Part shown: one piece after another, positions 1 through 64,000 of the stretch
Numbering within the stretch: position 1 is the stretch's first letter
Layout of the letters: the number at the start of each line of letters is the position of its first letter
DNA from: a virus
Lineage: Duplodnaviria > Heunggongvirae > Uroviricota > Caudoviricetes
Reading direction: 5' to 3' (one strand)
DNA: 64,000 nucleotides
IMG/VR virus record: IMGVR_UViG_3300028591_000112
Span: 31,934-95,933 of that record
Translations under genes and position numbers: made by a program
Notes under the pieces: model-generated
Databases searched by the model: none
Seen by the model: only the letters and a program-made list of their open reading frames with translations
What the model was told of the DNA's origin: nothing

Positions 1-3000
1 CTAGTTTTGCAGAAGCATATCAAAAAATGGCTGCGGATTCTGCAGAATGAGCAAGAACATCTAAAAAGAATTTAATTGTTGGAACAACTGGAACTGGAGC
101 TGTAGCTACTGGTAAATTTAAAACTAAATGAAGTGCTAGTAATACTAGTGGAGTAGTGTCTAATACTCAAAAAGGAGAATTATCTTCTGCAGAAGGTTTT
201 TCTCAAAATATAGATTGAAATTCAGTTGCGAGCTATTATTCTGACTTATCAGATTCATATAGAAAAGCTGCAGGAAATACTCAAGCTAAAATTGCAGAAA
301 TTCAAGCACGTAATGCAGGATTATTAAATAATTTAAGAGGTGCTGGAACAGGTAGTCGTTCTGGTGGTGGGGGCAGTGCAGACGAAGCTAATATTATTGA
401 TTTTTTAGATGATACTGCAGATAGATATCATAAAGTTAATACTCAAATTGAAAAAACTAGTAATTCATTATCGTTATTACAATCTCAACAAGAAAAATTT
501 GTTGGAGCAAAATTAATTGATAATTTAAATAAACAATGAAATTTATTAAATCATCAAATAGAAAATTATAATGAAAAATTAAGAATAGCTAATGATGAAC
601 AAACGGAGTTAGCTAGTAAATTAGCTGGTCAAGGCGTAGTATTTAATGCAGATGGCACTATTTCTAATTATATGGAGGCTTTCCAAGCGCAAGAAAATTA
701 TGTAAATAGTTTAATTGCACAATATAATGGATTATCTGCCGCACAACAAGAAGTATGAGACAATAATAAAACAATTGATAATGCTAAAGATAACTTTAAT
801 AAATTTAAAGAGGATATGGATAGATATGATGAATTAATATCTAGTTTTATTCCTGATTTACAACAATCAATTCAAGATACTGTTGATAAAATGATTGATA
901 TAAATGTAGAAAAATTTAATAAAGAAATAACTATTCATTTAGACATGAATGCGGCAACAAGAGAATGAAATGAATGGAAGAAACGTGCTATTGATGGTAT
1001 TGAAACAGACAATATTTTAGGAAATGCACGTGCTAGATTAGAAGATTTCTACACATACTTCAATGGCGGAAATGGCGATATTGGAGTAGGAACTAGACAT
1101 GTAAATGAAGTTCTTGCAGAACTATATAAAATGGATAATGGACAATCTACTTTATATGGTAATAATAGAGCCAAAGCATTAGAAAATTTAGAAACATATT
1201 ATGAACAATTAAAGAAATCTATTACTGAATTTATCGCTTTACAAGATGAATTATATCAAGATGTTTTAGATGAAATGGATAGTGTTTCTAATGAATTTAG
1301 CAGACAAATTAAGAGTTATGAATATTTAAGAGAAATTTTAAATCATGATATGAAAGTTATTCAACTTGCATATGGAGAAGATTCATATAATCAATTAGCT
1401 AAATTCTATGAAGCAAATCAAAATAATTATGAAAAACAATTAGAATTCCAAAGACAACAACGTGATTTCTGGTACGAAGAAATGAGAAGTGCGGAAGAGG
1501 GTTCAAAAGCATGAGATTCCGCAAGAGAAAAATGAGAAGAAGCAACTAAGTCATTTAATAGTTTATTAGAATCTACTCTTGAAAATGCTAGAAAGAAATT
1601 TGAAAATACTATTAATGATATATTTAAACAATTAAATAATAAAGTTACTGGCGGAATGGGATTAGGATACGTTAATGAACAATGGAATTTAATTAATAAA
1701 AATGCAGATGAATATTTAGATACAATTAATGCTGTATCAGGAATTCAATCTCTTGAACAAAAATATTTAGATGCATTAAATAAATCAACAAGAGTATCAG
1801 ACCAAAGAAAAATTAGTGCTTTAATGGATGAAGAATTAAATTCATTAAAACAAAGAGATAAATTAACTCAATATGATTTAGATAGAGCAGAAAAGAAATA
1901 TAATTTAATGGTTGCTCAAATAGCATTAGAAGATGCTCAAAGAAATAAAAATCAGATGAGATTAAGACGTGATACTCAAGGCAATTATAGATATCAATAT
2001 GTTGCGGATCAAGATGCGGTTGCCGCAGCAGAAAGTGAATTAACAAATGCATATACTGATTTATATAATTTTGATTTAAATAGATATAAAGAAGTATTGA
2101 ACGAGATATATAGCTCTTGAGATGAGTATCAACAAAAAATGGCGGAGGCCGCATTAATCAATGACCCAGAATTAAGAGCACAAAAAGAGTTATTAATTCA
2201 AGAACAATATGGTGAATTAATTAATGGATTAGTTGAACAAAATCAAGAAATTAGAAATAATCTTCAAGAATCTGCTTTCTTATCATTAAGTAATTTATAT
2301 GAAGAAGATTTAATGAGATTCGCAGATATGACAATGAGTGAAAGAGAATTGTTGTTAAGTGAAGTTGGTGGAGGATTTGATTTATTACTTCAAATATATG
2401 GAGTTAATACTGAAGAATTTAGAAATATGACTGAAGACCAACAAAATGCAATAATGGAAAATATAGGCGGATCTATAAAAGCATTAAGCGGATATTATAA
2501 TGAAGACATATTAGCGTTTAGAAGAATGGGTGAAGCTGAACAAAGTATTATTGTTAATGCTATTGTTCCTCAATGGAATTCAGGCGTTCAAGCAATGGCG
2601 GAAGTATTCTATGGAGAAAATGGATTTGAAGCAAATACTATTGATGCATGGAATAATATTAAGGAAGCTGAAAATGAATATGCTAATGATTTAAATGAAT
2701 TAGAGTTAATTGCTAATGAGACATTTAGTGCTATTGCTGATGGTGAAGATGTTTCTATTGAAAAAGCTCAAGGTTTAATTGATATTAATCAAGAATTAAT
2801 TGATAAATATGGAGAAGAATTAAAAGCAGTTCAAGATGTTTATGCGGAAGTCAGTAGATTAGCAGATGAATATCATAGAGCGTATGAAGAAGCTACTAAA
2901 GCTGCGGAAGCCGCTTACAAATATAGACAACAAGAACGTGAAGCGGAAGCTGCGGCTGCGCAACAAGCAACGCAAGAAGCGATTAATAACTCAACTCCTT

Positions 3001-3647
3001 CAGTGGATATTGGCGGAAATGGATCTGGTACAGGAGGCTCTGGCGGAAGTAGCGAAGGCGCCGCCAACACGAATAGTGGTTCTTCTATATCACATGACCA
3101 AATGGTAGAATTAGTATATCAAATGGGTAGAGGAACTTATGGTAGTGGAGCTACTAGAAAGAGTAGAGTTGAATCTGCTTATCCTGGAATGTTCTCTATC
3201 GCACAAGCCATTTTAAATGAAGCTATTAATTCAGATTATTATAATTATAGTCATAATGGTACTACATGAAGAAACGGTACAGTAAGTAGAATTGCATCTA
3301 AGTATGGATATGATACTGGTGGTTATACTGGTGCTTGAGGAAATAATGGTAAATTAGCTTTCTTACATCAAAAAGAACTAGTATTAAATGCCAAAGATAC
3401 TGAAAATATGTTAAATACAGTAGCGATTATGAGAAATATGGCCTATGCTTTAGGTGAAAATACATTAGCTAGACTTGCAAATGTTGCCGCAGGTAACGGC
3501 GGTTCATATGGTTCTAGCGGAGATTTATTACAACAAGATGTTAATATACATGCGGAATTCCCTGGCGTAAGAGATGCTAGAGAAATTGAAGAAGCATTAA
3601 ATAATTTAGTTAATGCTGCCGCGCAAAAGGCTATGGAGACAAGGTAG
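1..3647 (+). CDS. tail tape measure protein (5' partial, >1214 aa)
   Basis: One frame stays open from the window edge to TAG at 3645-3647 when TGA is read as Trp. The ORF track shows it as five collinear same-frame fragments broken only at TGA. Coiled-coil-rich with a Gly-rich tract (GSGTGGSGGSSEG). Lies immediately upstream of the tail-tip genes. Confidence 0.7.
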
Positions 3648-3675
3648 TTTTGTAGAGAAACTACCTTTTTTCTTT
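3643..3675 (+). terminator. rho-independent terminator after the tape measure gene
   Basis: Inverted repeat ggtagttt / aaactacc followed by ttttttcttttgg. Confidence 0.45.
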
Positions 3676-3755
3676 TGGTCTAATATTTATAATATACTTA
3701 AGGGAATTTTAAAAATAATTAAATAAGGATAGATAGAGATAAAAGGAGGATTTTT

Positions 3756-6700
3756 ATGAGTAGTGTTAATTATGAAAATCAAATCTTAACTGCTATTGAA
3801 ACACTAGTTGATAGTGCAGTTCAATCAGCTGGTTATGATAAGACGATTAAGGCAACTATCATAAATCAAACTAATGCGGCTATTGGTGAATATAAGGTAA
3901 AATACCAAGATAGTGTATTTTATGCTTATTCAATAGATACTGCAATAGTATATCCTAAAGATACTTTAGTCTATATTCAAGTTCCTGGTAATGACATGAA
4001 ACAAGTCAAAACCATTATTGGGGCAGTAAATAAAGATGATATAGATTATACTGAAGTTCTTGAAACAGAAGATTACTATGATGCGGTTGGCGGCAATAGT
4101 TGTAATAGTGAAACTACATATGGTTTATGCTCATATAATGGTGAAACTAATATAACTTTATACGACAGAGATAATAGTATTAATTTAGTTAATTATGATG
4201 AAGATTTGCTAAAAACTAATCTAAATGAAATGTATAATATTATTTGCGGCGCTTGATTTAAAACTGCTTTAGCAGATGAACAGAAAAAGCAAGGTAATTA
4301 TGGTATTACATTTGATATAGATTTTTATGATGATTTAGATAATACGAAGGTTATAACAAAAACTTATACAATAGATGTTAATAATATTGAAGGAAATCCT
4401 TATAATTTACTATCATTTATTCGTCAAATCAGAATTTTTGAAATTAAAAGCGAAAATTATGTAAATGTTAAAAAAATTGGCTTATTTTGTAAAGGTTTCC
4501 CAAATACAGAAGTAGGTCATGAAAATGATATATTTATTAAAATGCCTATTTTACAAGCGGCAAGAGAAATTCCTGAAGTCGAATTAAATGGTTATTCAGT
4601 TAAAATAGAAACTGATAAGAGTTATTTTAACAGCGAAGATGCGGAGGACGCGCAAACGAGCATTTCCGCAATTGCTAAGATTAAGGGTCATGAAATTGGC
4701 TCAAAGAGATCTGTTCAATATTATTGGTTCAGAGAAAATTCAGATATTTATCCAACTATGACTGGTTATAATACTTATGGTGGTGCAGGTTGGGAATGTT
4801 TAAATGAATATAACATTCTTGATTCTACTACCGGAGAAATAGAGTATATAACAAATAATAAGACTTTAACAATAGCAAAAACAGATTGTGTTGCTACTGA
4901 TAATAAATATAAAGTTGTAGTTATATTTAATGAAAATGGCACAGTAGAAGCGGATATAAATATTAAAAATTATAGTTCAGCATTTACTTTATCTATTGCA
5001 TCTGATGAAGGTACTGAATTTTATTATGGTAATGGAAGTCCTACATTAACATTATTAATTAATGGTGTAGAAAGTCCAGCTAATTATACTTATAAATGAG
5101 CAAAAGAAGATAATAATGGGTTATTCGAAAATCTTGAAGAAACTACTTCAGTTAATTCTACATATAATACATTAGTATCTAATTATAATACTCTTTTAGC
5201 TAGTGTTGCAAATGAGACTGTTTTACCTAATGCGGCAAAAGCACAGTTAGACACATATAAAAATCAAATTGCGGGATATGATGAAATAACAAGAGTAGAA
5301 GGTAAAAAAGTTTATAACATACAAGTTAATGAAATTGATGAATGAGCAACATATAAATGTACTGTATATAATAGTGGCGATATAATAGGTACTGCCGCAA
5401 TTACATTAAATAATTATCCTAAAATTGAAGGAGAATTTACATTAAATATTATAAATGGTACTCAAACATTTAATTATAATAGTGCAGGAATTGCTCCAAC
5501 AAGTCAAACATTACAAAGACCAATGGAATTAAAACCATTAAGTTTTACTATTGTTGACAATAAAGGTAACTTACTTCCTGATAGAATATTAAATTTATGT
5601 AATATACATTGAACTGTTCCAAGTGGCAATAGTTTAATTCAAGCAACAGATAGTACTGATTTAACTCTAGATTATACTCTTGCTGAAAATTATGATATAA
5701 ATTTAATTAATAATAGTAATATTAAATTAGATATTCAATATCAAGAATTGATATTACATGCGGAAACTAATTTTACTTTTATAAAAGATGGACAACCTGG
5801 TACTAATGGTACTAATATTATTTGTAAAATTGTTCCTTATACTGATGATGATTTTGATGGTTATCCAGTATTATATTACAATGGAAATGGAACAACATAT
5901 GGTACTCATTTTAAATTAAACTATACTCCTAATTCAAATTATAGATGGTTTAAATTACAATTATGGGAAAATGGTAGTTTAATTTGGGAAGGCGTAAATA
6001 GTCAAAAAAGCGGAAATGTAATAGTTAAATGGGAAGTTTTAAAAAGCAATTATACTAGTTCAGTTTCTGATTTATCTCATATTAGAATTACTGAAAGTAG
6101 TGGAACATCTGAAACAACTCATAATTATTCATTTTTCTTTAATAATATAGATAGTAATTTAGCTACATATCAATATGCAGCTGATATTATCAGAGGTGAA
6201 GTTACATATAAAGATAAAAAATATTATTGTACTTTACCATTAATAACTGTTAAAACAAATGATTGAACTAATTTTAATTATGAATTAGTTAAAAATAGTG
6301 GATTTAGATATGTGCTTTATACAAGTGATGGAATGTATCCTCAATATGAAAGTGATACTCCATTTACATTAAAAGTTACTGAAAAAATAAATGGATTTAC
6401 AGAAGATATTAGTAATTTAACTACTAATGCACATAAATTAACTTATAATTGAGGAGCATGCGGAAGTTCTTATTATAATGGTAATTGGCATCAAGATATT
6501 GGCTTAATTGAACAAACAATTGCCGCAAATAAAGGTACTTATGTTCCTATTGAAGAATGTGATGGTAGAAATGTTACTCATGCAATTAGAATTGCAATAA
6601 GTCAAAGCAGAAGTCAAATTGCTGAAATTCATATTCCAGTACATTTTTATTTAAATAGATATGGTGTTTCTGCATTAAATGAATGAGATGGAAACCATAT

Positions 6701-9700
6701 TGAAATTAATACTGATAAAGATGTAATATTAGCTCCACAAATAGGGGCTGGCAAAAAAGAAGCTGATAATTCATTTACTGGTATATTTATGGGAGATGTT
6801 TTAGAGGCTGGTAATGAAGAATCTAAAACTGGATTATATGGATATTATAAAGGTGATAAGACTATTGAGTTAAATTCAGAAGATGGTTCAGCTAAGTTTG
6901 GTAAAACTGGAGCTGGTCAAATTATTTTAGACCCAACTGATAATACAGCTAAATTAAAATCTGGTAATTTCTCAATGACATTAAGAGACCCTGCCGCCAA
7001 TGAAAAATATACTAATGGTTTAGTATATTATGGTAGTAGATCTGGTGTTAGTAGAATATTAGTTCCAGGAACTGATTATACTATTGGCAATAATGTTGCT
7101 AATGGAGATAAAATATGGACAAGTGGAAGTGGTTTAGAAATAGATTTAACTGACCCTCATATTATATTCGGTTCTGGAGATTTCTGGGTTGGAAAAGATG
7201 GAGATGTACATGCTAAGGAGTATGCTACAATTGCTAATTTGCAAGGCGGAGCATATACTATTCCACAAAGTTCTGTTGAAAATTTGACAACATTTATTAG
7301 TCAAACTAATAATAGTATAGATGAATTACAAAATCAAATAGATGGAAATATTACTACATGGTTCTATGAATATGAACCAGCTTTAAATAGACCACCGGTA
7401 ACGAGAGATGAAGCTCATCCTGAGGGCACTGGATGGACAACTACAGAATTAAAAAATCAACATTTAGGAGATTTATTTTATAATACTTTAACAGGCTATT
7501 GTTATAGATTTATGATAAGTGAAGGTGTTTATAGTTGGCAACAACTGAGTGATAGCGATATTTCAGAAGCATTAAGAATTGCTCAAGAAGCACAAGATAC
7601 TGCCGATAGTAAACGTAGAGTATTTTATAATACTCCAACTCCTCCATATGATGCAGGAGATTTATGAGTACAAGGTAGTACAGGAGATATTTTAAGATGT
7701 GCTACTCCTAAAACTAGTACTCAAGCTTATGCGGCTGTAGACTGAGTTGCAGCAAGTAAATATACTGATGATACATTAGCACAATCTGCTAATAATAAAA
7801 TAGATAATTTACAAATAGGTGGTAGAAATTTTGTTTTAGAAAGTAATATTCCTAATAAAGATGGGTCTACTGATGCATATCTTATTGGTAAATATAAATT
7901 AAGTAAAAATTTAGTAAATAATAAACAATATACTTGGTCTATTAATATAGAACCAACTACTAATAAAAAAGGTGTAGCAGTATATATTGGCGGAAACACT
8001 CATATATGCGGACGTTGGATAACAGCAAATCCTTTATCTACAGGCACTTATTCTTGTACTTTTATAGCTACTTCAGCTATGGAAAGTTTTGACACTGCTT
8101 GGATATATTGTTCTAATAATGAAGGTCCTCAAGGTACTACAGCTATTACTGGCACATGTAAACTTAATTGAGTTCAAATAGAAGAAGGAAATAGAGCTAG
8201 TGACTGAACTCCTGCCCCAGAAGATATAGAAAATGCGGCAATAGGTACGGTCACTGTTTTATATGCTTTAGGTAATGATACTACAATAGCTCCAACAACT
8301 GGTTGGTCTGAAGTGGCACCATCATGAACTGAAGGTAAATATATGTGGCAAAAAACTGTTATTACTTATGTTAATGGAGATACAGATGAATCTGATCCTA
8401 CTTGTATAGCGGGGGCAACAGGTAAAGCTGGAACTGGAATTACATATTTTGGTACTCGTTCTTGAACTAATGCACAAATAACTGATACATATATAATAGG
8501 TTATTCAGATACATGGGCAAATCAACTAAGCAAAGAAACTAAAGTTGGAGATTTATTATTGTTAGATGTTACTAATTCAACTTATAATACTAAATATGAA
8601 TATATATTAGAAGTTACTATAGGTGGGACATCTAGCCAGGCACCAACTGCAACAATTGTTGCAATTACAAAAGATGGTGATGCTACTGATATTCAAGTTG
8701 GTGGACGTAATGTCTTATGGAATTCAAGATATTTAAATATACCTTATACAATACAATCTCCATATATTTCATATTATAGTTTAACTGCAGCTTCAGTTAT
8801 TGAAAGAGAAGATGGTTTTAATGAAGTTCGTATTACAACGGGAGATAGTTGGAAAGGTATTGCATATAGTTTAAACTCATTAGAATTATCTGTTGGAGAT
8901 ATTTTAACAAATCAATTCTGGTTTAGGTCAAATAATGTTAGTGGAAAACTATCATTATATGCTATGTGTTATGATAGTGGTGGCAATAGGGTTAATGGTG
9001 ATTATTTAGCAGATATTACTTATGAAGGAGATTCAACAACAGGAGATAGTAAATTATTAGAGAACTTTACTAGCACAACAAATAAAAAAATAGTTGTATC
9101 ATTTAAATGAACTCAATTAGCTCAAGATTTAATTGATAATGGTGGAAGGATTACTTTAACTTTCCAAACACATAATTTAACTACTTCTGGTACTGGATAC
9201 TATACTGCGATATGGAAACCTAAAACTGAAATAGGTACTATTGCAACAGATTGGTCTCCTGCAGCAGAGGATACAATGCGTGAGACATTATCTAATGTTA
9301 TTACGACAGGTAGTCCAATATATTGTTATACTACATCAATTAATACCCCACCTTTAACTCCAGATATGAGCGGAGCTCCTACATGGGCGGCCGCACCTCC
9401 GGTAGAAAGTGGTAAGTATTTATGACAAACAACACCTGTTACTGTTGTAAATAGTTTAGGTGTTAGTACAACAACATATACTACGCCAATTTGCTTAACA
9501 CAACCTAAAATTGTTAATATAGTTCAACAATATTGTATGGTTAATGAAAGTAGTACAACTCAACCTGCAGAAAATGATGCTGGTTGAACAGCAGTTATAC
9601 CTGAATGAAAAATAAATAAAAAACTTTGGGTTAGAACTGCAACAATATATGATGATAATAGTTTACGTACTTATTCAAATTATCATATAGATACTACTTG

Positions 9701-10343
9701 GTCAGCTAGTTCAGCATTGCAACAAGATTTAGAGGAAGCAAATGCAAAATTAAACGAAATAACAACTGAAGGAACTGGTGCAATTACAATATCTGGAGCT
9801 AATTTCTATGCTACTGACGCAAGTCAAGAAAATAGATTAGTTATTAATAATCAAGGACTTGGTTTCCAAAAGAAAAATACACAAACAGGTGAATGAGATA
9901 CAGCAACAAGTGTTTGGTCTTTAGATGGAACATTTGATGCTCAAAATATCAATGTTAAAAACTTAAATGCTGAATCTATTGTTAATGGTGATTTAGCAAT
10001 AGGTAAGAATTTTGGTAATAATCCAAATAATGGAGTATTAAAAATATATGATGAACAAGACCATTTAATTATCAAGGGTTCTGGTAGCGATGGTCTAGCA
10101 GTTTCCGCAACTAATGCAAATACTGCGGCAGCAGTTCATACAAAGATTACTCCAACAACAGGTATTGAAGGTTATGATAATGCTCATAATAAAGTATATT
10201 ATCATGATAATGATAAATTTGTTGCAAATAAATTAAATATTACTGAATCTATTACAATAGGTTCTATAAAAATAGTTATTATTAATAGTGCAGAACATAA
10301 AGGTATTGGTTTTGTTACTGCAAGAGATAATAGTAATAGTTAA
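3756..10343 (+). CDS. giant tail-tip/baseplate protein (2195 aa), putative distal tail + tail-associated adhesin
   Basis: Preceded by RBS aaaaggagga. A single frame is open 3756-10343 under code 4; I translated the gaps between the five ORF-track fragments and found only TGA, with TAA at 10341-10343. N/T/S-rich, adhesin-like composition. Position directly after the tape measure gene. Confidence 0.6.
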
Positions 10344-10365
10344 GAGATAAAAGGAGAGATTTAAT

Positions 10366-12651
10366 ATGGCAGTATTATATACAAATGATAATGGGTATTC
10401 ACCATATTATACCTGTTCGGTTAGTTATGGTACTGTAACTCGTAGTGGTACTACAGTTATAGTACCAAGTGTAACTTTAACAATGACTCGAGGAGACGGT
10501 TATTGGACAGGTAATAGATTAGCATATTGTGCAGGTAGAACAACTAATGGAACTGATATTGCTAATAATATTACAATTAAAAATAGTGGAGCTCAATCAG
10601 CTTCAAGTTATAGTGTAAATATTGGAGATATTTCTTATACAAATAACACAAGTACTTCTGTACATTTATGCGTAAGAGTAGCTTCAACAGGTGGTAGTAG
10701 TACTTGGGGTAATTTCCAAGGTAATTCACCAGTAACAGTATTTGATTCAGATATTTCATGTCCTGCCGCAAATCCTAGCTTTACAGTTCAACCATCTGCA
10801 ACAGCAATTGATGAAACATCAGTAAGTTTAAACTTGGGTTCTGTTGATATTTCAAGTTATTTATATTATAAAATAGGAAGCGGAAGTTGGAATTATGCAA
10901 GTACAAATCCAGTTACAATCAGTGGATTAACTGCAGGTACTTCTTATAGTTTGACAGTTCAAGCACGAAACACTGCTGATACTAGTTTAACTACTAATTC
11001 AAATGCAGTTTCAGTTACTACATATGCTAACCCTAGTATATCTAGCTCTGGTTGGCCAGGTGATATTACGATGGACGCTGCAACTAAAAAAGCTAATTTT
11101 ATATTTACTAATCCCTTAGGTAGAACCATTACAATGACTGCTACTGTTGGTAGTTATACTGTTAGTGGAACAACAAATGGTACAACAGGTAGTTTAACAT
11201 TAGATTGTGATGCTATTTATAATCAAATTCCTACTGATACAGAAGCAACTATTACTTATTCTGCTTTAGGAGTTAATAGTAATGGGAAAAAAGTAAGGGC
11301 ATCTGAATCATATGCTAAACCAACAGTTTTGATTGCAGGATTTGCTTGACAGGCTGTCCATGATAGTAGTTTTGGTAGTGTATTTAGTAATACAGGAAAA
11401 GTAATTCAAAATCATAGTTATATTAAAGTAAAACATACTGGTTCATCCGCATCAAATTTTAGTACTATTGGTACACCAAATAAAGGTGCTTCTAGTATTA
11501 CAGGAGCCACAGTTAGTTTTGATGGTAAAGCGGCGCAAACATTAACAAATAGTTATGCGGCATATGTAAATACTTCAACTAAATATAGTTACTCAATAGA
11601 TCAAATGGCTATTATTACAATTACAGATAGTAGAGGATATACCAACAGTGCCAATGTTACTATTCCATTTGTTGCATATAGTAATCCAGTAGCGAGCATT
11701 TCCGCAAATAGAGATGGTGGTTTTAGTGAAAATTTAGTTTTAGTTTTATCAGGGACTTTTAGTAGTTTAGATGGATATAATTCAATTACTGCACTACAAT
11801 ATAAAGTAGGAAGTTCAGGAACATGAATATCTGCTACTGTTGTTAATAATAGAGCAGAAATTACTACTGAAACATTAGCGCCATCTGATTCTCAGGTTTA
11901 TTATGTAAAAGCCACTGATGCGACATCAACAGTTAGTATGGAAGCATCTACAATAGTTGATATAGGTCAAGCAATTGCATTTATTGATGATAGATATAAT
12001 GCAGTTGGTATAAATTGTTATCCTGGTAGTGCTCAAAAAGGTTTAGTATTATCTAATGATAGTAGTATTTATATTGGAACTCAAGATTTAGTTACAGCGT
12101 TAAAAGCACAAATTATTAATACTATTTATCCTGTTGGGGCTATTTATATGAGTTTAGATAATACTAATCCAGGCACTTTATTTGGAGTAGGAACTTGAGA
12201 ACAAATAACAGATAAATTTTTAGTTGCTGCAGGTACTTATTTTACAATGAGCACTCCTACTGGTGGAGCTAGTAGTGTTACTTTACAAACGGCTAATTTA
12301 CCTTCTCATAATCATAGTTTTACTGGATCTACTGTTAGTACAGATAGTCAAGGTTCACATGAACATTGATTTTATCCTAAGTTACAATGGCAAAATAGTA
12401 GTGTTCAATCAAATGGTAATGTAGTTCGTACAGCTAGTGGTTGGGCTCCAGATCTTGCGGGAAATTTAAGTGGTTCAATGACAGTTAATTATAATAGTTT
12501 ATCACAAGGAACTGGTTATGCTGGCGAACATACGCATTCAATAACATGCGGAGGTACTGTAGGTAATACAGGTAGTGGAACTGCATTTAGTATTATTCCA
12601 CCTTATCAAGTTGTTTATATTTGAAAAAGAGTTAATGATCCAACTCCTTAA
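10366..12651 (+). CDS. tail fibre / receptor-binding protein with FN3 domain and C-terminal phage tail-collar domain
   Basis: RBS aaaggagag. Fragments 10366-11349, 11605-11826 and 11938-12198 are in one frame joined through TGA codons; TAA at 12649-12651. FN3-like segment (VSLNLGSVD...ISGLTAGTSYSLTVQARN). C-terminal LPSHNHSF...GEHTHS motif typical of the phage tail-collar (MdpB-like) domain. Confidence 0.6.
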
Positions 12652-12719
12652 TTGCATGGGCAGAAATGAATAATATAATATAAATATTTTTTAAATTTAT
12701 TTAGAAAGGAAAATGAAAT

Positions 12720-13022
12720 ATGGAAAATTATATTGAAGTAACAATTTATTTAGCAACTTTATTCTTTACATGGATTTTAGGTATTCTTTCAAAAAAATCT
12801 ACTTGGGTAAATAATAATTATATTCCTCTTCAAAACTTTTTGATAGGTGTAGTTGTTGCTATTGTTAATTTTATTATTACAGAAGATTTTGCTGGTTCTT
12901 TAATTTATTTAACTTCTGGCTTAGTTGCTGGTGGAGGTTATGATATTTATCATGGTCTTGCTAAAGTTAAACAAGGAAATGAAGAATGAGAAGCTACTGA
13001 AGAAGAACAAATAGGTGAGTAA
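12720..13022 (+). CDS. holin-like small membrane protein
   Basis: 100 aa with two hydrophobic helices (LATLFFTWILGIL; LIGVVVAIVNFII) and a charged C-terminus. Sits immediately upstream of the endolysin. Confidence 0.5.
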
Positions 13023-13023
13023 T

Positions 13024-14001
13024 ATGACAGATACTGAATTAAAAAATGCAAGAGGCATTGATAGACAAAGAATTTTATTTCCAATGTATCATTATTCTCC
13101 TTATTATGGACATGGTGTAGGACATGATGGACAACATAGATGGTCTTATGCTATTGATTGTATAGGTAAAGATGGTGGTAAAGACGAAGTTTATGCTCCA
13201 TTTGATTGTACTGTTACAAATGTATTTGTAAAATCAGGTTGTTCTCCTGAAGTATGGCTTCAAAGTGATAAACCTGTATTAGCATCTAATGGAGACATTG
13301 ATTATTATACTTTTACTTATACACATCCTAGTGAAGTAAAAAACATGAAAGTAGGACAACAATTTAAACAAGGCGAATTCGTTTGTCATGAAGGAAATGA
13401 AGGTGTTTCCGCAGGCAATCATGTTCATGTTGAAATAGGTAAGGGTAAATCAAAAACTTGGTCTATTGAAAAACATGGCGGAACAACTTATTATATGAAT
13501 CAAAATAAAGTAAAACCTGAAAATGTATGGTTCTTACCTGAAACTAGTGTTATTGATTTTACTACTGATAAAATAGGAAGTAAATATTCTATTAAAAAGG
13601 AAAGTGAAATGACTAAATATGTAACTAGTAAAGATGGTTTATATTTACATAATGCAAAAAATTATAATCAAAGTAGCGAAATTGCTTTATTAGATTATAA
13701 TGAACCTTGTATAGTATTTGAAACAAGCGGCAGTTTTGCAAAAGTTTATGCTAGAGGTTTAGTTGGTTGGTGTAGTAATAAATATTTAGGAGCACAAGGT
13801 AAAAGTATAGAAAATGCTTATGTAAATTCAAAAAATGGTTTATGGTTACATAAAACTAAAGATTTTAAAGTAGTTAGTGAAATTGATTTAATGAAATATA
13901 AAGAAAAAGTAACTTGGATAAGCACATCAGGTAAATTTGCTTATGTTGATTACAAAGGTATAAAAGGATATTGTGCAAAAAATTATTTAACAAAGATATA
14001 G
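13024..14001 (+). CDS. endolysin: M23 (LytM/lysostaphin-like) peptidase with two C-terminal SH3b-like repeats
   Basis: RBS aggtgag before ATG 13024. HxH motif (SAGNHVHVEI) and KVGQQFKQGEF segment align with lysostaphin-type M23 catalytic core. Two ~60-aa internal repeats (YVTSKDGLYLHNAKN... and YVNSKNGLWLHKTKD...) resemble bacterial SH3 wall-binding domains. Confidence 0.65.
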   Translation: MTDTELKNARGIDRQRILFPMYHYSPYYGHGVGHDGQHRWSYAIDCIGKDGGKDEVYAPFDCTVTNVFVKSGCSPEVWLQSDKPVLASNGDIDYYTFTYTHPSEVKNMKVGQQFKQGEFVCHEGNEGVSAGNHVHVEIGKGKSKTWSIEKHGGTTYYMNQNKVKPENVWFLPETSVIDFTTDKIGSKYSIKKESEMTKYVTSKDGLYLHNAKNYNQSSEIALLDYNEPCIVFETSGSFAKVYARGLVGWCSNKYLGAQGKSIENAYVNSKNGLWLHKTKDFKVVSEIDLMKYKEKVTWISTSGKFAYVDYKGIKGYCAKNYLTKI

Positions 14002-14071
14002 AGATAATCTATATCTTTTTTTTATTTGGGTAGATGTAAATAATACATATAATCAAAAAATCAAATATTAT

Positions 14072-14101
14072 TGAAATAAATATAAAATAAAATAGAATGC
14101 A
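14072..14101 (+). promoter_or_regulatory. candidate promoter upstream of the tail fibre operon
   Basis: TTGAAA, 16-nt spacer, TAGAAT. A small hairpin atgcaattttttgcat lies just upstream of RBS aaaaaggagg. Confidence 0.25.
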
Positions 14102-14129
14102 ATTTTTTGCATAAAAAGGAGGAATAAAA

Positions 14130-17100
14130 ATGGCACAAGTTAGTTTTTATAAAATGCAAAATAGTGCATTATCTTCTTTCCCTATTAAAGAAGGACAAAT
14201 AATTTATGTTACAGATAGTAAAAGATTATATTTAGATAATGCTGCTAATTCAAGAATAGAAATGACTTCGTATAATTTAACTCAAGATAGTAATAATAAT
14301 CATATATTAATTTTTACAAAGCCAGATGGTACTACAGTTAGTTATACTATGCCAGATACATTATATAATGGCGGAGATCATATAATTATAGATGAAAATA
14401 ACAACATTGATTTAGATGAACAAACAACTGATAGAATTTATGGAGTAGCTACAAAAGAAGGTTCTGGAGAAACAGTTTCATTAGTAGATACAAGAGAAGC
14501 AAAAATGAAAGTTGGTTTAAAAGGTAATACAAGCCAAGAAACAACAACAGGGAAGAATTTGTTAGGTGTAAAAACTAATTTAAAAAAAACCACAACAAAT
14601 GGCATAACTTTTACTCCTGTGTTTAATTCAAGTAATTTATTAGAATATATTGAAGTTAGTGGTACTTGTACTGCTGCAACTACATATACAATATCAAATT
14701 CCGTTTCATTAACTGCAGATAGTTATCTATTAAGTGGATGTCCATCAGGTGGTGGTGCTAATACATATGGTTTAGAATTACGTGGAGGAGCATTCCCAAA
14801 AGATGTAGGCAGTGGTCGTTCATTTACTTTAACAAATGATTTCACATTTTGGGATTGTAGGATAACAATTGAAAAAGGTGCGACTTTATCTGCGTTAAAA
14901 TTTTATCCAATGCTAGTTCAAGGAACAACAGCTACTGACTACGAACCATACACAGGTGGGCAACCTTCACCTAACCCTTCATACCCTCAACCTATACAAG
15001 TAGTAAGTGGAGATAATACAATTGTTAGTACAGGGGTAAACCTATTAACATACCCTTATGTAGATACACCTAATAGTCCAAAGACTACCAATGGACTAAC
15101 TTGGACTGATAATGGAGATGGAACAATAAGTGTAAGTGGAACTGCAACAGGTTATAGTGATTTTGTATTATTCAATACTAACAAAAAATTAATGGTACAA
15201 CCAAATACAACTTATAATTTGAGTGGAATACCAAGTACGGCTTATCTAGTTTTTGATTTAAGTGAGTTCGATAGTGATAATGCTTTAATAGTTGTACACA
15301 ATAATATAAGAAACTCATCTTTTACAACTTCACCTAATGCAAGATGGCTACAAATAATAGCAAAAAGAAGTTCTAATAATCAAGCAACTGATACAATAAT
15401 AAAACCACAACTAGAATTAGGAAGCCAAGCTTCAACATTTGAACCATATACAGGAACATCTTATCAAGTAAATCTAGGTAATATAAAACTATGTAAAATA
15501 GGAGATTATCAAGATAAATTCTTTAAAGCAATAAATGGTAATACAATATACGATAGTTTAGATAGTACAATAAAAAATACTTTAGATTATGGTGAATGGT
15601 ATTTAGAAAAGAATATAGGTAAGGTTGTATTAGATGGTAGTGAAAGTGGATGGACTAAAAACCCTAGCATTACAACTACAAATGGTTATAGTAATAATGC
15701 TTTATTTCCATATAGAGTAAGTAATAGTGGAATATATTGTAATTATTTAAAACAAGTACTATCTTTAAGTGGTAATAAAACAGGCATATATAATGCAACT
15801 AATTGCAATTTCTTATTAGAAGGAACTGATTATGATACCGAAATAAAATTTAAAAATTGGTTAAGCACATATACACCAATAGTTTATTATCAAATGTCAA
15901 CACCAACATATACAAAAATAGAAGGTACACTAGCAAGTCAATTAAATGCAATAGAATATGCTATGTCTTATAACGGACAAACAAACATAACACAAGTAAA
16001 CAATGATAAACCATTTATAATAGATGCAAGTGCAATAGCAGGACTTAGTTTAAATAGTTTAGAAGAAGAAATAAATAGAATGGATTATATTTCTCAATCT
16101 GAAAAAGCTGCACCTAATGGTGTTGCTGAGCTAGATGACCATGGAATTATCTTATCTTCTCAATTACCTAGTTATGTAGATGATGTATTAGAATTTGCTG
16201 ATATGGCGTCTTTTCCAGCTCAGGGAGAAAATGGTAAGATTTATGTAGCGTTAGATACAAATTTAACATACAGATGAAGTGGAAGTGCTTATGTTGAGAT
16301 AAGTAAAAGTTTAGCACTAGGTGAAACTAGCTCAACTGCCTATCGCGGAGATAGAGGCGCTGCCGCATATAAACATGCAGTTACTAATAAAGGAAGTGCT
16401 TTTGCAAGTAATCTTTATAAAATTACTACTAATAGCGAAGGTCATGTAACAGCTGCGACTGCTGCAGTAAAATCAGACATAATTAATTTAGGAATCCCTG
16501 GCACTGCAAGTAACGGAGTAAAAATAAATGAAACAGATATCCAATTAGATGATAATGTTAATAATTTACTTTATGGAAATGAAGAAGTTATTGCAACTGA
16601 TGTTGAAAATGCTAGTTTAAATAATACATTACAAGGAAAATTAAATATAGAATTAAAAGGTAATACATATCAAGAAACAACATCAATAAGTGGTGGAGAT
16701 GAATATGATAGTCCAAGTCCTGACCACCCACAACCTATACAAGTAGTAAGTGGAGATAATGAGGTTGTTGTATGTGGGAAGAATTTATTAGATGTAAATA
16801 ACAATTTAATAAGTAGTATTCAAGGGTTAAGTTTTGTTGCAAATAATAATGGCTCATTTAGTTATAGTGGCACTTTAGAAAGTCATACTTGGGTTAATTT
16901 TATGAATAATGTTGGTACATTCATAAAAGCAGGTGAATATACAATATCAATAAGTAATTCTTTAAATTTTAATCTTGTTTGGTATTTTCAATACGAAGAT
17001 GGAACTAACAATACTTTCAGTATAACATCGGGCGATACATCAAGGACTATAACACTACAAAAAAATGTTGTTAGACATAGAGTAGGCTTTACATTTATGA

Positions 17101-18356
17101 CAATAGGTACAACATATAATGGTACATTAAAAATAATGCTTGAAAAAGGTTCAATTGCAACCTCATACCAACCATATCAAGAGCAAAAATATCCAATAAA
17201 TTTAGGTGTAGAGAATTTATTTGATAAAAATAATGCTAACGTATTAAATGCTTATTTATCAGGTTATAAAATTCTTGGTTATGCAACAAATCAAACTATA
17301 TATATACCAATAATAGGAGGTACAACTTATACTGTAACTAAAAAAGTTGGTGTAACAAATTTATCTCTTGCTTATACAACCACAACACCAACTATTGAGG
17401 GTGAAACTCTTGGAACTATAACAGCTACAAGCAAAACATATACAACTACTTCACCTATTAATGCTACGTTCTTATGTGTATTTGTAAGAAAAGATAGTGA
17501 TAGTGATTATACATTAGAAGAAATATTAGAAGGTTTAGAAATAGTTAAAGGTGATAAAGCACAACAAGTAAGTGATAACCCAATAGAACTATGTAATATA
17601 CCTAATACAAATTATCAAGATAAATTCTTTAAAGCAATAAATGGTAATACAATATACGATAATTTAGATAGTACAATAAAAAATACTTTAGATTATGGTA
17701 AATGGTATTTAGAAAAGAATATAGGTAAGGCTGTGTTAGATGGTAGTGAAAATTGGGTATATCCAACACAAATAGGAAGTAGTACATATTATAGATACGA
17801 AAATCAAAATTTTAGAAATAACGATTGTATGGTACATAGTCAATATTTAAGTGATAATTTTAAATACAATGGTACAACAGGACAAGTAGAACAAAATGTA
17901 ATCACAAATACTTCTGGTGCAAACACTAATAGATTATGGATAACAATAAATACATCTTTAACGAGTGGAACTACTGAAAATGATTTCAAAATTTGGTTAT
18001 CAACACATAATACAAATATCTATTATGTTTTAGAAACACCAACTTATACAAAAATAGAAGGTACACTAGCAAGTCAATTAGAAGATGTATGGAGAGCAAA
18101 TACATACGATAATCAAACTAACGTAAGTCAAGTAAATAATGATTTACCATTTATTTTAGATGTTTCAGCTCCAACATATACTATAAATGGAATGAATAAA
18201 GAATATGCACATAAAGAAGATGCAATTAATAAAGTAACCTCTATTTCAGATTCTTCTACAGATACTCAATATCCTAGTGCTAAATGTGTATATGATTTAG
18301 TTGGTAATGTAGAGACTATTCTAGAAACATTAGATATAGGAAATGGGGTATCATAA
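14130..18356 (+). CDS. tail fibre protein 1 (1408 aa) carrying two tandem receptor-binding cassettes
   Basis: Strong RBS aaaaaggaggaataaaaATG. ORF-track fragments 14130-16277 and 16902-18356 are the same frame, joined via TGA at 16275 with no TAA/TAG between them; TAA at 18354-18356. Internal duplication of a ~450-aa module (PNPSYPQPIQVVSGDN ... LCKIGDYQDKFFKAINGNTIYD ... QVNNDKPFI). Confidence 0.65.
15507..15624 (+). repeat. near-identical ~118-nt repeat inside the fibre genes (second copy 17613-17730)
   Basis: tatcaagataaattctttaaagcaataaatggtaatacaatatacgata...ttagatagtacaataaaaaatactttagattatggt...aatggtatttagaaaagaatataggtaagg occurs twice with about 3 mismatches. Confidence 0.8.
15975..16027 (+). 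repeat. 53-nt exact repeat at the fibre cassette C-termini (second copy 19985-20037)
   Basis: ggacaaacaaacataacacaagtaaacaatgataaaccatttataatagatgc is identical in fibre 1 and fibre 2. A related copy at about 18110-18165 encodes QVNNDLPFILD. Confidence 0.8.
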
Positions 18357-20068
18357 TGAGTATAGCAAATAAAATTGAAAATATAGAAACACATTTAACT
18401 GATAATTATTCAGTTTTAACATTAGCGGGAGCTGATTTAACTGATATAAATAAAAATCTTTATAATTTAAAACCTGAATGAAAAAAAAGATTATTATATT
18501 TTATGAATAATGGAACTCAAGATGTTTGAGATAATTGAGAAAAAGTAACTGGATCTGGTGAAGCTTTAACACTAAATAACGTTGTTGAAGCTCCACTAAA
18601 GCTGGTTTTAAATGGTAATACTAGTCAAGTAAGTTATACAGGAAAGAATTTATTTTCTACAAATTATAGCGATTATGATACAACAACTGATACTTATGGT
18701 TTTAGAAAGATAGTAGATGAAATACCAAGCGGTAAATATCTAGTTTTGTCTTTAATAGATAATGACACATCAGTATCTTTATCATCAAGTTTTTATTTAA
18801 TGCTAACAACTGATGGAACATTTAGTAGTGAAACTAAAAAAATGCCTATTGCACGTGGAAATAAGAGCTTAAATGAAAGTTATTTTTATACCAATGAATT
18901 AAAGTATATTAGTTTTTACCCTAAAGATGAAGAAACATTTAATAAATTATTTCAAAGATATAAAGTACAATACGAGTTAGTTGATAATACTACTCCTACC
19001 AACTATGAACCATATTGTGGTGGAACTGCATCACCTAATCCTTCATATCCACAACCTATACACGTAGCAAGTGGAGATAATAGTGTTGTAGTATGTGGGG
19101 GAAATATATACAACTACGATAATAACACAAACTTATCTAATTATTATCTTAATAATCAAGGTGTGTTTCAACAAGAAATAACACCAAGTTATACTTTTAT
19201 AAACGAAAAAATAAATATAACTTCAAAAACAATATCAATTTATATAGGTGCAAAAACAGGAACACCAAATATTAGATTAGGACAATTTAAAAGTGATGGG
19301 ACATTTATTAGTAGAACATTAATAAATACATCCACAAATAACATAACTTTAGATAGTAATTGTGATTATATTTGGTTATCAACAGACAAATATAGTACTA
19401 CACAATTTACAAATATATCAGTAATATATGGTAATTCAATATCATCTTACGAACCATATCAAAGTCAAACCTATCCTATATCACTAGGAACACTAGAACT
19501 ATGTAAAATAGGGGATTATCAAGACTATATCTATAAAAACATACCAACTGCTACTGACTACTCTAGTGATAGAGAATTAGGTGCTTGGTATTTAAAGAAG
19601 AATACAGGTAAGGTTGTATTAGATGGTAGTGAAGATGACTGGTCTAGTGAAGAAGCATATACAGGATATTATCGTTTTAAAGTTGCACGTATATTGCCAC
19701 TTCTTACAAGAGGAAATGATGGTTTTAATAATAGGTTTACACAAAGAGTAAGCCAACCACACGGAGATTACCAATACTTATATTTACAATCAAATAATGG
19801 GTATATACATATACAAATATTACAATCATTACTAACAAATGGTGATGTAAACACATTTAAAACTTGGTTAAGTACACATAACACAATAGTATATTATGTC
19901 CTAGCAACACCAACAATAACTGAAATAACTGATACTACATTAATAAATCAACTTAACGATATAGAATATGCTATGAGTAAAAAAGGACAAACAAACATAA
20001 CACAAGTAAACAATGATAAACCATTTATAATAGATGCTTGAGCATTATTAGACGATATTGATTCTTAA
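18356..20068 (+). CDS. tail fibre protein 2 (570 aa) with a third copy of the receptor-binding cassette
   Basis: ATG at 18356 overlaps the upstream TAA (taATG). The frame runs through TGA codons to TAA at 20066-20068. Shares PNPSYPQPIHVASGDN, LCKIGDYQD and the C-terminal QVNNDKPFIIDA module with fibre 1. Confidence 0.6.
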
Positions 20069-20192
20069 CGATGGTCGGTTTGATATTTTTAAATATTTTA
20101 AAAATGTATAAACTAAGTTTCTAACATTTAACAAAAAATTTTATAACTTTGGGAAAATTTTAATAATTTATTTAAAATAAATTTCATATATC

Positions 20193-20223
20193 TATGAAAG
20201 AAAAGAAAAACTCTTCTTTCATG
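20193..20223 (+). other. perfect 10-bp stem hairpin in the intergenic region downstream of the fibre genes
   Basis: catgaaagaa aagaaaaactct tctttcatg. Confidence 0.4.
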
Positions 20224-20262
20224 GAAATGGATTGAATAAAAATAATTACAAATAATATTTTA

Positions 20263-20307
20263 TTGCGTAATAAGAATAATTCATTTCTTATTACGCAATT
20301 TTTTTTA
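20263..20307 (+). terminator. strong rho-independent terminator
   Basis: 15-bp stem attgcgtaataagaa / ttcttattacgcaat with loop taattcat, followed by tttttttt. Confidence 0.6.
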
Positions 20308-20327
20308 TGGAAAGGAGAAAGATAAAA

Positions 20328-20774
20328 ATGCCATATGGTAATCCAAATTTTATGAATCAATTATATAGACAAAAGGAAAATATTGAAAATATGATAAATC
20401 AATATACTGCCCCACAAGCTCCAGTACAAAATATTATTAATACAAGCGGAAATAGTGATATTGATTTAAAAATATTAAAAAATAATGAAGATATTTCTAA
20501 TATTCTTGTAACTAAAAAAACTATATTTATAGATGAAAATAACTGTAAAATAGCTATAAAAGAAACAGATGGAACATTATCAAAAGTATATGATATTATT
20601 ATTCCTAAGGATGAAAAAGATATAAGAATAGAAGAATTAGAAAATAAGGTAAGGGAATTGGAGGAAAGGGTAAATGATCAATCTACAAGGACTGCTATCA
20701 CAAGTAATGATGTCAAATCAGCCACAACAAGCGCTACTAAGTCTGCTAAACCCGCAACAATTACAGGTTTTTAA
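20328..20774 (+). CDS. hypothetical protein with coiled-coil C-terminal half
   Basis: RBS ggaaaggagaaagataaaaATG. 148 aa (MPYGNPNF...). No recognisable domain. Confidence 0.4.
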   Translation: MPYGNPNFMNQLYRQKENIENMINQYTAPQAPVQNIINTSGNSDIDLKILKNNEDISNILVTKKTIFIDENNCKIAIKETDGTLSKVYDIIIPKDEKDIRIEELENKVRELEERVNDQSTRTAITSNDVKSATTSATKSAKPATITGF

Positions 20775-20898
20775 TCAAATTAATAATCAACCAAATCAAA
20801 AACAGGCTGAAGCTATTGCGCAAATGTGTAATCAAAAAGGTATAACAAAAGAACAATTTGTTCAAATGGTTAATTTAATTAATGGTAATAAAAACTAG
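20674..20898 (+). CDS. hypothetical Q-rich small protein overlapping the 3' end of the upstream gene in another frame
   Basis: Its own RBS ttggaggaaagggtaaATG. 74 aa. Either a real overlapping gene or the downstream part of a frameshift product. Confidence 0.3.
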   Translation: MINLQGLLSQVMMSNQPQQALLSLLNPQQLQVFNQINNQPNQKQAEAIAQMCNQKGITKEQFVQMVNLINGNKN

Positions 20899-20952
20899 AA
20901 ATAGTTTTTTATTATATAAATATATTATAATTTAGAGAAAGGGAGGAAACAT

Positions 20953-21525
20953 ATGAACGATAGTACTGGAATGTCAGCTGCTGATGTTTTAGCATTAACA
21001 AGAAATAATGATGGTGGATTATTTGGTGGTTCAATGGGTATTTTCTCATTAATCATTATTTTTATCTTATTATTTGGCGGAAATGGTGGTTTCTGGGGTA
21101 ATGGTACTGCTACAGCTTTAGGTCAAAGTGATTTACAAAATAGTTTATATTTTCAAAGTCAAGACAATGCGATTAGAAGCTTAGCTCAAGGTCAATGCGC
21201 AATTACTGATACTGTTTTAACTAACAATTATAACAATTTAGTTGCTATGAAAGATATTCAACAACAAGTAAGTAATTCAATTGCCGCAATTGGAAATTTA
21301 GTAACAACTGAAAATGCCGCTACAAGACAAATGATTCAAGATAATTATATTAGAGAATTAAGTGATAAACTTCAAACTACTAGAGATGCATTATCTAATG
21401 CTAATCAAACTGCTGTATTAACTGCAGCTGTACAAAATTCTACTGACACAATCTTAAATTCACAAGGTAGATATGTATTAAATCCACCTTGCTATACTGG
21501 TTGTGGATGTGGATCTTTATACTAA
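20953..21525 (+). CDS. hypothetical membrane protein
   Basis: RBS aaagggaggaaacatATG. One strongly hydrophobic helix (IFSLIIIFILLFGG). C-terminal CYTGCGCGSLY. Confidence 0.45.
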   Translation: MNDSTGMSAADVLALTRNNDGGLFGGSMGIFSLIIIFILLFGGNGGFWGNGTATALGQSDLQNSLYFQSQDNAIRSLAQGQCAITDTVLTNNYNNLVAMKDIQQQVSNSIAAIGNLVTTENAATRQMIQDNYIRELSDKLQTTRDALSNANQTAVLTAAVQNSTDTILNSQGRYVLNPPCYTGCGCGSLY

Positions 21526-21557
21526 TTAATAATTCCTTGCTCTAGGCAAGTTGACAT

Positions 21558-21587
21558 AGAGGAGGGAATACCTCCTCTTTTTATTTT
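21558..21587 (+). terminator. rho-independent terminator
   Basis: agaggagg gaata cctcctct followed by ttttatttt. Confidence 0.5.
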
Positions 21588-21600
21588 AAGGAAAGGAGAA

Positions 21601-21966
21601 ATGATAATGAATTGTAGTTGTAATACAATGTATTGTTCAAGTGCAACAACAGATGATACCTATGTTAGATTAATTCCAAATATGAATGTAAAAACTTTAA
21701 CAAATACAGATACTTATGGTCTTGTAATTTGCAGCAATGCAGGGGCAACCGCTAATAGACCAGTATTAATTACTACTGATTTAGGGGACATACCTGTTTT
21801 ATGTAAAGCTGGTAATACTGTTTATGCAAATCAATTAAATACAAGAGTAAGATATTCTGTAATGTATGGTAATGAAAATGAAGATTATGAAAATGGACAA
21901 TTTGTTATTCAAAATTGCATAAATCCTAGAAGCGCAATTAGTGCAATTCCGCCACAAAGTATTTAG
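21601..21966 (+). CDS. hypothetical Cys-containing protein (121 aa)
   Basis: RBS aaggaaaggagaaATG. No recognisable domain. Confidence 0.4.
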   Translation: MIMNCSCNTMYCSSATTDDTYVRLIPNMNVKTLTNTDTYGLVICSNAGATANRPVLITTDLGDIPVLCKAGNTVYANQLNTRVRYSVMYGNENEDYENGQFVIQNCINPRSAISAIPPQSI

Positions 21967-21969
21967 AAT

Positions 21970-22188
21970 ATGGATAATCAAAGAAATATAAGTGCATTAG
22001 ATTTAATGACTATTTTATTATCATATATATCATTACATTCATATGAAGAAAATGAATCTCAAAGTAAAAAACTAGATACAATTATTTTTGATATGGAAAA
22101 TAAATTAGAATATCAAAATAGATTGTTAAATTGAATTTTAAGGAAGGTGGAGAAGATTGAAGATGGAATACAAGAATTATATAAATAA
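21970..22188 (+). CDS. hypothetical small protein (72 aa)
   Basis: ATG at 21970. The frame reads through TGA (NRLLNW) to TAA at 22186-22188. Overlaps the start of the next gene. Confidence 0.3.
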
Positions 22189-22600
22189 AATCTTAAATTC
22201 AGGAGATAAGGAAAAAATTGAAGAATTATCTGAGTATATGAATTATATTATAGATATGGTTGGAGAGAGAGAAAGAGAAAAAGTGGAAGAAAAATTATAT
22301 GAAATTGCGGAAGGCAAAGTTTTAAATGAAGATATGGCTAGAGAAATAATTGAAAAAATGACTCCAATTGGAATGAAATGAAAATTAGAAGAAACTGAAA
22401 CTGTTAGAAATGCTTATAATTATTCTGATATTAGACCTGTTGATTTTTGAATAGTTATGAATTCTGCAGCAAATGATTATGAAGATTTATTTAAAGATAA
22501 TGTAGAATGATATGCTAAATTTAGTAAAGATTTTATTAAAGATGAAGATGCTATTGATGAAAAAGTATATTGTTATTTCATGAAGATACCAAAAAGATAG
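22163..22600 (+). CDS. hypothetical acidic protein (145 aa)
   Basis: RBS aaggaaggtggag before ATG 22163. Reads through three TGA codons to TAG at 22598-22600. Confidence 0.4.
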
Positions 22601-22632
22601 TAAATAATTTTACTATCTTTTATTTTTATTTG
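22595..22632 (+). terminator. rho-independent terminator
   Basis: agatagta aataatt tactatct followed by tttatttttattt. Confidence 0.45.
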
Positions 22633-22723
22633 GACAAAATATAATCTTTTATTTAAATTAATTTTAATAAATATAAGAAGAACAAAAATGAAAATAAAAG
22701 GAGGAATTGAAAATATGAATTGA

Positions 22724-23392
22724 ACAGAATTAGGTCAGTTTATTGGCAATTTAATTGTTATGTGTTTTGTTATTTATACAACAATTAAAGCAGGAATAAA
22801 AAAATATGGAAATTCAATTATATTTAATCAAGATAATAAAAAAACAGATGTTATGGAACATAATAAAACCAATTTACAAATACAAGAAAGATTAGACAAT
22901 ATAAGAGAATTATTAAATGCGGATTCTGCAAGAGTTCATTTAATTCATAATGGTTCACATTATTTATCTGGAGTTTCTTCCTTAAAAGTTAATTGTGCAT
23001 GAGAAGCGCTAAAATATGGTATAAAATCATATCAAATAATGTTAAATGAAGTGCCAGTTACAATATCTGCTGCATTCATTGAAAAACTTTGAGAAAAAAC
23101 TCTTATCAATTGTCCTGATTTAGAACATTGTATAAATTTACCAGAAAATATATATAAATTAGCTCCTTTTGCATCTATTGAAAAAGCAATAGGTAATCAA
23201 GCATTGTCTGCAATTTTATTATATGATGATGATCGTTCCCCAATAGGCTTTATTACTATTGGATATGAAAATAAAGATTCATTTATTGAAAATAATGCAG
23301 AATTATATAAATTAGCAACTTTTATAGAAGATAAATTACATGATTTAGTGGTTATAGACCAAGATACAAAAAAGAAAACAAAGAGTAGATAA
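22724..23392 (+). CDS. hypothetical membrane protein (222 aa), possible GAF-like fold
   Basis: RBS aaaaggagg before ATG 22724. N-terminal TM helix (FIGNLIVMCFVIYTTI). Three TGA codons read through. TAA at 23390-23392. Confidence 0.4.
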
Positions 23393-23490
23393 TACTACTC
23401 TTCTTTTATTATGGGCAAAAATAGATAAAACAAATTTTGTAAAATTTATATATTTATAGAAAGATTTCGAGATAAAAGGAGATGAAAAAT

Positions 23491-25458
23491 ATGGCTGTAA
23501 CAATAAATTTATACCCGCCAATAACTGAAACATATGCTCCTGCTTTTTTAATTGGCTCAAGCAATATTAATAATAATAAATGTAAAATATATTTTACAAT
23601 GTCAATGTTTAATGATTTAAGCGAAGTAAAAAATATTCAAGTAGCAGTTAGAAATGCATCAACTAATGTATCAGCATTAAATCCGGATTTGTATCCAAGT
23701 GAAATTAAATTAACAACAGCATTACAAGATGCTGATGGTAATTTTTATATAGAGATTAATCCTGCAGATATAATAAATGAGCAATTTATAATAGACCAAT
23801 ATTATAAGGTACAATTAAGATTTACTAGTACAGATGCATCAAATCCGCCAGCATATGAAGTTCAAGCAATAGATAGTTGGTTAAATGCAAATCAAGCATA
23901 TTTTAGTGAATGGTCAAAAGTAACTATTGCAAGAGGAATTTCAGTACCAACTATTTCATTAAGAGATTATACTGAAGGAGCAACAACAGAAATCTATTCT
24001 ACTATTGCAAACACTCAAGTGGTAGGAAAATTATTATTTGCAGATGAAAATGAAACAGAAGTATTAAAACAGTATAGAGTTATTTTATACGATGATTTAG
24101 ACCGCGAATTAATAGATAGCGGAATTATTTATACAGATATTAATGAATTTGATTATACTTTTAATTATCTAATGCAAGAGGAACATATATATTCTTTTAC
24201 ATTAGAATATACAACACAAAATTTATTTACAGGTAGAGCAACATATTATATTGAGGTTCTTCCTTCGACAGAAACTAACCCTAATATCGCAATAACTGCG
24301 GCAATGGAAGAAGAAAATGCTAGAGCTAGCATAAACATTTCTCGAGCTGCCGCCGCAGGTAGTTATACAGGTCAAGTAGTTATTCGTAGAACAGATAGTA
24401 AATCTAATTTTACTATATATGATGATATGCAAACATGGACTTTAGATAATGTTAGTTCTATTAATATAGATTGATATGATTATACTATTGAAAGTGGTAT
24501 ATGATATAAATATGCAGTTCAAGGTATTACTACATCAGGTAATCGTATGCCTATGACAGAAATAGCTAATCCTATTATGGTTATATTTGACCATGCTTAT
24601 TTAACTATTGCAGATAAACAATTAAAAATAAAATTTAATCCTTCAATATCTAGTTTTAGAAAAACAATTAGTGATACTAAAATAGATACAATAGGAAGTA
24701 AATATCCTATTATTAAAAGAAATGGATATATGGACTATGCTCAATTTCCTATTAGTGGCTTAATTGCAACAGCAATGGATGAAGATGGTTTATTTGAAAC
24801 AAAAGATAGTTTATATGGTGAAAATAAAACTTTATATGCTAATTATAATACAACTGCGGAAATACCTGATTATAGAGATTTAGTATATGAAAAATTCTTT
24901 AGAGATAAAGTTATTAATTTCTTATATTCAGATGAGGCTAAATTATATCGTAGTCCAACTGAAGGAAATATTTTAATTAGATTAACAGATATTCAATTTC
25001 AACCTAATCAAACTCTAGGTAGAAGACTATGGAGTTTTAGCGGCAATGCTTATGAAATTGATGAATGTAGTTTAAATAATTATGAAAAATATGGTATTAT
25101 AGAAAAAGAAAAAACATTGAATACTATTACAAGTATTTATACTCCTATAAAAAGAATTGTTATTATTAATAATGTAGATGAGTTCCCTGCAGAAGGCAAA
25201 ACAGATGTTTTATATATTTATGATAAACAATTATATATTTGGAACTCAACAAGTAATAAGTATATATTAATTTCAGTTCCTTATTGGAATGAAACTTTAG
25301 CAGATCCAGAAATTACACCTGCTCAAGTAAGTACATTATCAAGAAACTTATTATATACAAATGGAACATCATTATTACAATGGAACAGTAATACTGATGA
25401 TTTAGATTTAATATCTGAACCTGAATATAATACAGATTACTTAGATGGAGCTGAGTAG
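23491..25458 (+). CDS. putative virion structural (baseplate/tail-associated) protein, 655 aa
   Basis: RBS aaaaggagatgaaaaatATG. Fragments 23482-24474 and 24547-25458 are in one frame joined by TGA codons; TAG at 25456-25458. Large, N/T-rich, located in the late module. Confidence 0.4.
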
Positions 25459-25459
25459 T

Positions 25460-27508
25460 ATGATAGCTAGACAATATCCTTATTTAAGTGACAATGAATT
25501 TTTATTAGAGATAGATACACAACATTTACAAAAACAATATATAAAATTAGTATTATTAGATTGAGATGAAAGACCTATTCAAGAGATACAAGGGATGGCA
25601 ACTGGCGGTAGTATTTCAATTAATGGAAATTCTGCTGTCCGCAGAACTTGTAGTTTAAACATGGTTATTATAGATCCAAAAGATTATGCAATAACTAAAA
25701 CAAGTAATTTAATATCAATAGGTAAAAAAGTATATTTAGAAGTTGGTATAAGTAATAATACTAATAGATATACTGATTATCCAATTATATGATTTCCGCA
25801 AGGAATTTTTGTTTTTACCTCTTGTTCATCTAGTTCTAGTGCTGGACAAGCTCCATCATTATCTTTACAAATGAAAGATAAAATGTGTTTATTAAATGGA
25901 GAGTGCGGCGGAACTATTACTTCAAGTATTCAGTTAGATAAAATGGATACAATAGATGAAAATGGAGAATGAGTAACTGTTCAACCTACAATTAGTAGGA
26001 TTATTATGGAAGCAGTTAATCATTTAGGCGGAGAACAAATAGGTAGAATAATAATTAGTGATATTGATGAAAGAATAAAAACAGTAATGAGATGGGTTGG
26101 ATCTAGTCCAGTCTATTGGGTTACTCAAGGTGGAGTTAATATTTTAACAACAAATAAAGCTAATTGAGGCGGAGATACTAGCAAGGTATATGAATATGGT
26201 GATGATATTGGTTTTATATATAATGATTTTATATATACAAGTGATTTAATTATTAATCCTGGTGATAATATATGCACAGGGATTTTAGATAAAATAAAAA
26301 CATTTTTAGGTAATTTTGAATATTTTTATGATATATGAGGTAACTTTGTATTTCAAGAAATAAAAAATTACTTAAATACTACACAAGCGACTATTGAATT
26401 AGATAATTTAAAAAATAGTGATTATTTAGTTGATATGTCTAAAGGTAAATCTGTATATGATTTTACTAATTCTCCATTAGTAACTTCATATGGAAATACT
26501 CCTCAATATACAAGAATAAAAAATGATTTTGTAATATGGGGAACTAGAACAGATTCAAAAGATATAAAACATAGTATTAGATATCATTTAGCTGTTGATA
26601 AAAAACCAAAAACAGGAAATGTTTATGATGTATATGTTTATTATGATGAGGAAGAAAATTTAAAAAAAGCAAAAATGCCTTTAAAATATGAAAGTATTAA
26701 TGAGTTCCCTGAAAAAGGAATAGTTGGATTATTTTACTTAGATGAAAGTAATGGTAATGTATATTGCTGAAATGCGGAAACGCTAGATTATGAAATTTCA
26801 ACTTTAGGTGAAATGAAGAAAATTCTCACTACAGATTGAAGAACTGAGCTTTATCTTCAAGGAGCTGCCGCAGAACCTTTAGGATTACAAACTAATCCTT
26901 ATTATGCGGAACTCGAAGCGGAATGACCTAAATTATATAATATTGCAGCACAACAAGTTTCAGGACAAGACTATTATGCAGGAGCATTTTATGATGAAGT
27001 GCTTGGATATCCTTGGGATGTTGATTATTGGTTAGATTTTATCGACAGTCAAGAAGCTATTAGCGAGCTTAATGTCGACTTGATCGGCCGCCGCAGTTTA
27101 AGTGAAAATAAAGATGAATATAATTGTGTATTTGAGCAAGAAGTACCTGATTATATTTTAATAGAAACACAACAACCTGATACAGAAGAAAAAAGAGAGG
27201 AATGTATAGCTAGAAATCAAGACTATATTCAAGTAGACCCAAATATCTATAATAACTTAGCTATTGGAGGTTTACGTAATAGTTGTTTTGAAAGAGTAAA
27301 AAATGCTCTATATGATTATACAAGTTATAACAATTCAATTTCAATAGGTTGCGTACCAATATATCATTTAGAACCTAATACTAGAATTACAGTATCTAAT
27401 AAAGAAAATGATATATATGGAGATTTTATGATTAATTCAATTTCATTACCTCTTGCTACAAGTGGAACTATGAATATATCTGCAGTAAAATGTACTGAAA
27501 AATTGTAA
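25460..27508 (+). CDS. putative virion structural protein, 682 aa
   Basis: ATG at 25460 is 1 nt after the upstream TAG. Four ORF-track fragments share one frame and are joined by TGA; TAA at 27506-27508. Confidence 0.4.
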
Positions 27509-27514
27509 TAAAAA

Positions 27515-27547
27515 AGACACTCTTTTTATAAGAGTGTTCTTTTATTT
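27515..27547. terminator. bidirectional terminator between the convergent late (+) and early/middle (-) modules
   Basis: agacactct ttttata agagtgttct flanked by A-run and T-run. Last + gene ends at 27508 and the first - gene ends at 27625. Confidence 0.5.
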
Positions 27548-27624
27548 TGCTTTAAAATTTGGCAGGAAATTAATTAAAAATAACCTTGACGATAAAATTA
27601 TCATAAGTCTTAAAATTTTTAATT

Positions 27625-28115
27625 TTAGTCCCAATTTATTTCAGTTTCTATATCATGGCTATGTGCGTAACCAATGCAAATTGCATCTGCAATATCATCA
27701 TTAACATCTAAATTATAATTTTCTTTAACAAATTGAATATCTTTACTTTTTAATACTGTACGAGTTTGACCTCTGCCAGTTTTGATTCCAATTTTTGACC
27801 TCCATGAGCTAGGATAAATTAATTCTAGCTCTTGTTTTTTATTGAATTCATATAAAGTATGCGCAATTACCCCTTGTAATCACATAAGCGCTCTATGTGT
27901 TTTTAAGTTAGATGGTCCACTTTCTGGGCGCACTTCTTCCGCGATTATTTTGTCTATATCTTTATGTTTGTTTAATATATCATTAAAACCATTTTTCATA
28001 ACATCTATACGAGTAAGCAAATTAGTTGACGAAGATGTGATACAACCATAATCAACTAACAATCCATCTTGAAATACTGCTCAACCGCTAGAATGAGTAG
28101 ATAAATCTAGACTAA
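27625..28115 (-). CDS. ruvC: RuvC-like Holliday junction resolvase
   Basis: RBS agagaggtgacaagaATG. MKILSLDLSTHSSGWAVF (catalytic Asp), IIAEE, DDIADAICIGYA motifs. Reads through two TGA codons; TAA stop. Confidence 0.7.
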
Positions 28116-28179
28116 GAATTTTCATTCTTGTCACCTCTCTTTATATCTACATTATACAAAAAATTTTAATTTAACGCAA

Positions 28180-28208
28180 TAAAAAAGAAGTAGATTAACT
28201 CTACTTTT
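28180..28208 (-). terminator. rho-independent terminator overlapping the GT1 stop codon
   Basis: On the minus strand: aagtagag ttaatc tacttc tttttt. Confidence 0.45.
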
Positions 28209-29304
28209 TAAATTTTTTAACAACTTCTACAAAAGCTATATTATATTTATTATTCTCAGTTAAAGTTAACATACGGTTAAAATCAACATCTCAAGTTTCG
28301 CCAGGATTAGGCACTCTACCTAATGTTGCGTCACGAATTGATTTAGCTTTGTATGAAGGTAATGCTTTAACTGTATACATATATTCTCTGTCTTGAACAT
28401 ATGAACTTTTTCTTAATACAAATAATTCATTTCATCTATCTTTTTTAGGTATATATTTAAAATCTTTGGGGATATGATTATATATATCTTCAATAGGTAT
28501 ATTTTGCATATCAAAATCTACCATATAACAATTCTTTTTATCTTCTAATCCTATTTCATTAAATACTGGACATGGAGTAACTATTACTGGAACTCCCATA
28601 GATAAAGCCTCAACAACAGAATAACAATAGCCTTCGCTATCTGATAACTGGACTAAGTAATCAGCATTTTTTATGTATCCATTTATATCTAATCTGGGTT
28701 TCATATATACGATATTGGGATTATCAATAGCATTTGTATCAGTAGTAAATACAGTTCATAAATAAGGTATACCCGCATCATCAAGAGCTTTAGCTAATTT
28801 TATCATACGTTCTTTACCTTTTTCTCTTGATAAACGAGTGGCGGAAACGAGATTTAAAATACGCTTAGGTTCATCTAAAGCTAGTGGGTTATAGCATAAC
28901 TCACATTTTACTCCCATTAATTCAGAAAAACTTTTACAAGCCTGTTCACTTACTCCAATATATTTAGTAATTTTTCTACTAATAACAGGTCTAAAATTAG
29001 GGTTCTTTTTCATTAATGATTGATAGTCTGCATGAATTACAAAATAATAATCTTCAGCTTCAACATTATCAATAATATCCATACCATAATTGAAAAATGC
29101 TTTTTTACATTTTATTTTTTGACCTGTATATTGAATACATTTAGCATACTTTTGTAAACGTTCAAGTTGTTCTTTTTCTGCTCGTTGATATACAATAGTA
29201 ATGTCATAATCTTTATATTTTTTTATTAGATAATACAAGAAGGTTTCTGTTCCACCAATAAAATTAAGATATGAAAAATAATACATATTAGTTAATTCTA
29301 TCAT
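28201..29304 (-). CDS. glycosyltransferase family 1 (GT4-type)
   Basis: RBS ggaggagag before ATG 29304. Fragments 28756-29319 and 28432-28704 share a frame through TGA. C-terminal EGYCYSVVEALSMGVPVIVT matches the GT1 E-x7-E region. Confidence 0.65.
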
Positions 29305-29305
29305 A

Positions 29306-31219
29306 CTACTCTCCTCCATTATATATTTCTAATTTAAAATTTGGGTCTTTTTGTTGCTCTGCGGCAATCCACAAATCCGCGTATTCTCTATCATAAACTC
29401 AATTTTGTTTTCCTCCAGCTCAATGATATATTTTAAAATGAGGATGTGTTTTCGTAAAAGGAGATGAATTATATTGATTACTGATAAATAAAATATTATC
29501 TTTAAATACTGCGTTGATAGTATCTTGATCTGGATAATATAATTTATTTTCATTAACAAATTCATCTAATTCTTTAACTTTATTATCTTCTCTTATTTTT
29601 TGTAAATTAAATAAAATGACGCCACTGTTGATATAGTTATATTTATCTACAGGAATATTAGGTGTCATTAGATTAGTTTTAGCTCCTTCATCAATAATTC
29701 CCGCAGCATAATAATTAGATAAATCTATATCTCATAATTCATCTATATTATCTTTAACAATTAAATCAGTATCTAAATATAATACTTTATCTTCAGGAAT
29801 TAATAAAGCAAGATATAATCTTATTAATGACGCTTTTGAATATCCTGTATTATAATTTTCTCCATTAGGATTTAAACAATTAAGTTTATTTATATTGATA
29901 TATTCAATATTTATAAAAGGTAAATTTAATTCATCATCTTCTATAAATAGATATAATTTTCTATAATAATTATTACGAGTATAAGCATATAATCAAGTAT
30001 ATAAATATTGATAATAATTTTTAGTACATGATAATGCTATTACTTGTTTTTTATTTGACCACCAACCATATGCTATGTCTGATTGACTCCCTTCTCGAGG
30101 AAAATTATAGAAATATGGCGCAAAATCTATTCTACCTAGCTTAGGATTTCTTTTATCTCACATTTCCGCACAAAAATCATTATCTTCGCCATTTTGTCTG
30201 TCATTAAAGCGGTAGTCTCCAATAATGCGCTTAGAGAACATTGCTTGCCATACAGTACCAGAACCGAAAGCTCCTAACGGATTTGCATTACTTCTTATTT
30301 TAAATTGAATAATATCCATATCATCTGTTACCATACAATCAAGAACTAAATCAATAGCATTTTTTTCTGCCAACCAATCGTCGCCGTCAATAAACCAAAT
30401 ATAATCTGCTGCGGACGCATCCAAACCCGCGTTTCTTGCTCCTCCAGGTGAGCCGGCCGCGCACTCAATAATTTGATAATTTCAATCGCTATTGTCCATT
30501 TCTTTAATAATTATATCTTTTGTATTATCAGTGCAATTATCACAAACAAAAATAATTTTTCTTTTTGCATTAGTCTTATTTTCTTGTGCTTTTAAAGACC
30601 TTAAACAAGGTTTAATATATTTTTCTAAATTATGACATGGAATAATTATATCAACAGAAGGTGATATTGTTTTATTACTTATTTCTTGTCATTTTTCATT
30701 TAATATAGTATTTTTCTTTATATAATAAGCATAGATTTGATTTCCCATAAATAATTTTAATTCAGGGTATCTTGTTTTCATATTTTGTTTTGTTAAATCT
30801 GGTTGTTTATGAATTTCATATATATTTCCATCAACTTCTTCTTGCGGCAATTCATATGGAATTGCAACAATTATTTGTTTACATTTAGTTAATAAATATT
30901 TTAATACAGTTTTTGCTTCTAATATAGATAAATGTTCTAATACATCTCCCATAATAATTAAATCATAAGAATTATCTATTTTAAAATTTTTTATATCTTC
31001 ATTATATACATTAGTATATAATGTTTTTAAATTATGATTTTCAATGTTTGGTGCTCAAGCCTCAACAGCATCTATATTATTAAAATAACCATTTAATAAT
31101 TTTGCGTAAGTACCATTGCCCGCACCTATATCTAAAACTCTATCTGTTGGAGAAAAAGTTTCTTTTATATATTCAATTATTTGTTTTTTATAAATTGTAT
31201 AGCTTCCTGCATTATCCAT
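29306..31219 (-). CDS. three-domain enzyme: class I SAM methyltransferase + GT2 glycosyltransferase + GT8 glycosyltransferase (about 637 aa)
   Basis: RBS aaaggagaagtgtctATG at 31219. N-terminal VLDIGAGNGTYA (MTase motif I). Middle VDIIIPCHN...IIFVCDNCTDNT...FIDGDDWL (GT2 DxD). C-terminal YLDTDLIV, NSGVILFNL, HWAGGKQNW (GT8). The three parts are one frame separated only by in-frame TGA at 30689-30691 and 30155-30157; I translated the gaps and found no TAA/TAG. Confidence 0.6.
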
Positions 31220-31280
31220 AGACACTTCTCCTTTTTATTATTATAATCTAAATTTTTTATTCCATCAAAAAAGACTTAGA

Positions 31281-32714
31281 TTATTCATCTAAGTCTTTAG
31301 TTTTTTTATCTACAATATTTGCTAATAATGTTTTTATATTCACACCTAAACTATCTTCAGCTACTTTTAATACTTTGTCTATTTTTTGAGTATTGTTTTC
31401 AATTAATTTAGTAGATTGGTCACCATACATAGTAATATTATCTACATTAGCTAATGGAGCAGAAACTTCTTTTGCAACTTGTGGTAATGCAGTCATAATC
31501 ATTTCAATAACTGATGCTTCACCCATTTTCTTTTGAGCTTCAGCTTTTTTCTCAATACCTTCAGCTTCTGCTAATGCTTTAGCTTTAACACCAAATGCTT
31601 CAGCTTCAAGAATAGCTCTTTTACCTTCAGCTTCAGCAAGCAACTTAGCTTTAATACCTTCAGCCTCTCTTATGTTTGCTTCTTTCTCAGCTTCTGCACG
31701 AGCAATTCTAGCTTGTGCCTCTGCCTCTGCCGCCTTTATTGCACGAGTCTTATCAACTTCTGCTTGAACTTCTGCAGCATATTTTTCTGCATCTGCTTGT
31801 TTTTTGATTTCAGCTTCAAGTTCTTGTTCTTTTAATGAAACTTCTCTTTGCTTTAATAAAGTAATTTTTTCAGTTTTTGCAACTTGAGCATCTACTTCAT
31901 TTTCATTAATAGTTTTTTGTTGAATTGCTTTTTGAATATTATATGCGGCATCTGCATCTGCTTTTTTTCTATCTTGTTCAATTTGGAACTCCGCCTTTTT
32001 AATTGCTAGATTTTTTTGTTGTTCTGCAATTTTAGTATCTGCGGCAGCACGTGCACGCGCACCTTCTTCATCAGCAACTGCTTCCGCAATTTTAATTTCT
32101 TTATTAGCTTGTGCTTTTGCAATTTTAGCATTTTTTTGGATTTGTGCTAAATTATCAACACCTAGATTTACAATAGCATCATTCTCATCTGTTACATTTT
32201 GAACATTTAAATTTACTATTTCAAGACCTAATTTTGCTATGTCATCAGTGGCATTTTCTTGTATCTTTTGTGAAAATAATTGTTTATTATTAACTAAATC
32301 AGTTAATTTCATTTGTCCTATTATCTCACGCATATTACCTTCAAGAATTTGTTGAACATTATTTGCAATATCTTTTGTTGTTTGATTTAAGAAATGCTTA
32401 GCTGCAATTTGTATTAATTCATTATTTGTTGAAATTCTTACATTTGCAACAGCATCAACATCAACATTAATAAAATCATTTGTTGGAACTTTATTTGCTC
32501 TAACGTCTATTTGAATAAGTTTTAAAGGTATTTTATCTATTCTTTCAAAGAATGGTATTCTAAATGCGGCCTTGCCTGTAATAACTCTAGGCTCTTTCTT
32601 AATACCAGATATTAAAAATACCATATCGGGTGGGCATTTTACATAACTAACAGCAATTAAAATTCCCACTAAAATAATTACTGCTATAATAATTCCTAAT
32701 AAAATAAAACTCAT
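31281..32714 (-). CDS. SPFH/band-7 (flotillin-like) membrane protein
   Basis: Intact 477-aa ORF. N-terminal TM helix, SPFH region, then a long Ala/Glu/Lys-rich coiled coil typical of flotillin/YqiK. Confidence 0.6.
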   Translation of the reverse strand: MSFILLGIIIAVIILVGILIAVSYVKCPPDMVFLISGIKKEPRVITGKAAFRIPFFERIDKIPLKLIQIDVRANKVPTNDFINVDVDAVANVRISTNNELIQIAAKHFLNQTTKDIANNVQQILEGNMREIIGQMKLTDLVNNKQLFSQKIQENATDDIAKLGLEIVNLNVQNVTDENDAIVNLGVDNLAQIQKNAKIAKAQANKEIKIAEAVADEEGARARAAADTKIAEQQKNLAIKKAEFQIEQDRKKADADAAYNIQKAIQQKTINENEVDAQVAKTEKITLLKQREVSLKEQELEAEIKKQADAEKYAAEVQAEVDKTRAIKAAEAEAQARIARAEAEKEANIREAEGIKAKLLAEAEGKRAILEAEAFGVKAKALAEAEGIEKKAEAQKKMGEASVIEMIMTALPQVAKEVSAPLANVDNITMYGDQSTKLIENNTQKIDKVLKVAEDSLGVNIKTLLANIVDKKTKDLDE

Positions 32715-32740
32715 TTTTTAATCTCCCTTTCTTTTTTATT

Positions 32741-33190
32741 TTATTGACCAGTAGAACCAAATCCGCCTGAACCTCTTTCTGTTTCTGTTAATGAACCAGT
32801 AACTTCAAATGTAATAGGACAATAAGGAATAACTACTAATTGAGCAATACGCATTTGAGGACTTATTACTCTATCTTCAGTAGAATCGTTATGAAGAGCA
32901 ACAATTATTTCTCCTCGATAATCTGAATCAACAACGCCTACACAGTTTGCTGGACGAAGTCCTTGATTTGTAGCAATTCCACTTCTTGCAAAAATTGCTC
33001 CAAAAGTTGCTTCTGGTAATTCCATACTTAATCCAGTTGTAATTTTTCTAGTTTCTCCTGCGGGGATTGTAACGTCTTCACTTATTGCGGCATATAAATC
33101 ATAACCTGCAGCAGCATCACTTCCGTGTGTAGGTTCAACTGATTCAGGATTTAATCTTCTATATTTAACAATTGTTGTTTCTACGCCCAT
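32741..33190 (-). CDS. dut: dUTP pyrophosphatase
   Basis: dUTPase motifs GSDAAAGYDLYA, ARSG, GVVDSDYRGEI, RIAQLVV, TERGSGGFGSTG. Confidence 0.85.
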   Translation of the reverse strand: MGVETTIVKYRRLNPESVEPTHGSDAAAGYDLYAAISEDVTIPAGETRKITTGLSMELPEATFGAIFARSGIATNQGLRPANCVGVVDSDYRGEIIVALHNDSTEDRVISPQMRIAQLVVIPYCPITFEVTGSLTETERGSGGFGSTGQ

Positions 33191-33432
33191 TAAAATGCAC
33201 TCCCCTCTGTATAAACAACTTCTGTTGTGCCTTCAGGGTCTTTTTCATTAGTAAATGATTTTACTAATGTAACTTTCCACCATTCTTCTCCAGTTTTTTT
33301 ATTTTCTTTATATTGAGAAGAATGTTTTTTTAATGTGTAATATTTGCTATCTTTTGCATTTTCAATTAATTCAGTAACTTCATCCTCAGAGCTAACTCTA
33401 TATGTTTCAGAAGTTTCTAATAAATATTTCAT
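33190..33432 (-). CDS. hypothetical protein (80 aa)
   Basis: ORF with ATGA overlap onto dut. No recognisable domain. Confidence 0.35.
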   Translation of the reverse strand: MKYLLETSETYRVSSEDEVTELIENAKDSKYYTLKKHSSQYKENKKTGEEWWKVTLVKSFTNEKDPEGTTEVVYTEGSAF

Positions 33433-33453
33433 ATATAAACCTTCTTTCTTTTA

Positions 33454-33714
33454 TTATATAAACTCTATTTCAAAAGGACATTTAGTATTATATTTTGCCA
33501 TAAACATACTTTCTATTCTAGTTTTTATTTTTTCATTAAAATTTTTATTTCCTTTTAATTTTATGTTATTGCATTGGCAACTATCTCCTAATTCACAAAT
33601 TAATTCAGGAAGGTTTTTAGTTGATGTTTTTAATGTATTAACAATATTATTTCCATCAATAACATAAATATTATGAGCAAGGGTAAAATTTTTAGTTTCC
33701 GCTAAAATAAACAT
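33454..33714 (-). CDS. hypothetical protein (86 aa)
   Basis: ORF with TAA stop. Cys pairs (CELGDSCQC). Confidence 0.35.
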   Translation of the reverse strand: MFILAETKNFTLAHNIYVIDGNNIVNTLKTSTKNLPELICELGDSCQCNNIKLKGNKNFNEKIKTRIESMFMAKYNTKCPFEIEFI

Positions 33715-33726
33715 ATAATTAACCTC

Positions 33727-34179
33727 CTATAATTCAATAACAGCTTGTTCATATGGGAAGAAATAATAACAGAAACTTTCTTTATCTATTGATAACCAAA
33801 TTTCAATACCATCTTTAGCATCAGTTAATTCAATAGACTTAATAACACCTCTGTTTGGAAGAATTTCATTAATTAAAGTGGTTTGAATACGTTCACCCAT
33901 AAAACCTACGCAAATATCATAGTATTGACCTAATCTATTTACATTTCTATGAAATACAGTATAGTCTTTTCTTTCATTACATAATAACATATAATATTTA
34001 TTATTTGTATCTTTAATGAAATCTTCAACTAATTTAATCTTTTGTAAAAGTTCTTCTTCTGAAAGAGGCTCTATTTGTTGTTCTACTATTGTTTTATTTA
34101 TATCATTTAAAGTTCCCATAACAACTGTAGATTCTTTTTTCTCTTTATTCTTGTTTCTCTTGAATTTCATTGTTTTCAT
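33727..34179 (-). CDS. hypothetical protein (150 aa)
   Basis: RBS gaaaggagaa before ATG 34179. Overlaps the 3' end of def. Confidence 0.4.
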   Translation of the reverse strand: MKTMKFKRNKNKEKKESTVVMGTLNDINKTIVEQQIEPLSEEELLQKIKLVEDFIKDTNNKYYMLLCNERKDYTVFHRNVNRLGQYYDICVGFMGERIQTTLINEILPNRGVIKSIELTDAKDGIEIWLSIDKESFCYYFFPYEQAVIEL

Positions 34180-34642
34180 TTTCTCCTTTCATTTGTTCAT
34201 ATGCCATAAATAATGGACACATTCCCTCAAAATGGTCTAATTCATGTTGAACAATAAAACTCCCATTTCCACCTTCAGCATATTCAATAGCATCTCCATT
34301 TTCATTATATGCGGAAATCCATACCTTTTGGGCGCGAATACCCTCAATAAAAATGCCAGGTACAGAAAGACAACCTTCTTGCATTTTATGCTGACCTCTT
34401 GAGCGCGTAACTACCGGGTTAATTAAAATATGAATTCCATCCCAATTGATAGCGCATATACGTAAAGGAAAACCTAGCTGAATTGCAGAAAGACCTGCGC
34501 CGCCGCTATCTTTTACAGTATCAATTATATCAGTAATTAAGTTTTGAATAAATTCAGATTTAATTTCTTCTATTTTTACTTCTTTACTTTTTTGCATTAA
34601 AGTTTCTTTATCTTCGGGATATTTTAATATTTTTCTAACCAT
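34145..34642 (-). CDS. def: peptide deformylase
   Basis: GAGLSAIQLG, EGCLSVPG and HELDHFEG motifs (PDF motifs I-III). Confidence 0.8.
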   Translation of the reverse strand: MVRKILKYPEDKETLMQKSKEVKIEEIKSEFIQNLITDIIDTVKDSGGAGLSAIQLGFPLRICAINWDGIHILINPVVTRSRGQHKMQEGCLSVPGIFIEGIRAQKVWISAYNENGDAIEYAEGGNGSFIVQHELDHFEGMCPLFMAYEQMKGENENNEIQEKQE

Positions 34643-34682
34643 AGTTATTTGCCTTCTTTCTTATGTATATAAATATTATAAT

Positions 34683-35465
34683 TTATTTTTTTATTTTTTT
34701 CAAAGTATATTCATTGTACTTATTATATCTTGTATGAACATCTTTTAATTCTTCTGCAGTTCAATCTTTGGTTAGTGCATCATAAAAGCCACAAGGTGCA
34801 TATTCAGGGCAGCCTCCGCATCTAATACATTGTGGTACACAAGCCCAGAAAATATCTTCATCATATTCTCTAATTGCTTCAATAACAGATTGTCAATATG
34901 CTCTTGTAGTAGGATCCGCACATGTGCATAATCTTTTATATGAAATATTTAGTATTGCTTGAATATTAGCTTCCATTTCCATTGGAACAGTATCCATTTG
35001 GCTACGTTGACTACGGTCTTTTACTACTGTTCTATCTGCTCTTTGTGTACCAACTCATTTTTCTACTCCTTCATGATGTCTAACAAAATGAGTAGATATT
35101 GCATATGGAATTTCATCTCATTTTCAACTAATTGTTCCACGTCTAATTGGACTATGTTCACATATTAATAATTTTCTCTTTCATTCATGAGAAGGTTCTT
35201 TATCTCCTGCCTCTTTTGAAATAGTTGTCATACAGGCTGATTTAATTTTTTTTCAATTAATATTAAAATCTGTAATTCTAGTTGTTGTATTGTATTTTTT
35301 AACCGGTGCTTCTTCTGTTTCAACTTTTGCTTGACCTTCTTTAAAATTAGCTTCTATTCCAGTATATTGATTTCTATATGGGAATAAAACTGTTTCTAAT
35401 TCAGTCATATCATTAATTTCTTTTACAATTGTTTTTTCTGGTGTAATAATCTTTATTTCGTACAT
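34683..35465 (-). CDS. hypothetical protein with C-terminal cysteine cluster (about 261 aa)
   Basis: ORF 35253-35465 continues through about 8 TGA codons to TAA at 34683-34685 (I translated it in full). Contains CEHSPIRRG, FVRHHEG and C-terminal CVPQCIRCGGCPEYAPCG. No confident family. Confidence 0.35.
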
Positions 35466-35477
35466 AAAATAATTTGC

Positions 35478-36425
35478 CTACTTTCTTTTTGTTAATTTTT
35501 TGTCTCCAAATGTTTCTAGTTCTGGAGTAATTTTATATATATTTCCTTTATCATCAAAATCTACATCAACTCATCAACATGATTTATCATTTGCCAATCC
35601 CATACTGCGGCAATAAGGAGTTAAATCTTCTAAGCAGCTAGTTTGGAAACAATGAGTTTTATCTTGTTTCATATAGAAGCTTTGATGAATATGCCCTGTT
35701 TGTAAAATATCAGGTCTTTCTTCTATAGGGATAGTATCTAAATATTTTTGTAATTTATATGATTTTGCATATGCACCGCCGCCAGAACCATGAAATAATC
35801 TTATTTTTAATTTGCCAATTTTTAAATCAGCTACATCTGGGCCTAAGTAAACTATATCTTCTCTTTGTTGAGCTATTGATTTTACAATTTCACTTCCCGC
35901 GCTTTTGTACCATCAATCATCATGATTTCCTTGAATAACATAGGTTTTCCCACTAAAACTAGGATACTTATTAGCACAATAGTCTACTTGTCCTTCATAT
36001 GAAATTTCTTTTAATTCATACATTTGTTCTGGACGACTTGATTTTAACCCATCAGTAAAATCCCCTGAATGAAGGATATGTTGAATTCCTCTTGTCTCTG
36101 CTTTATCATATAAATATCTTAAAATATCTAATCTATCATATTTTGAACATAAATGCGTATCACTAATTAATAATAATCTTAAATGTTCTAAATTATATGG
36201 TAATTCATATATATCTTGATTTTGAACAGGTGTTTTTCTAATAACAACCTCTCCATTTACATAATCAATATTATAGCCATTTTCTTTCATTATCATTATT
36301 AAACCTGCAATTTCATAATCTTTTAATTCTAATTTTTCACAGATTTCAATAAAAGATTTTTTCTTTTTTGCCATGTAATAAATTTTATCACATATTTCTT
36401 TATTTTCCATATAATTCTCCTCCAA
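35478..36425 (-). CDS. calcineurin-like metallophosphoesterase
   Basis: RBS attggaggagaattatATG. LLISDTHL (DxH), GDFTD (GDxxD), GNHDD, TGHIHQS (GHxH). Continues past four TGA codons to TAG at 35478. Confidence 0.6.
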
Positions 36426-36433
36426 TAGAAAAA

Positions 36434-36470
36434 GAGGTTAAATTATTTAATTATTTATAATTTAACCTCC
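36434..36470 (-). terminator. terminator-like perfect 12-bp hairpin
   Basis: gaggttaaatta / taatttaacctc, followed on the minus strand by tttttc. Confidence 0.4.
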
Positions 36471-36476
36471 TAACTT

Positions 36477-36635
36477 TTATTTATTTCTGAATAATAATGC
36501 TGTATATAAAATTGCTGCTCCAAGCCATTGTAATGAAACAGGTCAATTTCCTTTTGTATAAATATTTACAGCTAAACTTCCACTTGCTCCTATTACCATT
36601 AAAGCTGGGAAGAATATTCTTAAAAAATTAATCAT
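36477..36635 (-). CDS. small membrane protein (52 aa)
   Basis: MINFLRIFFPALMVIGASGSLAVNIY...; overlaps the nrdG 3' end. One TGA codon. Confidence 0.3.
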
Positions 36636-37134
36636 TTTCTATAGCCCCCGTCTTCATATTTATAATATTTTGATTGCGGCTACCGCGCCATTTCAATGTT
36701 ATATCTCGTTCTTGAAGTATAAACGGGCCTTCAATCAAATAATCTATAGTTGTTAATATTTCCCCAACTCCAATTAAATTAGTATCTTCTCTTAATTGAG
36801 ATAAAGTATACCCTGTCCATAAACAGATTTTAATATCTGGGAATTTATTTTTTACTACTTTTAATAGTAATTTTATGAACTCTCTTTTATCATAAGTATC
36901 TAAAGGTTCTCCACCTAAAATACTTAAATTTCTTTGTATTCCATTTGCAGAAATTAATTCAATAATATGATTTATTAAATCATTTCAATCTCAAGGTTTT
37001 CCGCCATTTGGATTTCAAGTTTCTGGATTATGACATCCCTGACAATGAAAAGGACAGCCTTGAAGGAATAAACTAACGCTTACTCCTTCCCCATTGACGA
37101 AATCATTACTATTAATACCTGCAACCCTAATCAT
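36628..37134 (-). CDS. nrdG: anaerobic ribonucleotide reductase activating protein (radical SAM)
   Basis: RBS ggagaattgaaATG. CPFHCQGCHNPETW (CxxxCxxC). Three TGA codons, one at a Trp aligning with E. coli NrdG (STW). Lies directly downstream of nrdD. Confidence 0.75.
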
Positions 37135-38095
37135 TTCAATTCTCCAATTTTTTAGAATGTTTATATCTTTGTTCAGTCTCTTGTTGTTTTCCTTTATTAA
37201 ATGCAGTTTTATAATCTCCTGTTAAATATCCTGTAACGCGTCTAAGTTGTTGAATATGCTCGCTTCCGCACATTGGACATTTATCATTAAATTCATCTGT
37301 ATATCCACAATCTAAACAAGTATCATTTGGAACATTAATTGCAAAATAAGGAATATCTTTATCCATAGCATAATTAACTATTTCTTCAAGAGCATCTAAA
37401 TTATGTTTAACGCCGCCCTCTAGTTCTACATATGTAATACATCCAGCATTACTATATCCAGTTAACTGTGCCTCAATATCTATTTTTTCAAATGGACTCA
37501 TTTCTTTCCATACTGGAACGTGAATACTATTAGTGAAATAATCTCTATCACTAACATTAGGAATAATTCCATATTGTTTTTTAAATTTTTTCATTGATGT
37601 ATAACACATATTCTCAGCAGGAGTATAATAAACACCAATGTTTAAATGTAAATCTTTTTTAAATTGTGCGCATCTATCTTTAAATAGTTGCTCAATTCTT
37701 TTAGCTAACTCCATACCTTCTTCTGTTGTATGGTCTTTACCAATTAATATTTGTAATGTTTCTGCTAAACCTATTTGGCCTATAACAAGAGTTCCATGTT
37801 TCATAGCACTTTCAACTGTTTTGCCATCATAGCCAAGCATAATATTGTTTTCATACATAAACTTAGCAGATTCAGGTGATTGATTAATAATCCAATTATA
37901 TCTTTCTACTAACATATCTTTTGCTTCATATATTTTTTTATCAAGCAATTCCATAAAAGCTTCAATGTCTTTATTAGCTTCCATAGCTAAAGTTGGCATT
38001 ACAATAGTAACAGGACAAATGTTTCCGCGGCCATCCTTAGTTTGAGGATTTACACCTGGATCAGCGTTTATATCACTTCCGTTATAGGTTCTACA
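37127..38095 (-). CDS. nrdD: anaerobic ribonucleoside-triphosphate reductase, exon 2 (C-terminal part including the glycyl-radical motif)
   Basis: Starts TGTAGAACC (CRTYNGS...GRGNICPVTIVMPTL). Zn ribbon CLDCG...CPMCG and RVTGYL glycyl radical site. Ends KLENWND then TAG at 37127. Confidence 0.75.
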
Positions 38096-39188
38096 CGTTT
38101 TTTCCTTATGTTACCATAAGCACTGACTATATCTTCTGCCTTGCGGCAGCCTTCTGCTTCGAGCTGGTGCTTATCTCCAGCCCTACTCCCTTACATTCAT
38201 CAGGGATAGTCGATACACTTTATTTTAAAATTTCAATAATATAACCTTCAATTTGAGGTCTTTCACCTTTTGCTATCTTAGCAATTATTTGTCTACTAGG
38301 TAATTCAGGCATCTCTCTTTCTACTTCTCTATAACTTTTAAATATTTTAATTTCATTAGTAAGAAGTATTGTAATTTTAATTTGAGTTCCTTTTCTTCTA
38401 ATATTTGTAGATACTGTATATTCATTAGTATAATCATCATTTTCATAAGCAATTAATCATTCATCTCTAAATAATTTTTTAATTTCATGATTACATCTTC
38501 TTGAAATGAACTGATGATTATTTTCATTAAAGAATTGTTGCATTTCAGATTGACTTCCAAAATGATATTCTTCATTAGTATTTATATTTTTACATTTAAC
38601 TCCAGTAGCATTTGGATTGTTAGCTCCTAATTTTGAAGCTCTTATTTTTTCACTTATTGTAGCAAGTTCTTCTTTAGTCTTACTCTGATAAGTATTTCCG
38701 CCACTTTTATTTGTAGCATCTGTTTCATTGTAACCATTCTCAATACTGTTATAATATCTAATCCAATACTGTTCCTTTTGAGTTAATTCTTCTTGAGTTT
38801 CTGCAGTATCTATTATTTCTGCTTTAAAATTATCTACTCCATAATATCTTAATGCTCTTGCAAAATGAGTATCAATAATATTATTTAAAGCATCGTTTTT
38901 ATGTCTATTAAATCTTTCTTCTAAAGTTCTTATTGTTTGTCCAATATAAACTTTATTATTTTTTAAATTTGTTATTTTATAAACTATCATAATAAAATCT
39001 CCTTTTCTTTTTCACCAATATATGAAAAATTGTACGGTACATTTTATTAATTTTGTTCATTTTTTTATTGAAATTTTAAAATCTTAGCACGGTCTCATCC
39101 TATCTTTAGGACCTAACCGTTAGCGGCGTTTCCGCCACACCCATTAAGCATGGTTCAAAAGGTTTTAGATGAGCTGTAGTTTACACTT
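38096..39188 (-). other. group I intron (IA-like) interrupting nrdD at STMG|CRT
   Basis: 5' exon ends in U (ATGGGT). Intron ends in G (aaaaaacg) before TGTAGA. Splicing restores the conserved NrdD TMGCR motif. Contains a T4 td-like core GUAUCGACUAUCCC and carries a GIY-YIG ORF. Confidence 0.7.
38220..38990 (-). CDS. GIY-YIG homing endonuclease within the nrdD intron (256 aa)
   Basis: RBS aaaaggagattttattATG. VYKITNLKNNKVYIGQT...YWIRYYNSIENGYN (GIY-YIG). Continues through TGA at 38457-38459 into a C-terminal putative DNA-binding extension; TAA at 38220. Confidence 0.75.
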
Positions 39189-40421
39189 ACCCATCGTTGA
39201 AACATATGTTTTAGGGTCGTTAACATCATATCCAGCATTAACTGACCAATCTACATTAACATAATTAGGATATAATCTTTGTGCTGTTGATTTAAGAGCT
39301 AATTTAAATAAATCATAATTAGGGTCTCCAGGTTTGCGGTTAACTCCTTTCATGCATTGAAATATACCACATGGGAATATTGGAGTTTTTCTAACTTTAC
39401 CCACACCTTCAATAGAACCTTCTAATAATGCTTTTGTAACCATTCTACCTTCAGGTAAAGTACAAGTACCATAATTAATTGAAGTAAATGGTAATTGATT
39501 GCCACTTCTACTTTGTAAAGTGTTTAAGTTATGATACATACCTTGAACAGCTTGCATTAATTCTTTTTCTGTTTTATTAAGTGCATACTTATAAACTTTT
39601 GGGAATTGTTTATAAAAGTCTGCGTCGATAGGTAATTCATCTGATTCTTGTCTTAAATCACTTTCTTCGATATATTCCATACCTTCATTAAAATGTTTTT
39701 TAAATGATAATCTAACATATGGAACCATAGTCCAGTCTAAATGACTTGCACTAACTCCGCCAAATTGTTGTAGGGATTGTAACTGAAATAATACTGCTAC
39801 TAATTGAAATGCTGTATTTATAGAACGGGCTGGTCTTACATCTGTTTGTCTAGTATTAAAACCTTCTGCTAATAATTTATCAAAAGGTACTGTTAAACAA
39901 TTGTGCATACCAACTGCATATGCATCTAAATCATGAATATAGATTTCATTATTTAAATGATTTTCTCTTGCCATAGGTGATACAATATAATTAAGAGCAT
40001 AATCTTTCATAAGTTCGCTTCTTGCTTCACCCATGCGGCCGCCGAATGAATACTCATCAACATTAGCATTTTGATTTTGAACATCAGAAGCTTCAATTTT
40101 CTCTTTAATATTTTGCATCAATTTACTATTAGCATTTCTAATTTTTGTTCTTTCTTCTCTATAAAGAATATAATTTTTAGCGACATCTTTTCTTTTTGTT
40201 GACATTAAACCTTTTTCAACAAGGTCTTGAATTTCTTCAATTCCAGGTGTTTCATCAACATCTAAAAAATATCCTTCAATATAACTAGCTATATTTTCAG
40301 CCTTTTCTCTTGCATAATCGGTAATTTCACCATCTACGTCTTGAAATGCGGCAAGAATCGCATTTTGAATCTTAGTTGCATCAAATGGAACTATACGTCC
40401 ATCTCTTTTAATAACATTCAT
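39189..40421 (-). CDS. nrdD: anaerobic ribonucleoside-triphosphate reductase, exon 1 (ATP-cone and N-terminal core)
   Basis: RBS gaggagg. MNVIKRDGRIVPFDATKIQNAI (ATP cone). Intact 411 codons with no TGA. Ends YVSTMG at the intron. Confidence 0.75.
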
Positions 40422-40470
40422 TATTAATCCTCCTCAGTATTTAATTATTTCGAGTTGGTTATAACTCTAT

Positions 40471-41061
40471 TTATATATGAAAAGTTTTTTTAATAGATGA
40501 ATCTAATCTGCTTAAGCAGCTATGCTCTTTTAAAAATAAATAAAAATTTTCTAAATTTACATTATTTCCATTATAGTAAGTATAAAAATCAAAATCTAAA
40601 TCTACATTAAAGTCTTTTGAATCACTTAAAAAACGTCTGCATATCTCTTCACAATTTGGTTTATCTTCTCGATTTAAAGAGCGCATTAAACGAGTTTTAT
40701 CTTCGCAAGCAATGAGAATAGGAGTAATATCTAAATTATTATCTTGTAATAAACACTCTAATGCATGGATATTAAATACTCCTATATTAATATTATTTTC
40801 TTTTAAATCATCTCTTGCTGTACCATAAAATCAATTATTAAAACTTGTTGCTTCTAACATTGTTCCATCTAAAACTTTTAGTCCAAACTCTTCTTCTGTT
40901 AGAAAATGATAATTTACATCTTCTTTTTCATATTCTCTTTTTGGTCTTGTTGTTGTAGTAATAATTTTATTAAAACCAGTTTTATTAACTATATAATTTA
41001 ATAAAGTATCTTTACCACATCCGCTAGGGCCAAAAAGGGCAATAACTTTTATTTTATTCAT
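40471..41061 (-). CDS. gmk: guanylate kinase-like nucleoside monophosphate kinase
   Basis: P-loop GPSGCGKDTL, TTTRPKREYEKEDVNYHFLTEEEF, FYGT. Two ORF-track fragments joined through TGA. Start overlaps the dnaE end. Confidence 0.65.
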
Positions 41062-43688
41062 TATTACCGCCCTTTCTATCATGTCTTAATTGCATATTTC
41101 CCTTTTCATCTATTTGTTCAATTAAATATATTTGATGTGTTTGTGTCTTTGTATAGGTCTTAGCTACAAAAGTATCATCTCTTCTAAATCCAGTTATCAT
41201 TAATTTTGTTCCTCTTGTGAACCAGCCTTTTTCTATAACATGTTTTGTTCCATCTGCTTGAAGTTCACTTATTTGTCTATTATACATAGCAAAATAATCT
41301 TTAGTAAATTTAATTGGAACAATACCATCTGGAGTTAATAAAGTGACACTATTTTTTGTATCATTTTTATTAATAACAGTTCCTACTATTTTAAATGTTT
41401 TAAAAATAGGAATTTCTTTACCATTTCTTTTAAACATTTGATCGACTTGCGGATTAGGGGATAAATTAAAGAAATCTGTTAGTCCATATTTTAAATTATT
41501 TACATGAGATAATTCATGTTCATGATAATAGAAACATAAAGCTTCCATCTCCCATGCAGATAAATTGCCTTGTGCATATTTATCTCATGCTTCTTTAAAT
41601 AATAAAATATTAAACTTTTTAAGCATTTCCGCTTGATGTTCTTGTATATATGTGCGGGCTTCCGCCATTACATCTTGATAAATTTTATCCCATCTTGTTT
41701 GCAATATACAAGTTAATCCATTAATTACTTCTAATTGGTCTATATCAAAATTTGCATTATAAAATGTTTCACATACATTATTAAATACATAATATTTTCC
41801 AACTTTTTGATTTGCTTTTAAATATCTATTAAATTTAAAAGTTTTCTTTTGGAACTCTAATTCTTCAGGAATTAAATCATGTTCTAATAATCCATTAAAA
41901 TTTTGTAATGTTAATCTTTTCTTTGCATCGCAAGTTTTACTTAAATAATATGTCATTGTCCAAAAACGTGGTTCTACATTTGCGGCAGCAGCATATTGTT
42001 TATCTACTTTATCAAAAGCTCCTGCTTTAATCAAACTAATCATTGCACTTTTATTTAATGGACATCTATTAATAAAATCTGCTATTCCAATATATGGACG
42101 TCCGTTTTTAATTTGTTCTATAATAGGCCCACCAATATTACTTAATGCCTTCATACCAAATAAAATTTCATTATTATCTACATCTGGCTCAAAACTATAA
42201 TCAGATTTATTAATATCAACTAAACTAACTTTAATTCCTTTACTTATAATATCACTTAATGCTTTTGCAATTTTACTATAATCTGTTGTTTTTTCTTTCT
42301 TTTCTACAATATATCCATCTTCATCTTCTTCAAAATCGCTATCTTCTTCTAAACTTCCGCTATTAACTATTAAACATGCGGTATTCCAATATATTGGGTT
42401 CCATCTTGTTGCTACATACATAGTTTGAAAACCTATAAAACTATATGCTAATGCGTGAATAATTGAGAATGAATATCCCATTTGAGGACCAACTCCGCAA
42501 GTTCAAACATAATGGCCTAAACAAGGACTTGCCGCTTGATCTAATACCTGTTGTCTTAATGCTGGAATTTTACTCATTTGTTTCTTTCCAACTATTTTAC
42601 GTGCGGCATTTGCATCTTTTAATGAGAAATTACATATATGTTCATCCATTAACATTCTCATTAATTGCTCTTGACTTGGCGGAACTCCGTGAGAGCTCTT
42701 AAAATATGGCTCTAATGTTTTTTGTTCTTCTTTTGTTAAACCATATTCATCCATTTCTTTATACCATAAATTAATATTATTTTTAAATCTAATATATTTA
42801 TCCATTGGAGATTCTTGACCTTTTTCTGCTGTCATTAATCTCATTAATCCATTTGCATCAGCCATTTCCATTATATTAGATGGCTTAATTTTCTTAGCGG
42901 CTTGACTTCCTACGTCACTATCAAATTGAAAAATATTTAATACATTATTTTCTTGAAGAACTTTCCAATATTTATCTTCTTCAATAGGAAGAACATTTGG
43001 ATGAAAATATTTATTATAAACTTCTCTTAAAGTTAAATCATTTTCTATTTCTCCATAATCTTGTAACATTCTAATAGCTTCCGCTAATTTATCTTGAACT
43101 TCAGTTACTAAAAAGTCATATTTAGTCATTCCGCATGCTTCACACATATGTAAGTCATATGCAGTGATTACCTCTCCTTTTGGAGTTCTCATAAACGAAC
43201 CAAATTCATACGGATCTTCATCAAATAATATAACTCCTGAGGCATGACTACTTCTTTTATTTACTAGTCCTTCTATTCCCATCATTATATCTAATAAACC
43301 AGGGAATTGATTAACTTCATTAATAAATGTTTTATTAGGTTTTCTATCTTTGTCTTCATTTCCATATACAACATCATTTAAAGACCATAAAAATCCACGT
43401 TCACTAGGAATTAATGAACTTAAATATTGAGCTGTATCAACATCTATTCCATCAGGAAAATCTTCACTACGATATCCGCGGCAAGCGGTTAATATAGTTG
43501 AACGAGTTCCTTCTGTACCAAAAGTTGCTATTAAAGTACAACCTAAATTTTTTCTACTTATTTCATTTATATCACTATTAAAATTTTGTCCTCTTTCTTT
43601 TTTAATTTCATTTAAAATTTTAGGACGCTTACTAGGACATAAATCTAAATCTATATCTCCTAATTCTACACGCTCTTTATTTAAATCA
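41054..43688 (-). CDS. dnaE: DNA polymerase III alpha (DnaE-type), exon 2
   Basis: Starts (F)DLNKERVELGDIDLDLC (the PDIDIDF motif). Contains HASGVIL and a C-terminal OB fold. ORF-track fragments 42503-43285, 41585-42481 and 41054-41548 are in one frame joined by TGA. Confidence 0.7.
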
Positions 43689-44707
43689 CGTTATCCACCA
43701 TTTCTGATGGCGTAGACTATATCTTATTCTTTAAATATTTTCTATAAAATAACCACAGTAATATCCATTTCCTGCCCTAGCAGCTTTTAATCCAGCTCTT
43801 GCGCTTTCTACTTTAGTAGTTTTACATATTTTATTTTCTACAAATCATTCAGCACAATCTTTTACGGAATCAAATTCTTTATGAAAATCATTTTTACTTA
43901 TCATAATTCTTTGTCCAGCTGCTTGTCTAAAACTAAATCTTGGAATATTATTTTGATTTAATATATCATCTACTGTTGAATGATTAATTCCAAAATTTAA
44001 TGCTGTTTTTCTTGCACTTCTAGTTTTATAATAATCTTCAATAATTTCTTTATTTGGAAGCATTTTATGGTATTGTTGACCTCCAAATGTTTCATTATAT
44101 CCTTTTACAAAACTATTATAATAATCTATCCAATAAATTTCCGCCTTATCTAATTGTTCATAAGTCTCTATATTATCTTGAAGAACTTCAAAAGTAAAAT
44201 TTTCAATTCCATATTTTCTCATAGCTTTATATAAAGTTTTGTTAATACAATTTGGATGATTGATATTTATATTTCTTTTATGTTCTTTTCATCTTTCTTC
44301 AGCAGTTTTTATTGTTTGACCAATATAACATTTATTATTTATTTTATTTGTTATTTTATAAATTAACATATTAATCTCTCCTTTTCTATTATTATATGAA
44401 AAGTAGATTAATATTTTTCTACCTTTTTGACCAAAGTGGTAGAAAATATTTAAAGATTTTCGCACTTCGAGTAGTAACTCATCTTCTACTCTACTCCTTT
44501 CGGATAGTCGTTACACCTTGCGGCGACTGCCGCCTTGGCACTGGATTACCTTCAACTTTACTTGCTAAGGTTTCCCTGTTAGCATAAGAATTAATTAACC
44601 ATTTCCTGTTAAAACTGTTCGTTTCTTACACACCCTTGAGTAACAAGGTTCACGAAATTTTTTATACTATACATTACTGTATAGGGCACCTATTTCTTAA
44701 AAGTTCT
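43689..44707 (-). other. group I intron interrupting dnaE at KWSLPFWRF|DLNKERV
   Basis: 5' exon ends CGCTT (U). Intron ends ...gataacg (G). The joined exons give a continuous alignment to the DnaE consensus KYNLLFERFLNPERV. Core GUAACGACUAUCCG (+ strand 44491-44514) resembles the T4 td intron P7 region. Confidence 0.6.
43724..44369 (-). CDS. GIY-YIG homing endonuclease within the dnaE intron (about 215 aa)
   Basis: RBS aaaaggagagattaatATG. LIYKITNKINNKCYIGQT...YWIDYYNSFVKGYN. Two in-frame TGA codons (44222, 43845). TAA at 43724. Confidence 0.7.
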
Positions 44708-46023
44708 AAGCGCCAGAAAGGTAAACTTCATTTGATTGGATCAAGTTGAGTTATTCCCAATAAATAATGATTAAGACCAGAACAACTTGAACCACGGCCT
44801 GCACCAACGATGCTGCCGCACTCCCAGAATAAATCAACGTAATGTTGTAAAGTTACTGGATAACTAAACATATTAGTTCCTAATTTTTCACTAATTGTTT
44901 GCTTTATATCAGCTTCTTCTTCTAATCTATCTAAATACTCTTGATTAAATTTTCCTATTTGTTGAAGTTTATTAATACATTCGTTAACCCAATATCTATT
45001 AACTTTATCATCTGAGTTTGCTAATTCATTTAATATTGGATAATTACTTATTCCTGTATATCCTTTAGGATAATCTTTTACTTCAACATGCGGAATTGTT
45101 TGTGCATGAGCTAAATTATAATTTTCTATTTGATTATATATTTCTATACTATTATTATATAATTCATTAATAAAATCTATATTAAATTCAGATGCATTTA
45201 AATTATTTATTATATCATTATCATCTTGAAGATAAGCAAATTCATAAAATTCATCCACTTCACGTTCTCCAAATTTACTATTTAAATATGCTTTGTGAAC
45301 ATATCTATCTTCTTTTTTAAGATAATGTGCATCTGTTCCAATAACCATTTTTAAACCAAATGCTTTTGCTATTGCAGGTAATCTTTTATTTACTGCAACT
45401 TGTTCTTTGCTACTTCCAGGCGCACACTCTATATAAAAGTTTTGTTCTCCAAAAACTTTTTTACACCATAATAAAAAATTTACTATATTACTATGTGCGG
45501 CAGTCGCGCCTTCGCTATCACCCGTTTGTTCACATTTTATTAATTCTAATGTATTGACAGATAATTCTCCACCTAGACATGCTGTTGTTCCTATTAAACT
45601 ATTAGGATATTTTTTTAAAATTAATTCTAAATCATCTTTTAATGTTGGAACCCTTTCTAAACCTCTATCCCAATAACTATTTAACCAAGCTAAAGAGGAT
45701 AATTCTCTTAAAGCTCTATGTCCTTCTTTATTTTTTGCTATTAAAATAAAGTGATAATATCTTTGTCCTTTATCTCTTGTATCTGTTAAATATATTTCAT
45801 TTCCTAAAGCAATTTTAAAATCAGGATGTTCTTTTTGAATTTCTTGTTGATAAAAGTTTAATTCAGGATGAGAACAGATTGCTTCATGGTCTGTGATTGC
45901 AATTCCTTTTAATCCAAGTTCAATAGCACGGTTTACTAAATCTTTAGGTCTATTAATTGAGTCAAGTAAACGAAGATTTGAGTAATAAGTGTGAGAATGC
46001 ACTTCGAAACGAGATACTTCCAT
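44708..46023 (-). CDS. dnaE: DNA polymerase III alpha (DnaE-type), exon 1 (PHP domain)
   Basis: MEVSRFEVHSHTYYS...GIAITDHEA is the PHP domain N-terminus. 431 codons without TGA, then TGA and a short tail up to the intron. Confidence 0.7.
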
Positions 46024-46089
46024 ATATTTCCTCCTCCCATACCATATATATATTTATTATAATACAAAATTATTTAAAAATCAAATAGA

Positions 46090-46557
46090 CTACCTGATTG
46101 GGTAGTCTAGTTCTTTGCAATCTATACCATGCATTTGAAAAAAATCTATAAGAGACTTTCTTTCACTGCATAAATTATTTGGAGCTTCATACACTATTAA
46201 TACTGCAATAGGCTCTTCTTTAATATTATTTTCATAACAATAGTCATTACAAAATTGAGTAATTCCTTTTATCATTTTGTTAAAATCAATATTATTTAAA
46301 TTATCGCGGTAGTCAGCTAAAAACGTGCATTGATCTGGATTTTTCTCCATACACGGACATCCGCATTGAGTACACTTTCCTTGAGTGATTATAGGTTGAA
46401 GACGTAATCCATTTAAAATTCCTCGTTTATCTTGAAATATATGGTCTTCACCCTCTCATTCATGAAATCATTGAGGGTCAGATATGCAAGTAGACATAGG
46501 AATCATATTAGGTTTAAAATTTCTTATTTGATAAAAATAACTAATTCTGATTTGCAT
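46090..46557 (-). CDS. hypothetical Cys-rich protein (155 aa)
   Basis: ATG at 46557. Two TGA codons. CTQCGCPC cluster plus further Cys pairs. Weak RBS. Confidence 0.3.
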
Positions 46558-46819
46558 GCTTATAACCAGTTCCCATAAACATATTTTTATTTTTATAAAA
46601 ATTTCTTATAGAATTAGCTAAAATTAATGAATCACTTAATTCTTGAGTTTGGCCTTCTCTTGGTTTATATCTAAAAGCATATTTATACGTTCTAGTTTCT
46701 TTTGTTAAATCTATAATTTTATATACTCCAATTTTATTGCCTCTTTTTCTTGTAAAGCCTAAATACCAAATTGCCCATTTGTCATTCATTACTGTTTGAA
46801 ATTTATATCTTTTACTCAT
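46541..46819 (-). CDS. hypothetical protein (92 aa)
   Basis: RBS aagaaaggattaataaaaATG. TAG stop. Confidence 0.4.
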   Translation of the reverse strand: MSKRYKFQTVMNDKWAIWYLGFTRKRGNKIGVYKIIDLTKETRTYKYAFRYKPREGQTQELSDSLILANSIRNFYKNKNMFMGTGYKHANQN

Positions 46820-46825
46820 TTTTAT

Positions 46826-48024
46826 TAATCCTTTCTTATAATCACTAGTTTTTTAGCTGCTCTAGTGCATGCAGTATATAATCATTTTTGATGTTCCTGT
46901 TTATCATATGGGAAGCCTTCTTCTATAACTAATACATTATCTCATTCACTGCCTTGCGATTTATGACATGTAATCGCATATCCATAAGTAAATTGATGCG
47001 GGATACTATTTTTATATTGTTTATGTTTTCCCATTCTATATAATGTTTTCCAATCTAAAGAAGATTCACCTGTTAAAATTAAATTTTTATCCATATCTAA
47101 TTGTCCATAATCTTCTTCTGTGTCAGAAATAAAATCTGCATATAGAATAGGTATAAATTTTTGTTCGCCTCCACATAAATAACCAGGTATTCTTAAAGTT
47201 GAATTAAAACTATTTTTTAAAAAACCAATAGTCCCATTTACTAGAGGATTATTATTTGTTGAAATTGTATCTCAATCATTTTTTAAACAAATAACTTTAT
47301 CTCCATCTTCTGGGTCTTTATCTCGTCCTAAGAGTTGTCTCATTTGATTATTAAGAGCAACTCTAGTCGCATTTGTTGAACATATAATCTGGTCTGCTCA
47401 TTGCAACATACCTGTTGTAAGTTCTTCTTTATCTAATATTTGAACTTCTTTTCCAATGAAATGATTTAAAGGTTTTCCTACCCTTATATCCATTGTTAAT
47501 TGAATAATCTCACTTTGATCCTCTTGTCTCATAATCTCATCTAAGAAAATATGAGGATGCTCTAATAAATGATTATCTTCATCTTTATTAACTGGCGGCA
47601 ATTGACCTGGATCTCCTAAACATATAATATGAACTTTATATGTAGACAATCTCATAATTAAATCTTTAGGCACCATACTACACTCATCAATAATAACAAT
47701 TTTTTCTTTTATTGAAACAACTGGTTTTCTAAAAAAAGTCCCATCTGGCTTAGGAATAGATTCAAAAAGTAATTTATGTAAAGTACATACATTTTTATTA
47801 CCTTTTTTTTGTAAAACTTGTGTAGCCTTTCCTGTAAAAGATGTGTAAACAATATCTTTTTCAGGGTCAATTCCATAATCTTGAAGGGCGTCTACAATAA
47901 ATTTAATTAGAGTTGATTTTCCTGTACCAGCATATCCGCTAATGATAGTGCATTTTTCTCCTGCAGTATATCGAGCTATTGCAATTTTTAATCCTTCTAA
48001 TTGTTTCTTATTTAATTCTATCAT
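46826..48024 (-). CDS. Dda/RecD-like SF1 DNA helicase
   Basis: Walker A GYAGTGKST, Walker B IIDECSM, C-terminal ITCHKSQGSEWDNVLV motif. One TGA read through. Confidence 0.7.
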
Positions 48025-48085
48025 TAGATTTTCACCTTTCTAATATTTATATTAATATTATATTTATAAATTAAATAAAAATCAA

Positions 48086-49882
48086 TTAAAAGTTATATTT
48101 ACTCTGCCCAATAATTTCATAATCTTCAATTAGAAGTTGAGGAGTAATATTTCCATTTCATTCATTAGCATTGCACTTTCCTATTAAATTAATTTCTATA
48201 TAACCGTCACTATATAATCTATCATATTCTTCTTGAGAACTATTAAATTTTATAATACTTATTTTATTAGGTAATGTAATTTTCAAAGTTGGTTTTTTAT
48301 CAGGAGACATTAAAGTTAAGTTGTCTTTAGTTATTTTTAAATTTTCAATACATATTAAACTTTCATCTATATCTTGACCTCATATATCAGATAAATTAGC
48401 TATATCTAAAATAATATTTGGATTAACATCTACTCCTTTAAATATGTAATCAACATAATATAATGGTTCAGATTCCATATTTACAAGGGCTATATCAGTT
48501 AGTTCTATAAATTTTTTAATATTTTCTTGTTTAATACCAATACCAAAAGCATTTTGATGCCCCTCTGCATATTCTACTAGCCCAGTTTCTTGACATATAT
48601 CTTTGAAGTTTTCTATACCAGATTTAGAATATCCACGTGCACTACCTTGATAAATAATATCATAATGTATATTTTCATCTGGGTCAATAGCAATATCTTG
48701 TACTAGATGTTTTGTCAACATTAATACAGGTCTTTGATATTTAGCCATTATTTTATTGGCTATTAAACCTGCGATATTTGGATCTATTTGCCCAGGCTCT
48801 AATAAAAACATAAGAACCTTATGCTTCATCATATTATTTTCCTCTATCATTCCTTCAACAAGTTCCATACCTTTATCTTGTTCTCTTGTTTGTCTACTTT
48901 TTACATTAGTAGCAGTACGTAAAGCTTGGTCTACTAATTTTTCCATTTCACCTAGCTTATGTCCGCGTTTATTTGATAATATTTCTTTAAATGCTTCTGA
49001 TTTTAGCATTGATTTAAATAATATTTCTTTTTCTTCTAATGTTCCACTTCTAACCATTGAGTTTATAAATGGGACTATATAAAATGCTGCTCCTATTGGG
49101 GTTATTTTATTACCTAAAGAATAAGAGTTTTTTTCTGCCATTCCATATATAAATGGGTTTTTTATATTTTCACTGCGGAAACCTTTGGTTATAATATGTT
49201 TAGTTTCTATTGATTTAAGACTCATCATATCGCCGCAATTTCCAAGAGCAGCAAGGTCTATATATTGTTCTGCATTAAACCCACCTCTAATTTTATCAAA
49301 ATAACGACAAAATTGCCATACAACTCCAGCACCTGATAATTGCTTATTTGGATAATTAGATAATTGATTATTTATTACAATAGCATCTTCAGAGATATAA
49401 GGCGCCTCATGGTGGTCTAAAATAATAATTTCTCTACCTTCTTCTTTTAATTTTTTATGATATTCATAATCATTACTTGCGGCATCAGGTATAATAATTA
49501 ATTTAAAATTATTTTTTTCTATATAATCTATACAGTCACTTAATCCATGAGTTTTGTCTTCATGTAAATAATATTTTAAATGATTAGTTACAAAAGATGG
49601 AAATAAATCATATAAATAATTTATAAGTATTGCGGCGGCCGTGTATCCATCACAATCGCAGTCTACCAATACCAAAGTGTCGTTATTTTCATTTATAGCC
49701 TTGGCTAAGATTAAAATAGCTTGCTTAATGACGTCTTGACCAAACATTTCCGCATTATTAATATCATTATCTGTTGTGTTTAAATAGTGATGAGTTTCAC
49801 TTAAAGGAATACCTCTGTTAAATAGTATTTGTTGTTCTGGACTTAATCTTGTGTCTATTTCATTTATTAATTTATATTTCAT
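48086..49882 (-). CDS. recJ: RecJ-like DHH-family single-strand DNA exonuclease
   Basis: VDCDCDGYTAAAIL and IIILDHHE (DHH motifs), DHHA1-like AEGHQNAFGIGI. 500 codons without TGA, then one TGA and a 98-codon tail to TAA at 48086. Confidence 0.65.
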
Positions 49883-49896
49883 ATATATTATCTCCT

Positions 49897-50988
49897 TTAA
49901 ATACTAAATCTCTTATTATATAATAAAATAAATTTCTCTTTTTGACAATCTATGGGGGAATCCTTATATCCTAAAAGATTTTCCTTATCAAAAATATAAC
50001 TTATCTTTGTATATTTACTATATTTTTTATTTATTTCTTTAAGTTTTTTTACCCATCCTAAATGTTCTTTATCACCTAGTTCAATATATTGTCTATCAAA
50101 AGCAATAATAATTTCTTCTACTCCTAAATTTAATAATAATTGAACTTGATATTGAGATAAGGTACTGCCGCATACTGCAACAGATATATCATTTTCTTCT
50201 CCAAAATAACTTGCATATAACAAGCAACTTTTTTCAGATTCAAAAACAATAGCTTTTTTTATTCTTTGTATATTTTGTTTACTAAAATTTAAGTTATATA
50301 AGTTAAAACCAAGAGGATGATTATATAAAGTATGGTTTAAATACATTGGACGATATTTTCCATATACTTCATTCTCTTGAATTAGTGTTCTTTCTCTAAT
50401 TCCTACTAAATTATTATTTTCATCATAGTGCGGAATAACTATTCCTTGAGAAGAGGGATTATAACATATATTATGAGTTTTGATTATCTCTTTTGATATA
50501 CCTTCTTTTTCCCATGGAAGTATGTGCGGATGAGGTAAAAAATTTAAAATATTTTTATCATAAAAACTTAGTTGAACTTCTTTTTTATTATTTTCTTTAT
50601 TTAAAATTTTGGCATATTTATTTAAAATTTTCCAATCTTGAAGTTCTTCTTGTTCATCAAAAAAATTTTTATTTTCCTGCTCGATCCCGCAAAAATTACA
50701 TACATAGTTTATTGCTTGCGGCAATTGATATGTTACCTTATTATCAGATAACACTTTCATTGTTAATTCAAAAATATCAAAAGTTGTTGAACATTCTGTA
50801 TAACAACGAAATAATCTTGTATTGTTATAATAATATAATTTATGTTGTTGCCCACAATGGCAAATTGTACGAGAAATAATAATATTATCTTTTAAGATAG
50901 GTTCCGCATTTCATGAAGCTAAAAGATTAAAAACTTGCTCTAAAGTAATTTGTTGTTTAATTTTTTCTAATTGTTCTTTTTCATCCAT
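49897..50988 (-). CDS. dnaG: DnaG-type DNA primase (zinc finger + TOPRIM)
   Basis: RBS gagaggagg. CHCG...CYTEC zinc finger upstream of one TGA. TOPRIM AIVFESEKSCLLY...EIIIAFDRQ. Confidence 0.65.
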
Positions 50989-51005
50989 GCGGGGAACCTC
51001 CTCTC

Positions 51006-52544
51006 TTAAAAGGCACTAGCTGATATAGCCGGATTAATTTTAATTTTTAAATCTGGCAATTCAACTAATTCATAATTATATGTTGTAGCAAACATTGGTT
51101 CGATACGGCATATTCCTCTATCTGCTTTACACCATAATAAAATATCTTTATATTGACCTCGTCTATTTTTATATATAGACATTTTTATAACAGGTTCTGG
51201 TAAACCTTGTTTAACTAATAGTGGTTTTAGCGCCTCTCTATCTTCTTGAGATACTTGTAACATAATTGCGCCATAATCAACTTTATCTGCAATTGCTTTT
51301 GCACCACGCAATAAATTTTGGTCATATTGTTGCGCAGTAACATAGTCCGCATTTAATTGAGTACTTGTTAAAATAAATACTCCATATTCATTACATAAAT
51401 CTTTTAATCTTATTGCTAGCATAAATAAAACATTATCTTCTCTTAATCCTTTTATTCCTGCTTTAGAAGAAACTTCTCCTAATATTTTTAAAGATGTATG
51501 TAAATAATCAAAGAATATATATCTTACTCCCCATTCCTGTATTCCATATTTAATTGCATTTTCTATGTCTTGTAAACTAAAATCTGGCAATCTCTTAATA
51601 TGTAACGGAGATGTTTTTATAAGTTTTGCAGCTTGCATAACTCTATCTAACTCTCCATCTTCATATTTATTATATATAATATGAGCTTCATTAACGCCGC
51701 TTAAAAAAGCTAACATCATAGTTTGAATTTCATCAATTTCTTGTTCTGTTGTTATATATAAAGTAGGTTCTTTTGTTCCATTTGTATCCCATTGATGCGT
51801 TTCTAGATTATATATTTGATCGCAAGCTATATTACATGCATCTGCGATCATAGCACGAGTTTTTCCTACTCCGGTTGCCGCAGAACGTAAATATAATTTT
51901 TTTAAACGAGCTCCACGAGTAACAGTATTAATTAAAGGGCCGTACATTGGATATCCTATTTCTGGATTCTTTTGTAATCGTTCAATTAATTCATCTATAT
52001 CATTTCCAGCTTGAACATATTCTTCATCTGTTCCATCAACATATTTTAATTTAATTGTTGTTATTTTTTTATCTATAATTTCTGCTATTTCTTCAAGAGA
52101 GGTATTATCTAACCAATCTTCTTGTGCTTGTTTTTTCTTCCCATCTAAAATATTATCTACATCATATAGCCAAGATAAGTCCATACCAATTCTATCATAT
52201 TCTCTTAATAAAGTAAATTTTTTCATACGAGTATAATAATAATCAAATGTTGAAATTTGAACTATTTCAGATAATTGTTGTAAATACTCTTGTCCTTTAT
52301 TTTCTTGATATATTCCATATGATTTCGGTCTATTATATAAATAATCTTCAATAGCAGTAATTGTTATTTCTTTTGCTCCTAATGCATGTAAATTGAAAAT
52401 TGAACCAAATAAAATTTTATGAAATTCATTAGAGAAATCTTCTTCATAAAATTTATATTTTTCATTATCTAATAGATTAGGATTATTAAAAATATTTCCT
52501 ATAACTTGTATAGTAGATGGTATATCTTCATATTTACTTTTCAT
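51006..52544 (-). CDS. dnaB: DnaB-like replicative helicase
   Basis: Walker A RSAATGVGKTRAM, Walker B IFFDYLH, RecA-like C-terminal domain. No TGA in 512 codons. Confidence 0.8.
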   Translation of the reverse strand: MKSKYEDIPSTIQVIGNIFNNPNLLDNEKYKFYEEDFSNEFHKILFGSIFNLHALGAKEITITAIEDYLYNRPKSYGIYQENKGQEYLQQLSEIVQISTFDYYYTRMKKFTLLREYDRIGMDLSWLYDVDNILDGKKKQAQEDWLDNTSLEEIAEIIDKKITTIKLKYVDGTDEEYVQAGNDIDELIERLQKNPEIGYPMYGPLINTVTRGARLKKLYLRSAATGVGKTRAMIADACNIACDQIYNLETHQWDTNGTKEPTLYITTEQEIDEIQTMMLAFLSGVNEAHIIYNKYEDGELDRVMQAAKLIKTSPLHIKRLPDFSLQDIENAIKYGIQEWGVRYIFFDYLHTSLKILGEVSSKAGIKGLREDNVLFMLAIRLKDLCNEYGVFILTSTQLNADYVTAQQYDQNLLRGAKAIADKVDYGAIMLQVSQEDREALKPLLVKQGLPEPVIKMSIYKNRRGQYKDILLWCKADRGICRIEPMFATTYNYELVELPDLKIKINPAISASAF

Positions 52545-53046
52545 TTTCTTCCTCCTCTATGCTGAATAATTTTGGTGGTTGAACATAAACTTGCGGCGGC
52601 GCAATTTCAATTTCTTCAACTTTATTATTAATTCGTTTACCTTCATTTATCATATTTGCAATAAATAATCCATAATAATAAGTTTTTGCATCATTATAAA
52701 TATAAGGTAAAATCCCTATTCCGCCATTTGCATCTTCTATAGAATTTCTTTTTATTTCAAACCACCATTTTAATGCTTTTAACATTCCGCTATAAGTAAA
52801 ATTATATTGTTTTTTATAATCTGTTATTTGTCTTGTTATTTTTGCGGGAATTGCTGTATAACAATATGTTTTTTTAATATATTGTAATAAGTTTTCATAA
52901 TCTATTTCTTCTTGCGTTTTATTTGATTGAACTTCATCATGACATTTTTTATGCGCATATCTACGAGCACTTACTGCAACTCATTCTTCTTGGTTTCTAT
53001 CAAACTGCTCTCCGCAATAATAACATTTTGCTATTAATTTAGCCAT
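52534..53046 (-). CDS. zinc-ribbon protein, possible helicase loader/replication accessory (170 aa)
   Basis: Strong RBS taaggaggcggaaATG. CYYCGEQF...AHKKCH. One TGA. Lies immediately upstream of dnaB. Confidence 0.35.
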
Positions 53047-53078
53047 TTCCGCCTCCTTAAAGTTTCTTATATATAAAT

Positions 53079-53107
53079 ATTATATTATATTTTTTAATAA
53101 AAATCAA
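53079..53107 (-). promoter_or_regulatory. sigma70/sigmaA-type promoter for the replication operon
   Basis: Minus strand TTGATT, 17-nt spacer, TATAAT, about 30 nt upstream of the zinc-ribbon gene RBS. Confidence 0.45.
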
Positions 53108-53108
53108 A

Positions 53109-53134
53109 AAGACACTTAATTAAGTGTCTTTATT
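53109..53134 (-). terminator. rho-independent terminator after sak4
   Basis: Perfect 9-bp stem aagacactt aatt aagtgtctt followed by a T-rich run on the minus strand. Confidence 0.5.
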
Positions 53135-53135
53135 A

Positions 53136-54158
53136 TTAAATTTTACTTTTTTCTAAGTCTTTTAATTCTTCTACAATTAAAGACAATGCTTCAACCTGTT
53201 CTCTTGAACATTGGCTTACTTTATTTCCTCTGCCTAAATATTTTTCAGTAATTTGTGTTATTCTAGGAGAATATTTTTCTTCAAATGAGTCTCCTGCATT
53301 TTTTATAATTCTATTAACACAATTTTGGAAATCAGCCATTAAATCATCAAAATCAAGATTATCTTCTTTATTTAAATATAAATTACTTCTTTCATTAGTA
53401 AAATTTTCTTTACCTTCTTCCGCCGCTTGTTTTTCAATAGCTTCAGATATAGCATTTGTTAAATTAGTATAATTAAATTCTATATAGTCAGGAGTATATT
53501 TGAAACGAGATCCAGCCATATATCTATTAGTTCCTCTCATAAATAACATAGTTTTATCTCCTTCATCTGTTGTAACAACTCTAGAATATCCAATTATATC
53601 AGCCATACGAGAAACAATATTTGTACCTCTCTTATCAAGAGTAGGAACAATTTGATTATACTCTTCTCCATTTTCGTTTTTAAATGTTTTATCTGTTGCA
53701 TGACTAATTAAAACTAGACCATAGTCCATTTGAACTATTTTTCTTAAAGTTTCATCGAACTCTTGTCCAACCATTCCATATCCTTTACCATATCCTATAT
53801 CGCTAATTGAATCAACACCAAAACTTCCATCAGGTCTTTTAGCATTGTCGCATATATATTTAGTACAATAGTCATATGCTATATCAACAGTATCTACTAT
53901 AATTGTTGAGAATTTTGCTTTTACTTCAGGTTTTTCTAGTTCTCTTAAAGTTTGTTTAAATTCAGACCATTTATTAATAGGTTGTGCCATAACTCCAGGT
54001 ATTGCATTATAACCTTTTTCAAAAGCTAATAAAAGAGCTTCTGGGAAATGAGATGCGGTAGTAGTTTTACCACTTTTAGGTTCACCATAGAAAAAAACAG
54101 AATAGCCACGCAAATCTTTGCTAACTTTATGAGGTTGTAAATTCATTAAATCTATCAT
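53136..54158 (-). CDS. Sak4-like RecA-fold ATPase (AAA_24 family) recombination/annealing protein
   Basis: Walker A FFYGEPKSGKTT, Walker B IIVDTVD, overall AAA_24 architecture. No TGA. Confidence 0.6.
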   Translation of the reverse strand: MIDLMNLQPHKVSKDLRGYSVFFYGEPKSGKTTTASHFPEALLLAFEKGYNAIPGVMAQPINKWSEFKQTLRELEKPEVKAKFSTIIVDTVDIAYDYCTKYICDNAKRPDGSFGVDSISDIGYGKGYGMVGQEFDETLRKIVQMDYGLVLISHATDKTFKNENGEEYNQIVPTLDKRGTNIVSRMADIIGYSRVVTTDEGDKTMLFMRGTNRYMAGSRFKYTPDYIEFNYTNLTNAISEAIEKQAAEEGKENFTNERSNLYLNKEDNLDFDDLMADFQNCVNRIIKNAGDSFEEKYSPRITQITEKYLGRGNKVSQCSREQVEALSLIVEELKDLEKSKI

Positions 54159-54180
54159 ATTTTACTCTCCTTTATTTAAA

Positions 54181-54212
54181 AAAGCCGATTAAAATAAGAA
54201 ATCGGCTGTTTT
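54181..54212 (-). terminator. terminator-like hairpin at the 3' end of the 313-aa gene
   Basis: Minus strand aaaacagccgatt tcttatttta atcggc tttttt, overlapping the stop codon. Confidence 0.35.
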
Positions 54213-55130
54213 ACTTGCTGTTGTTGCAGCTGTACTAGTTGTTGTTCCAGCAGCTTTATTTGCTTTATATTCTTCTGCTCTTTTCTTAATGTCTGCTAAA
54301 TAAACTTCTCTATTTTGTAATGCTTCTTTTACTTCTTTTTCTGTTAAGATATTTTCATCATTAAAATCATATGGTACTTTTGCAGTTCCAGTTATAATCC
54401 ATTCTTTATTAGAATTTCTATAAGTTCTTACTGCAGGTTCACCAAATGCACTTTCAACTTCTACAGTTGATGTACTAGTTTCAGATATAATTTTTCCCCA
54501 AACTCTTGTATATATAGGGTTAGCTCCAGTTGCACCTAAATTTTCAAAATATTTCATACCATCTGCATTTTTAACTTTAAATTCAACAGGTAGTATATCA
54601 TTTCTAAAATTAAATACAGCTCCTCTTACTGCTACATAATCTTCATTAATATGTTTTTCTTCATCTTTATCTACATGTGTTACATTAGTAATTAACATAT
54701 CAACAGAGAAAGTATTTCTTTCATTTTCTTCCCCTAATTCATTAACTAAAGTAACAAAACCACCTTCATTAGTTTTTGCAGATACTAATTCATCATTTGC
54801 ATTATAAAAATCATTTAATGCTAGGGCAGTATCAATTCTAACTTTTTGAGCTTCATCTTTTCCTACAGATACCCAAGTTTTATTTTCATCCATAATTTTC
54901 TTTAAATTTGCATATGTAGCATTTTTTACACCATTTTTATTTGCTTCTGTTACATATGTAAAATGTACTTTTATAACATTAAGTCCTTCTTCATCAGTAG
55001 CAATTTCTAAATTTCCACTAATAAATTCTTTTCCAAAATTTGCTGATGCTTGATTTTGTACTTGCTTACTTGTTAAATCATGTTGATAAATTCTTCCACT
55101 AATTCTTTCTGTATTTTGTGCTTTTCTCAT
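54189..55130 (-). CDS. hypothetical protein (313 aa), candidate ssDNA-binding partner of Sak4
   Basis: Intact ORF with no TGA, sitting between a promoter and sak4. Thr/Ala-rich C-terminus ending ADFLF. No recognisable OB-fold motifs, so the call rests on synteny only. Confidence 0.25.
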   Translation of the reverse strand: MRKAQNTERISGRIYQHDLTSKQVQNQASANFGKEFISGNLEIATDEEGLNVIKVHFTYVTEANKNGVKNATYANLKKIMDENKTWVSVGKDEAQKVRIDTALALNDFYNANDELVSAKTNEGGFVTLVNELGEENERNTFSVDMLITNVTHVDKDEEKHINEDYVAVRGAVFNFRNDILPVEFKVKNADGMKYFENLGATGANPIYTRVWGKIISETSTSTVEVESAFGEPAVRTYRNSNKEWIITGTAKVPYDFNDENILTEKEVKEALQNREVYLADIKKRAEEYKANKAAGTTTSTAATTASKTADFLF

Positions 55131-55204
55131 AATTTTCTCTCCTATCTTTTTATTTTTTTCAATAATTACTCATTTATCTTCTGATTTAATTATTTCTTAA
55201 TATA

Positions 55205-55233
55205 ATTATAATAAAAAATTTCAATAAAATCAA
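55205..55233 (-). promoter_or_regulatory. sigma70/sigmaA-type promoter
   Basis: Minus strand TTGATT, 17-nt spacer, TATAAT, upstream of the 313-aa gene. Confidence 0.45.
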
Positions 55234-55246
55234 TTATGAATTGCCT

Positions 55247-56152
55247 TTACTCGTTTCCTTTTTGGCTATTAAATCCAAATTGATTAGATTGATATAGGTT
55301 TATATAGAATTTTTCTTTTTCATTAAGCTCTTCTTTTTTACATTTTTCTAGTAATTCAAAAGAAAAGTTCTCTAAACCATCGCTTATCATTGATTGATAT
55401 AGTTTATTACCTGCGGGGGTGTCGATCCCTAGACCAGCTTTAGCATGGTTTTTCCAACGTGTAGCCATTTCAGTACTTTGTCCTATATAAACAAAATTAT
55501 TTAATTGATTTGTAATTTTATATATCCCGCATACTTCTGCGGTAGATGAGCCTAAAACATTTGCACACACTTGATTCATAGGTTTTTGATAATAACTTTG
55601 TCAAATTAACATACGAAGAATACGCGTGTCATTTAATTTATATTCAATATCTTTTAAAATTTTAACATCTTTTAAATCATTTTCTTTAATTTGAGGACAA
55701 TAGAAAGATTTTTTATCTTTTATTTCCTGTTCTTTTAATTGCGCTTCAAGTGCGGCCGCCCTCGTAGAGAATAATTTATCGAGGTCTTTCTCGATCAAAC
55801 CGGTTTCCGCAAGTAATTTATCTTGTCTTTTTTCATAGCTCATTTTAAGAACATTTATTGCGGTATCAAATTCTTCTTCTGCCTCTTTATATTTATTATC
55901 TAATACTTTTTGATATTGTGAAAAAGCATTTTGTGTAATTTGTTCAGTATTGTTAACTGAATTATTTAAATTTTCTATTTCTAATATTATATTATCTTTT
56001 TGTTTTTTTAAATTTTCAATTTCATTATTTAATATTTTTTGTTGATTAATTGTATTTTTATTTATTTCTATTGTTTTTATATTTTTCTTTTTTCATAAAT
56101 ATCAAAAAATTATTACTAATAATAGTAAACATATAATTATAATATCTTTCAT
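55247..56152 (-). CDS. membrane-anchored coiled-coil protein fused to a C-terminal minimal GIY-YIG nuclease domain (301 aa under code 4)
   Basis: N-terminal TM helix IIIICLLLLVIIFWYLW, then a long coiled coil. TGA at 55601-55603 in frame, then GIYKITNQLNNFVYIGQS...ATRW...EKFYINLYQSNQFGFN. I checked the frame codon by codon from 56152. Confidence 0.45.
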
Positions 56153-56164
56153 TTTTAATACCCT

Positions 56165-56205
56165 TTCAAAAAGAAAAGTTGAGTATTTCTACTCAACTTA
56201 GTTAT
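56165..56205 (-). terminator. rho-independent terminator
   Basis: Minus strand aagttgagta gaaa tactcaactt ttcttttt. Confidence 0.55.
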
Positions 56206-56210
56206 ATAAA

Positions 56211-56486
56211 TTATTCAGCGTCGTCTTCTGCGTCGATGTCTAAATCTTTACCTTCAGCAGTTAATACGATATGTTTAACTTTTTTATGAGTTCCATCTTC
56301 TAATTCAACTTCTGCTTCTTTTCTTTCCATTAAACCTTTTCTGCAGAATGCTGATGTAACGATACCATTAACTTGTCTTGGATTTAAACCAGTTGCTTCA
56401 GCGATATCAGCTGCAGTAATATCATTTCCTTCATTTTCTTTTACATAGTTATAAACTAATTTACTATTTTCACTAAATTTTGCCAT
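56211..56486 (-). CDS. small HTH DNA-binding protein with acidic C-terminal tail (91 aa)
   Basis: ITAADIAEATGLNPRQVNGIV helix-turn-helix. C-terminal DLDIDAEDDAE. Its own promoter and terminator. Confidence 0.45.
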   Translation of the reverse strand: MAKFSENSKLVYNYVKENEGNDITAADIAEATGLNPRQVNGIVTSAFCRKGLMERKEAEVELEDGTHKKVKHIVLTAEGKDLDIDAEDDAE

Positions 56487-56532
56487 ATTGTTTTTTCTCC
56501 TTTTTCTATTATTTATTTTATTTTATATGAAT

Positions 56533-56561
56533 ATTATAATTAAAAATTTGGCTCTTTTCAA
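56533..56561 (-). promoter_or_regulatory. consensus sigma70/sigmaA promoter
   Basis: Minus strand TTGAAA, 17-nt spacer, TATAAT, about 45 nt upstream of the HTH gene. Confidence 0.5.
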
Positions 56562-56616
56562 ATATATATTCTTTATTTATATATTTATTATAAACTAAAA
56601 TTTTTATATTATCAAA

Positions 56617-58533
56617 CTAACAAAACTTTAATCTAAATTCATCTTCCGTAATAATTGGTATTCCGGATTTTTTAGCGGCAATATTTTTGCTTGATTGACT
56701 ATTTATATCGTTATTTATTAAATAAGTTACTTTGCTAGATATAGAATCAACCACTTTACCACCCTTATTTTCAATATATGCTTTTAATTCATTTCTATTT
56801 TTAAATGTTAATAATTTACCTGTAATACAAAACACTTCTTTACTTAAGGTATTATCTTCTTTTTTATCATCTTTTTCTTGAATATTAAAAGCATATGATA
56901 CAACTTCATCAAGCTCTTTATAATTGAAATCTAAAAGAGCGGCGGCCATTGCTTCACCAAAACCATTATATTGTGTGAAATCAAATTTTGAATTTACCTT
57001 TTCTCTAAATTCACCATAAGTTTTAATATATTTACATAACTCTTTCGCAATAGAGCGGCCTATTAATGGGATACCAGCTGCCGCAAGGACAGCATCTAAA
57101 CTTGGATTTTTACTATTTTCTATGGCGTTCAAGATCCTCTCCACAGACTTTTCACCAAAGCCTGGTTTTGTTTTCCATTCATTTGAGAAGTTTTCTAATT
57201 TATATATATCAACAAAATTAGAAATCCAACCCCAGTTTATAAGTTTCTCGAGAGTTGCCGTTGAAAGCCCCTTAATATCTAATCCAGTTTTTCCACAAAA
57301 ATGGTCTAATCGGTTTATCAATTTACCTTGACATTGTGTATTGGTACAATATAAGGTAACTACTCCATCATTTTCATTTAGACGAGTAGCTCCGCCGCAT
57401 ATAGGACATTTATCGCATTTAAATTCAGATATTGTTAGCGGTTTTTGTTCTGCTTTTGATATTTGTGGTATTATCATATTTGATTTAAATACCCATATTT
57501 TTTGACCTTTATAAGGTTGTCCTAATAGTTCTGACATGATACTTACATTATGTAAACTTGCTCTTGAAACCTCTGTTCCGTCAATTTCAACAGGATTAAA
57601 AATAGCAACAGGTGTAAGTATACCAGTTCTACCCATACTCCATTCAATATTCTGTAAATAAGTTTCATATTCTTCATCATAAAATTTATATGCTATCCCA
57701 CCTTTAAAATGATGGTCTGTTTTTCCTGCCGCATCATAAATTCTATTTAAGTTATATTTAAAAACTACACCATCAATAGGATAATTCTTTATATCAGATT
57801 GTTCTTTTATATAACTAATAATCCAATTAATATTGGTTGAAGTATCTACAATAAAAGGGACTGTTGTAAAACCCAAAGTATCTAATAAATGTAATTCAGA
57901 TTCTAGACTAATAAACTTATTATCGTTATCAATAATATCCCATGCAATAAAAGTTAATTTTCTTTTTGAACTTTCTTTACTATCTAATAGTCTAATACTT
58001 CCTGCAGCAAAATTTCTAGGATTTTTATATTCATTTTCGAACTCTTTAAAATCTTCATAAGTACAAATAATTTCTCCATCAATAATTAATTCATCATTAT
58101 AATTTATTTTATTAGGAATATTTTTTACTTGTAAAGCATTATGTAAAATATCTTCTCCAATTTCGCCATTGCCGCGAGTTTCTGCAGAAAATAATTTACC
58201 ATTAATATATCTTAATGAACAAGTTAATCCGTCCATTTTTGCCATAGCAATATATTCTTCTTTATCACAAAAAGACGCTATTACATTTATATCTTTAGTT
58301 TTATCAAGAGATAACATAAGATGATTATGTTTTACTTTTTTTAAATCATTTACTAATTGGTAATTAATATTTTGAGTAGGACTATCTTGATAATATATAT
58401 TATATTTATTTTCTAAATTTTGTAATGTAAAATACATATTATCCCATTCACTATCTGAAATTTCTGGATGTCCTTCATCATATAGTTTAGTATAATAATT
58501 TAATTTATCAATTAAATCTCTAATCTCTTGCAT
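56617..58533 (-). CDS. ligA: NAD-dependent DNA ligase
   Basis: KMDGLTCSLRY (KxDG adenylation motif), OB fold, Zn finger CDKCPICGG, HhH and C-terminal BRCT. 638 codons without TGA. Confidence 0.8.
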   Translation of the reverse strand: MQEIRDLIDKLNYYTKLYDEGHPEISDSEWDNMYFTLQNLENKYNIYYQDSPTQNINYQLVNDLKKVKHNHLMLSLDKTKDINVIASFCDKEEYIAMAKMDGLTCSLRYINGKLFSAETRGNGEIGEDILHNALQVKNIPNKINYNDELIIDGEIICTYEDFKEFENEYKNPRNFAAGSIRLLDSKESSKRKLTFIAWDIIDNDNKFISLESELHLLDTLGFTTVPFIVDTSTNINWIISYIKEQSDIKNYPIDGVVFKYNLNRIYDAAGKTDHHFKGGIAYKFYDEEYETYLQNIEWSMGRTGILTPVAIFNPVEIDGTEVSRASLHNVSIMSELLGQPYKGQKIWVFKSNMIIPQISKAEQKPLTISEFKCDKCPICGGATRLNENDGVVTLYCTNTQCQGKLINRLDHFCGKTGLDIKGLSTATLEKLINWGWISNFVDIYKLENFSNEWKTKPGFGEKSVERILNAIENSKNPSLDAVLAAAGIPLIGRSIAKELCKYIKTYGEFREKVNSKFDFTQYNGFGEAMAAALLDFNYKELDEVVSYAFNIQEKDDKKEDNTLSKEVFCITGKLLTFKNRNELKAYIENKGGKVVDSISSKVTYLINNDINSQSSKNIAAKKSGIPIITEDEFRLKFC

Positions 58534-58549
58534 ATGTATCTCTCCCTTT

Positions 58550-58578
58550 CTTTATATATATTATAAGATAATTTTTAT
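58550..58578 (-). promoter_or_regulatory. consensus sigma70/sigmaA promoter for ligA
   Basis: Minus strand TTGCAA, 17-nt spacer, TATAAT, upstream of RBS aagggagag. Confidence 0.5.
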
Positions 58579-58599
58579 GTTATTGCAAATTTCTTTATA

Positions 58600-58631
58600 T
58601 GAAAAAAGTGTTGTTATAATTTAACAACACT
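58600..58631 (-). terminator. terminator hairpin overlapping the gyrA stop
   Basis: agtgttgtt ataattt aacaacact followed by ttttttc on the minus strand. Confidence 0.45.
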
Positions 58632-60941
58632 CTTAACATTATTTTGAATAAGTTTAACTCCAATAGTAGTTCTTCCTTGAGTATTTAATTCAGTTGCGGG
58701 GATACATATACTATTAGGAGTTCCTATTAATAATAAACTATCATCATTAGTTATTGCGGCCGCACCTGCAAGGTTAATACCTAATTTTAATCCCTTGCCT
58801 CCGCGTCCTTGTAATGAGAACTCAGATATATCACATTTTTTCCCATAACCCTCTACACTAATAAAAGCTATTTCTTTTGTATCTTTAGAGATAGGAATTC
58901 CGCAAACAACCTCATCATCACTAGCTAAATTAATACTTTTTACTCCACTAGTTACTCTACCTATTGCCGCAATATCTTTAGTAGTAAATCTTATGCTCAT
59001 ACCATTTTTAGTACAAACTAAACATTCTTCGTCCTTCATAAATAAAACATTAGCAATACTATCGCCATCTTTTAATTTAATAGCTTGAGTTCCTGTAGAT
59101 TTTTTAATTGATTTATATTCACTTAATAAAGTCTTTTTAAATAAACCTTGTTTTGTTATAAATACTACATAATCAGCATCTAAATCTCTGTCCATACTTG
59201 CGGCAGCAATAATTTTTTCATTTGGTTCCATGCTAATTAAACTAGCTAAATTTTGTCCTTTTGATACATTTGTACCAATAGGTAGTTTATCAACTAATAT
59301 TTTATACATTTTACCTTTATTAGTAAACACTAATAAGTTATCAATAGTATTAGTTTTTATAGTGGCTAAAATTGCATCATCTTCAGATTTAATTCCTTTT
59401 CCGCCTCTTTTTTGAGTTCTAAAACTTGTTTTAGGAATACGTTTAACATCTCCAGTTTGAGATACCATTACAACAACATCTTCAGGGATAACTGTTGCAA
59501 TTTCTTTTTCTTCTTTTGGAACTTCAATTTGTGCTAGTTCAGTTTTTCTTTTATCTCCATATTTTTTAACTAAATCAGATAATCTTGTTCTAATTATTGA
59601 TAATTGAGCATCTTTATTGGTTAATGTATAATTATATCCATCTATATCATGTTCTAACTGGGCTTTTTCTTCATTTAATTCTATCTTTTCTAATTTCGCA
59701 AGAGAACCTAATCTCATAGCTACAATAGATTTTGCTTGGGGTTCAGTAAATTTATATTCTTTAACCAAACCTTCTTTTGCGGCAGCACTTGATTCAGACT
59801 TTTTAATAAATGTAATTATATTATCAATATCTTCCAATGCTTTAATTAATCCATTTACAATCTCTAGGCGGGCTTCCGCAGCATTTAAATCAAATTTAGT
59901 TTCTTTAATTAAACAATTAATGTTATGGTCTAAATATATTTTAATACAATCTTTTAAATTTACTTCTGTTGGAGTTTTATCTATTAAAGCAACTTGATTA
60001 TATGAAAAACTACTTTGTAAATCTGTTTTTGCAAACAATCTATTAGCTATTGCATCAGGATTAACTCCTTTTGCACATTCTACAACTATTCTTAAACCTT
60101 TTTTATTACTTTCATTTCTAATATTTACTATTTCCGCAATATCAGTTTCTGCTACTTCACCTATTTCCGCAATAAGTGCTTCTGTTGTAGTACCATAAGG
60201 AATTTCATAGAATACGATATTTTGTCCTTCAGTTTTATATTTAGCTCTAACTTTTACACTTCCATGTCCTGTTTTCATGATACTTGGAATATCATTCATA
60301 TTAATAACAATTCCGCCTGTTGGAAAATCAGGGCCAGGTAACATTGGTTCTTTACCGTCCATATAATCATATATAGCTGTTGCTACTTCTCCTAAATTAT
60401 GTGGGGCAAAATTACAAGCCATTGCAACACCAATACCTGTATTTGGATTACATAGTAAATTAGGGAATATAGCAGGTAATGTAACTGGCTCTTCTGCATC
60501 TTCAGAGTAATTAGGAATAAAATCTACATTTTGCTTTTTAATTCCTTTTAACATACCGTCTTCTGCAAGTTTAGATAACCTTGCTTCTGTATAACGCATA
60601 TGAGCAGGACCATCTCCATCAATATTTCCATTGGAACCATGGACTTCGATTAGAGGGTACCTCATAATCCAACTTTGGGAAAGACGAATCATTGCTCCAT
60701 ATATTGAACTATCTCCATGAGGATGGTACGACCCCATAACATCTCCTACAATACGAGCAGATTTTACATGTGGCTTAGAACTCCCATATCCACGTTCAAA
60801 AGCCCCCCATAATATCCTTCTAGCTACTGGCTTTAGTCCTGAGGTAGCGTCGGGTATAGCTCTGTCTTCATTTACTGCTGCGGCGTACTCAATAAAATTC
60901 TTACTTAATTCATTTATAATGTCATTAGTTTTGTTATCCAT
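58614..60941 (-). CDS. gyrA: type IIA topoisomerase subunit A (GyrA/ParC-like)
   Basis: RAIPDATSGLKPVARRIL, YHPHGDSSIYGAMIRLSQSWIMRYPL, MRYTEARL (active-site Tyr region). 775 codons without TGA. My own indexing puts the ATG at 60940 (one off from the ORF track). Confidence 0.8.
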   Translation of the reverse strand: MDNKTNDIINELSKNFIEYAAAVNEDRAIPDATSGLKPVARRILWGAFERGYGSSKPHVKSARIVGDVMGSYHPHGDSSIYGAMIRLSQSWIMRYPLIEVHGSNGNIDGDGPAHMRYTEARLSKLAEDGMLKGIKKQNVDFIPNYSEDAEEPVTLPAIFPNLLCNPNTGIGVAMACNFAPHNLGEVATAIYDYMDGKEPMLPGPDFPTGGIVINMNDIPSIMKTGHGSVKVRAKYKTEGQNIVFYEIPYGTTTEALIAEIGEVAETDIAEIVNIRNESNKKGLRIVVECAKGVNPDAIANRLFAKTDLQSSFSYNQVALIDKTPTEVNLKDCIKIYLDHNINCLIKETKFDLNAAEARLEIVNGLIKALEDIDNIITFIKKSESSAAAKEGLVKEYKFTEPQAKSIVAMRLGSLAKLEKIELNEEKAQLEHDIDGYNYTLTNKDAQLSIIRTRLSDLVKKYGDKRKTELAQIEVPKEEKEIATVIPEDVVVMVSQTGDVKRIPKTSFRTQKRGGKGIKSEDDAILATIKTNTIDNLLVFTNKGKMYKILVDKLPIGTNVSKGQNLASLISMEPNEKIIAAASMDRDLDADYVVFITKQGLFKKTLLSEYKSIKKSTGTQAIKLKDGDSIANVLFMKDEECLVCTKNGMSIRFTTKDIAAIGRVTSGVKSINLASDDEVVCGIPISKDTKEIAFISVEGYGKKCDISEFSLQGRGGKGLKLGINLAGAAAITNDDSLLLIGTPNSICIPATELNTQGRTTIGVKLIQNNVKSVVKL

Positions 60942-60942
60942 T

Positions 60943-61656
60943 ATTAAAATCCTCCTTTTCCAATAATTTATCTATTGTTATATTATTAAAATTCTTATAA
61001 GAAATTTCTATCAATTTTTTATTATTATTTATACACCATTGTTTTTTTATTTTATCTCTTTTTATTTGATTTGTCAATTTTTCTTTTGTATTTCAGCCTA
61101 TATTTAATGTTTCATAGTGTTGACTACCTTGATATTCTATTAAAATATTGTATTCAGGAAGAAAAAAATCAAACCTTAACTTAGCATTAGTTTCAGGATT
61201 AATGCAATCTTCAAAAGTTTTTTCTTTTTCAAAAATGATATTATTTTCTTTTAGAAGATTAGATATTCTTTCTTCGCCTAAAGATTTAATGCATCCACAA
61301 GAATGTGTATGTCCTCTTCTTAAATCGATACCATTTACAATGATTTGATTACCGCATTTACATTGACATAATCAAAAAACATCTTTATTAGCATTATTCT
61401 TCTTAGCTTTTTCTATAACTGTCAGCTTCCCATATACATTTCCTATTTCTTCTTTTATAAGAGATGCTCTATTTTTATCATCAGGGCATCGTGTAATTTT
61501 TTGTAAAGAATCAGATCTTACAGAATGAATCTTATCACAATTATCACAAGAGCATAACCAAAATGCTCTTTTTTGTTGATTTGTTCTGTCTATATCTAAT
61601 TTTATTACTGTCAAAGGTCCAAATTTTTGACCTGTTAAATCTTTTCTATTCGGCAT
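60943..61656 (-). CDS. free-standing endonuclease: tandem Cys-rich DNA-binding repeats + Vsr/PD-(D/E)xK-like C-terminal domain (about 237 aa)
   Basis: Two repeats (GQKFGPLTVI...FWLCSCDNC and VYGKLTVI...VFWLCQCKCG...HSCGC); the second Trp is encoded by TGA, giving an internal control for TGA = Trp. C-terminal FDFFLPEYNILIEYQGSQHY resembles the Vsr/DUF559 nuclease core. Inserted between gyrB and gyrA. Confidence 0.5.
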
Positions 61657-62218
61657 TATAAGAAGCCTCTTTACTATGAAGTTTGATGAAATCTTTACGA
61701 CTTTGAATAGCAGTCCCCATTAAATCATTAAATAATTTATCTGCGGCCGCCGCATCATCAACAGTTATTTGTTTAATAATTCTATTATCGGGATCAGTTA
61801 GTGTTTCTTCAGTTTCGTCTACGGACATTTCACCTAAACCCTTCATTCTATTAACAGTTATTTTTTTATCTCCTATTGATTTTTTAAATTCTTCTAATTC
61901 TTCATCATTTTTAATATATTTATATTCTTTACCTATTGTTACTTTATATAATGGTGGAACTCCTGCATATATATATCCATCTTCAATTAATTGAGGACAG
62001 AAATTCCATATAAAAGTATAGAACAAATTTTTAATATGCGCTCCATCAACATCAGCATCAGATTCAATAATAATTTTGCCATATCTTAAACTATCTTTAT
62101 CATAAGTAACTTGCATAGTTTTAGTATCAATATATAATCCAAAAGCATCTATCATAGTCATAATTTCCGCATTTTTTTGTATTTTATCTAAACTTGCTTT
62201 TTGTGTATTAAGTATTTT
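61646..62218 (-). CDS. gyrB: type IIA topoisomerase subunit B (GyrB-like), exon 2
   Basis: Starts KILNTQKASLDKI (completing RG|KILN). Contains GKIIIESDADVDGAHI and YAGVPPLYK. TAG at 61646. Confidence 0.7.
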   Translation of the reverse strand, partial: KILNTQKASLDKIQKNAEIMTMIDAFGLYIDTKTMQVTYDKDSLRYGKIIIESDADVDGAHIKNLFYTFIWNFCPQLIEDGYIYAGVPPLYKVTIGKEYKYIKNDEELEEFKKSIGDKKITVNRMKGLGEMSVDETEETLTDPDNRIIKQITVDDAAAADKLFNDLMGTAIQSRKDFIKLHSKEASYNAE

Positions 62219-63356
62219 CGTTTTCCCTTATATTTCTATAAGAACTGACTATCTCTTACTCTCTGAGTTTGTCATCACTCTTCTTCGAGCACTCCATTTC
62301 GAACTGCGTATCAATAGCAGCCCTACTCCCAGTCTAACCCGGGATAGTCGATACATGAGTTAATCTACATTTTTATAAGTTTCTCTTTTTATAATTGCTG
62401 CAATAGAACTTTCAGATAAATTATATTTTTCTCCTAATTCTCTATAACTAACAACTCCTTTTTTATAAGAATTTCTTATTTCTTTTACTTGGACATTAGT
62501 AAGTTTTGCATTAGTATGTCTTACCTGTTCTTTGTTTGGAATATTTCCAACAGTGACATAAGTTTGACCTAAAACTATTCTTTTAAAAGTTTGTTGATTT
62601 GAATATAAATCTTTAAAATCTTGATAAATTTCTTTTATTGGTTCTCCATCAATATATCTTTGTCTAATATCCCAAACTTGTTGATTTGTTAGTTTTGCTC
62701 GAGGATGATTTTCACTCATTAAAGATTTATTTTGTTCCCTTGTTTTTTGTCTTTTTAATTCGGTTTCTTCAGAATAAATATTTGGACTCCAGTATTGTCC
62801 ACCTTCAGTTGAATTATATCCATTTTTAAAAGTATCAAATTCTTTTATATATTTAATTTCTAAATCATCTAATTCTTTTTCTTCACATAGTTTTAATATA
62901 ATTACTTCAAAATTATCAATTCCATATTTTCTAAGAGCTTGATAAAACTTAGTATTATAATTACAATTATTTTCATTCTTATAATCTACTAAATGATGAC
63001 TTTGAAATCTTTTTCTAATATTTTTGCTTTGTCCAATATATTTTTTATTGTTTATTAAATTTACTACCATATAAATTCCACTATTAGCTGGTAGATTTTC
63101 TATATTTTTCATATTTATCTCTCCTTTGTCAATAATATATGAAAAATAGTTTTAAGTATTTATATATTTTTGTCCGTTTTTAGTATTTTAGATTAACATT
63201 TTCACACGGGATTACCTTCGCCTAAACATATTTTGACATATATGTGTAACGGTCAGGCTTCCCCGTTAGCATACATTTCTGTACACCCCACTGATAAGTG
63301 GTTAGAAGTGTAGAGGCAAATATTATTTCGGTATAGCCTTACGCTATCCTAAGTCT
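62219..63356 (-). other. group I intron interrupting gyrB at PVRG|KILN (TOPRIM)
   Basis: 5' exon ends AGAGGT (U). Intron ends ...gaaaacg (G). Core GUAUCGACUAUCCC and CAGCCCTACTCCC are identical to the nrdD intron. Carries a GIY-YIG ORF. Confidence 0.65.
62360..63112 (-). CDS. GIY-YIG homing endonuclease within the gyrB intron (250 aa)
   Basis: RBS acaaaggagagataaatATG. GIYMVVNLINNKKYIGQS...KYIKEFDTFKNGYN. TAA stop, no TGA. Confidence 0.75.
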   Translation of the reverse strand: MKNIENLPANSGIYMVVNLINNKKYIGQSKNIRKRFQSHHLVDYKNENNCNYNTKFYQALRKYGIDNFEVIILKLCEEKELDDLEIKYIKEFDTFKNGYNSTEGGQYWSPNIYSEETELKRQKTREQNKSLMSENHPRAKLTNQQVWDIRQRYIDGEPIKEIYQDFKDLYSNQQTFKRIVLGQTYVTVGNIPNKEQVRHTNAKLTNVQVKEIRNSYKKGVVSYRELGEKYNLSESSIAAIIKRETYKNVD

Positions 63357-64000
63357 ACCTCTCACTGGCATTACCGCTTGGAACTCATTATCTCTTGCTG
63401 ATTTTAAGTTTCCGCTTGCGGAATCTCCCTCTGTGATATATATTTCACATTTGTTTCTATCTTTTGAATAACAATCAGCAAGTTTACTATCAAATTTTAA
63501 TGCTTTTTCTTTTTTCTTATTAGTTTCTCTTACTCTCTCACGAGCGTTTTTAGCTGCCTCTCTAGCTTTACGAGCGGCTGCCGCCTTATCAAAAATAGTT
63601 TTAATTTCTTTTTCATTATTAACTAACCAATATTGTAAATTAGTAGCAATAATAGTAGAGAAATTGCTCATATCTAATTTAGTAACAGTTGATTTTACTT
63701 GTGCATCATATGCAACATTAGGGGCAGTCATATTAAATACTATATACATACCTTCTTGTATATCATCTCCTGTTAAATTTTCTTCTTTATCTTTTAACCA
63801 TTTTTTATCTTTAAAGAATTTATTAAATTCTCTTGTAATTATAGTTTTAACTTGCGTTATATGAGGGCCTTTCTCTGTAAGACCTGTATTTACATAAGGA
63901 ATTAATGTTAATGAATAATTAGATGTATATGTTAATACCATGTCTAATTTTTCTTTTCCTTCTGCATACTTCATGTCAAATCTATTTGATATAATTTCTT
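63357..64000 (-). CDS. gyrB: type IIA topoisomerase subunit B (GyrB-like), exon 1 (3' part; N-terminus beyond the window)
   Basis: Transducer domain LTGDDIQEGMYIVFNMTAPNVAYDAQVKS and TOPRIM start EIYITEGDSASGNLKSARDNEFQAVMPVRG. The reading frame continues upstream past 64000. Confidence 0.7.

Follow-up and report, generated by a model that had tools for sequence, protein, structure and literature searches.

A predicted mobile group I intron of the T4 td type in the DnaE-type polymerase gene of a TGA-recoded phage

The interval 44708..43687 on the minus strand of the window (the whole 64,000-nucleotide stretch of DNA that was analysed) is, with a probability of about 0.93 on the sequence evidence, a mobile group I intron of the T4 td type (IA2-like) in the gene of a DnaE-type replicative polymerase, in a phage in which TGA is recoded. 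The polymerase gene runs on the minus strand from 46023 to 41054, uses TGA for Trp, and is interrupted by an insertion of ca 1 kb that lies nine codons 5' of the catalytic motif GDIDLD. The original prediction, a group I intron with a GIY-YIG endonuclease that splits a DnaE-type polymerase next to its catalytic Asp motif, agrees with the excision limits, the covarying fold and the Pfam domains. A group I fold could be placed, and the two parts of the polymerase are contiguous within one DNA_pol3_alpha domain. The element had been called the second group I intron of this DNA, but the window holds at least three such introns. The positions of all features are collected in Table 1.

Table 1. Positions of the predicted intron, its helices, the endonuclease gene and the flanking exons in the window.
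Feature	Position	Strand	Basis or remark
dnaE exon 1 (PHP domain and start of palm)	44709..46023	-	code-4 translation, Pfam PHP and DNA_pol3_alpha, intron-less relatives
Group I intron, 1,022 nt, td-like (IA2-type), predicted	43687..44708	-	intron-less relatives, covariation, RNAalifold, Rfam matches of ORF-less orthologues
dnaE exon 2	41054..43686	-	starts AU UUA AAU..., completes the Tyr codon, then LNKERVELGDIDLD; stop codon included
P1 exon strand GGCGCU	44709..44714	-	100% paired; U44709·G44690 wobble marks the 5' splice site, invariant in 14/14
Internal guide sequence GGUGCC (P1 3' strand)	44685..44690	-	covariation, RNAalifold
P2 hairpin CUAUACA-GUAA-UGUAUAG, GNRA loop	44667..44684	-	compensatory change in 6/7 pairs
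P3 5' strand UUUCG	44653..44657	-	partner 44462-44458; C-G to U-A in 4 sequences, U-A to C-G in 1
Two extra hairpins between P3 and P4	44585..44648	-	provisionally P3.1 (44648-44634) and P3.2 (44628-44585, inner stem 44612-44595)
P4-P5-P6 domain	44520..44579	-	includes Q-like AAUCCAGUGC
P4 ACAGG/CCAGU	44579-44575 with 44544-40	-	one internal non-pair (A·A)
P5	44571-67 with 44552-48	-	covaries
P6 hairpin GCGGC-AGUC-GCCGC	44533-44520	-	covaries
P7 5' strand GACUAU, in R-like element GUAACGACUAU	44504..44509	-	td-P7 motif of the original prediction
P7.1 CC-GAAA-GG	44503-44496	-	2 pairs, invariant
P7.2 GAGUAG...CUACUC	44491-44469	-	6 pairs, 3 with compensatory change
P3 3' strand CGAAA, within GUGCGAAAAUC	44458..44462	-	covariation, RNAalifold
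P8 5' strand CUUUAAAUAUUUUC	44442..44455	-	14-nt perfect complement of 43742-43729
GIY-YIG homing endonuclease gene, P8 loop	43731..44369	-	212 codons and TAA
P8 3' strand GAAAAUAUUUAAAG	43729..43742	-	complementarity, covariation alignment
S-like element AAGAUAUAGUC (J8/7 and P7 3' strand AUAGUC, 43720-43715)	43715..43725	-	9 bases GAUAUAGUC also in T4 td
P9.0: ACG 43713-11 with CGU 43690-88; terminal G43687	43687..43713	-	covariation
P9 hairpin CCAUCA-GAAA-UGGUGG	43710-43695	-	covariation

Outside the open reading frame (ORF), the remaining 383 nt can be folded into a full group I core that shows covariation, and in which P3 crosses P7 as a pseudoknot. In a structure alignment of 14 non-identical ORF-trimmed versions (the window copy and 13 others), 97.0% of the alignment cells are paired, compared to ca 40% when the partners are slid, and a compensatory change is present in 39 of the 85 pairs, which none of 500 shuffles matches. 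Covariation supports P1, P2, P3, P5, P6, P7.2, P8, P9.0 and P9, and RNAalifold independently recovers the same helices except for the P7 pseudoknot. The MFE fold of an ORF-deleted construct finds P1, P2 and the local hairpins, and is not interpretable alone.

The compensatory changes at two P1 pairs follow the Arg codon of the exon (CGC, AGA or AGG), and the guide covaries with this codon in the combinations GGCGCU/GGUGCC, GGAGAU/GUCUCC, GGCGUU/GACGCC and GGAGGU/GCCUCC. A P10 pairing between AAAU (44695-44692) and the AUUU at the start of exon 2 is plausible. For the 5' strand of P3, a first partner, the CGAAA inside AUCCGAAAGG, was dropped, since the C-to-U/G-to-A and U-to-C/A-to-G changes favour the CGAAA in GUGCGAAAAUC; the former is the site of the P7.1 mini-hairpin. 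In P3.1 and P3.2, 13 of the 16 pairs show compensatory change. The whole of P8 is swapped for UCUCCAAC/GUUGGAGA in one relative (L115), and in another (L142) it is closed by a 4-nt loop.

P4 and P7 show no variation, and their support is a sequence match rather than covariation. P4 has its mismatch in 14 of 14 sequences, and RNAalifold gives it a bulged register; P7 is invariant in the intron family, partly because the P7 motif served as the search pattern for the family. The resemblance to the P7 region of T4 td that had been pointed out is borne out, as GUAACGACUAUCCG at 44514-44501 matches the P7 5' strand of td, UAACGACUAUCCC. In a comparison at the sequence level, the R/S-type strings AACGACUAU with AAGAUAUAGUC match UAACGACUAU with GAGAUAUAGUC of td. 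The peripheral helices P7.1 and P7.2, between P7 and P3', mark IA-type introns, and their layout here appears to fit subgroup IA2 (T4 td type), the yardstick being td itself and not the formal subgroup criteria.

The Rfam scan that had been proposed as a check gave a divided answer. With the gathering threshold, no group I match was obtained in the window, and at E <= 10 over 43400-45000 there were only noise matches to miRNA and snoRNA models. Two ORF-less orthologues, on the other hand, match the full Intron_gpI model (RF00028), L142 with 47.4 bits (E = 5.6e-11) and L105 with 46.5 bits (E = 2.5e-10), scores that are significant, although about 3 bits below the curated gathering score of 50 bits. 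The L105 core is 93% identical to that of the window, and the miss of the window copy is likely due to the 706-nt ORF in L8 together with the extra P3.1 and P3.2 hairpins. In Rfam's own alignment P3 is placed on the 3' strand of P3.2, with mismatches marked; this pairing was rejected, as P3.2 is a local hairpin in which 6 of 6 pairs covary.

We now consider the gene in the P8 loop. Its predicted start at 44369, its two in-frame TGA codons and its ribosome-binding site (the Shine-Dalgarno sequence AAGGAGAG at 44383-44376) all hold, but the end is at 43731 and not at 43724, with the TAA codon (43733-43731) inside the 3' strand of P8. The TGA codons, at positions 27 and 175, are the only in-frame stops and fall on conserved Trp residues where the orthologues have TGG; the Trp codons of the gene are two TGA and one TGG. 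The product matches Pfam PF01541 (GIY-YIG) with 34.5 bits (cut-off 22.6) and the I-TevI catalytic domain 1mk0 with E = 7e-7, the TGA-encoded W27 being aligned to the Trp of RWKRH. In the alignment to residues 5-91 of I-TevI (1mk0/1ln0, E ca 1e-6), IY..YIG, R26, E77 and N92 are at conserved positions, and the GIY and YIG motifs are kept, as are the residues that align with the Arg and the Glu mutated in the two I-TevI crystal constructs. There are also matches to PHROG homing-endonuclease families, and residues 106-151 weakly match a PHROG 'DNA binding protein' family (E = 2.5e-4). Compared to the paralogue in the nrdD intron, the N-termini are 50% identical and the C-termini differ. A conserved TTTTCATATA motif upstream of the gene was not called as a promoter in a sigma-70 scan.

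With that of relative L112 the intron shares 99.6% identity, against only 76.6% and 87.9% for 900 nt of flanking exon, and every pair tested shows stronger conservation in the intron than in the exons. Such comparisons show horizontal spread of the intron, and the identity with L112 indicates a recent transfer. Other versions of the intron are ORF-less (317 and 345 nt) or truncated (749 nt). The ORF-less L105 and L148 retain the last codons of the ORF, which means that the ORF was deleted, and it is clearly optional in this family. The family, to which a search with the Q-element pattern added two members only, is seen at all stages of the homing cycle, that is, as empty sites, full intron, ORF-deleted intron and intron with a truncated ORF.

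One could argue that the intron is decayed, being either non-splicing or dependent on a helper protein, and that dnaE is here a pseudogene or is expressed at a low level. The A·A mismatch in P4 and the absence of an Rfam score for the window copy are compatible with this scenario, and the ORF-less and truncated relatives show that decay does occur in the family. However, all helices are intact in the window copy, and the P4 mismatch, being common to all members of the alignment, is a family trait and not damage. The near identity with L112 speaks for recent transfer, the endonuclease ORF is of full length with TGA at conserved Trp positions as its only in-frame stops, and dnaE, which is otherwise intact, is the only replicative polymerase gene noticed in the window. 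We consider this scenario very unlikely.

Next, we turn to the polymerase. The spliced product has 1,316 amino acids, compared to 1,319-1,344 in the uninterrupted relatives, and contains, in one polypeptide and in this order, the Pfam domains PHP (8-200), DNA_pol3_alpha (357-632), finger (661-825) and HHH_6 (923-1002). The DNA_pol3_alpha domain is continuous over the exon junction, and Taq DnaE (2hpi) aligns across it with E = 7e-57. The genome decodes TGA as Trp, and dnaE has 3 TGA and 15 TGG among its Trp codons. No other replicative polymerase gene was noticed in the window, and no tRNA genes were found within it.

It is conceivable that no splicing takes place, and that a free-standing homing endonuclease gene divides dnaE into two genes, translated separately, with products that assemble. 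Split genes with assembling products exist among the ribonucleotide reductase and topoisomerase genes of some T-even phages, and GenBank has annotations of this kind in the dnaE_1/dnaE_2 of Staphylococcus phage SPbeta-like and the 'DNA polymerase subunit' of Moonbeam. However, exon 2 opens right after a TAA codon (43693-43691), its frame has no ATG, GTG or TTG between this codon and GDIDLD, and there is no ribosome-binding site at its opening. The first listed start in the frame, at 43285, is past the catalytic motif. In addition, two separate genes would not account for the complete covarying core outside the ORF, nor for the 317-345-nt RNA element that is kept in the ORF-less orthologues. 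There is thus next to no chance that this reading is correct. For annotation, the group I intron means that the polymerase in this group of phages is encoded by a single gene of 1,316 codons, and not by two genes with a stray endonuclease.

The limits of the intron can be deduced from alleles that lack it. At least 70 uninterrupted IMG/VR relatives (77-96% amino acid identity) all read ...PFWRYLNKERVELGDIDLD..., that is, ...PFWRYLNKERV..., from which it follows that exon 1 ends at U44709, the first base of the Tyr codon, and that exon 2 starts at A43686. The junction PFWRYLNKERVELGDIDLD is regenerated only when exon 1 ...UGGCGCU is joined to exon 2 AUUUAAAU... As an example, the intron-less L015 reads TGGCGTTATTTAAATAAAGAGCGTGTAGAA, and the window equivalent is TGGCGCT followed by ATTTAAATAAAGAGCGTGTAGAA; the spliced window sequence is collinear base for base with the intron-less alleles in at least 70 relatives. 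The same intron is found at the same site in 18 other phage contigs, and in all 16 orthologues that are readable through the 3' splice site a G ends the intron and the preceding exon base is U. A group I intron has its 5' splice site after a U in a U·G wobble with the guide sequence, and its last base is the omega G, here G43687. The swap of P9.0 from ACG/CGU to GUG/CAC in relatives pins this G right after P9.0.

The original prediction had instead placed the limits at 44707..43689, which is off by 1 nt on the 5' side and by 2 nt on the 3' side. Exon 1 would then end with ...CGCUU and exon 2 start with UGAUUUA, to give the product ...WRF DLNKERV... and the cDNA ...CGCUUUGAUUUA..., and it is important to point out that these limits also leave a U in front of the intron and a G as its last base, and preserve the reading frame. 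The alignment of the spliced product to DnaE does span the junction, as does the Pfam domain. However, the junction WRF/DLNKERV, which had been described as gap-free, makes the product one residue longer than Taq DnaE and four phage homologues (SPbeta YorL, Phass-1, Staphylococcus SPbeta-like and EF1). WRFDLN occurs in none of more than 70 uninterrupted relatives, while WRYLN occurs in all of them. Furthermore, the last exon U would face A instead of G in P1, in relatives with the 3' end ...AACACG/AUUU the intron would end in A, and the covariation of P9.0 puts the terminal G at 43687. The intron-less alleles already refute these limits, and the junction is predicted to be WRY/LNKERV. A group II intron and an intein were both dropped. 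Neither a reverse transcriptase nor an Rfam match to group II is present, and the insertion is out of frame, the exon frame running into stops 12 codons inside it.

Self-splicing, cleavage by the endonuclease and the timing of its expression are steps that we only infer. According to established group I chemistry, the transcript would fold into the P1-P9 core, and a free guanosine in P7 would attack after U44709, held in the U·G wobble by the guide GGUGCC. The terminal G43687, placed by P9.0, would then enter the guanosine site, and the exons would be ligated as ...UGG CGC U/AU UUA AAU... (...UGGCGCU/AUUUAAAUAAAG...), to yield ...PFWRYLNKERVELGDIDLD... and the intact polymerase. By analogy with I-TevI, when relatives co-infect, the endonuclease would cut their intron-less dnaE close to the site of insertion, into which the intron would then be copied during repair (homing).

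In the window and in L112, L121 and L122, the endonuclease gene uses TGA at Trp positions. L099, L102, L119 and L124 each have one TAG at a Gln position of the relatives, L108 has five TAGs of which three are at such positions, and L093, L104, L115 and L147 have no in-frame stop. The comparison of codes rests on these in-frame stops, coding density under codes 4, 11 and 15 being too noisy on short AT-rich loci. Should TGA still mean stop to the host in the early phase of infection, translation of the endonuclease (2 TGA) as well as of the polymerase (3 TGA) would end prematurely. For TGA, a hold on endonuclease translation until the cell's decoding is switched has been proposed by Borges et al. 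(bioRxiv 10.1101/2021.08.26.457843). One can speculate, rather tentatively, that the recoded stops of the endonuclease are functional, either delaying its translation until the phage switches decoding or blocking it after transfer to a phage with another code. In that case, differences in genetic code could limit intron homing between otherwise close phages. With one endonuclease lineage that appears to carry whichever stop codon the resident genome has recoded, there is a defined gene on which the published idea of code-dependent timing can be tested.

It is recognised that intron endonucleases target the DNA polymerases of phages (PMC3984707). Group I introns in such genes were, as the original prediction stated, known before, for example in the SPO1-like Moonbeam. 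Since TGA-rich intron endonucleases in 'Agate' phages have also been published, there is no new element type or mechanism here; the present case adds a well-documented intron family from uncultured gut or rumen phages.

Among the closest parallels is T4 td (I-TevI, subgroup IA2), for which the td sequence of the database record was used. The two introns share the order P7 ACGACUAU, P7.1 mini-hairpin, AGUA, P7.2, P3', P8, GAUAUAGUC and P9, as well as P9 and P2 hairpins with GNRA loops and a Q-like AAUCC.GUGC element. Both lie in a phage gene of DNA metabolism, and both encode a GIY-YIG endonuclease, the N-terminal domain of the present one being aligned to residues 5-91 of I-TevI. However, nucleotide similarity is limited to the core motifs, and the ORF, which td has in the P6 loop, is here in that of P8. 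Td lacks the two hairpins between P3 and P4, and the present intron has only 9 nt after P9 instead of a long P9.1/P9.2 tail. The host gene is dnaE and not td, and TGA serves as a Trp codon in the ORF.

Staphylococcus phage SPbeta-like (KT429160) and Enterococcus phage EF1 (MF001358) have DnaE-type genes with putative group I introns in the same PDIDID neighbourhood, and the window polymerase is ca 42-44% identical in amino acids to the SPbeta-like YorL group. Their introns are inserted between ...RPEL and PDIDID, 8-9 codons downstream of the site in the window. The Staphylococcus element has, as in the window, the GUGAAC-hairpin-GUGUG-hairpin-UGCUAAC module, GCAACGACUAUCCC, GAGAUAUAGUC and a GIY-YIG remnant; read at the sequence level, it seems to contain extra hairpins of the P3.1/P3.2 type. 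Its ORF has been lost. EF1 carries an HNH enzyme, which is annotated 'Phage intron'. Rfam scored neither of these two elements, and an intron of this kind seems to be concealed in GenBank entries such as the Staphylococcus dnaE_1/dnaE_2. The second polymerase intron of Bacillus phage Moonbeam (SPO1-like, Herelleviridae) resembles the present one in its two extra hairpins and its td-like core, with 81% identity over 63 nt that cover P3.1-P3.2-P4. It differs in that it interrupts a family A polymerase gene, the ORF is on the P6 side, and the similarity concerns only a part of the ribozyme.

Finally, the TGA-recoded 'Agate' phages are, in the available part of Borges et al. (bioRxiv 10.1101/2021.08.26.457843), ca 127 kb in size and from animal guts, with a group I intron endonuclease in an early gene that prefers TGA over TGG for Trp. 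That text leaves the interrupted gene unnamed and gives no description of the ribozyme. The related contigs here are of 100-145 kb, and the genome of the window has TGA as Trp, with a TGA:TGG ratio of 2:1 in the endonuclease, a likeness by these traits and not by clade placement. A difference is that here the replication gene itself also holds TGA.

The window is AT-rich (28.6% G+C), and its long reading frames (2,206, 1,413 and 1,214 codons) are found only when TGA is read as tryptophan. TGA is a sense codon throughout: ORFs of 250 codons or more contain 106 TGA against 141 TGG. No tRNA gene of any kind, suppressors included, was found in the 64-kb window. All genes around the dnaE intron lie on the minus strand. 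With TGA as tryptophan (code 4), a dnaE frame is present on either side of a GIY-YIG ORF (see table), and the two frames, when joined, give a protein of 1,316 residues whose domains follow the DnaE order (PHP, DNA_pol3_alpha, finger, HhH). The exon junction, at residue 438/439, falls inside the DNA_pol3_alpha match (residues 357-632), which continues over it without a break. The best solved relative is the DnaE of Thermus aquaticus (E = 7e-57), and among cultured phages the YorL-type polymerases of the SPbeta-like group come nearest, with an identity of about 44%. The tryptophan codons of the window dnaE are 3 TGA and 15 TGG; of 66 relatives, 43 have a TGA-free dnaE. Six codons 5′ of the intron, the window has a TGA (44730-44728) that is TGG in 75 and TAT in 2 of the 77 parsable intron-less relatives.

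We now turn to the limits of the intron. The original prediction of an insertion splitting dnaE stands, but both of its ends, 44707 and 43689, have to be moved. Joining ...KWSLPFWRF to DLNKERVELGDIDLD had been taken as a gap-free DnaE match; the alignment to Thermus aquaticus DnaE, however, requires a gap of one residue at this very point (wrfdlnkerv against ferf-lnperv). When the 5′ site is shifted upstream by one base and the 3′ site downstream by two, the product reads ...FWRYLNKERV..., which is gap-free against SPbeta YorL, Phass-1, Staphylococcus phage SPbeta-like and Enterococcus phage EF1. Intron-less alleles were decisive: a scan of viral contigs gave 132 relatives, and among the 80 kept, with amino-acid identities of 77-96%, the 816-nt match is uninterrupted in nearly all. 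Every parsable relative (at least 70) reads LPFWRYLNKERVELGDIDLD at the junction; two of the contigs, L015 and L017, have TGGCGTTATTTAAATAAAGAGCGTGTAGAA where the window has TGGCGCT, 1,022 bases, and ATTTAAATAAAGAGCGTGTAGAA. Together, the intron-less alleles and the gap-free junction alignment place the predicted intron at 44708..43687, preceded by U44709 and with G43687 as its last base.

Rfam at curated thresholds gave no match in the window, and at E ≤ 10 no group I match in the 1.6 kb around the dnaE intron; relatives of the RNA itself were therefore sought. The 19-mer GTAACGACTATCCGAAAGG is present in 69 viral contigs, 18 of which share both the intron and its position in dnaE. Three introns are without the ORF (317 nt in contig L142, 345 nt in L105 and L148), and one, in L138, is truncated to 749 nt. 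The Rfam group I scan proposed as a check thus finds no match in the window copy. In ORF-less orthologues the Intron_gpI model is matched over its full length, with 47.4 bits (E = 5.6e-11) in L142 and 46.5 bits (E = 2.5e-10) in L105; both values are highly significant, and both are slightly below the curated threshold of 50 bits. The core of the window intron is 93% identical to that of L105.

The structure in the table was drawn by hand on an alignment of 14 non-identical versions (the window and 13 relatives), with a tetraloop substituted for the ORF where present. In this alignment 97.0% of the cells are paired and 39 of 85 pairs have changes on both sides. None of 500 shuffles reached the observed pairing and covariation values, and when the partners are slid by 1-3 columns the pairing falls to about 40%. 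RNAalifold, blind to the hand structure, returned the same P1, P2, P3, P3.1, P3.2, P5, P6, P7.1, P7.2, P8, P9.0 and P9; the P7 pseudoknot is beyond what it can draw. The P1 guide tracks the arginine codon of the relatives (AGA with GUCUCC, CGU with GACGCC, AGG with GCCUCC). P7 and P4 are less well supported, being invariant in the family, and P4 has one non-pair in all members. P8 has other sequence on both strands in L115 (UCUCCAAC/GUUGGAGA) and is closed by four bases in L142, and the introns of L104 (1,148 nt) and L137 have an extra insertion of ~110 nt in the P6 loop.

Host frames and RNA elements of the dnaE intron in the window (coordinates run from high to low)
Feature	Position	Strand	Remarks
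dnaE exon 1 frame	46023→about 44709	minus	code-4 reading frame, one side of the GIY-YIG ORF
dnaE exon 2 frame	about 43686→41054	minus	code-4 reading frame, other side of the GIY-YIG ORF
P1	GGCGCU 44714-44709 with GGUGCC 44690-44685	minus	last six exon bases; terminal U·G invariant
P2		minus	hairpin, GNRA loop
P3	UUUCG 44657-53 with CGAAA 44462-58	minus	two independent compensatory changes
P4-P6	after P3	minus	contains td-like AAUCCAGUGC
P7	GACUAU 44509-04 with AUAGUC 43720-15	minus	within classical R-/S-like strings GUAACGACUAU, AAGAUAUAGUC
P7.1 and P7.2	between P7 and P3 3′ strand	minus	
P8	44455-42 with 43742-29	minus	14-bp helix; whole endonuclease gene inside
P9.0	directly 5′ of terminal G	minus	ACG/CGU; GUG/CAC in relatives
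P9		minus	hairpin, GAAA loop

Three other readings were considered. A dead intron has a low probability; no part of the window copy is damaged. It is unlikely that dnaE is split into two separately translated halves, since the exon 2 frame opens directly after a TAA and reaches the catalytic aspartates before any start codon, and since ORF-deleted copies still have the conserved RNA core. The limits 44707..43689 are excluded, being contradicted by the intron-less alleles, by the P1 geometry and by relatives with the 3′ end ...ACACG|AUUU.

The endonuclease ORF starts at 44369 after a strong RBS (AAGGAGAG) and has two in-frame TGA codons, all as anticipated, while its end is at 43731 and not at 43724. 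The product, 212 residues long, matches GIY-YIG of Pfam with 34.5 bits (threshold 22.6) and PHROG homing-endonuclease families at E = 7e-29. In the alignment to the catalytic domain of I-TevI (1mk0/1ln0, E about 1e-6) it retains both motifs, GIY and YIG, as well as Arg, Glu and Asn at the aligned positions. Its tryptophan codons are 2 TGA and 1 TGG; both TGAs encode tryptophan, because both positions are TGG in orthologues, and the one at codon 27 is opposite the tryptophan of I-TevI RWKRH.

Among the orthologous ORFs, all in this intron at this dnaE site, TGA is found at tryptophan positions in the window, L112, L121 and L122, and in-frame TAG once each in L099, L102, L119 and L124 and five times in L108. 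The TAGs are mostly at glutamine positions, in L108 at three of the five; the ORFs of L093, L104, L115 and L147 have no in-frame stop. The pattern points to a single intron lineage that resides in relatives with code 15, code 4 and the standard code, and the differing codes might hinder homing between close relatives. The differences are also relevant to a published proposal in which recoding sets the time of endonuclease expression.

Similarity is higher in the intron than in the surrounding essential gene in all eight comparisons; between the window and L112 the intron is 99.6% identical, against 76.6% (5′) and 87.9% (3′) for the 900 nt of flanking dnaE exon. Most dnaE relatives are without it. 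The 345-nt introns arose by ORF deletion, since the last ORF codons are still present. Invasion, spread and decay, the usual picture of a homing intron, would hold here too.

Two further genes of the window are interrupted, with limits set by eye. In nrdD (anaerobic ribonucleotide reductase), a td-like group I intron at 38096-39188 (minus) has a GIY-YIG gene at about 38990→38220, an inferred junction STMG|CRTYNGSD, and core strings GUAUCGACUAUCCC at about 38215-38202 and AGAUAUAGUC at 38134-38125. Its ORF is upstream of P7 (P6 side), unlike that of the dnaE intron. The nrdD and dnaE endonucleases are 50% identical in their N-terminal halves and unrelated in their C-terminal halves, which would be expected if such enzymes are modular and their targets differ. 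A GyrB/topoisomerase gene is split by the third group I intron, at 62219-63356 (minus), with a GIY-YIG gene at 63112→62360, an inferred junction MPVRG|KILNTQKA and the same td-like 3′ core GUAUCGACUAUCCC ... AGAGAUAGUC. All three endonuclease genes have TTTTCATATA(A/T)T 21-27 nt 5′ of the ATG (44391-44402, 39017-39028 and 63134-63145, minus). The window has 7 copies of the 10-mer of this motif, where 1.6 would be expected, and the motif might be a phage promoter or a piece of a mobile endonuclease cassette; a sigma-70 scan did not call it. A further group I intron (66.5 bits, above the Rfam threshold) is found at 10676-10957 of L142, the contig with the 317-nt dnaE intron.

Regarding known systems, the T4 td intron, with its sequence from the T4 record, has the same element order and core strings as the window intron. 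The resemblance to td seen in the original prediction, including GUAACGACUAUCCG at 44514-44501, is thus correct, and IA2-like is the best description of the intron. Between P3 and P4 lie two covarying hairpins (44648-44585) that td does not have. Both are present in Bacillus phage Moonbeam, in the second intron of its DNA polymerase gene, and in Staphylococcus phage SPbeta-like, in the insertion that interrupts dnaE, and are therefore a trait of an existing, poorly described phage intron subfamily. In Moonbeam (KM236246, 2465-3825) the polymerase is annotated as three 'subunits' with two homing endonuclease genes between; the second insertion has a weak Intron_gpI match (29 bits) and is 81% identical to the window intron over the 63 nt of P3.1/P3.2/P4.

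Similar insertions are known in DnaE-type genes of cultured phages, 8-9 codons downstream of the window site, after ...EL(G) and before DIDID. This site is apparently also filled in L105 and L148 (exon 2, about 27 nt 3′ of the intron), and in Enterococcus phage EF1 (MF001358, 2695-3521) it holds an HNH endonuclease. The SPbeta-like element (KT429160, 3246-3717) is unannotated, ~470 nt long, and combines core strings of the group I type with a GIY-YIG remnant; Rfam scored neither of these two elements. As described by Borges et al. (bioRxiv 10.1101/2021.08.26.457843), 'Agate' phages are TGA-recoded, about 127 kb in size, and have an early-gene group I intron endonuclease with preferential TGA use. 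The window fits this description and would be a candidate member of the clade. Group I introns with GIY-YIG or HNH enzymes typically occur in phage genes for DNA polymerase, ribonucleotide reductase and terminase (PMC3984707), and the window intron adds to this already known kind of phage polymerase-gene intron.

Follow-up and report, generated by a model that had tools for sequence, protein, structure and literature searches.

In this study, we show that positions 55247 to 56152 of a 64-kb stretch of phage DNA (the window, by which we mean the whole stretch analysed) contain, on the minus strand, a reading frame in which TGA codes for tryptophan, and which its sequence identifies as one gene for a 301-aa membrane-anchored nuclease, not as two genes. 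The gene is a clade-specific and positionally fixed member of the replication module of a large clade of gut phages of approximately 115-150 kb, and it is not mobile. Taken together, these findings lead us to favor, on balance, the explanation that a single gene with TGA as tryptophan encodes a DNase which would face the cytoplasm, would be confined to the membrane and would belong to the gut-phage replication module.

Genetic code and integrity of the reading frame

The initial annotation described a membrane-anchored coiled-coil protein fused to a GIY-YIG nuclease domain across a single TGA at 55601. There are in fact three in-frame TGAs in this frame, at codons 17 (56104-56102), 20 (56095-56093) and 184 (55603-55601), and a standard-code reading from the ATG at 56152 would end after 16 codons. 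TGA is an ordinary tryptophan codon in the window, and the genome is TGA-recoded (code 4). When TAA and TAG are taken as the only stops, 53 non-overlapping genes (39 ending in TAA and 14 in TAG) cover 94.8% of the window, compared with 67.7% under the standard code, and the 107 in-frame TGAs, which occur alongside 150 TGG codons, are spread over 31 of these 53 genes. Reassignment to tryptophan rather than to another residue is supported by TGAs that align with conserved tryptophans. Codon 184, which had been taken for the fusion junction, corresponds to tryptophan in 116/116 full-length homologues, and it is TGG in two related loci whose gene copies have no in-frame TGA (L003 and L005) as well as in Phass-1. 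Moreover, a TGA of the RecD-like helicase gene (46825-48024) aligns with the W of QGSEW in D. radiodurans RecD2 (3e1s), and in a paralogous GIY-YIG gene another TGA is aligned with W. No tRNA genes, including suppressor tRNAs, were found within the 64-kb window. Programmed stop-codon read-through and selenocysteine insertion were ruled out, as either would need a single isolated stop and there are three TGAs in the gene and 107 in the window.

The sequence does not stem from an assembly error: the public contig L002 (run SRR8436538), which was assembled separately, matches it with 100% identity over 2853 bp, all three TGAs included. Public collections already contain the identical 301-aa protein (P0001), called on a 131.6-kb contig. 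At least 10 representative proteins in the databases are cut off at ...PRILRMLI, exactly before W184, and these are standard-code miscalls. The orthologue in Phass-1, a code-15 phage, is a 326-aa protein that is continuous once 8 in-frame TAGs are read as Gln, and the GenBank annotation cuts it into two fragments at in-frame TAGs. What looks like a fusion across a stop codon results from applying the wrong genetic code, and the at least 10 truncated proteins and the Phass-1 annotation indicate that this artefact is present in public data too.

Gene and protein architecture

The open reading frame runs on the minus strand from the ATG at 56152 to the TAA at 55249-55247. Its parts are as follows:

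56176-56199, minus strand: terminator-like hairpin (10-bp stem, then a T-run) that separates the nuclease gene from the small gene upstream
56161-56167, minus strand: Shine-Dalgarno-like GAAAGGG, 8 nt 5' of ATG 56152, read from the sequence
55247-56152, minus strand: complete CDS of the predicted membrane-anchored coiled-coil GIY-YIG nuclease, 301 codons plus TAA, translated with TGA as Trp
56093-56143, minus strand: TM helix, residues 4-20 (IIIICLLLLVIIFWYLW), then KKK; predicted N-out/C-in from family statistics
56102-56104, minus strand: TGA at codon 17, read in frame as a Trp of the membrane interface; homologues vary here among hydrophobic residues (F/L/I)
56093-56095, minus strand: TGA at codon 20, likewise read in frame as an interfacial Trp, from the translation
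55715-56092, minus strand: helical stalk (coiled coil), residues 21-146, from the AlphaFold2 helix and family length statistics
55532-55714, minus strand: helical mid-domain, residues 147-207 (FYC...PRILRMLIWQxYYQKP...C.NVLG), from invariant columns and AlphaFold2 helices
55601-55603, minus strand: codon 184, TGA, the invariant mid-domain Trp (W in 116/116 homologues)
55577-55579, minus strand: internal ATG (Met192), not a start codon, without Shine-Dalgarno sequence and within the conserved mid-domain
55256-55531, minus strand: GIY-YIG catalytic domain of I-TevI type, residues 208-299, with Y211, Y222, R232, H236, E280 and N295 invariant

The N-terminal TM helix proposed from the first reading of the sequence is borne out: the protein begins with MKD-IIIICLLLLVIIFWYLW-KKK, a hydrophobic helix followed by three lysines, and continues into a long helical segment. 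Across the family, a median of 2 residues precede the TM helix, which is approximately 19 residues long, and the median number of K/R in the 15 residues after it is 4. Because of this family-wide K/R enrichment after the TM helix (the positive-inside rule), we infer an N-out/C-in topology in which the protein crosses the membrane once, its body lies in the cytoplasm and hardly any of its N-terminus is exposed outside.

The AlphaFold2 model, computed with 60 homologues, has a mean pLDDT of 91.5. A continuous helix spans residues 2-146 (pLDDT there mostly >90), further helices past the stalk are at residues 148-151, 157-172 and 176-200, and the beta-alpha GIY-YIG fold occupies residues 209-292. 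The coiled coil of about 170 aa that had been suggested stands in so far as the helix is long, but its soluble part is approximately 125 residues, and what follows is a helical mid-domain of approximately 60 residues. If straight, the stalk would measure up to ~19 nm, and it is probably oligomeric. Weak matches to Rz-like spanins, FtsB, DivIC and DUF948 were disregarded as reflecting TM plus coiled-coil composition.

Upstream of the GIY-YIG domain the protein contains a conserved block, ...TRAAALEAQLKEQEIK..FYCPQ...RILRMLIWQSYYQKP..C.NVLG, and the invariant columns of the mid-domain are R177, L179, M181, L182, W184, C196 and G201. No Pfam family matched the mid-domain in any of 60 family members, and there was no match to DUF4041.

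The presence of a complete GIY-YIG domain of approximately 95 aa at the C-terminus was anticipated correctly. It is matched by Pfam (PF01541), TIGRFAM and PHROG, and a profile search of the PDB returned I-TevI as its sole match (E 8e-11). The domain has the features of the GIY-YIG superfamily of the PF01541, I-TevI type, namely the GIY and YIG motifs, an Arg, a His, a metal-binding Glu and an Asn in a mixed alpha/beta fold of ~90 residues. Residues Y211, Y222, R232, H236, E280 and N295 are invariant across the family, and we take them to be the counterparts of I-TevI Y6, Y17, R27, H31, E75 and N90, at a constant offset. Since these catalytic residues do not vary, the nuclease is expected to be catalytically active. 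The domain order given initially, TM helix, coiled coil and a minimal GIY-YIG domain with no DNA-binding tail, was right and is conserved; the protein stops 6 residues beyond the GFN motif.

Family size and continuity across the junction

Full-length homologues (n = 116) are 290-340 aa long and 45-63% identical, and many are encoded on contigs of 117-148 kb. A profile search with the mid-domain recovered 935 clusters at 50% identity with E <= 1e-3, of which 383 had E <= 1e-10; the total is a lower bound, and the family comprises at least 935 clusters at 50% identity. The TM helix, GIY and YIG were all present in 102 of the best 149 representatives from this search. Against representatives, the 150 matches listed for the mid-domain profile all belong to the family (E < 1e-17), a saturating result in which remote links are not visible. 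When 10 kb of the window was compared by megablast with cultured and deposited phages, no match was obtained, and in a tblastn search against phages only Phass-1 matched beyond the nuclease domain. The family is thus very large, uncharacterised and phage-borne.

It had also been suggested that the nuclease might be a separate minimal protein starting at the internal ATG at 55579. This ATG is present and lacks a Shine-Dalgarno sequence, as had been noted, but it does not begin a gene. Family members have 107-146 residues (median 115) between the TM helix and the TRAAA motif, and always 77-79 residues from TRAAA to GIY. The two-gene alternative is rejected because of this fixed TRAAA-GIY spacing, the missing Shine-Dalgarno sequence at 55579 and the continuous ORFs of relatives that have no TGA in the gene. 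Full-length homologues are all continuous across the junction, none of them having the two halves as separate genes.

Genomic neighborhood

The genes around the nuclease gene in the window, all on the minus strand, are the following:

63339-63974 and 61646-62161, minus strand: GyrB-like topoisomerase II, in two pieces
58614-60941, minus strand: topoisomerase II A
56617-58533, minus strand: NAD-dependent ligase
56211-56486, minus strand: HTH-like protein of 91 aa whose tail is acidic (weak HTH match, E 0.0024)
54189-55130, minus strand: YorF-like
53136-54158, minus strand: Sak4/AAA_24 (YorG)
52534-53046, minus strand: YorH-like
51006-52544, minus strand: DnaB
49897-50988, minus strand: primase
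48086-49882, minus strand: RecJ-like exonuclease
46825-48024, minus strand: RecD-like helicase
44674-46023 and 41054-43285, minus strand: PolIII alpha, in two pieces

Nine related loci at 26-60% identity share this order: topoB-C, topoA, ligase (in 6/9), the small protein, the nuclease gene and 0-3 variable genes, beyond which follow YorF, Sak4, YorH, DnaB, primase and RecJ. The small HTH-like gene lies directly upstream of the nuclease gene in 8/9 of the loci. These nine loci span three genetic codes, with a TAG-recoded phage and relatives whose gene copy is free of in-frame TGAs among them, and they include MAG bins labelled Bacilli, Anaeroplasmatales and Clostridium. With regard to expression, two terminator-like sites were found where 0.1 would be expected by chance, and no strong promoter belonging to the nuclease gene itself was found.

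The replication genes of the clade phages resemble those of SPbeta. In SPbeta and in Enterococcus phages of ~140 kb the yorF-K module is present and the nuclease gene is absent, indicating that this module does not require the nuclease gene; from the same absence it can be argued that the gene is an add-on. As a separate observation, the strict synteny of the gene and the insertions bearing homing endonucleases that it has received in relatives are more like a core DNA-metabolism gene than an accessory exclusion gene.

Three genuine free-standing GIY-YIG homing endonucleases are present in the window, where they split GyrB, PolIII alpha and NrdD. Each has an N-terminal GIY-YIG domain followed by 110-160 further residues, and the nuclease domain described here is 32-41% identical to them, which is consistent with its being a domesticated homing-endonuclease core. 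In some relatives the nuclease gene is itself interrupted by an insertion that bears a homing endonuclease; in one orthologue (L009) the insertion is 1.26 kb long, and an Rfam search of it found no group I intron model.

Profile comparison with SNIPE

The initial view that no membrane-tethered GIY-YIG nuclease had been described is outdated. SNIPE (PD-lambda-1) is an inner-membrane protein with a cytoplasmic body and a GIY-YIG-superfamily nuclease, which cuts lambda DNA only during injection, spares the resident prophage and contacts the tape measure protein; without its TM segment it becomes a toxic nucleoid-cutting enzyme, and membrane-localised host DNA is left uncut (Vassallo 2022, PMC9519451; Saxton 2026, Nature, PMC13190303). 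Membrane-tethered GIY-YIG nucleases are no longer unprecedented in view of SNIPE.

The SNIPE gene was traced by means of a 146-nt fragment rebuilt from published primers, and its family was then collected for profile-profile comparison. It was located in 131 complete E. coli genomes, where it is annotated as "DUF4041 domain-containing protein". The E. coli copy retrieved encodes 500 aa and lies in a lambdoid prophage, adjoining ren, P and O. PF10544, PF13455 and PF13250 are present in each of the 120 SNIPE relatives listed, and SNIPE itself, as a positive control, matched the PADLOC PD-Lambda-1 model at 1.8e-198. The PD-Lambda-1 HMMs had no match at E <= 1 in the window protein and two of its relatives. 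Likewise, none of 60 family members matched PF13250 (DUF4041; E <= 1), T5orf172 or MUG113, and PF01541 was the only nuclease family found.

With regard to the features that characterize SNIPE, the window protein has the N-terminal TM anchor and, on its predicted topology, the cytoplasmic body, and it lacks DUF4041 and the T5orf172/MUG113 nuclease (PF10544, PF13455). In hhalign, the whole-protein profiles aligned with a probability of 63.5% (E 6.8e-5) over 72 columns of the stalk, up to FYCP in one family and GFYEP in the other, with 19 conserved columns skipped; the mid-domain, when compared with a 36-sequence SNIPE alignment, gave a probability of 0.9%. We conclude that, as judged by these profiles, the window family is an analogue of SNIPE without detectable homology and not a member of it. 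A membrane-anchored "inactive GIY-YIG-like" protein of JCVI-syn3.0 (PMC13621843) was also considered and set aside as non-significant and unrelated.

Discussion

We propose that the TM helix would anchor the protein while the stalk, the mid-domain and the catalytically intact GIY-YIG domain would project into the cytoplasm, and that a DNase of low specificity would be kept by this anchor and stalk within a shell beneath the membrane. The specificity of such an enzyme would most likely be spatial, because a sequence-reading DNA-binding tail is absent and, by analogy, because the TM segment of SNIPE keeps its nuclease off resident DNA. It is possible that the target is DNA that appears at the membrane once the phage genome is inside, such as superinfecting phage or plasmid DNA, in which case self and non-self would be told apart purely by where and when DNA appears. 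That incoming foreign DNA is the target and superinfection exclusion the function is a tentative proposal modelled on SNIPE; it is our leading candidate, at well under an even chance, and is followed by replication intermediates at the membrane and the host chromosome. We are comparably cautious about its evolutionary form, in which a homing-endonuclease domain would have been domesticated onto the anchor and the ~19-nm stalk to give an independently evolved counterpart of SNIPE that destroys entering DNA; this may be so, but we incline to doubt it.

The organization of the gene and its surroundings bears on several other explanations. A fusion made by read-through or selenocysteine-type decoding of one TGA, or two genes with the nuclease starting at ATG 55579, would be in keeping with a standard-code frame that is broken at 55601 and has an ATG 22 nt downstream, and with public gene calls that stop exactly at the junction. 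We nevertheless consider that it can be practically dismissed, given 3 TGAs in the ORF and 107 in the window, a junction codon that is an invariant Trp and TGG in relatives, continuous conservation, fixed spacing and no Shine-Dalgarno sequence before ATG 55579; moreover, a standard-code reading would already end the upstream "half" at codon 17. It also seems very improbable that the gene is a free-standing GIY-YIG homing endonuclease, a selfish element with an unusual N-terminus. Homing and intron endonucleases are the best family matches, and the catalytic domains of the three genuine ones in the window are 32-41% identical to it, but here the catalytic domain is C-terminal (208-299 of 301) and no DNA-binding family was detected in the protein. 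The gene keeps one syntenic position, between the small HTH-like and yorF-like genes, in nine diverged loci, it interrupts or abuts no split target gene in the window, and in some relatives it is itself the target of an insertion bearing a homing endonuclease. True membership of SNIPE/PD-lambda-1, as a very divergent branch from a common ancestor with a reduced DUF4041, would explain the same domain order and predicted topology as well as the whole-protein hhalign match over the stalk (63.5%, E 6.8e-5). That match, however, is of doubtful meaning, falling within the coiled coil and leaving out 19 conserved columns, the mid-domain reaches only 0.9%, no SNIPE-type HMM (PF13250, T5orf172, MUG113) matches among 60 members whereas SNIPE itself scores 1.8e-198 on the PD-Lambda-1 model, and the nuclease is from another GIY-YIG family (PF01541, I-TevI type); we therefore regard shared ancestry as highly unlikely.

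Two further explanations accept a membrane-anchored DNase and differ as to its substrate. The phi29 protein p16.7, with a TM segment, a coiled coil and a DNA-binding domain, has a layout comparable to that of a membrane-associated replication or recombination nuclease, which might nick DNA or recognize particular structures and work with Sak4, YorF, the RecJ-like exonuclease, ligase and topoisomerase at a membrane-attached factory. Such a role would fit the fixed position between the ligase and topoisomerase genes and the yorF-K module, the core-like conservation, and the insertions bearing homing endonucleases in relatives, as in PolIII alpha, NrdD and GyrB of the window. SPbeta and the Enterococcus phages run the same module without the gene, though, and I-TevI-type GIY-YIG domains are not known as structure-specific resolvases; we rate this role as rather improbable, while giving it serious weight. 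The protein could instead degrade the host chromosome as an analogue of T4 endonuclease II that supplies nucleotides, with the tether sparing replicating phage DNA. This we find unlikely: the tether would limit access to the nucleoid, no mechanism that would protect phage DNA was found, and SNIPE left membrane-localised host DNA uncut. Our preference thus remains with a membrane-confined DNase, facing the cytoplasm and encoded by one gene of the replication module. If it acts by exclusion, or by sparing self DNA through confinement, location as a discriminator between self and non-self would have arisen more than once, and phages would be using location-based discrimination against each other.

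Comparison with known systems

Several known proteins resemble the window protein in part. Homing endonucleases of the I-TevI and Seg type are mobile and have an N-terminal catalytic domain, a linker and a DNA-binding domain; in the window protein, by contrast, the catalytic domain is C-terminal, after the TM helix and stalk, a DNA-binding module is absent, and the gene position is syntenic in all relatives. T4 endonuclease II (DenA) is a small, soluble enzyme that tells host from phage DNA by base modification, and unlike the window protein it has neither membrane anchor nor stalk. The Uzume protein UzuA, a candidate single-gene defence system in PADLOC, also has a C-terminal GIY-YIG domain. 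The last ~95 positions of the UzuA profile were matched by two family members (E 6e-8 to 2e-7), in the nuclease domain only, and the window protein had no match to that profile at E <= 1. The phi29 protein p16.7 and RNase Y have an N-terminal TM segment, a coiled coil and a cytoplasmic C-terminal domain that binds or cleaves nucleic acid. They share this layout with the window protein, but their effector domains differ and there is no sequence relationship; the N-terminus gave a weak match to RNase Y in NCBIfam (E 0.043).

The closest parallel is with SNIPE. In both proteins an N-terminal TM helix and a cytoplasmic body (predicted for the window protein) are combined with an elongated helix, an intermediate domain and, at the C-terminus, a GIY-YIG-superfamily nuclease, and both are carried by phage genomes. 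They differ in that SNIPE has 500 aa, DUF4041, a long linker helix and a T5orf172/MUG113-type nuclease, whereas the window protein has 301 aa and its own 60-residue mid-domain, joined directly to an I-TevI-type PF01541 domain. The function of SNIPE has been demonstrated, whereas the window protein is known here from its sequence and predicted structure. It seems that the family shares the design logic of SNIPE, built around an I-TevI-type core and located in a replication module.

Genetic code of the window and of the nuclease family

The window (1-64000) is TGA-recoded throughout: in-frame TGA codons number 107 and are spread over 31 of its 53 genes; reading TGA as sense raises the coding density to 94.8%, against 67.7% otherwise. 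TGA accounts for approximately 42% of the Trp codons, and no tRNA gene, suppressor or other, was found within the 64 kb. This TGA share appears to be below that of native code-4 Mollicutes, so the recoding may derive either from a natively code-4 host or from the phage itself. Among the TGA-containing genes is one at 29306-31219 (-), with 8 in-frame TGAs, which encodes a 637-aa fusion protein in which a SAM-methyltransferase domain at the N-terminus precedes GT2 and GT8 glycosyltransferase domains; candidate substrates of this fusion are the cell envelope or phage DNA.

The use of TGA is uneven around the membrane-nuclease gene. Within 53136-60941, the five flanking replication genes (Sak4-like, YorF-like, small HTH-like, ligase and topoisomerase II A) use TGA for none of their 14 Trp codons (p = 0.0006 against the window average), in contrast to 3 of 4 in the nuclease gene at 55247-56152 (Fisher p = 0.005), whose first 20 codons hold two of its three TGAs. 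If infection switches TGA decoding on, this contrast could reflect a difference in the timing of translation, but the primase, RecJ-like, RecD-like and PolIII alpha genes likewise contain TGA.

The orthologue in Phage Phass-1 (L001 5455-6435, OQ749652.1) is a continuous 326-aa open reading frame with 8 in-frame TAGs read as Gln, whereas its GenBank annotation consists of a pair of unrelated hypothetical proteins, at 5455-5595 and at 6001-6435. The nuclease family is therefore present in standard-code, TGA-recoded and TAG-recoded phages.

Upstream region of the nuclease gene

Two features lie immediately upstream of the nuclease gene:

56176-56199 (-), strong terminator-like hairpin, separating the nuclease gene from the 91-aa HTH-like gene
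56211-56486 (-), conserved 91-aa HTH-like gene, upstream neighbour of the nuclease gene

No good promoter was found downstream of the hairpin, and expression of the nuclease may depend solely on read-through of this terminator. In eight of nine related loci the HTH-like gene immediately precedes the nuclease gene, so its product may be a functional partner of the nuclease.

Homing endonucleases in the window and in related phages

Several genes of the window are in pieces separated by GIY-YIG homing endonuclease genes:

63339-63974 and 61646-62161, two pieces of a GyrB-like topoisomerase II
62360-63112, canonical GIY-YIG homing endonuclease gene between the GyrB-like pieces
60934-61656, HNH endonuclease gene separating the topoisomerase II A gene from the C-terminal piece of the GyrB-like gene
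44674-46023, upstream piece of DNA polymerase III alpha (PHP and start of the NTPase domain)
41054-43285, downstream piece of DNA polymerase III alpha (end of the NTPase domain, finger domain and HHH)
43731-44369, free-standing GIY-YIG homing endonuclease gene between the polymerase pieces, which may represent an intron or a split gene
39165-40421 and 37127-37999, two pieces of anaerobic ribonucleotide reductase NrdD (Pfam NRDD positions 2-268 and 286-562)
38220-38990, third GIY-YIG homing endonuclease gene, splitting NrdD

The membrane-nuclease gene of some relatives is itself broken, directly after YIGQSVN (related locus L009, 3591-5847; database proteins P0129, P0160, P0215, P0226, P0257 and others). 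The L009 insertion, of about 1.26 kb, encodes a 314-aa GIY-YIG homing endonuclease; the part of the nuclease gene downstream of it lacks its own start codon, and Rfam found no group I intron at the insertion. Many database proteins terminate at this same site, several of them sharing the read-through tail YRPMKNFS.

Comparison with SNIPE

The retrieved copy of SNIPE/PD-lambda-1, the membrane-bound GIY-YIG-superfamily defence nuclease of E. coli, is located within a lambdoid prophage of the E. coli 118UI chromosome (L016 1807-3309), with ren and the P and O replication genes on one side and a P22AR antirepressor-domain gene on the other. Like the nuclease of the window, this SNIPE copy is phage-borne and adjoins a replication module.

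Follow-up and report, generated by a model that had tools for sequence, protein, structure and literature searches.

A probable Vsr-like homing endonuclease gene with two Cys-rich modules at the gyrB-gyrA junction of a TGA-recoded phage

The stretch of DNA analysed here, referred to as the window, comprises 64,000 nt of a Caudoviricetes genome with a G+C content of 28.6%. On its minus strand, gyrB and gyrA are separated by an ORF that a sequence-only reading had described as a free-standing gene of 237 codons at 60943-61656. The presence and strand of the ORF were upheld and its limits were revised: when TGA is read as tryptophan, the frame runs from an ATG at 61656 to a TAA at 60934-60936, and the complete homing-endonuclease-like gene occupies 60934..61656 (minus strand, 240 codons plus TAA). 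Where gyrB ends (...TATAATGCCGAATAG) and the ORF starts (ATGCCGAATAG...), the two overlap by 11 nt, at 61646..61656 on the minus strand. At the other side, the gyrA ATG lies at 60939-60941 and is overlapped for 8 nt by the last bases of the ORF. The 3' end of the ORF (60934..60957, minus strand) provides both the Shine-Dalgarno-like AAGGAGGA at 60950-60957 and the new gyrA ATG. In relatives that lack the ORF the junction reads ...AAGGAGGCTACATATAATGCAGAATAATGAT; the gyrA ATG sits at the junction itself (...TATAATGCAGAATAA), in the position that is taken by the ATG of the ORF in the window. The GyrA N-terminus is MQNND in the ORF-less genomes, compared to MDNKTND in the window. This exact geometry of insertion into an overlapping gene junction is new here.

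A promoter and terminator scan of the region returned sites that were no commoner than in shuffled sequence, and for this reason no promoter of its own is claimed for the ORF. The best sigma-70-like match in the region (TTGACA-17 nt-TAAAAT, 11/12, 61049-61077 on the minus strand) falls within the ORF, in its 3' part some 110 nt upstream of gyrA, and is probably a chance occurrence in AT-rich DNA.

Read with the bacterial code (table 11), the ORF is interrupted at codons 95 and 188, both in-frame TGA, and the table 11 ORF list shows only fragments of it, at 61372..61656 (94 aa) and 60934..61077. Codon 95 (61372..61374, minus strand) lies in the FW-LC motif of the second Cys-rich module, in a column where at least 90% of family members have Trp, and codon 188 (61093..61095, minus strand) lies in a conserved GW motif and aligns with W86 of Vsr. 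The orthologue at the related locus L006 (protein P0003) is encoded without any TGA and has Trp at both positions. The whole window requires TGA to be read as Trp, because frames of 1215, 2207 and 1414 codons are open under code 4 only; stop-to-stop ORFs of at least 100 codons add up to 53.6 kb with table 11 and 79.8 kb with code 4. Plus-strand frames at 3-3647, 3723-10343 and 14115-18356 serve as examples, and the 1215-, 2207- and 1414-codon frames carry 11, 18 and 1 in-frame TGA, respectively. No tRNA genes, and accordingly no suppressor, were found in the 64-kb window. That the ORF depends on the alternative genetic code of the phage is a new observation, and it matters for annotation, as gene calling that does not take TGA for Trp overlooks or splits the ORF.

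The use of TGA is very uneven between genes: there is none in ligase, gyrA, gyrB or the gene at 51006-52556, and there are many in the large plus-strand genes. The ORF at 60934-61656 was compared with its neighbours within 56617-63974, namely gyrB, gyrA and ligase and, in the window only, the GIY-YIG gene inserted in gyrB. The TGA/TGG counts in the window were 2/2 in the ORF and 0/15 in these neighbours (Fisher p = 0.035). A similar skew was found at locus L001 (Fisher p = 0.03), and at L005 the counts were 3/1 in the ORF compared to 0/14 in the neighbours (Fisher p = 0.005). These three tests, one for each of three TGA-recoded carriers, are not independent of one another, and each rests on four non-overlapping Trp codons in the ORF, two or three of them TGA, and on neighbour counts of 0 of 14-16. 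In the sister phage of locus L010, the order gyrB-ORF-gyrA-ligase is the same, but the genome is TAG-recoded rather than TGA-recoded; stop-codon reassignments therefore differ among related phages. The L010 ORF (6001-6741) has an in-frame TAG at codon 27, which is Gln in the database protein P0005, and there is no TAG in its neighbours. A lysin-like gene of the same phage (contig region 1-2642) has eight in-frame TAG and no TGA.

The protein carries two tandem Cys-rich modules, as had been noted from the sequence, and the repeat is real: the local alignment of the two scored 66, compared to a shuffle mean of 23.4 (z = 8.6). They share a layout of G.LTVI, about 13 residues, FWLC.C..C and then a distal Cys motif. 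Module 1 (approximately residues 6-62; 61471..61641, minus strand) reads G.LTVI...FWLCSCDNC...C57 and is a variant with CxCxxC and a single distal Cys. Module 2 (approximately residues 68-124; 61285..61455, minus strand) reads G.LTVI...FWLCQCKCGN...HSCGC and has the canonical form of the family; its C97, C99, C101, C120, G121 and C122 are invariant in 112 homologues, over which the module consensus is DLTGQxFGxLTV...WxCxCxCGN...V.G..L..G...SCGC. Proteins of the family contain 2 to 8 such modules. In the full-length structure model, module 2 has a pLDDT above 90. The modules are presumed to be zinc-binding DNA-recognition units. A search of the N-terminus for NUMOD and helix-turn-helix families gave no match, the region being formed instead by the two strand-rich Cys modules, and no paralogue of the ORF was found elsewhere in the window.

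The remainder of the protein, approximately residues 125-232 (60961..61284, minus strand), forms a predicted Vsr-like (EDxHD-type) nuclease domain. The C-terminal FDFFLPEYNILIEYQGSQHY segment, in which the sequence-only reading had seen a resemblance to the Vsr/DUF559 nuclease core, was placed by fold comparison and by hhalign alignment in the core of this domain. A structure model was built with a family alignment for P0001, which is 93% identical to the window protein; its mean pLDDT was 93.3, and a Foldseek search of the PDB ranked Vsr first (1cw0, 1vsr) with a probability of 1.0. Sequence searches against the PDB, with the single sequence and with the family profile, gave no significant match. 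Thus the expected Vsr match in the PDB was obtained by comparison of folds only and not by sequence or profile searches, and the model assigns the catalytic domain to the Vsr-type restriction-endonuclease-like fold.

Alignment with E. coli Vsr by hhalign paired E128 with E25, D163 with D51, E174 with F62, Q176 with H64, H180 with the His69-72 cluster, W188 with W86 and D201 with D97, with an ambiguous placement of gaps around the His. The residue numbers of the E. coli Vsr sequence used agree with those in PMC3239194 and PMC2677866. The EDxHD motif comprises E25, D51, H64, H69 and D97 in Vsr and E170, D196, N208, H213 and D222 in I-Bth0305I (PMC3239194). Its counterpart in the ORF protein is E128, D163, Q176 (the 'x' position), H180 and D201, and together with E174 and K204 these are the candidate catalytic residues. 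An extra invariant Glu at the position of Vsr Phe62 has been described (Dassa et al. 2009, PMC2677866), and E174 occupies this position and is invariant in the 112 homologues, as are H180, D201 and K204. E128 and D163 are at least 90% conserved, and all of these residues are kept in the window protein. The C-terminal consensus of the homologues is IKSxGExKI..IL.ENNI.F..QKTF..C....T....RFDFY....N.LIEYDG.QHF.....GW...E.....Q..D..KN.WCK.NNI.LIRIPY. The contiguous (D/E)-x-K of canonical PD-(D/E)xK enzymes of the I-Ssp6803I type is absent; the core is E174-Y-Q176, for which the family consensus has E-Y-D, and a His follows downstream, as it does in Vsr-like enzymes. The product is predicted to be active as a nuclease. 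In the L005 orthologue (6001-6723, P0002) the metal-binding Asp163 is replaced by Asn (AAT), and LPEY by LLEY. Because of this Asn at position 163, some copies of the ORF are possibly decaying, and the L005 copy may be inactivated, as a sign of the usual decay cycle of homing endonucleases.

Searches of family databases placed the ORF in a very large group. PHROG matches, with E-values down to 5e-29, are labelled as HNH, homing or intron-encoded endonucleases. By tblastn, 531 phage records matched, mostly from phages of Firmicutes hosts and often with 2-4 copies per genome, annotated as 'HNH endonuclease', 'homing endonuclease' or hypothetical. An exhaustive phmmer search returned 57,851 cluster representatives at E <=1e-3 and 15,099 at E <=1e-10. 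Pfam and NCBIfam gave only a sub-threshold Phage_endo_I match for the ORF itself, and the Pfam matches of its relatives were DUF2726 (45 of 112), DUF5889, PvuRts1I-like_N and RAP. No HNH Pfam match, and no HNH (beta-beta-alpha-metal) motif or fold, was found in the protein; since its only nuclease-like domain has the predicted Vsr fold, the 'HNH endonuclease' labels do not fit it. One copy of the family lies between fragments of the terminase large-subunit gene in Staphylococcus phage BE24. The neighbourhood of the Bacillus phage BpSp homologue contained hypothetical proteins only, and no link to published examples was found there.

Each of the four nearest homologues, with identities of 93, 85, 74 and 58%, is located between gyrB and gyrA. 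The first three have exactly the overlaps of the window, and the 58% homologue has a 20-nt gyrA overlap and usually an extra 70-aa ORF ahead of it. A GyrA scan of viral contigs gave 35 related loci. The ORF occupies the identical position in L001-L015, and tblastn with code 4 showed that in at least 12 of the 35 loci (L016-L023, L026, L027, L038 and L046) the gyrB stop overlaps the gyrA start with no ORF between them. These ORF-less loci are close relatives, with GyrA 77-85% identical and the GyrB C-terminus 87-95% identical. The presence/absence polymorphism that had been proposed as a check on the insertion was thus found, and the sporadic presence of the ORF at a defined site among close relatives is that of a mobile element.

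Other genes occupy the same junction in further relatives. A 38%-identical member of the Cys-module/Vsr-like family is present in L024 and L025 (4211-5001), a GIY-YIG ORF in L029 (1913-2816) and a 328-aa ORF with an IDGKQRLTT motif, which we take to resemble that of DUF262/ParB-type nucleases, in L034 (3086-4070). The gaps of L028, L037, L042 and L010 contain ORFs of about 70 aa, and that of L010 is Cys-rich. The gyrB-gyrA junction is a recurrent landing site.

The presence of the ORF is accompanied by a linked haplotype. Columns with no state common to four carriers (window, L001, L005 and L006) and 11 ORF-less loci were counted: 38 such group-exclusive columns lie in gyrA nt 1-300 (60642..60941, minus strand), compared to a single one in nt 301-1499. 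In the last 516 nt of gyrB there are five diagnostic columns, all of them within the last 40 nt (61646..61685, minus strand), which form the left edge of the haplotype. The first 300 nt of the window gyrA are 77-91% identical to those of the carriers and 66-71% identical to those of the ORF-less loci, and identity to the latter is mostly 75-91% over the next ~1.6 kb and ~61-75% towards the 3' end. Between the two classes, differences in codons 1-100 amounted to proportions of 0.60-0.85 at synonymous and about 0.15 at non-synonymous sites, compared to 0.26-0.6 and 0.02-0.08 within a class. Synonymous differences between the classes approach saturation in codons 1-100 only; over codons 101-500 the class structure is absent, and the ORF-less L016 is the nearest to the window. 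This clear two-class haplotype is a new observation and predicts a target. The densest diagnostic clusters are gyrA nt 249-269 and 291-300, just 5' of the active-site Tyr codons. Among the differences they contain are a fully synonymous one, with R-L-S encoded by AGA TTA TCT in the majority of ORF-less alleles and by CGT CTT TCC in three of the four carriers, and a PLIDWHG to PLIEVHG change. The block in gyrA nt 1-300 is presumed to be a co-conversion tract with an immune, uncleavable variant of the target. Such a sharp ORF-linked haplotype matches what is predicted for a free-standing homing endonuclease, and the alignment pattern makes a target near gyrA nt 250-300 likely, with nt 249-300 (60642..60693, minus strand) as the candidate position of the recognition or cleavage site in ORF-less alleles.

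Compared to the L001, L005 and L006 orthologues, the ORF has a dN/dS of 0.10-0.27 over its full length, similar to that of gyrA, and is under purifying selection; L010 was left out of this comparison since its in-frame TAG shifts the codon alignment. Between the window and L001 and L005, dS was lower in the ORF (0.37 and 0.40) than in gyrA (0.65 and 0.88) and gyrB (0.72 and 0.64). Compared to L006, the dS of the ORF was not below that of the flanking genes.

The surrounding DNA contains further nuclease genes. GIY-YIG ORFs above the Pfam threshold were found on the minus strand at 38220-39083, 43731-44510 and 55247-56188 and, with a Pfam E-value of 4.8e-11, within gyrB at 62360-63112. With the Vsr-like ORF, the earlier count of at least five nuclease genes in 37 kb holds at the level of domains, and the five span about 26 kb (38.2-63.1 kb). 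The product of 55247-56188 has a hydrophobic N-terminus, a long region rich in charged residues and its GIY-YIG domain at the C-terminus. The window gyrB is split at its conserved PVRGK|ILN motif by the insert of about 1.1 kb (62225-63350) that carries the GIY-YIG ORF; gyrB of L001 is uninterrupted (638 aa), and L006-L008 have a GIY-YIG ORF at the corresponding place. Rfam searches found no group I intron in the window, and none in the gyrB insert even at E <=1. In the more distant L042 (1704-2768) and L043 (3710-4783), gyrA is interrupted after ...NPN(T/Q)GIGM by a GIY-YIG-carrying insert.

The proposal that a free-standing homing-like endonuclease was inserted between gyrB and gyrA is supported by the Vsr-like fold, the catalytic residues, the presence/absence polymorphism and the linked haplotype. 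We consider it probable that the ORF is a free-standing Vsr-like homing endonuclease, active now or until recently, that is aimed by its Cys-rich modules at ORF-less gyrA and spreads by double-strand-break repair. In this model, the ORF would capture the start coupled to gyrB, which in ORF-less relatives serves gyrA, and would in turn give gyrA a new ribosome-binding site and ATG at its own 3' end, by which the topoisomerase operon would still work. During co-infection with an ORF-less relative, the enzyme would cut the 5' part of the ORF-less gyrA, most likely at about nt 250-300, before the active-site tyrosine codons, and the break would be mended by recombination with the ORF-carrying genome. 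Along with the ORF, repair would transfer the final ~40 nt of gyrB and the initial ~300 nt of gyrA. The carrier gyrA 5' segment, which differs at many positions, several of them synonymous, would escape cutting. As the cut would lie some distance from the ORF, the interval between cut and gene would always be co-converted; recombinants that join the ORF to a sensitive target are not seen, presumably because their own enzyme would cut them. The ORF may be mobile at present.

The constant position of the ORF in all carriers down to 58% protein identity, its translational embedding in the gyrB-gyrA operon and its purifying selection would also be expected of an endonuclease gene that was once mobile but has become fixed and is inherited vertically in one sub-lineage. 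Such a gene would be kept for another role, either the exclusion or degradation of competing phage genomes or the site-specific, DNA-binding regulation of the topoisomerase operon, and phage satellites have recruited related zinc-finger modules to serve as a repressor, CapR (PMC10055350). This explanation is unlikely, as at least 12 relatives lack the ORF and their gyrA past nt 300 is closer to that of the window than is the gyrA of most carriers. The sharp haplotype block centred on the ORF is a prediction of nuclease-driven co-conversion and immunity, every catalytic residue is kept, and the dS of the ORF is lower than that of its flanks in two of three comparisons.

That Vsr is the best structural match, and that PADLOC returned weak matches to PD-DEXK models (E ~1e-4), could point to a Vsr-type repair nickase or to a generic, non-selfish PD-(D/E)xK nuclease of housekeeping or defence. 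This is very improbable. Unlike the mismatch-repair enzyme, a single domain with a structural zinc site and an intercalating Phe67/Trp68, the ORF protein has two additional N-terminal modules, and hhalign placed Ser, Gln or a gap at the positions of Vsr Phe67, Trp68 and Cys66/Cys73. The recognition modules are typical of homing endonucleases, the insertion is polymorphic at a gene junction, and there are no partner methyltransferase or defence-system genes nearby; the defence-system reading was rejected because PADLOC gave weak PD-DEXK similarity only. A pseudogene reduced to its 94-aa N-terminal fragment, as the table 11 frame broken at codons 95 and 188 and the lack of a suppressor tRNA in the window would have it, is almost certainly not the explanation, because TGA is read as Trp genome-wide and the gene is under purifying selection, with both TGAs on conserved Trp columns, a low dN/dS over the full length and a frame that is kept in the orthologues, including the TGA-free one of L006.

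The likely homing endonuclease is of a kind, the free-standing Vsr-like/EDxHD phage homing endonucleases, that is already in the literature, as is its architecture. A 'large unrecognized outgroup' of homing endonucleases, with several CapR/DUF723/DUF4379-like modules of about 60 aa and a Vsr-like (EDxHD) domain of about 100 aa, was described in 'Presence of group II introns in phage genomes' (NAR 2025, PMC12350094). The ORF protein resembles this outgroup in its tandem ~60-aa Cys-rich modules followed by a C-terminal ~100-aa EDxHD/Vsr-related nuclease domain. Phages with Firmicutes-type hosts carry both, frequently as multiple copies and within introns, and both belong to a very large family (thousands of matches in that paper, 57,851 cluster representatives here). 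The likeness is one of architecture: the outgroup has 3-5 modules distantly related to CapR, DUF4379 or DUF723, whereas the ORF protein has two, the first a variant with one distal Cys, and hmmscan of the protein found no match to CapR, DUF723 or DUF4379. The ORF is also free-standing in a gene junction rather than intron-encoded, and lies in a TGA-recoded phage.

The EDxHD prototype, I-Bth0305I (PDB 3r3p; Taylor et al. 2011, PMC3239194), forms dimers and has a pseudopalindromic target. It differs from the ORF protein in being encoded in a group I intron of recA and in having a NUMOD/helix-turn-helix N-terminus, compared to the free-standing gene and Cys-rich, beta-rich modules described here. 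The NUMOD/helix-turn-helix region characterises the prototype and is perhaps not a defining trait of the wider EDxHD class. Hef (Sandegren et al. 2005, cited in PMC3239194) and the 'fractured genes' endonucleases (Dassa et al. 2009, PMC2677866) are likewise free-standing Vsr-like genes between or within essential phage DNA-metabolism genes, with a presence that is polymorphic among relatives. In those cases other mobile genes are replaced, or a single gene is split along with a split intein; the ORF, in contrast, sits where two separate genes naturally overlap and re-establishes both translational couplings, and the N-terminal regions differ. E. coli Vsr (PDB 1cw0, 1vsr), a mismatch nickase, consists of one domain and has a zinc site of its own. 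Zinc-finger modules repeated on phage homing endonucleases, the genes of which lie beside essential genes, have also been described (Barth, Dunham and Seed 2023, PMC10055350). T5orf172 and other proteins with CapR/DUF723/DUF4397 modules share with the ORF protein a 'beads on a string' array of zinc-finger-like modules fused to a nuclease, and their genes are clustered beside essential ones and mark where genetic exchange has its boundaries (PMC10055350). Their nuclease is T5orf172/GIY-YIG-like rather than Vsr-like, and their module motif is CxxC...CxC rather than W-C-x-C-x-C-G ... S-C-G-C. Nothing specific emerged from a search of the literature for homing endonucleases located between gyrB and gyrA of phages.

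The in-frame TGA and TAG codons raise the rather speculative possibility that the nuclease is gated by the genetic-code switch of the phage, with TGA or TAG read as stop early and as sense later, such that the full-length endonuclease would be made only late in infection. If true, code gating would time cleavage and homing to the period of many genome copies and spare the early operon. The ORF is a mobile element of a well-documented but ordinary type, and it leaves the understanding of homing endonucleases unchanged. The boundary of the haplotype gives a concrete and testable prediction of the target, at about gyrA nt 250-300. As far as the literature search reached, the family, which includes tens of thousands of proteins, has no characterised member, and the ORF could open the way to a first biochemical description of this very abundant family, which is often mislabelled 'HNH' and was recognised only in 2025.

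What the first reader, a model, noticed from the sequence alone, without database searches (positions are those of the whole stretch)
62219..63356. Third group I intron with GIY-YIG homing endonuclease splits gyrB exactly at the TOPRIM RG|KILN motif and shares identical core blocks with the nrdD intron
Exon 1 ends ...EGDSASGNLKSARDNEFQAVMPVRG (terminal U). Exon 2 begins KILNTQKASLDKI, matching GyrB RGKILNVEKARLDKI. The 13-mer CAGCCCTACTCCC and the 14-mer GGGATAGTCGATAC (+ strand) occur in both this intron (62318-62354) and the nrdD intron (38178-38216), 24 kb apart. This indicates a recently diverged intron family that has spread to several essential genes of one phage.
Basis: seen in the sequence. 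Interest (0 to 1): 0.8.

Follow-up and report, generated by a model that had tools for sequence, protein, structure and literature searches.

The report
Mobile group I intron in phage gyrB
A self-splicing group I intron carrying its own GIY-YIG homing endonuclease gene interrupts a phage DNA gyrase B gene at a conserved catalytic-domain motif; this is a familiar kind of selfish element, and its exact matches to a second intron in the same phage are conserved ribozyme core, not evidence of recent spread.

Summary
On the minus strand, 63356→62219 (1138 nt) interrupts gyrB between ...MPVRG and KILNTQ.... The joined exons align without a gap to solved GyrB structures. All 80 closest viral-contig relatives have an uninterrupted gene at exactly this point, and one contig (L212) carries the same intron at the same site.

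The RNA has a group I core: U·G at the 5' splice site, a terminal G, and helices P3 to P9 including P7.1 and P7.2. Covariation across 18 related introns supports the fold (87% of cells paired against 36–46% in slid controls; 42 of 65 pairs changed on both sides). An intact-looking 250-aa GIY-YIG endonuclease gene sits in the P6a loop.

The claim of a recently diverged family spreading within one phage is not supported. The two shared blocks are the P7/P7.1/P7.2 core, which occurs in more than 120 viral contigs. The nrdD intron matches coliphage T4's nrdD intron exactly over 32 nt. The gyrB and nrdD ribozymes are only 49% and 65% identical, and their endonucleases 34%. Each intron has closer relatives in other phages.

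Verdict: a new member of a known kind. Side observations: two hairpins inserted between P3 and P4, one apparently pairing with the P7.2 loop; several intron sites in gyrB of related phages; TGA read as Trp.

The parts
63357..64000 (-). gyrB exon 1. It is partial because the gene runs off the window end. It ends ...EGDSASGNLKSARDNEFQAVMPVRG with a terminal U at 63357.
   Evidence: Pfam DNA_gyraseB 7.5e-26 plus the start of Toprim. Gap-free alignment to PDB 8s7k_B across the junction.
62219..63356 (-). Group I intron, 1138 nt, with an IA2-like core.
   Evidence: Precise absence in 80 of 80 relatives. The same intron at the same site in L212. Covariation-supported fold.
63357..63362 (-). Exon strand of P1, AGAGGU. 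The last U forms the U·G wobble at the 5' splice site.
   Evidence: Complementary to the guide sequence GCCUCU. RNAfold of the local region forms this helix, z −2.9.
63312..63320 (-). Internal guide sequence. GCCUCU (63317..63312) pairs with the end of exon 1. The preceding UUU (63320..63318) can pair with the first three bases of exon 2, AAA at 62218..62216, to form P10.
   Evidence: Read from the sequence.
63330..63349 (-). Hairpin extension in the P1 loop, GGAUAGC-GUAA-GGCUAUACC.
   Evidence: RNAfold. L212 has a different hairpin at the same place.
63305..63310 (-). P3 5' strand, CACUUC.
   Evidence: Pairs with GGAGUG at 62295..62290. All 6 pairs show changes on both sides across 18 introns (helix 1).
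63288..63301 (-). Hairpin A, CCACU-UAUC-AGUGG, inserted between P3 and P4. Its loop, UAUCA, is complementary to the P7.2 loop, UGAUA.
   Evidence: Stem covaries (helix 2). The loop–loop pairing covaries: 88.9% paired against 5–53% in slid controls.
63270..63285 (-). Hairpin B, UGUACA-GAAA-UGUAUG, followed by CUAA (63269..63266), which leads into P4.
   Evidence: 5 of 6 pairs show changes on both sides (helix 3).
63206..63266 (-). P4–P5–P5a domain: ACGGGG ... GCCU ... ACAUAU/AUAUGU ... AGGC ... UCCCGU.
   Evidence: P4 is 100% paired with 4 covarying pairs. P5 is poorly aligned by MAFFT (helices 4–6).
63189..63205 (-). P6 5' strand (GUG) and P6a 5' strand (GUUAAUCUA).
   Evidence: P6 covaries: UG/CA here, GG/CC, GC/GC or CU/AG in others (helix 7). 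P6a is a 9-bp perfect complement to 62367..62359.
63103..63148 (-). Hairpin enclosing the endonuclease ribosome-binding site (AAGGAGAG) and start codon, UUUUUCAUAU/AUAUGAAAAA. A −10-like TATATT lies in its 5' arm.
   Evidence: RNAfold −10.9 kcal/mol, z −3.0. The motif TTTTCATATAWT lies upstream of all three intron endonuclease genes.
62360..63112 (-). GIY-YIG homing endonuclease gene, 250 aa, located in the P6a loop. Its last codons and stop overlap the 3' strand of P6a.
   Evidence: Pfam PF01541 4.8e-11 plus a weak C-terminal helix-turn-helix match. PHROG homing-endonuclease families.
62355..62367 (-). P6a 3' strand (UAGAUUAAC) and P6 3' strand (CAU).
62327..62354 (-). J6/7 (GUAU), P7 5' strand (CGACUA, the guanosine-binding helix) and the P7.1 hairpin (UCCC-GGGUUAGACU-GGGA).
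   Evidence: P7 is invariant in 18 of 18 introns and P7.1 covaries (helices 8–9). The same motif is aligned to P7 by Rfam RF00028 in sibling introns and in T4.
62301..62323 (-). P7.2 hairpin, GGGCUGC-UAUUGAUAC-GCAGUUC.
   Evidence: 6 of 7 pairs show changes on both sides, 98.4% paired (helix 10).
62290..62295 (-). P3 3' strand, GGAGUG.
   Evidence: helix 1.
62261..62289 (-). P8, made of CUC/GAG plus GAGU/ACUC.
   Evidence: Each relative has its own complementary P8, for example L212 CUC/GAG + GGAU/AUCU and L135 CAC/GUG + GACUU/AAGUC. This was read by inspection. MAFFT aligns this region poorly (helices 11–12).
62247..62260 (-). J8/7 (AGUAAGAGA) and P7 3' strand (UAGUC).
   Evidence: Near-invariant AAGA.AUAGUC. 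Rfam aligns the same motif in siblings.
62226..62243 (-). P9 hairpin, UCUUAU-AGAAAU-AUAAGG.
   Evidence: 4 of 6 pairs covary (helix 13).
62219..62219 (-). Terminal G of the intron (ωG), the 3' splice site.
   Evidence: Read from the sequence. It is the only position that restores the reading frame while keeping U at −1 and G at the intron end.
61646..62218 (-). gyrB exon 2, KILNTQKASLDKI... through to the stop codon.
   Evidence: Pfam Toprim, GyrB_hook and DNA_gyraseB_C. PDB alignment.

Best explanation
The 1138-nt insert is a mobile group I intron with an IA2-like core, inside the gyrase B gene of a phage that reads TGA as Trp.

Splicing, inferred from the anatomy: the intron is transcribed as part of the gyrB pre-mRNA. 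The end of exon 1 (AGAGGU) pairs with the guide sequence GCCUCU to form P1, with a U·G wobble at the cleavage site. A free guanosine bound in P7 (CGACUA/UAGUC) attacks that site. The UUU next to the guide sequence then pairs with the AAA that starts exon 2 (P10). The terminal G (62219) enters the guanosine site, and the exons are joined to restore ...PVRG-KILN....

The core is P3–P8, P4–P6 and P7, with the P7.1 and P7.2 hairpins of phage IA2 introns. Two extra hairpins lie between P3 and P4, and the loop of the first appears to pair with the P7.2 loop.

The P6a loop carries a GIY-YIG endonuclease gene with its own ribosome-binding site, which a hairpin encloses together with the start codon. 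Mobility is inferred by analogy with T4 I-TevI and I-TevII. In a mixed infection the enzyme would cut intron-less gyrB of a related phage near the conserved RGKILN codons, and repair from the intron-bearing copy would transfer the intron.

Shown here: exact boundaries, exon colinearity, presence or absence among relatives, a covariation-supported fold, and endonuclease family membership. Inferred: actual splicing, endonuclease activity and target, and regulation by the hairpin.
For: The joined exons align gap-free to M. tuberculosis GyrB 8s7k_B across the junction (E 6e-80).

All 80 best viral-contig relatives (76–96% aa identity) have contiguous gyrB at this point...CGTGGT|AAAATA.... L212 has the same intron at the same site, with ribozyme identity 80% (5' domain) and 88% (3' domain), but its endonuclease gene has lost the GIY-YIG domain.

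Fold: 87.4% of cells are paired against 36–46% in slid controls; 42 of 65 pairs change on both sides; 0 of 500 shuffles reach the observed values. The U·G and ωG rules are met, and P1 and P10 are visible in the sequence.

Rfam RF00028 recognises family members that have no ORF in the core: L095 at 51.9 bits (above the gathering score of 50) and T4 nrdD at 105 bits. It aligns the same CGACUA and AAGAUAUAGUC motifs as P7 and J8/7–P7'.

Endonuclease: Pfam GIY-YIG 4.8e-11 and PHROG homing endonuclease 2e-32. The ribosome-binding-site hairpin has z −3.0. [quoted passage not shown]
Against: There is no RNA evidence of splicing. Rfam gives no hit on the window itself, either at gathering threshold or at E ≤ 10. 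This is expected, because the 753-nt endonuclease ORF, within about 0.8 kb of non-core sequence, splits the core and two hairpins are inserted in J3/4, but it is still a negative result.

The covariation set was gathered by homology to this intron and the structure was drawn on it, which inflates the paired percentage relative to slid controls. P5 and P8 are not supported in the MAFFT alignment. P10 is only 3 bp. Endonuclease activity and target site are unknown. P9 is a single hairpin, so the extended P9 domain described for IA2 introns is missing.
Confidence: 0.9

Rival explanations
1. One reading: the gyrB, nrdD and dnaE introns are recent copies of one element that multiplied within this phage genome, and the identical 13- and 14-mers are remnants of that recent common origin.
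For: The blocks are exact and not due to chance. All three introns share the same unusual layout: P3, then AA, hairpin A, hairpin B, CUAA and P4, plus P7.1 and P7.2. All three carry GIY-YIG genes preceded by a similar TTTTCATATA motif.
Against: The blocks are the conserved catalytic core. The motif is in more than 120 viral contigs and the exact blocks occur in unrelated contigs. There is a 32-nt exact match between the nrdD intron and T4's nrdD intron. Ribozyme identity between the gyrB and nrdD introns is 49% and 65%, no higher than between the gyrB intron and an Enterococcus phage intron at 66% and 70%. The endonucleases are 34–37% identical over the catalytic domain only, with unrelated C-terminal halves. 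The endonuclease gene sits in P6a in two of the introns and in P8 in the third. Same-site counterparts exist in other phages: L212 for gyrB and L062 for nrdD.
Confidence: 0.07
2. The insert does not splice. A free-standing endonuclease gene has split gyrB into two separately translated genes whose products assemble, as with T4 topoisomerase genes 39 and 60 (mobA) or Aeh1 nrdA (mobE).
For: Precedents exist in phage topoisomerase and ribonucleotide reductase genes (PMC2988022). The exon 1 frame stops 5 codons into the insert, and exon 2 contains an ATG at 62161.
Against: The flanks of the endonuclease gene fold into a complete group I core supported by covariation. The first ATG of exon 2 would discard the conserved KILNTQKASLDKIQKNAEI and has no Shine-Dalgarno sequence. 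The U·G, ωG, P1 and P10 geometry fits the exact in-frame junction. In L212 the ribozyme is kept while the endonuclease gene has decayed.
Confidence: 0.03
3. The intron is real and splices, but it is no longer mobile. Its endonuclease is inactive or repurposed, and the element is simply inherited vertically.
For: The L212 copy at the same site has lost the catalytic domain, which shows that endonuclease decay occurs in this lineage. Only one other occupied site was found among the viral contigs scanned.
Against: The window ORF is full-length, with GIY...YIG, the following Arg and His, and the Glu and Asn region all present by inspection. It also has a strong ribosome-binding site. The patchy distribution among relatives at 76–96% aa identity is what active gain and loss produces.
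Confidence: 0.2

Closest known systems
Phage T4 td intron with I-TevI
   Same: A group IA2-type ribozyme in an essential nucleotide or DNA metabolism gene of a phage. It carries a GIY-YIG endonuclease. By my recollection its ORF also lies in a P6 loop. The endonuclease ribosome-binding site is sequestered in a hairpin that contains a promoter-like element (PMC2988022). It shares the ACGACUAUCCC...GGGAGUAGGG core motif (recollected for td; shown for the T4 nrdD intron).
   Different: The host gene is td rather than gyrB. T4 introns go directly from P3 to P4 through a short J3/4, as shown for T4 nrdD: UCUGCC-UAAAA-CGGG. The gyrB intron has about 38 nt with two hairpins there. The gyrB intron also lacks an extended P9 domain. 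The endonuclease C-terminal halves were not compared.
Phage T4 nrdD (sunY) intron with I-TevII
   Same: The P7–P7.1 segment is 100% identical over 32 nt to the window's nrdD intron. It carries a GIY-YIG endonuclease. RF00028 scores it at 105 bits. Three related introns in one phage sharing core blocks is the classical T4 situation.
   Different: The insertion site in nrdD is different (…AYEL| in T4, …STMG|CRT here). Its ORF lies 3' of the core. It has no hairpins between P3 and P4.
Introns of Enterococcus phages VRE9_3, EF1 and EF5 (GenBank PP680569, MF001358, MF001361)
   Same: These are the closest matches among cultured phages: 84% identity over the 3' core, including for VRE9_3 the same P7.1 loop GGGUUAGACU (EF1 has a different P7.1 loop). 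They share the hairpin A / hairpin B layout. The VRE9_3 GIY-YIG endonuclease is 36% identical over its full length.
   Different: The hosts are different phages, and the host gene was not identified here. In those records the introns are not annotated; only a 'homing endonuclease' or hypothetical proteins are.
Related gyrB introns at ITEG|DSASG (L135, L192, L160, L209, L212) and DADV|DG (L212) in related viral contigs
   Same: They belong to the same ribozyme subfamily (73% and 67% identity for L135). They carry GIY-YIG genes in the same loop. They sit in the same TOPRIM domain of the same gene in the same phage clade.
   Different: The insertion sites are 23 codons upstream or about 75 codons downstream. 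The endonucleases are only 31–38% identical to the window's.
T4 mobA splitting of the topoisomerase large-subunit gene (genes 39 and 60)
   Same: A selfish endonuclease element lodged in a functionally critical region of a phage type II topoisomerase gene (PMC2988022).
   Different: There the gene is physically split and the pieces assemble as protein. Here a ribozyme restores a continuous mRNA.
Intron-rich gut 'Jug' jumbo phages
   Same: Metagenomic phages whose essential genes (terL, nrdD, DNA polymerase) are interrupted by many group I introns and endonuclease genes, with splicing confirmed by metatranscriptome reads (PMC12880540).
   Different: A different phage group. Those introns are mostly about 200 nt without an ORF, and gyrB was not reported as interrupted in the passages I read.

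Membership tests
Group I intron | The 5' exon ends in U, paired as U·G with an internal guide sequence (P1). | tested here: met
   Exon AGAGGU pairs with guide GCCUCU, with U63357·G63317.
Group I intron | The intron ends in G (ωG), and the 3' exon can pair next to the guide sequence (P10). | tested here: met
   G at 62219. Exon 2 AAA pairs with UUU at 63320..63318. P10 is only 3 bp.
Group I intron | A conserved core of P3–P8, P4–P6 and P7 in pseudoknot topology, supported by compensatory changes. | tested here: met
   On A1 (18 introns): 87.4% paired against 36–46% in slid controls, and 42 of 65 pairs changed on both sides. P3, P4, P6, P7.1, P7.2 and P9 covary. P7 is invariant. P5 and P8 are not resolved by the MAFFT alignment.
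Group I intron | Match to Rfam RF00028 at gathering score. | tested here: not met
   No hit in the window at gathering threshold or at E ≤ 10. The core is split by the 753-nt endonuclease ORF, within about 0.8 kb of non-core sequence. Family member L095 scores 51.9 bits against a gathering score of 50, L090 scores 32.3 bits and an ORF-less intron in L001 scores 31.5 bits. ORF-less siblings L099:2969–3196, L210:84–345 and L070:10073–10384 gave no hit at E ≤ 0.001.
Group I intron | Guanosine-dependent self-splicing. | not testable with these tools
   This needs an in-vitro transcript or RNA reads.
Subgroup IA2 | Two hairpins, P7.1 and P7.2, between P7 and the P3 3' strand. | tested here: met
   UCCC/GGGA and GGGCUGC/GCAGUUC, both covarying (helices 9 and 10). 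The definition is taken from PMC4227781.
Subgroup IA2 | An extended P9 domain (P9.0, P9.1, P9.2). | tested here: not met
   A single 6-bp P9 hairpin is followed by GAAAACG and the splice site.
Subgroup IA2 | A short J3/4 joining P3 directly to P4. | tested here: not met
   About 38 nt with two covarying hairpins separate the P3 5' strand from P4 (helices 2 and 3). T4 nrdD has 5 nt there. I could not establish from the literature whether this variant has been described.
GIY-YIG homing endonuclease | GIY-YIG catalytic domain. | tested here: met
   PF01541 at 43.2 bits against a cut-off of 22.6, residues 11–100. GIY at 12–14 and YIG at 25–27 by inspection.
GIY-YIG homing endonuclease | A separate C-terminal DNA-binding region. 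| tested here: inconclusive
   Weak HTH_28 match below cut-off (20 bits against 25). PHROG helix-turn-helix and endonuclease families match residues 116–250. Two AKLTN-QV-IR repeats are visible by inspection.
GIY-YIG homing endonuclease | Cleaves the intron-less allele near the insertion site. | not testable with these tools
   This needs purified protein and an intron-less substrate.
Mobile (homing) intron | Presence or absence at one exact site among close relatives. | tested here: met
   Absent in 80 of 80 best relatives and present at the same site in L212.

The most novel reading that the evidence does not exclude
The gyrB intron may represent an undescribed structural subclass of phage IA2 introns. 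In this subclass two hairpins are inserted into J3/4, between the P3 5' strand and P4. The loop of the first hairpin pairs with the P7.2 loop, possibly standing in for the missing P9.1/P9.2 periphery. The subclass is common: about 30 paired examples were found here, in rumen-type code-4 phage contigs and in cultured Enterococcus phages. It is largely invisible to Rfam RF00028. In one phage clade it has colonised at least three catalytic motifs of gyrB TOPRIM (EG|DSA, RG|KILN, DADV|DG) and also gyrA.
Probability: 0.3. Interest if true: 0.5.

Novelty: new member of a known kind. Interest (0 to 1): 0.3.

Why it matters
It adds the type IIA topoisomerase B subunit to the essential phage genes known to host mobile group I introns. 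[quoted passage not shown]

It shows endonuclease-bearing introns converging on the catalytic motifs of one domain.

It is also a practical warning. Standard annotation would call gyrB truncated or split, because Rfam misses the intron and table 11 breaks nearby genes.

It corrects a tempting inference: exact 13–14-nt matches between introns in one genome can be conserved ribozyme core rather than recent duplication.

Tried and rejected
1. Rfam on the window, at gathering threshold and at E ≤ 10 on 62100–63500. It returned nothing relevant. I explain this by the ORF in P6a and the J3/4 insertion, and checked the explanation on ORF-less siblings and on T4.

2. An extended 9-bp P1 (GUGAGAGGU/GCCUCU-A-CAC), which RNAfold suggested on the isolated 5' region. 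I rejected the outer 3 bp because CAC belongs to the covarying P3 and L212 lacks that extension.

3. P3 registers using AGAAG or GAAG further downstream. I rejected them in favour of CACUUC/GGAGUG, which lies where T4's P3 3' strand lies and which covaries.

4. P3 formed by the 3' strand of hairpin B, which is how Rfam aligns L095. Rfam itself flags those pairs as non-canonical, and hairpin B covaries as a local hairpin.

5. A J6/7 (GUAUC) to P7.2-loop (GAUAC) pairing. The variants GUAAC with GGUAC do not compensate. The hairpin A loop to P7.2 loop pairing fits better.

6. Literature searches for a gyrB or topoisomerase group I intron in phages, and for 'P3.1'. I found no report and no description of the J3/4 insertion. 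The library is incomplete, so this is not proof of absence.

7. TTTTCATATAWT as a general phage promoter motif. With one mismatch there are 18 hits against 11.5 expected, which is not significant. Only the 4 exact hits are suggestive, and 3 of them lie upstream of the endonuclease genes.

8. Intein or group II intron. The insert is not in frame (a stop comes after 5 codons), it has its own ribosome-binding site and ORF, and its fold is group I.
Full report
**What is in the sequence.** The feature lies on the minus strand. Exon 1 of a gyrB gene, whose start is beyond the window end, reads ...EGDSASGNLKSARDNEFQAVMPVRG and ends with GGT at 63357. After 1138 nt (63356→62219, ending in G), the frame resumes with AAA ATA CTT AAT... 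= KILNTQKASLDKI. Pfam places DNA_gyraseB and the first 30 positions of Toprim on exon 1. It places Toprim positions 45–86, GyrB_hook and DNA_gyraseB_C on exon 2. The joined exons align without a gap across the junction to M. tuberculosis GyrB (8s7k_B, E 6e-80): FQAVMPVRGKILNTQKASLDKI against [22 protein letters not shown]. Inside the insert, ORF 63112..62360 encodes a 250-aa protein with a GIY-YIG domain (PF01541, 4.8e-11) that matches PHROG homing-endonuclease families.

**It is a discrete insertion.** A scan of viral contigs with the C-terminal 233 aa of the spliced GyrB returned 208 relatives. In all 80 that were kept (76–96% aa identity), gyrB is contiguous across this point, and the DNA reads ...CGTGGT|AAAATA... 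in the 40 loci whose DNA was printed. One contig, L212, has the same intron at the same site...GUUCGAGGU|AGACGU...AAAAAUG|AAGAUUUUAAAU. Its ribozyme is 80% and 88% identical to the window's in the 5' and 3' domains. It retains only the C-terminal ~115 codons of the endonuclease gene, because the GIY-YIG domain is deleted. Presence or absence at one exact site, together with a decayed endonuclease copy, is the expected signature of a homing element.

**The RNA fold.** Rfam finds nothing in the window, at gathering threshold or at E ≤ 10, so I built the model by hand and tested it.
- P1 is exon AGAGGU with guide GCCUCU (63317..63312), with U·G at the cleavage site.
- The UUU just 5' of the guide can pair with the AAA that starts exon 2, forming P10.
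- P3 is CACUUC (63310..63305) with GGAGUG (62295..62290).
- P4 is ACGGGG/UCCCGU, and P5 and P5a lie within it.
- P6 is GUG/CAU. P6a is GUUAAUCUA/UAGAUUAAC, which closes the loop holding the endonuclease gene.
- After J6/7 comes P7, CGACUA/UAGUC, followed by P7.1 (UCCC/GGGA) and P7.2 (GGGCUGC/GCAGUUC).
- Then come P8, J8/7 (AGUAAGAGA), P9 (UCUUAU/AUAAGG) and the terminal G.

To test this I collected relatives. Iterated nhmmer with the two ribozyme halves paired 31 introns in the loci held. Eighteen were aligned with the ORF loop replaced by N6 (A1). On that alignment the structure gives 87.4% paired cells against 36–46% when partners are slid. Changes on both sides occur in 42 of 65 pairs, and 0 of 500 shuffles reach the observed values. 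P3 (6 of 6 pairs), hairpins A and B, P4, P6, P7.1, P7.2 and P9 all covary. P7 is invariant, as expected for the guanosine-binding helix. P5 and P8 are misaligned by MAFFT, although each intron has its own complementary P8 by inspection. One caveat applies: the sequences were found by homology to this intron and the structure was drawn on it, which favours the unshifted structure. The counts of double changes are the more robust measure.

Independent anchoring comes from Rfam. RF00028 scores the T4 nrdD intron at 105 bits, family member L095 at 51.9 bits against a gathering score of 50, and an ORF-less intron in an Enterococcus phage locus at 31.5 bits. In each it aligns the same CGACUA and AAGAUAUAGUC motifs to P7 and J8/7–P7'.

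**How it most likely works.** Splicing by the standard two-step group I pathway is inferred from the anatomy above. The exon 1 frame stops 5 codons into the intron (…RGRLRIA*), so ribosomes leave before reaching the core. The endonuclease gene has a strong Shine-Dalgarno sequence (AAGGAGAG). This sequence and the AUG are enclosed by a hairpin (UUUUUCAUAU/AUAUGAAAAA; −10.9 kcal/mol, z −3.0) whose 5' arm contains a −10-like TATATT. The dnaE intron endonuclease gene has a comparable hairpin (z −4.0), but the nrdD one does not. The exact motif TTTTCATATAWT occurs 4 times in the window, and three of those lie 20–30 nt upstream of the three endonuclease start codons. [quoted passage not shown] There, a hairpin blocks the ribosome-binding site on read-through transcripts, and a late promoter inside the hairpin produces translatable mRNA (PMC2988022). 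Here it remains an inference. Homing by cleavage of intron-less gyrB is likewise inferred, from the family and from the patchy distribution.

**The 'recent spread' interpretation.** In RNA terms the shared blocks are GUAUCGACUAUCCC (J6/7, P7 5' strand, P7.1 5' strand) and GGGAGUAGGGCUG (P7.1 3' strand, GUAG, P7.2 5' strand). They are family-wide core. The exact blocks occur in 9 and 2 of the 120 contigs returned by that scan. The window's nrdD intron is 100% identical over 32 nt to coliphage T4's nrdD intron, even though T4's intron sits at a different site and carries its ORF elsewhere. Outside the blocks the two window introns are distant. Identity is 49% in the 5' domain and 65% in the 3' domain, compared with 66% and 70% between the gyrB intron and an Enterococcus phage intron. 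The nhmmer score is 27.5 bits, against 107.7 for L212 and 58.7 for VRE9_3, and the nrdD 5' domain is not detected at all. The endonucleases share 34% (nrdD) and 37% (dnaE) identity with the gyrB enzyme over about 125–130 residues of the catalytic domain only, whereas the Enterococcus phage enzyme aligns over its full length. The nrdD intron has a same-site counterpart in L062 (…G|CRT). So the three introns belong to one old structural family, and each is closer to introns in other phages than to its neighbours. This is the situation long known for T4's three introns.

**The other two introns are real.** Joining …VSTMG to CRTYNG gives a colinear match to anaerobic ribonucleotide reductases (9d3x_A). 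Joining …LPFWR to YLNKERVELGDIDLD gives a colinear match to E. coli DNA polymerase III alpha, …[21 protein letters not shown]. The dnaE intron carries its endonuclease gene in P8, closed by a 17-bp helix.

**Beyond the finding.**
- *Hairpins in J3/4.* In this subfamily the P3 5' strand is not followed directly by J3/4 and P4, as it is in T4 (UCUGCC-UAAAA-CGGG). Instead it is followed by AA, hairpin A, hairpin B and CUAA. Both hairpins covary.
- *A loop–loop contact.* The hairpin A loop is complementary to the P7.2 loop, UAUCA to UGAUA, and the pair changes together. It is GCUUA/UAAGC in the window nrdD intron, UACCA/UGGUA in L081, L058 and L207, and UAUUAAU/AUUAAUA in L070. On A1 this pairing is 88.9% paired against 5–53% in slid controls, and 5 of 5 pairs show a double change. 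These changes come from few independent events.
- *Detection by Rfam.* ORF-less members of this subfamily (L099, L210, L070) were not detected by RF00028 at E ≤ 0.001. I could not find this layout in the literature available to me, which is not proof that it is new.
- *An intron hot spot.* Related phages carry family introns with GIY-YIG genes at ITEG|DSASG (L135, L160, L192, L209; also in L212) and at DADV|DG (L212) in gyrB. L187 carries one in gyrA at …NPNSGIG|VALACSWAPHN. L212 has three introns within about 100 codons. All the gyrB sites lie in catalytic motifs of the TOPRIM domain.
- *Genetic code.* The window reads TGA as Trp. ORFs of at least 100 aa total 26,511 aa under table 4 against 17,790 under table 11. 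In-frame TGA codons occur in the dnaE exon, in two intron endonuclease genes and in a free-standing endonuclease gene between gyrB and gyrA.

**Novelty and score.** A group I intron with a GIY-YIG endonuclease in an essential phage replication gene is textbook biology (T4 td and nrdD). Intron-rich metagenomic phages have also been described recently (PMC12880540). In the library I could search I found no report of gyrB as the host gene. A 2014 review names polymerases, reductases and terminases as typical targets and does not mention gyrase (PMC3984707). I rate this a new member of a known kind, with interest 0.3. The structural variant and the gyrB hot spot are the parts that might repay further work.

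Noticed in passing
whole window; for example 38460–38462 (−), 44289–44291 (−), 44729–44731 (−), 61372–61374 (−): The window appears to use genetic code 4 (TGA = Trp). ORFs of at least 100 aa total 26,511 aa with table 4 against 17,790 with table 11. In-frame TGA codons occur in the dnaE exon (..PIKWSLPF..) and in three endonuclease genes. GC content is 28.6%, and no tRNA gene is in the window.
   Followed up: partly
window 60934–61656 (−): A free-standing endonuclease gene lies between gyrB and gyrA. It encodes 240 aa when two in-frame TGA codons are read as Trp. It matches PHROG HNH and homing-endonuclease families (phrog_559 5e-29, phrog_9084 1.5e-28). With table 11 it appears as two short ORFs.
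   Followed up: partly
window 63288–63301 and 62301–62323 (−); window nrdD intron; loci L081, L058, L207, L070: The loop of hairpin A, inserted between P3 and P4, is complementary to the P7.2 loop and covaries with it: UAUCA/UGAUA, GCUUA/UAAGC, UACCA/UGGUA and UAUUAAU/AUUAAUA. This is a candidate loop–loop tertiary contact.
   Followed up: partly
window 63270–63301 (−) and the same region in about 30 related introns: Two covarying hairpins lie between the P3 5' strand and P4, where T4 introns have a 3–5 nt J3/4. ORF-less members with this layout (L099:2969–3196, L210:84–345, L070:10073–10384) gave no RF00028 hit at E ≤ 0.001.
   Followed up: partly
L212 (IMGVR_UViG_3300026159_000274), minus strand, about 3500–430: One gyrB gene carries three family introns within about 100 codons, at EG|DSA, RG|KILN and DADV|DG. 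The middle one has lost the GIY-YIG half of its endonuclease gene.
   Followed up: partly
L135 3080–4000, L192 3080–4000, L160 1–190, L209 860–1840: The closest ribozyme relatives of the window intron, apart from L212, sit 23 codons upstream at ITEG|DSASG. This is the catalytic Glu motif of TOPRIM, in gyrB of related phages. It suggests a change of site within the gene.
   Followed up: partly
L187 about 5680–6740: A family intron interrupts gyrA at ..NPNSGIG|VALACSWAPHN in a related phage.
   Followed up: partly
window 43687–44708 (−): The dnaE-like gene has a family intron whose GIY-YIG gene (44369..43731, with in-frame TGA) sits in P8, closed by a 17-bp helix. The splice junction (…LPFWR|YLNKER) was inferred from protein colinearity. 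The exact 5' and 3' positions (U44709 and G43687) are my best reading, not a tested result.
   Followed up: partly
window 38096–39188 (−): The nrdD intron splits …STMG|CRTYNG, immediately before the conserved MGCR cysteine. L062 has an intron at the same site. Its P7–P7.1 is identical over 32 nt to T4's nrdD intron, which sits at a different site.
   Followed up: partly
window 63134–63145, 44391–44402, 39017–39028 (−); also 59997–60008 (−): The exact motif TTTTCATATAWT lies 20–30 nt upstream of all three intron endonuclease start codons. Near-matches lie upstream of nrdD (40472–40483) and of the gene after gyrA (58594–58605). It could be a phage promoter element or the anti-start arm of a regulatory hairpin.
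   Followed up: partly
window 63357–63365 (−) compared with L123–L162: The last codons of exon 1 are GTG AGA GGT here, whereas most intron-less relatives have GTT CGT GGT. The AGA codon improves pairing with the guide sequence GCCUCU. This could be coincidence, co-conversion or adaptation.
   Followed up: no
window 63247–63269 (−): UAACGG (J3/4 and the P4 5' strand) can alternatively pair with CCGUUA inside P5, a 6-bp local hairpin that competes with P4. It is only partly conserved in relatives.
   Followed up: no
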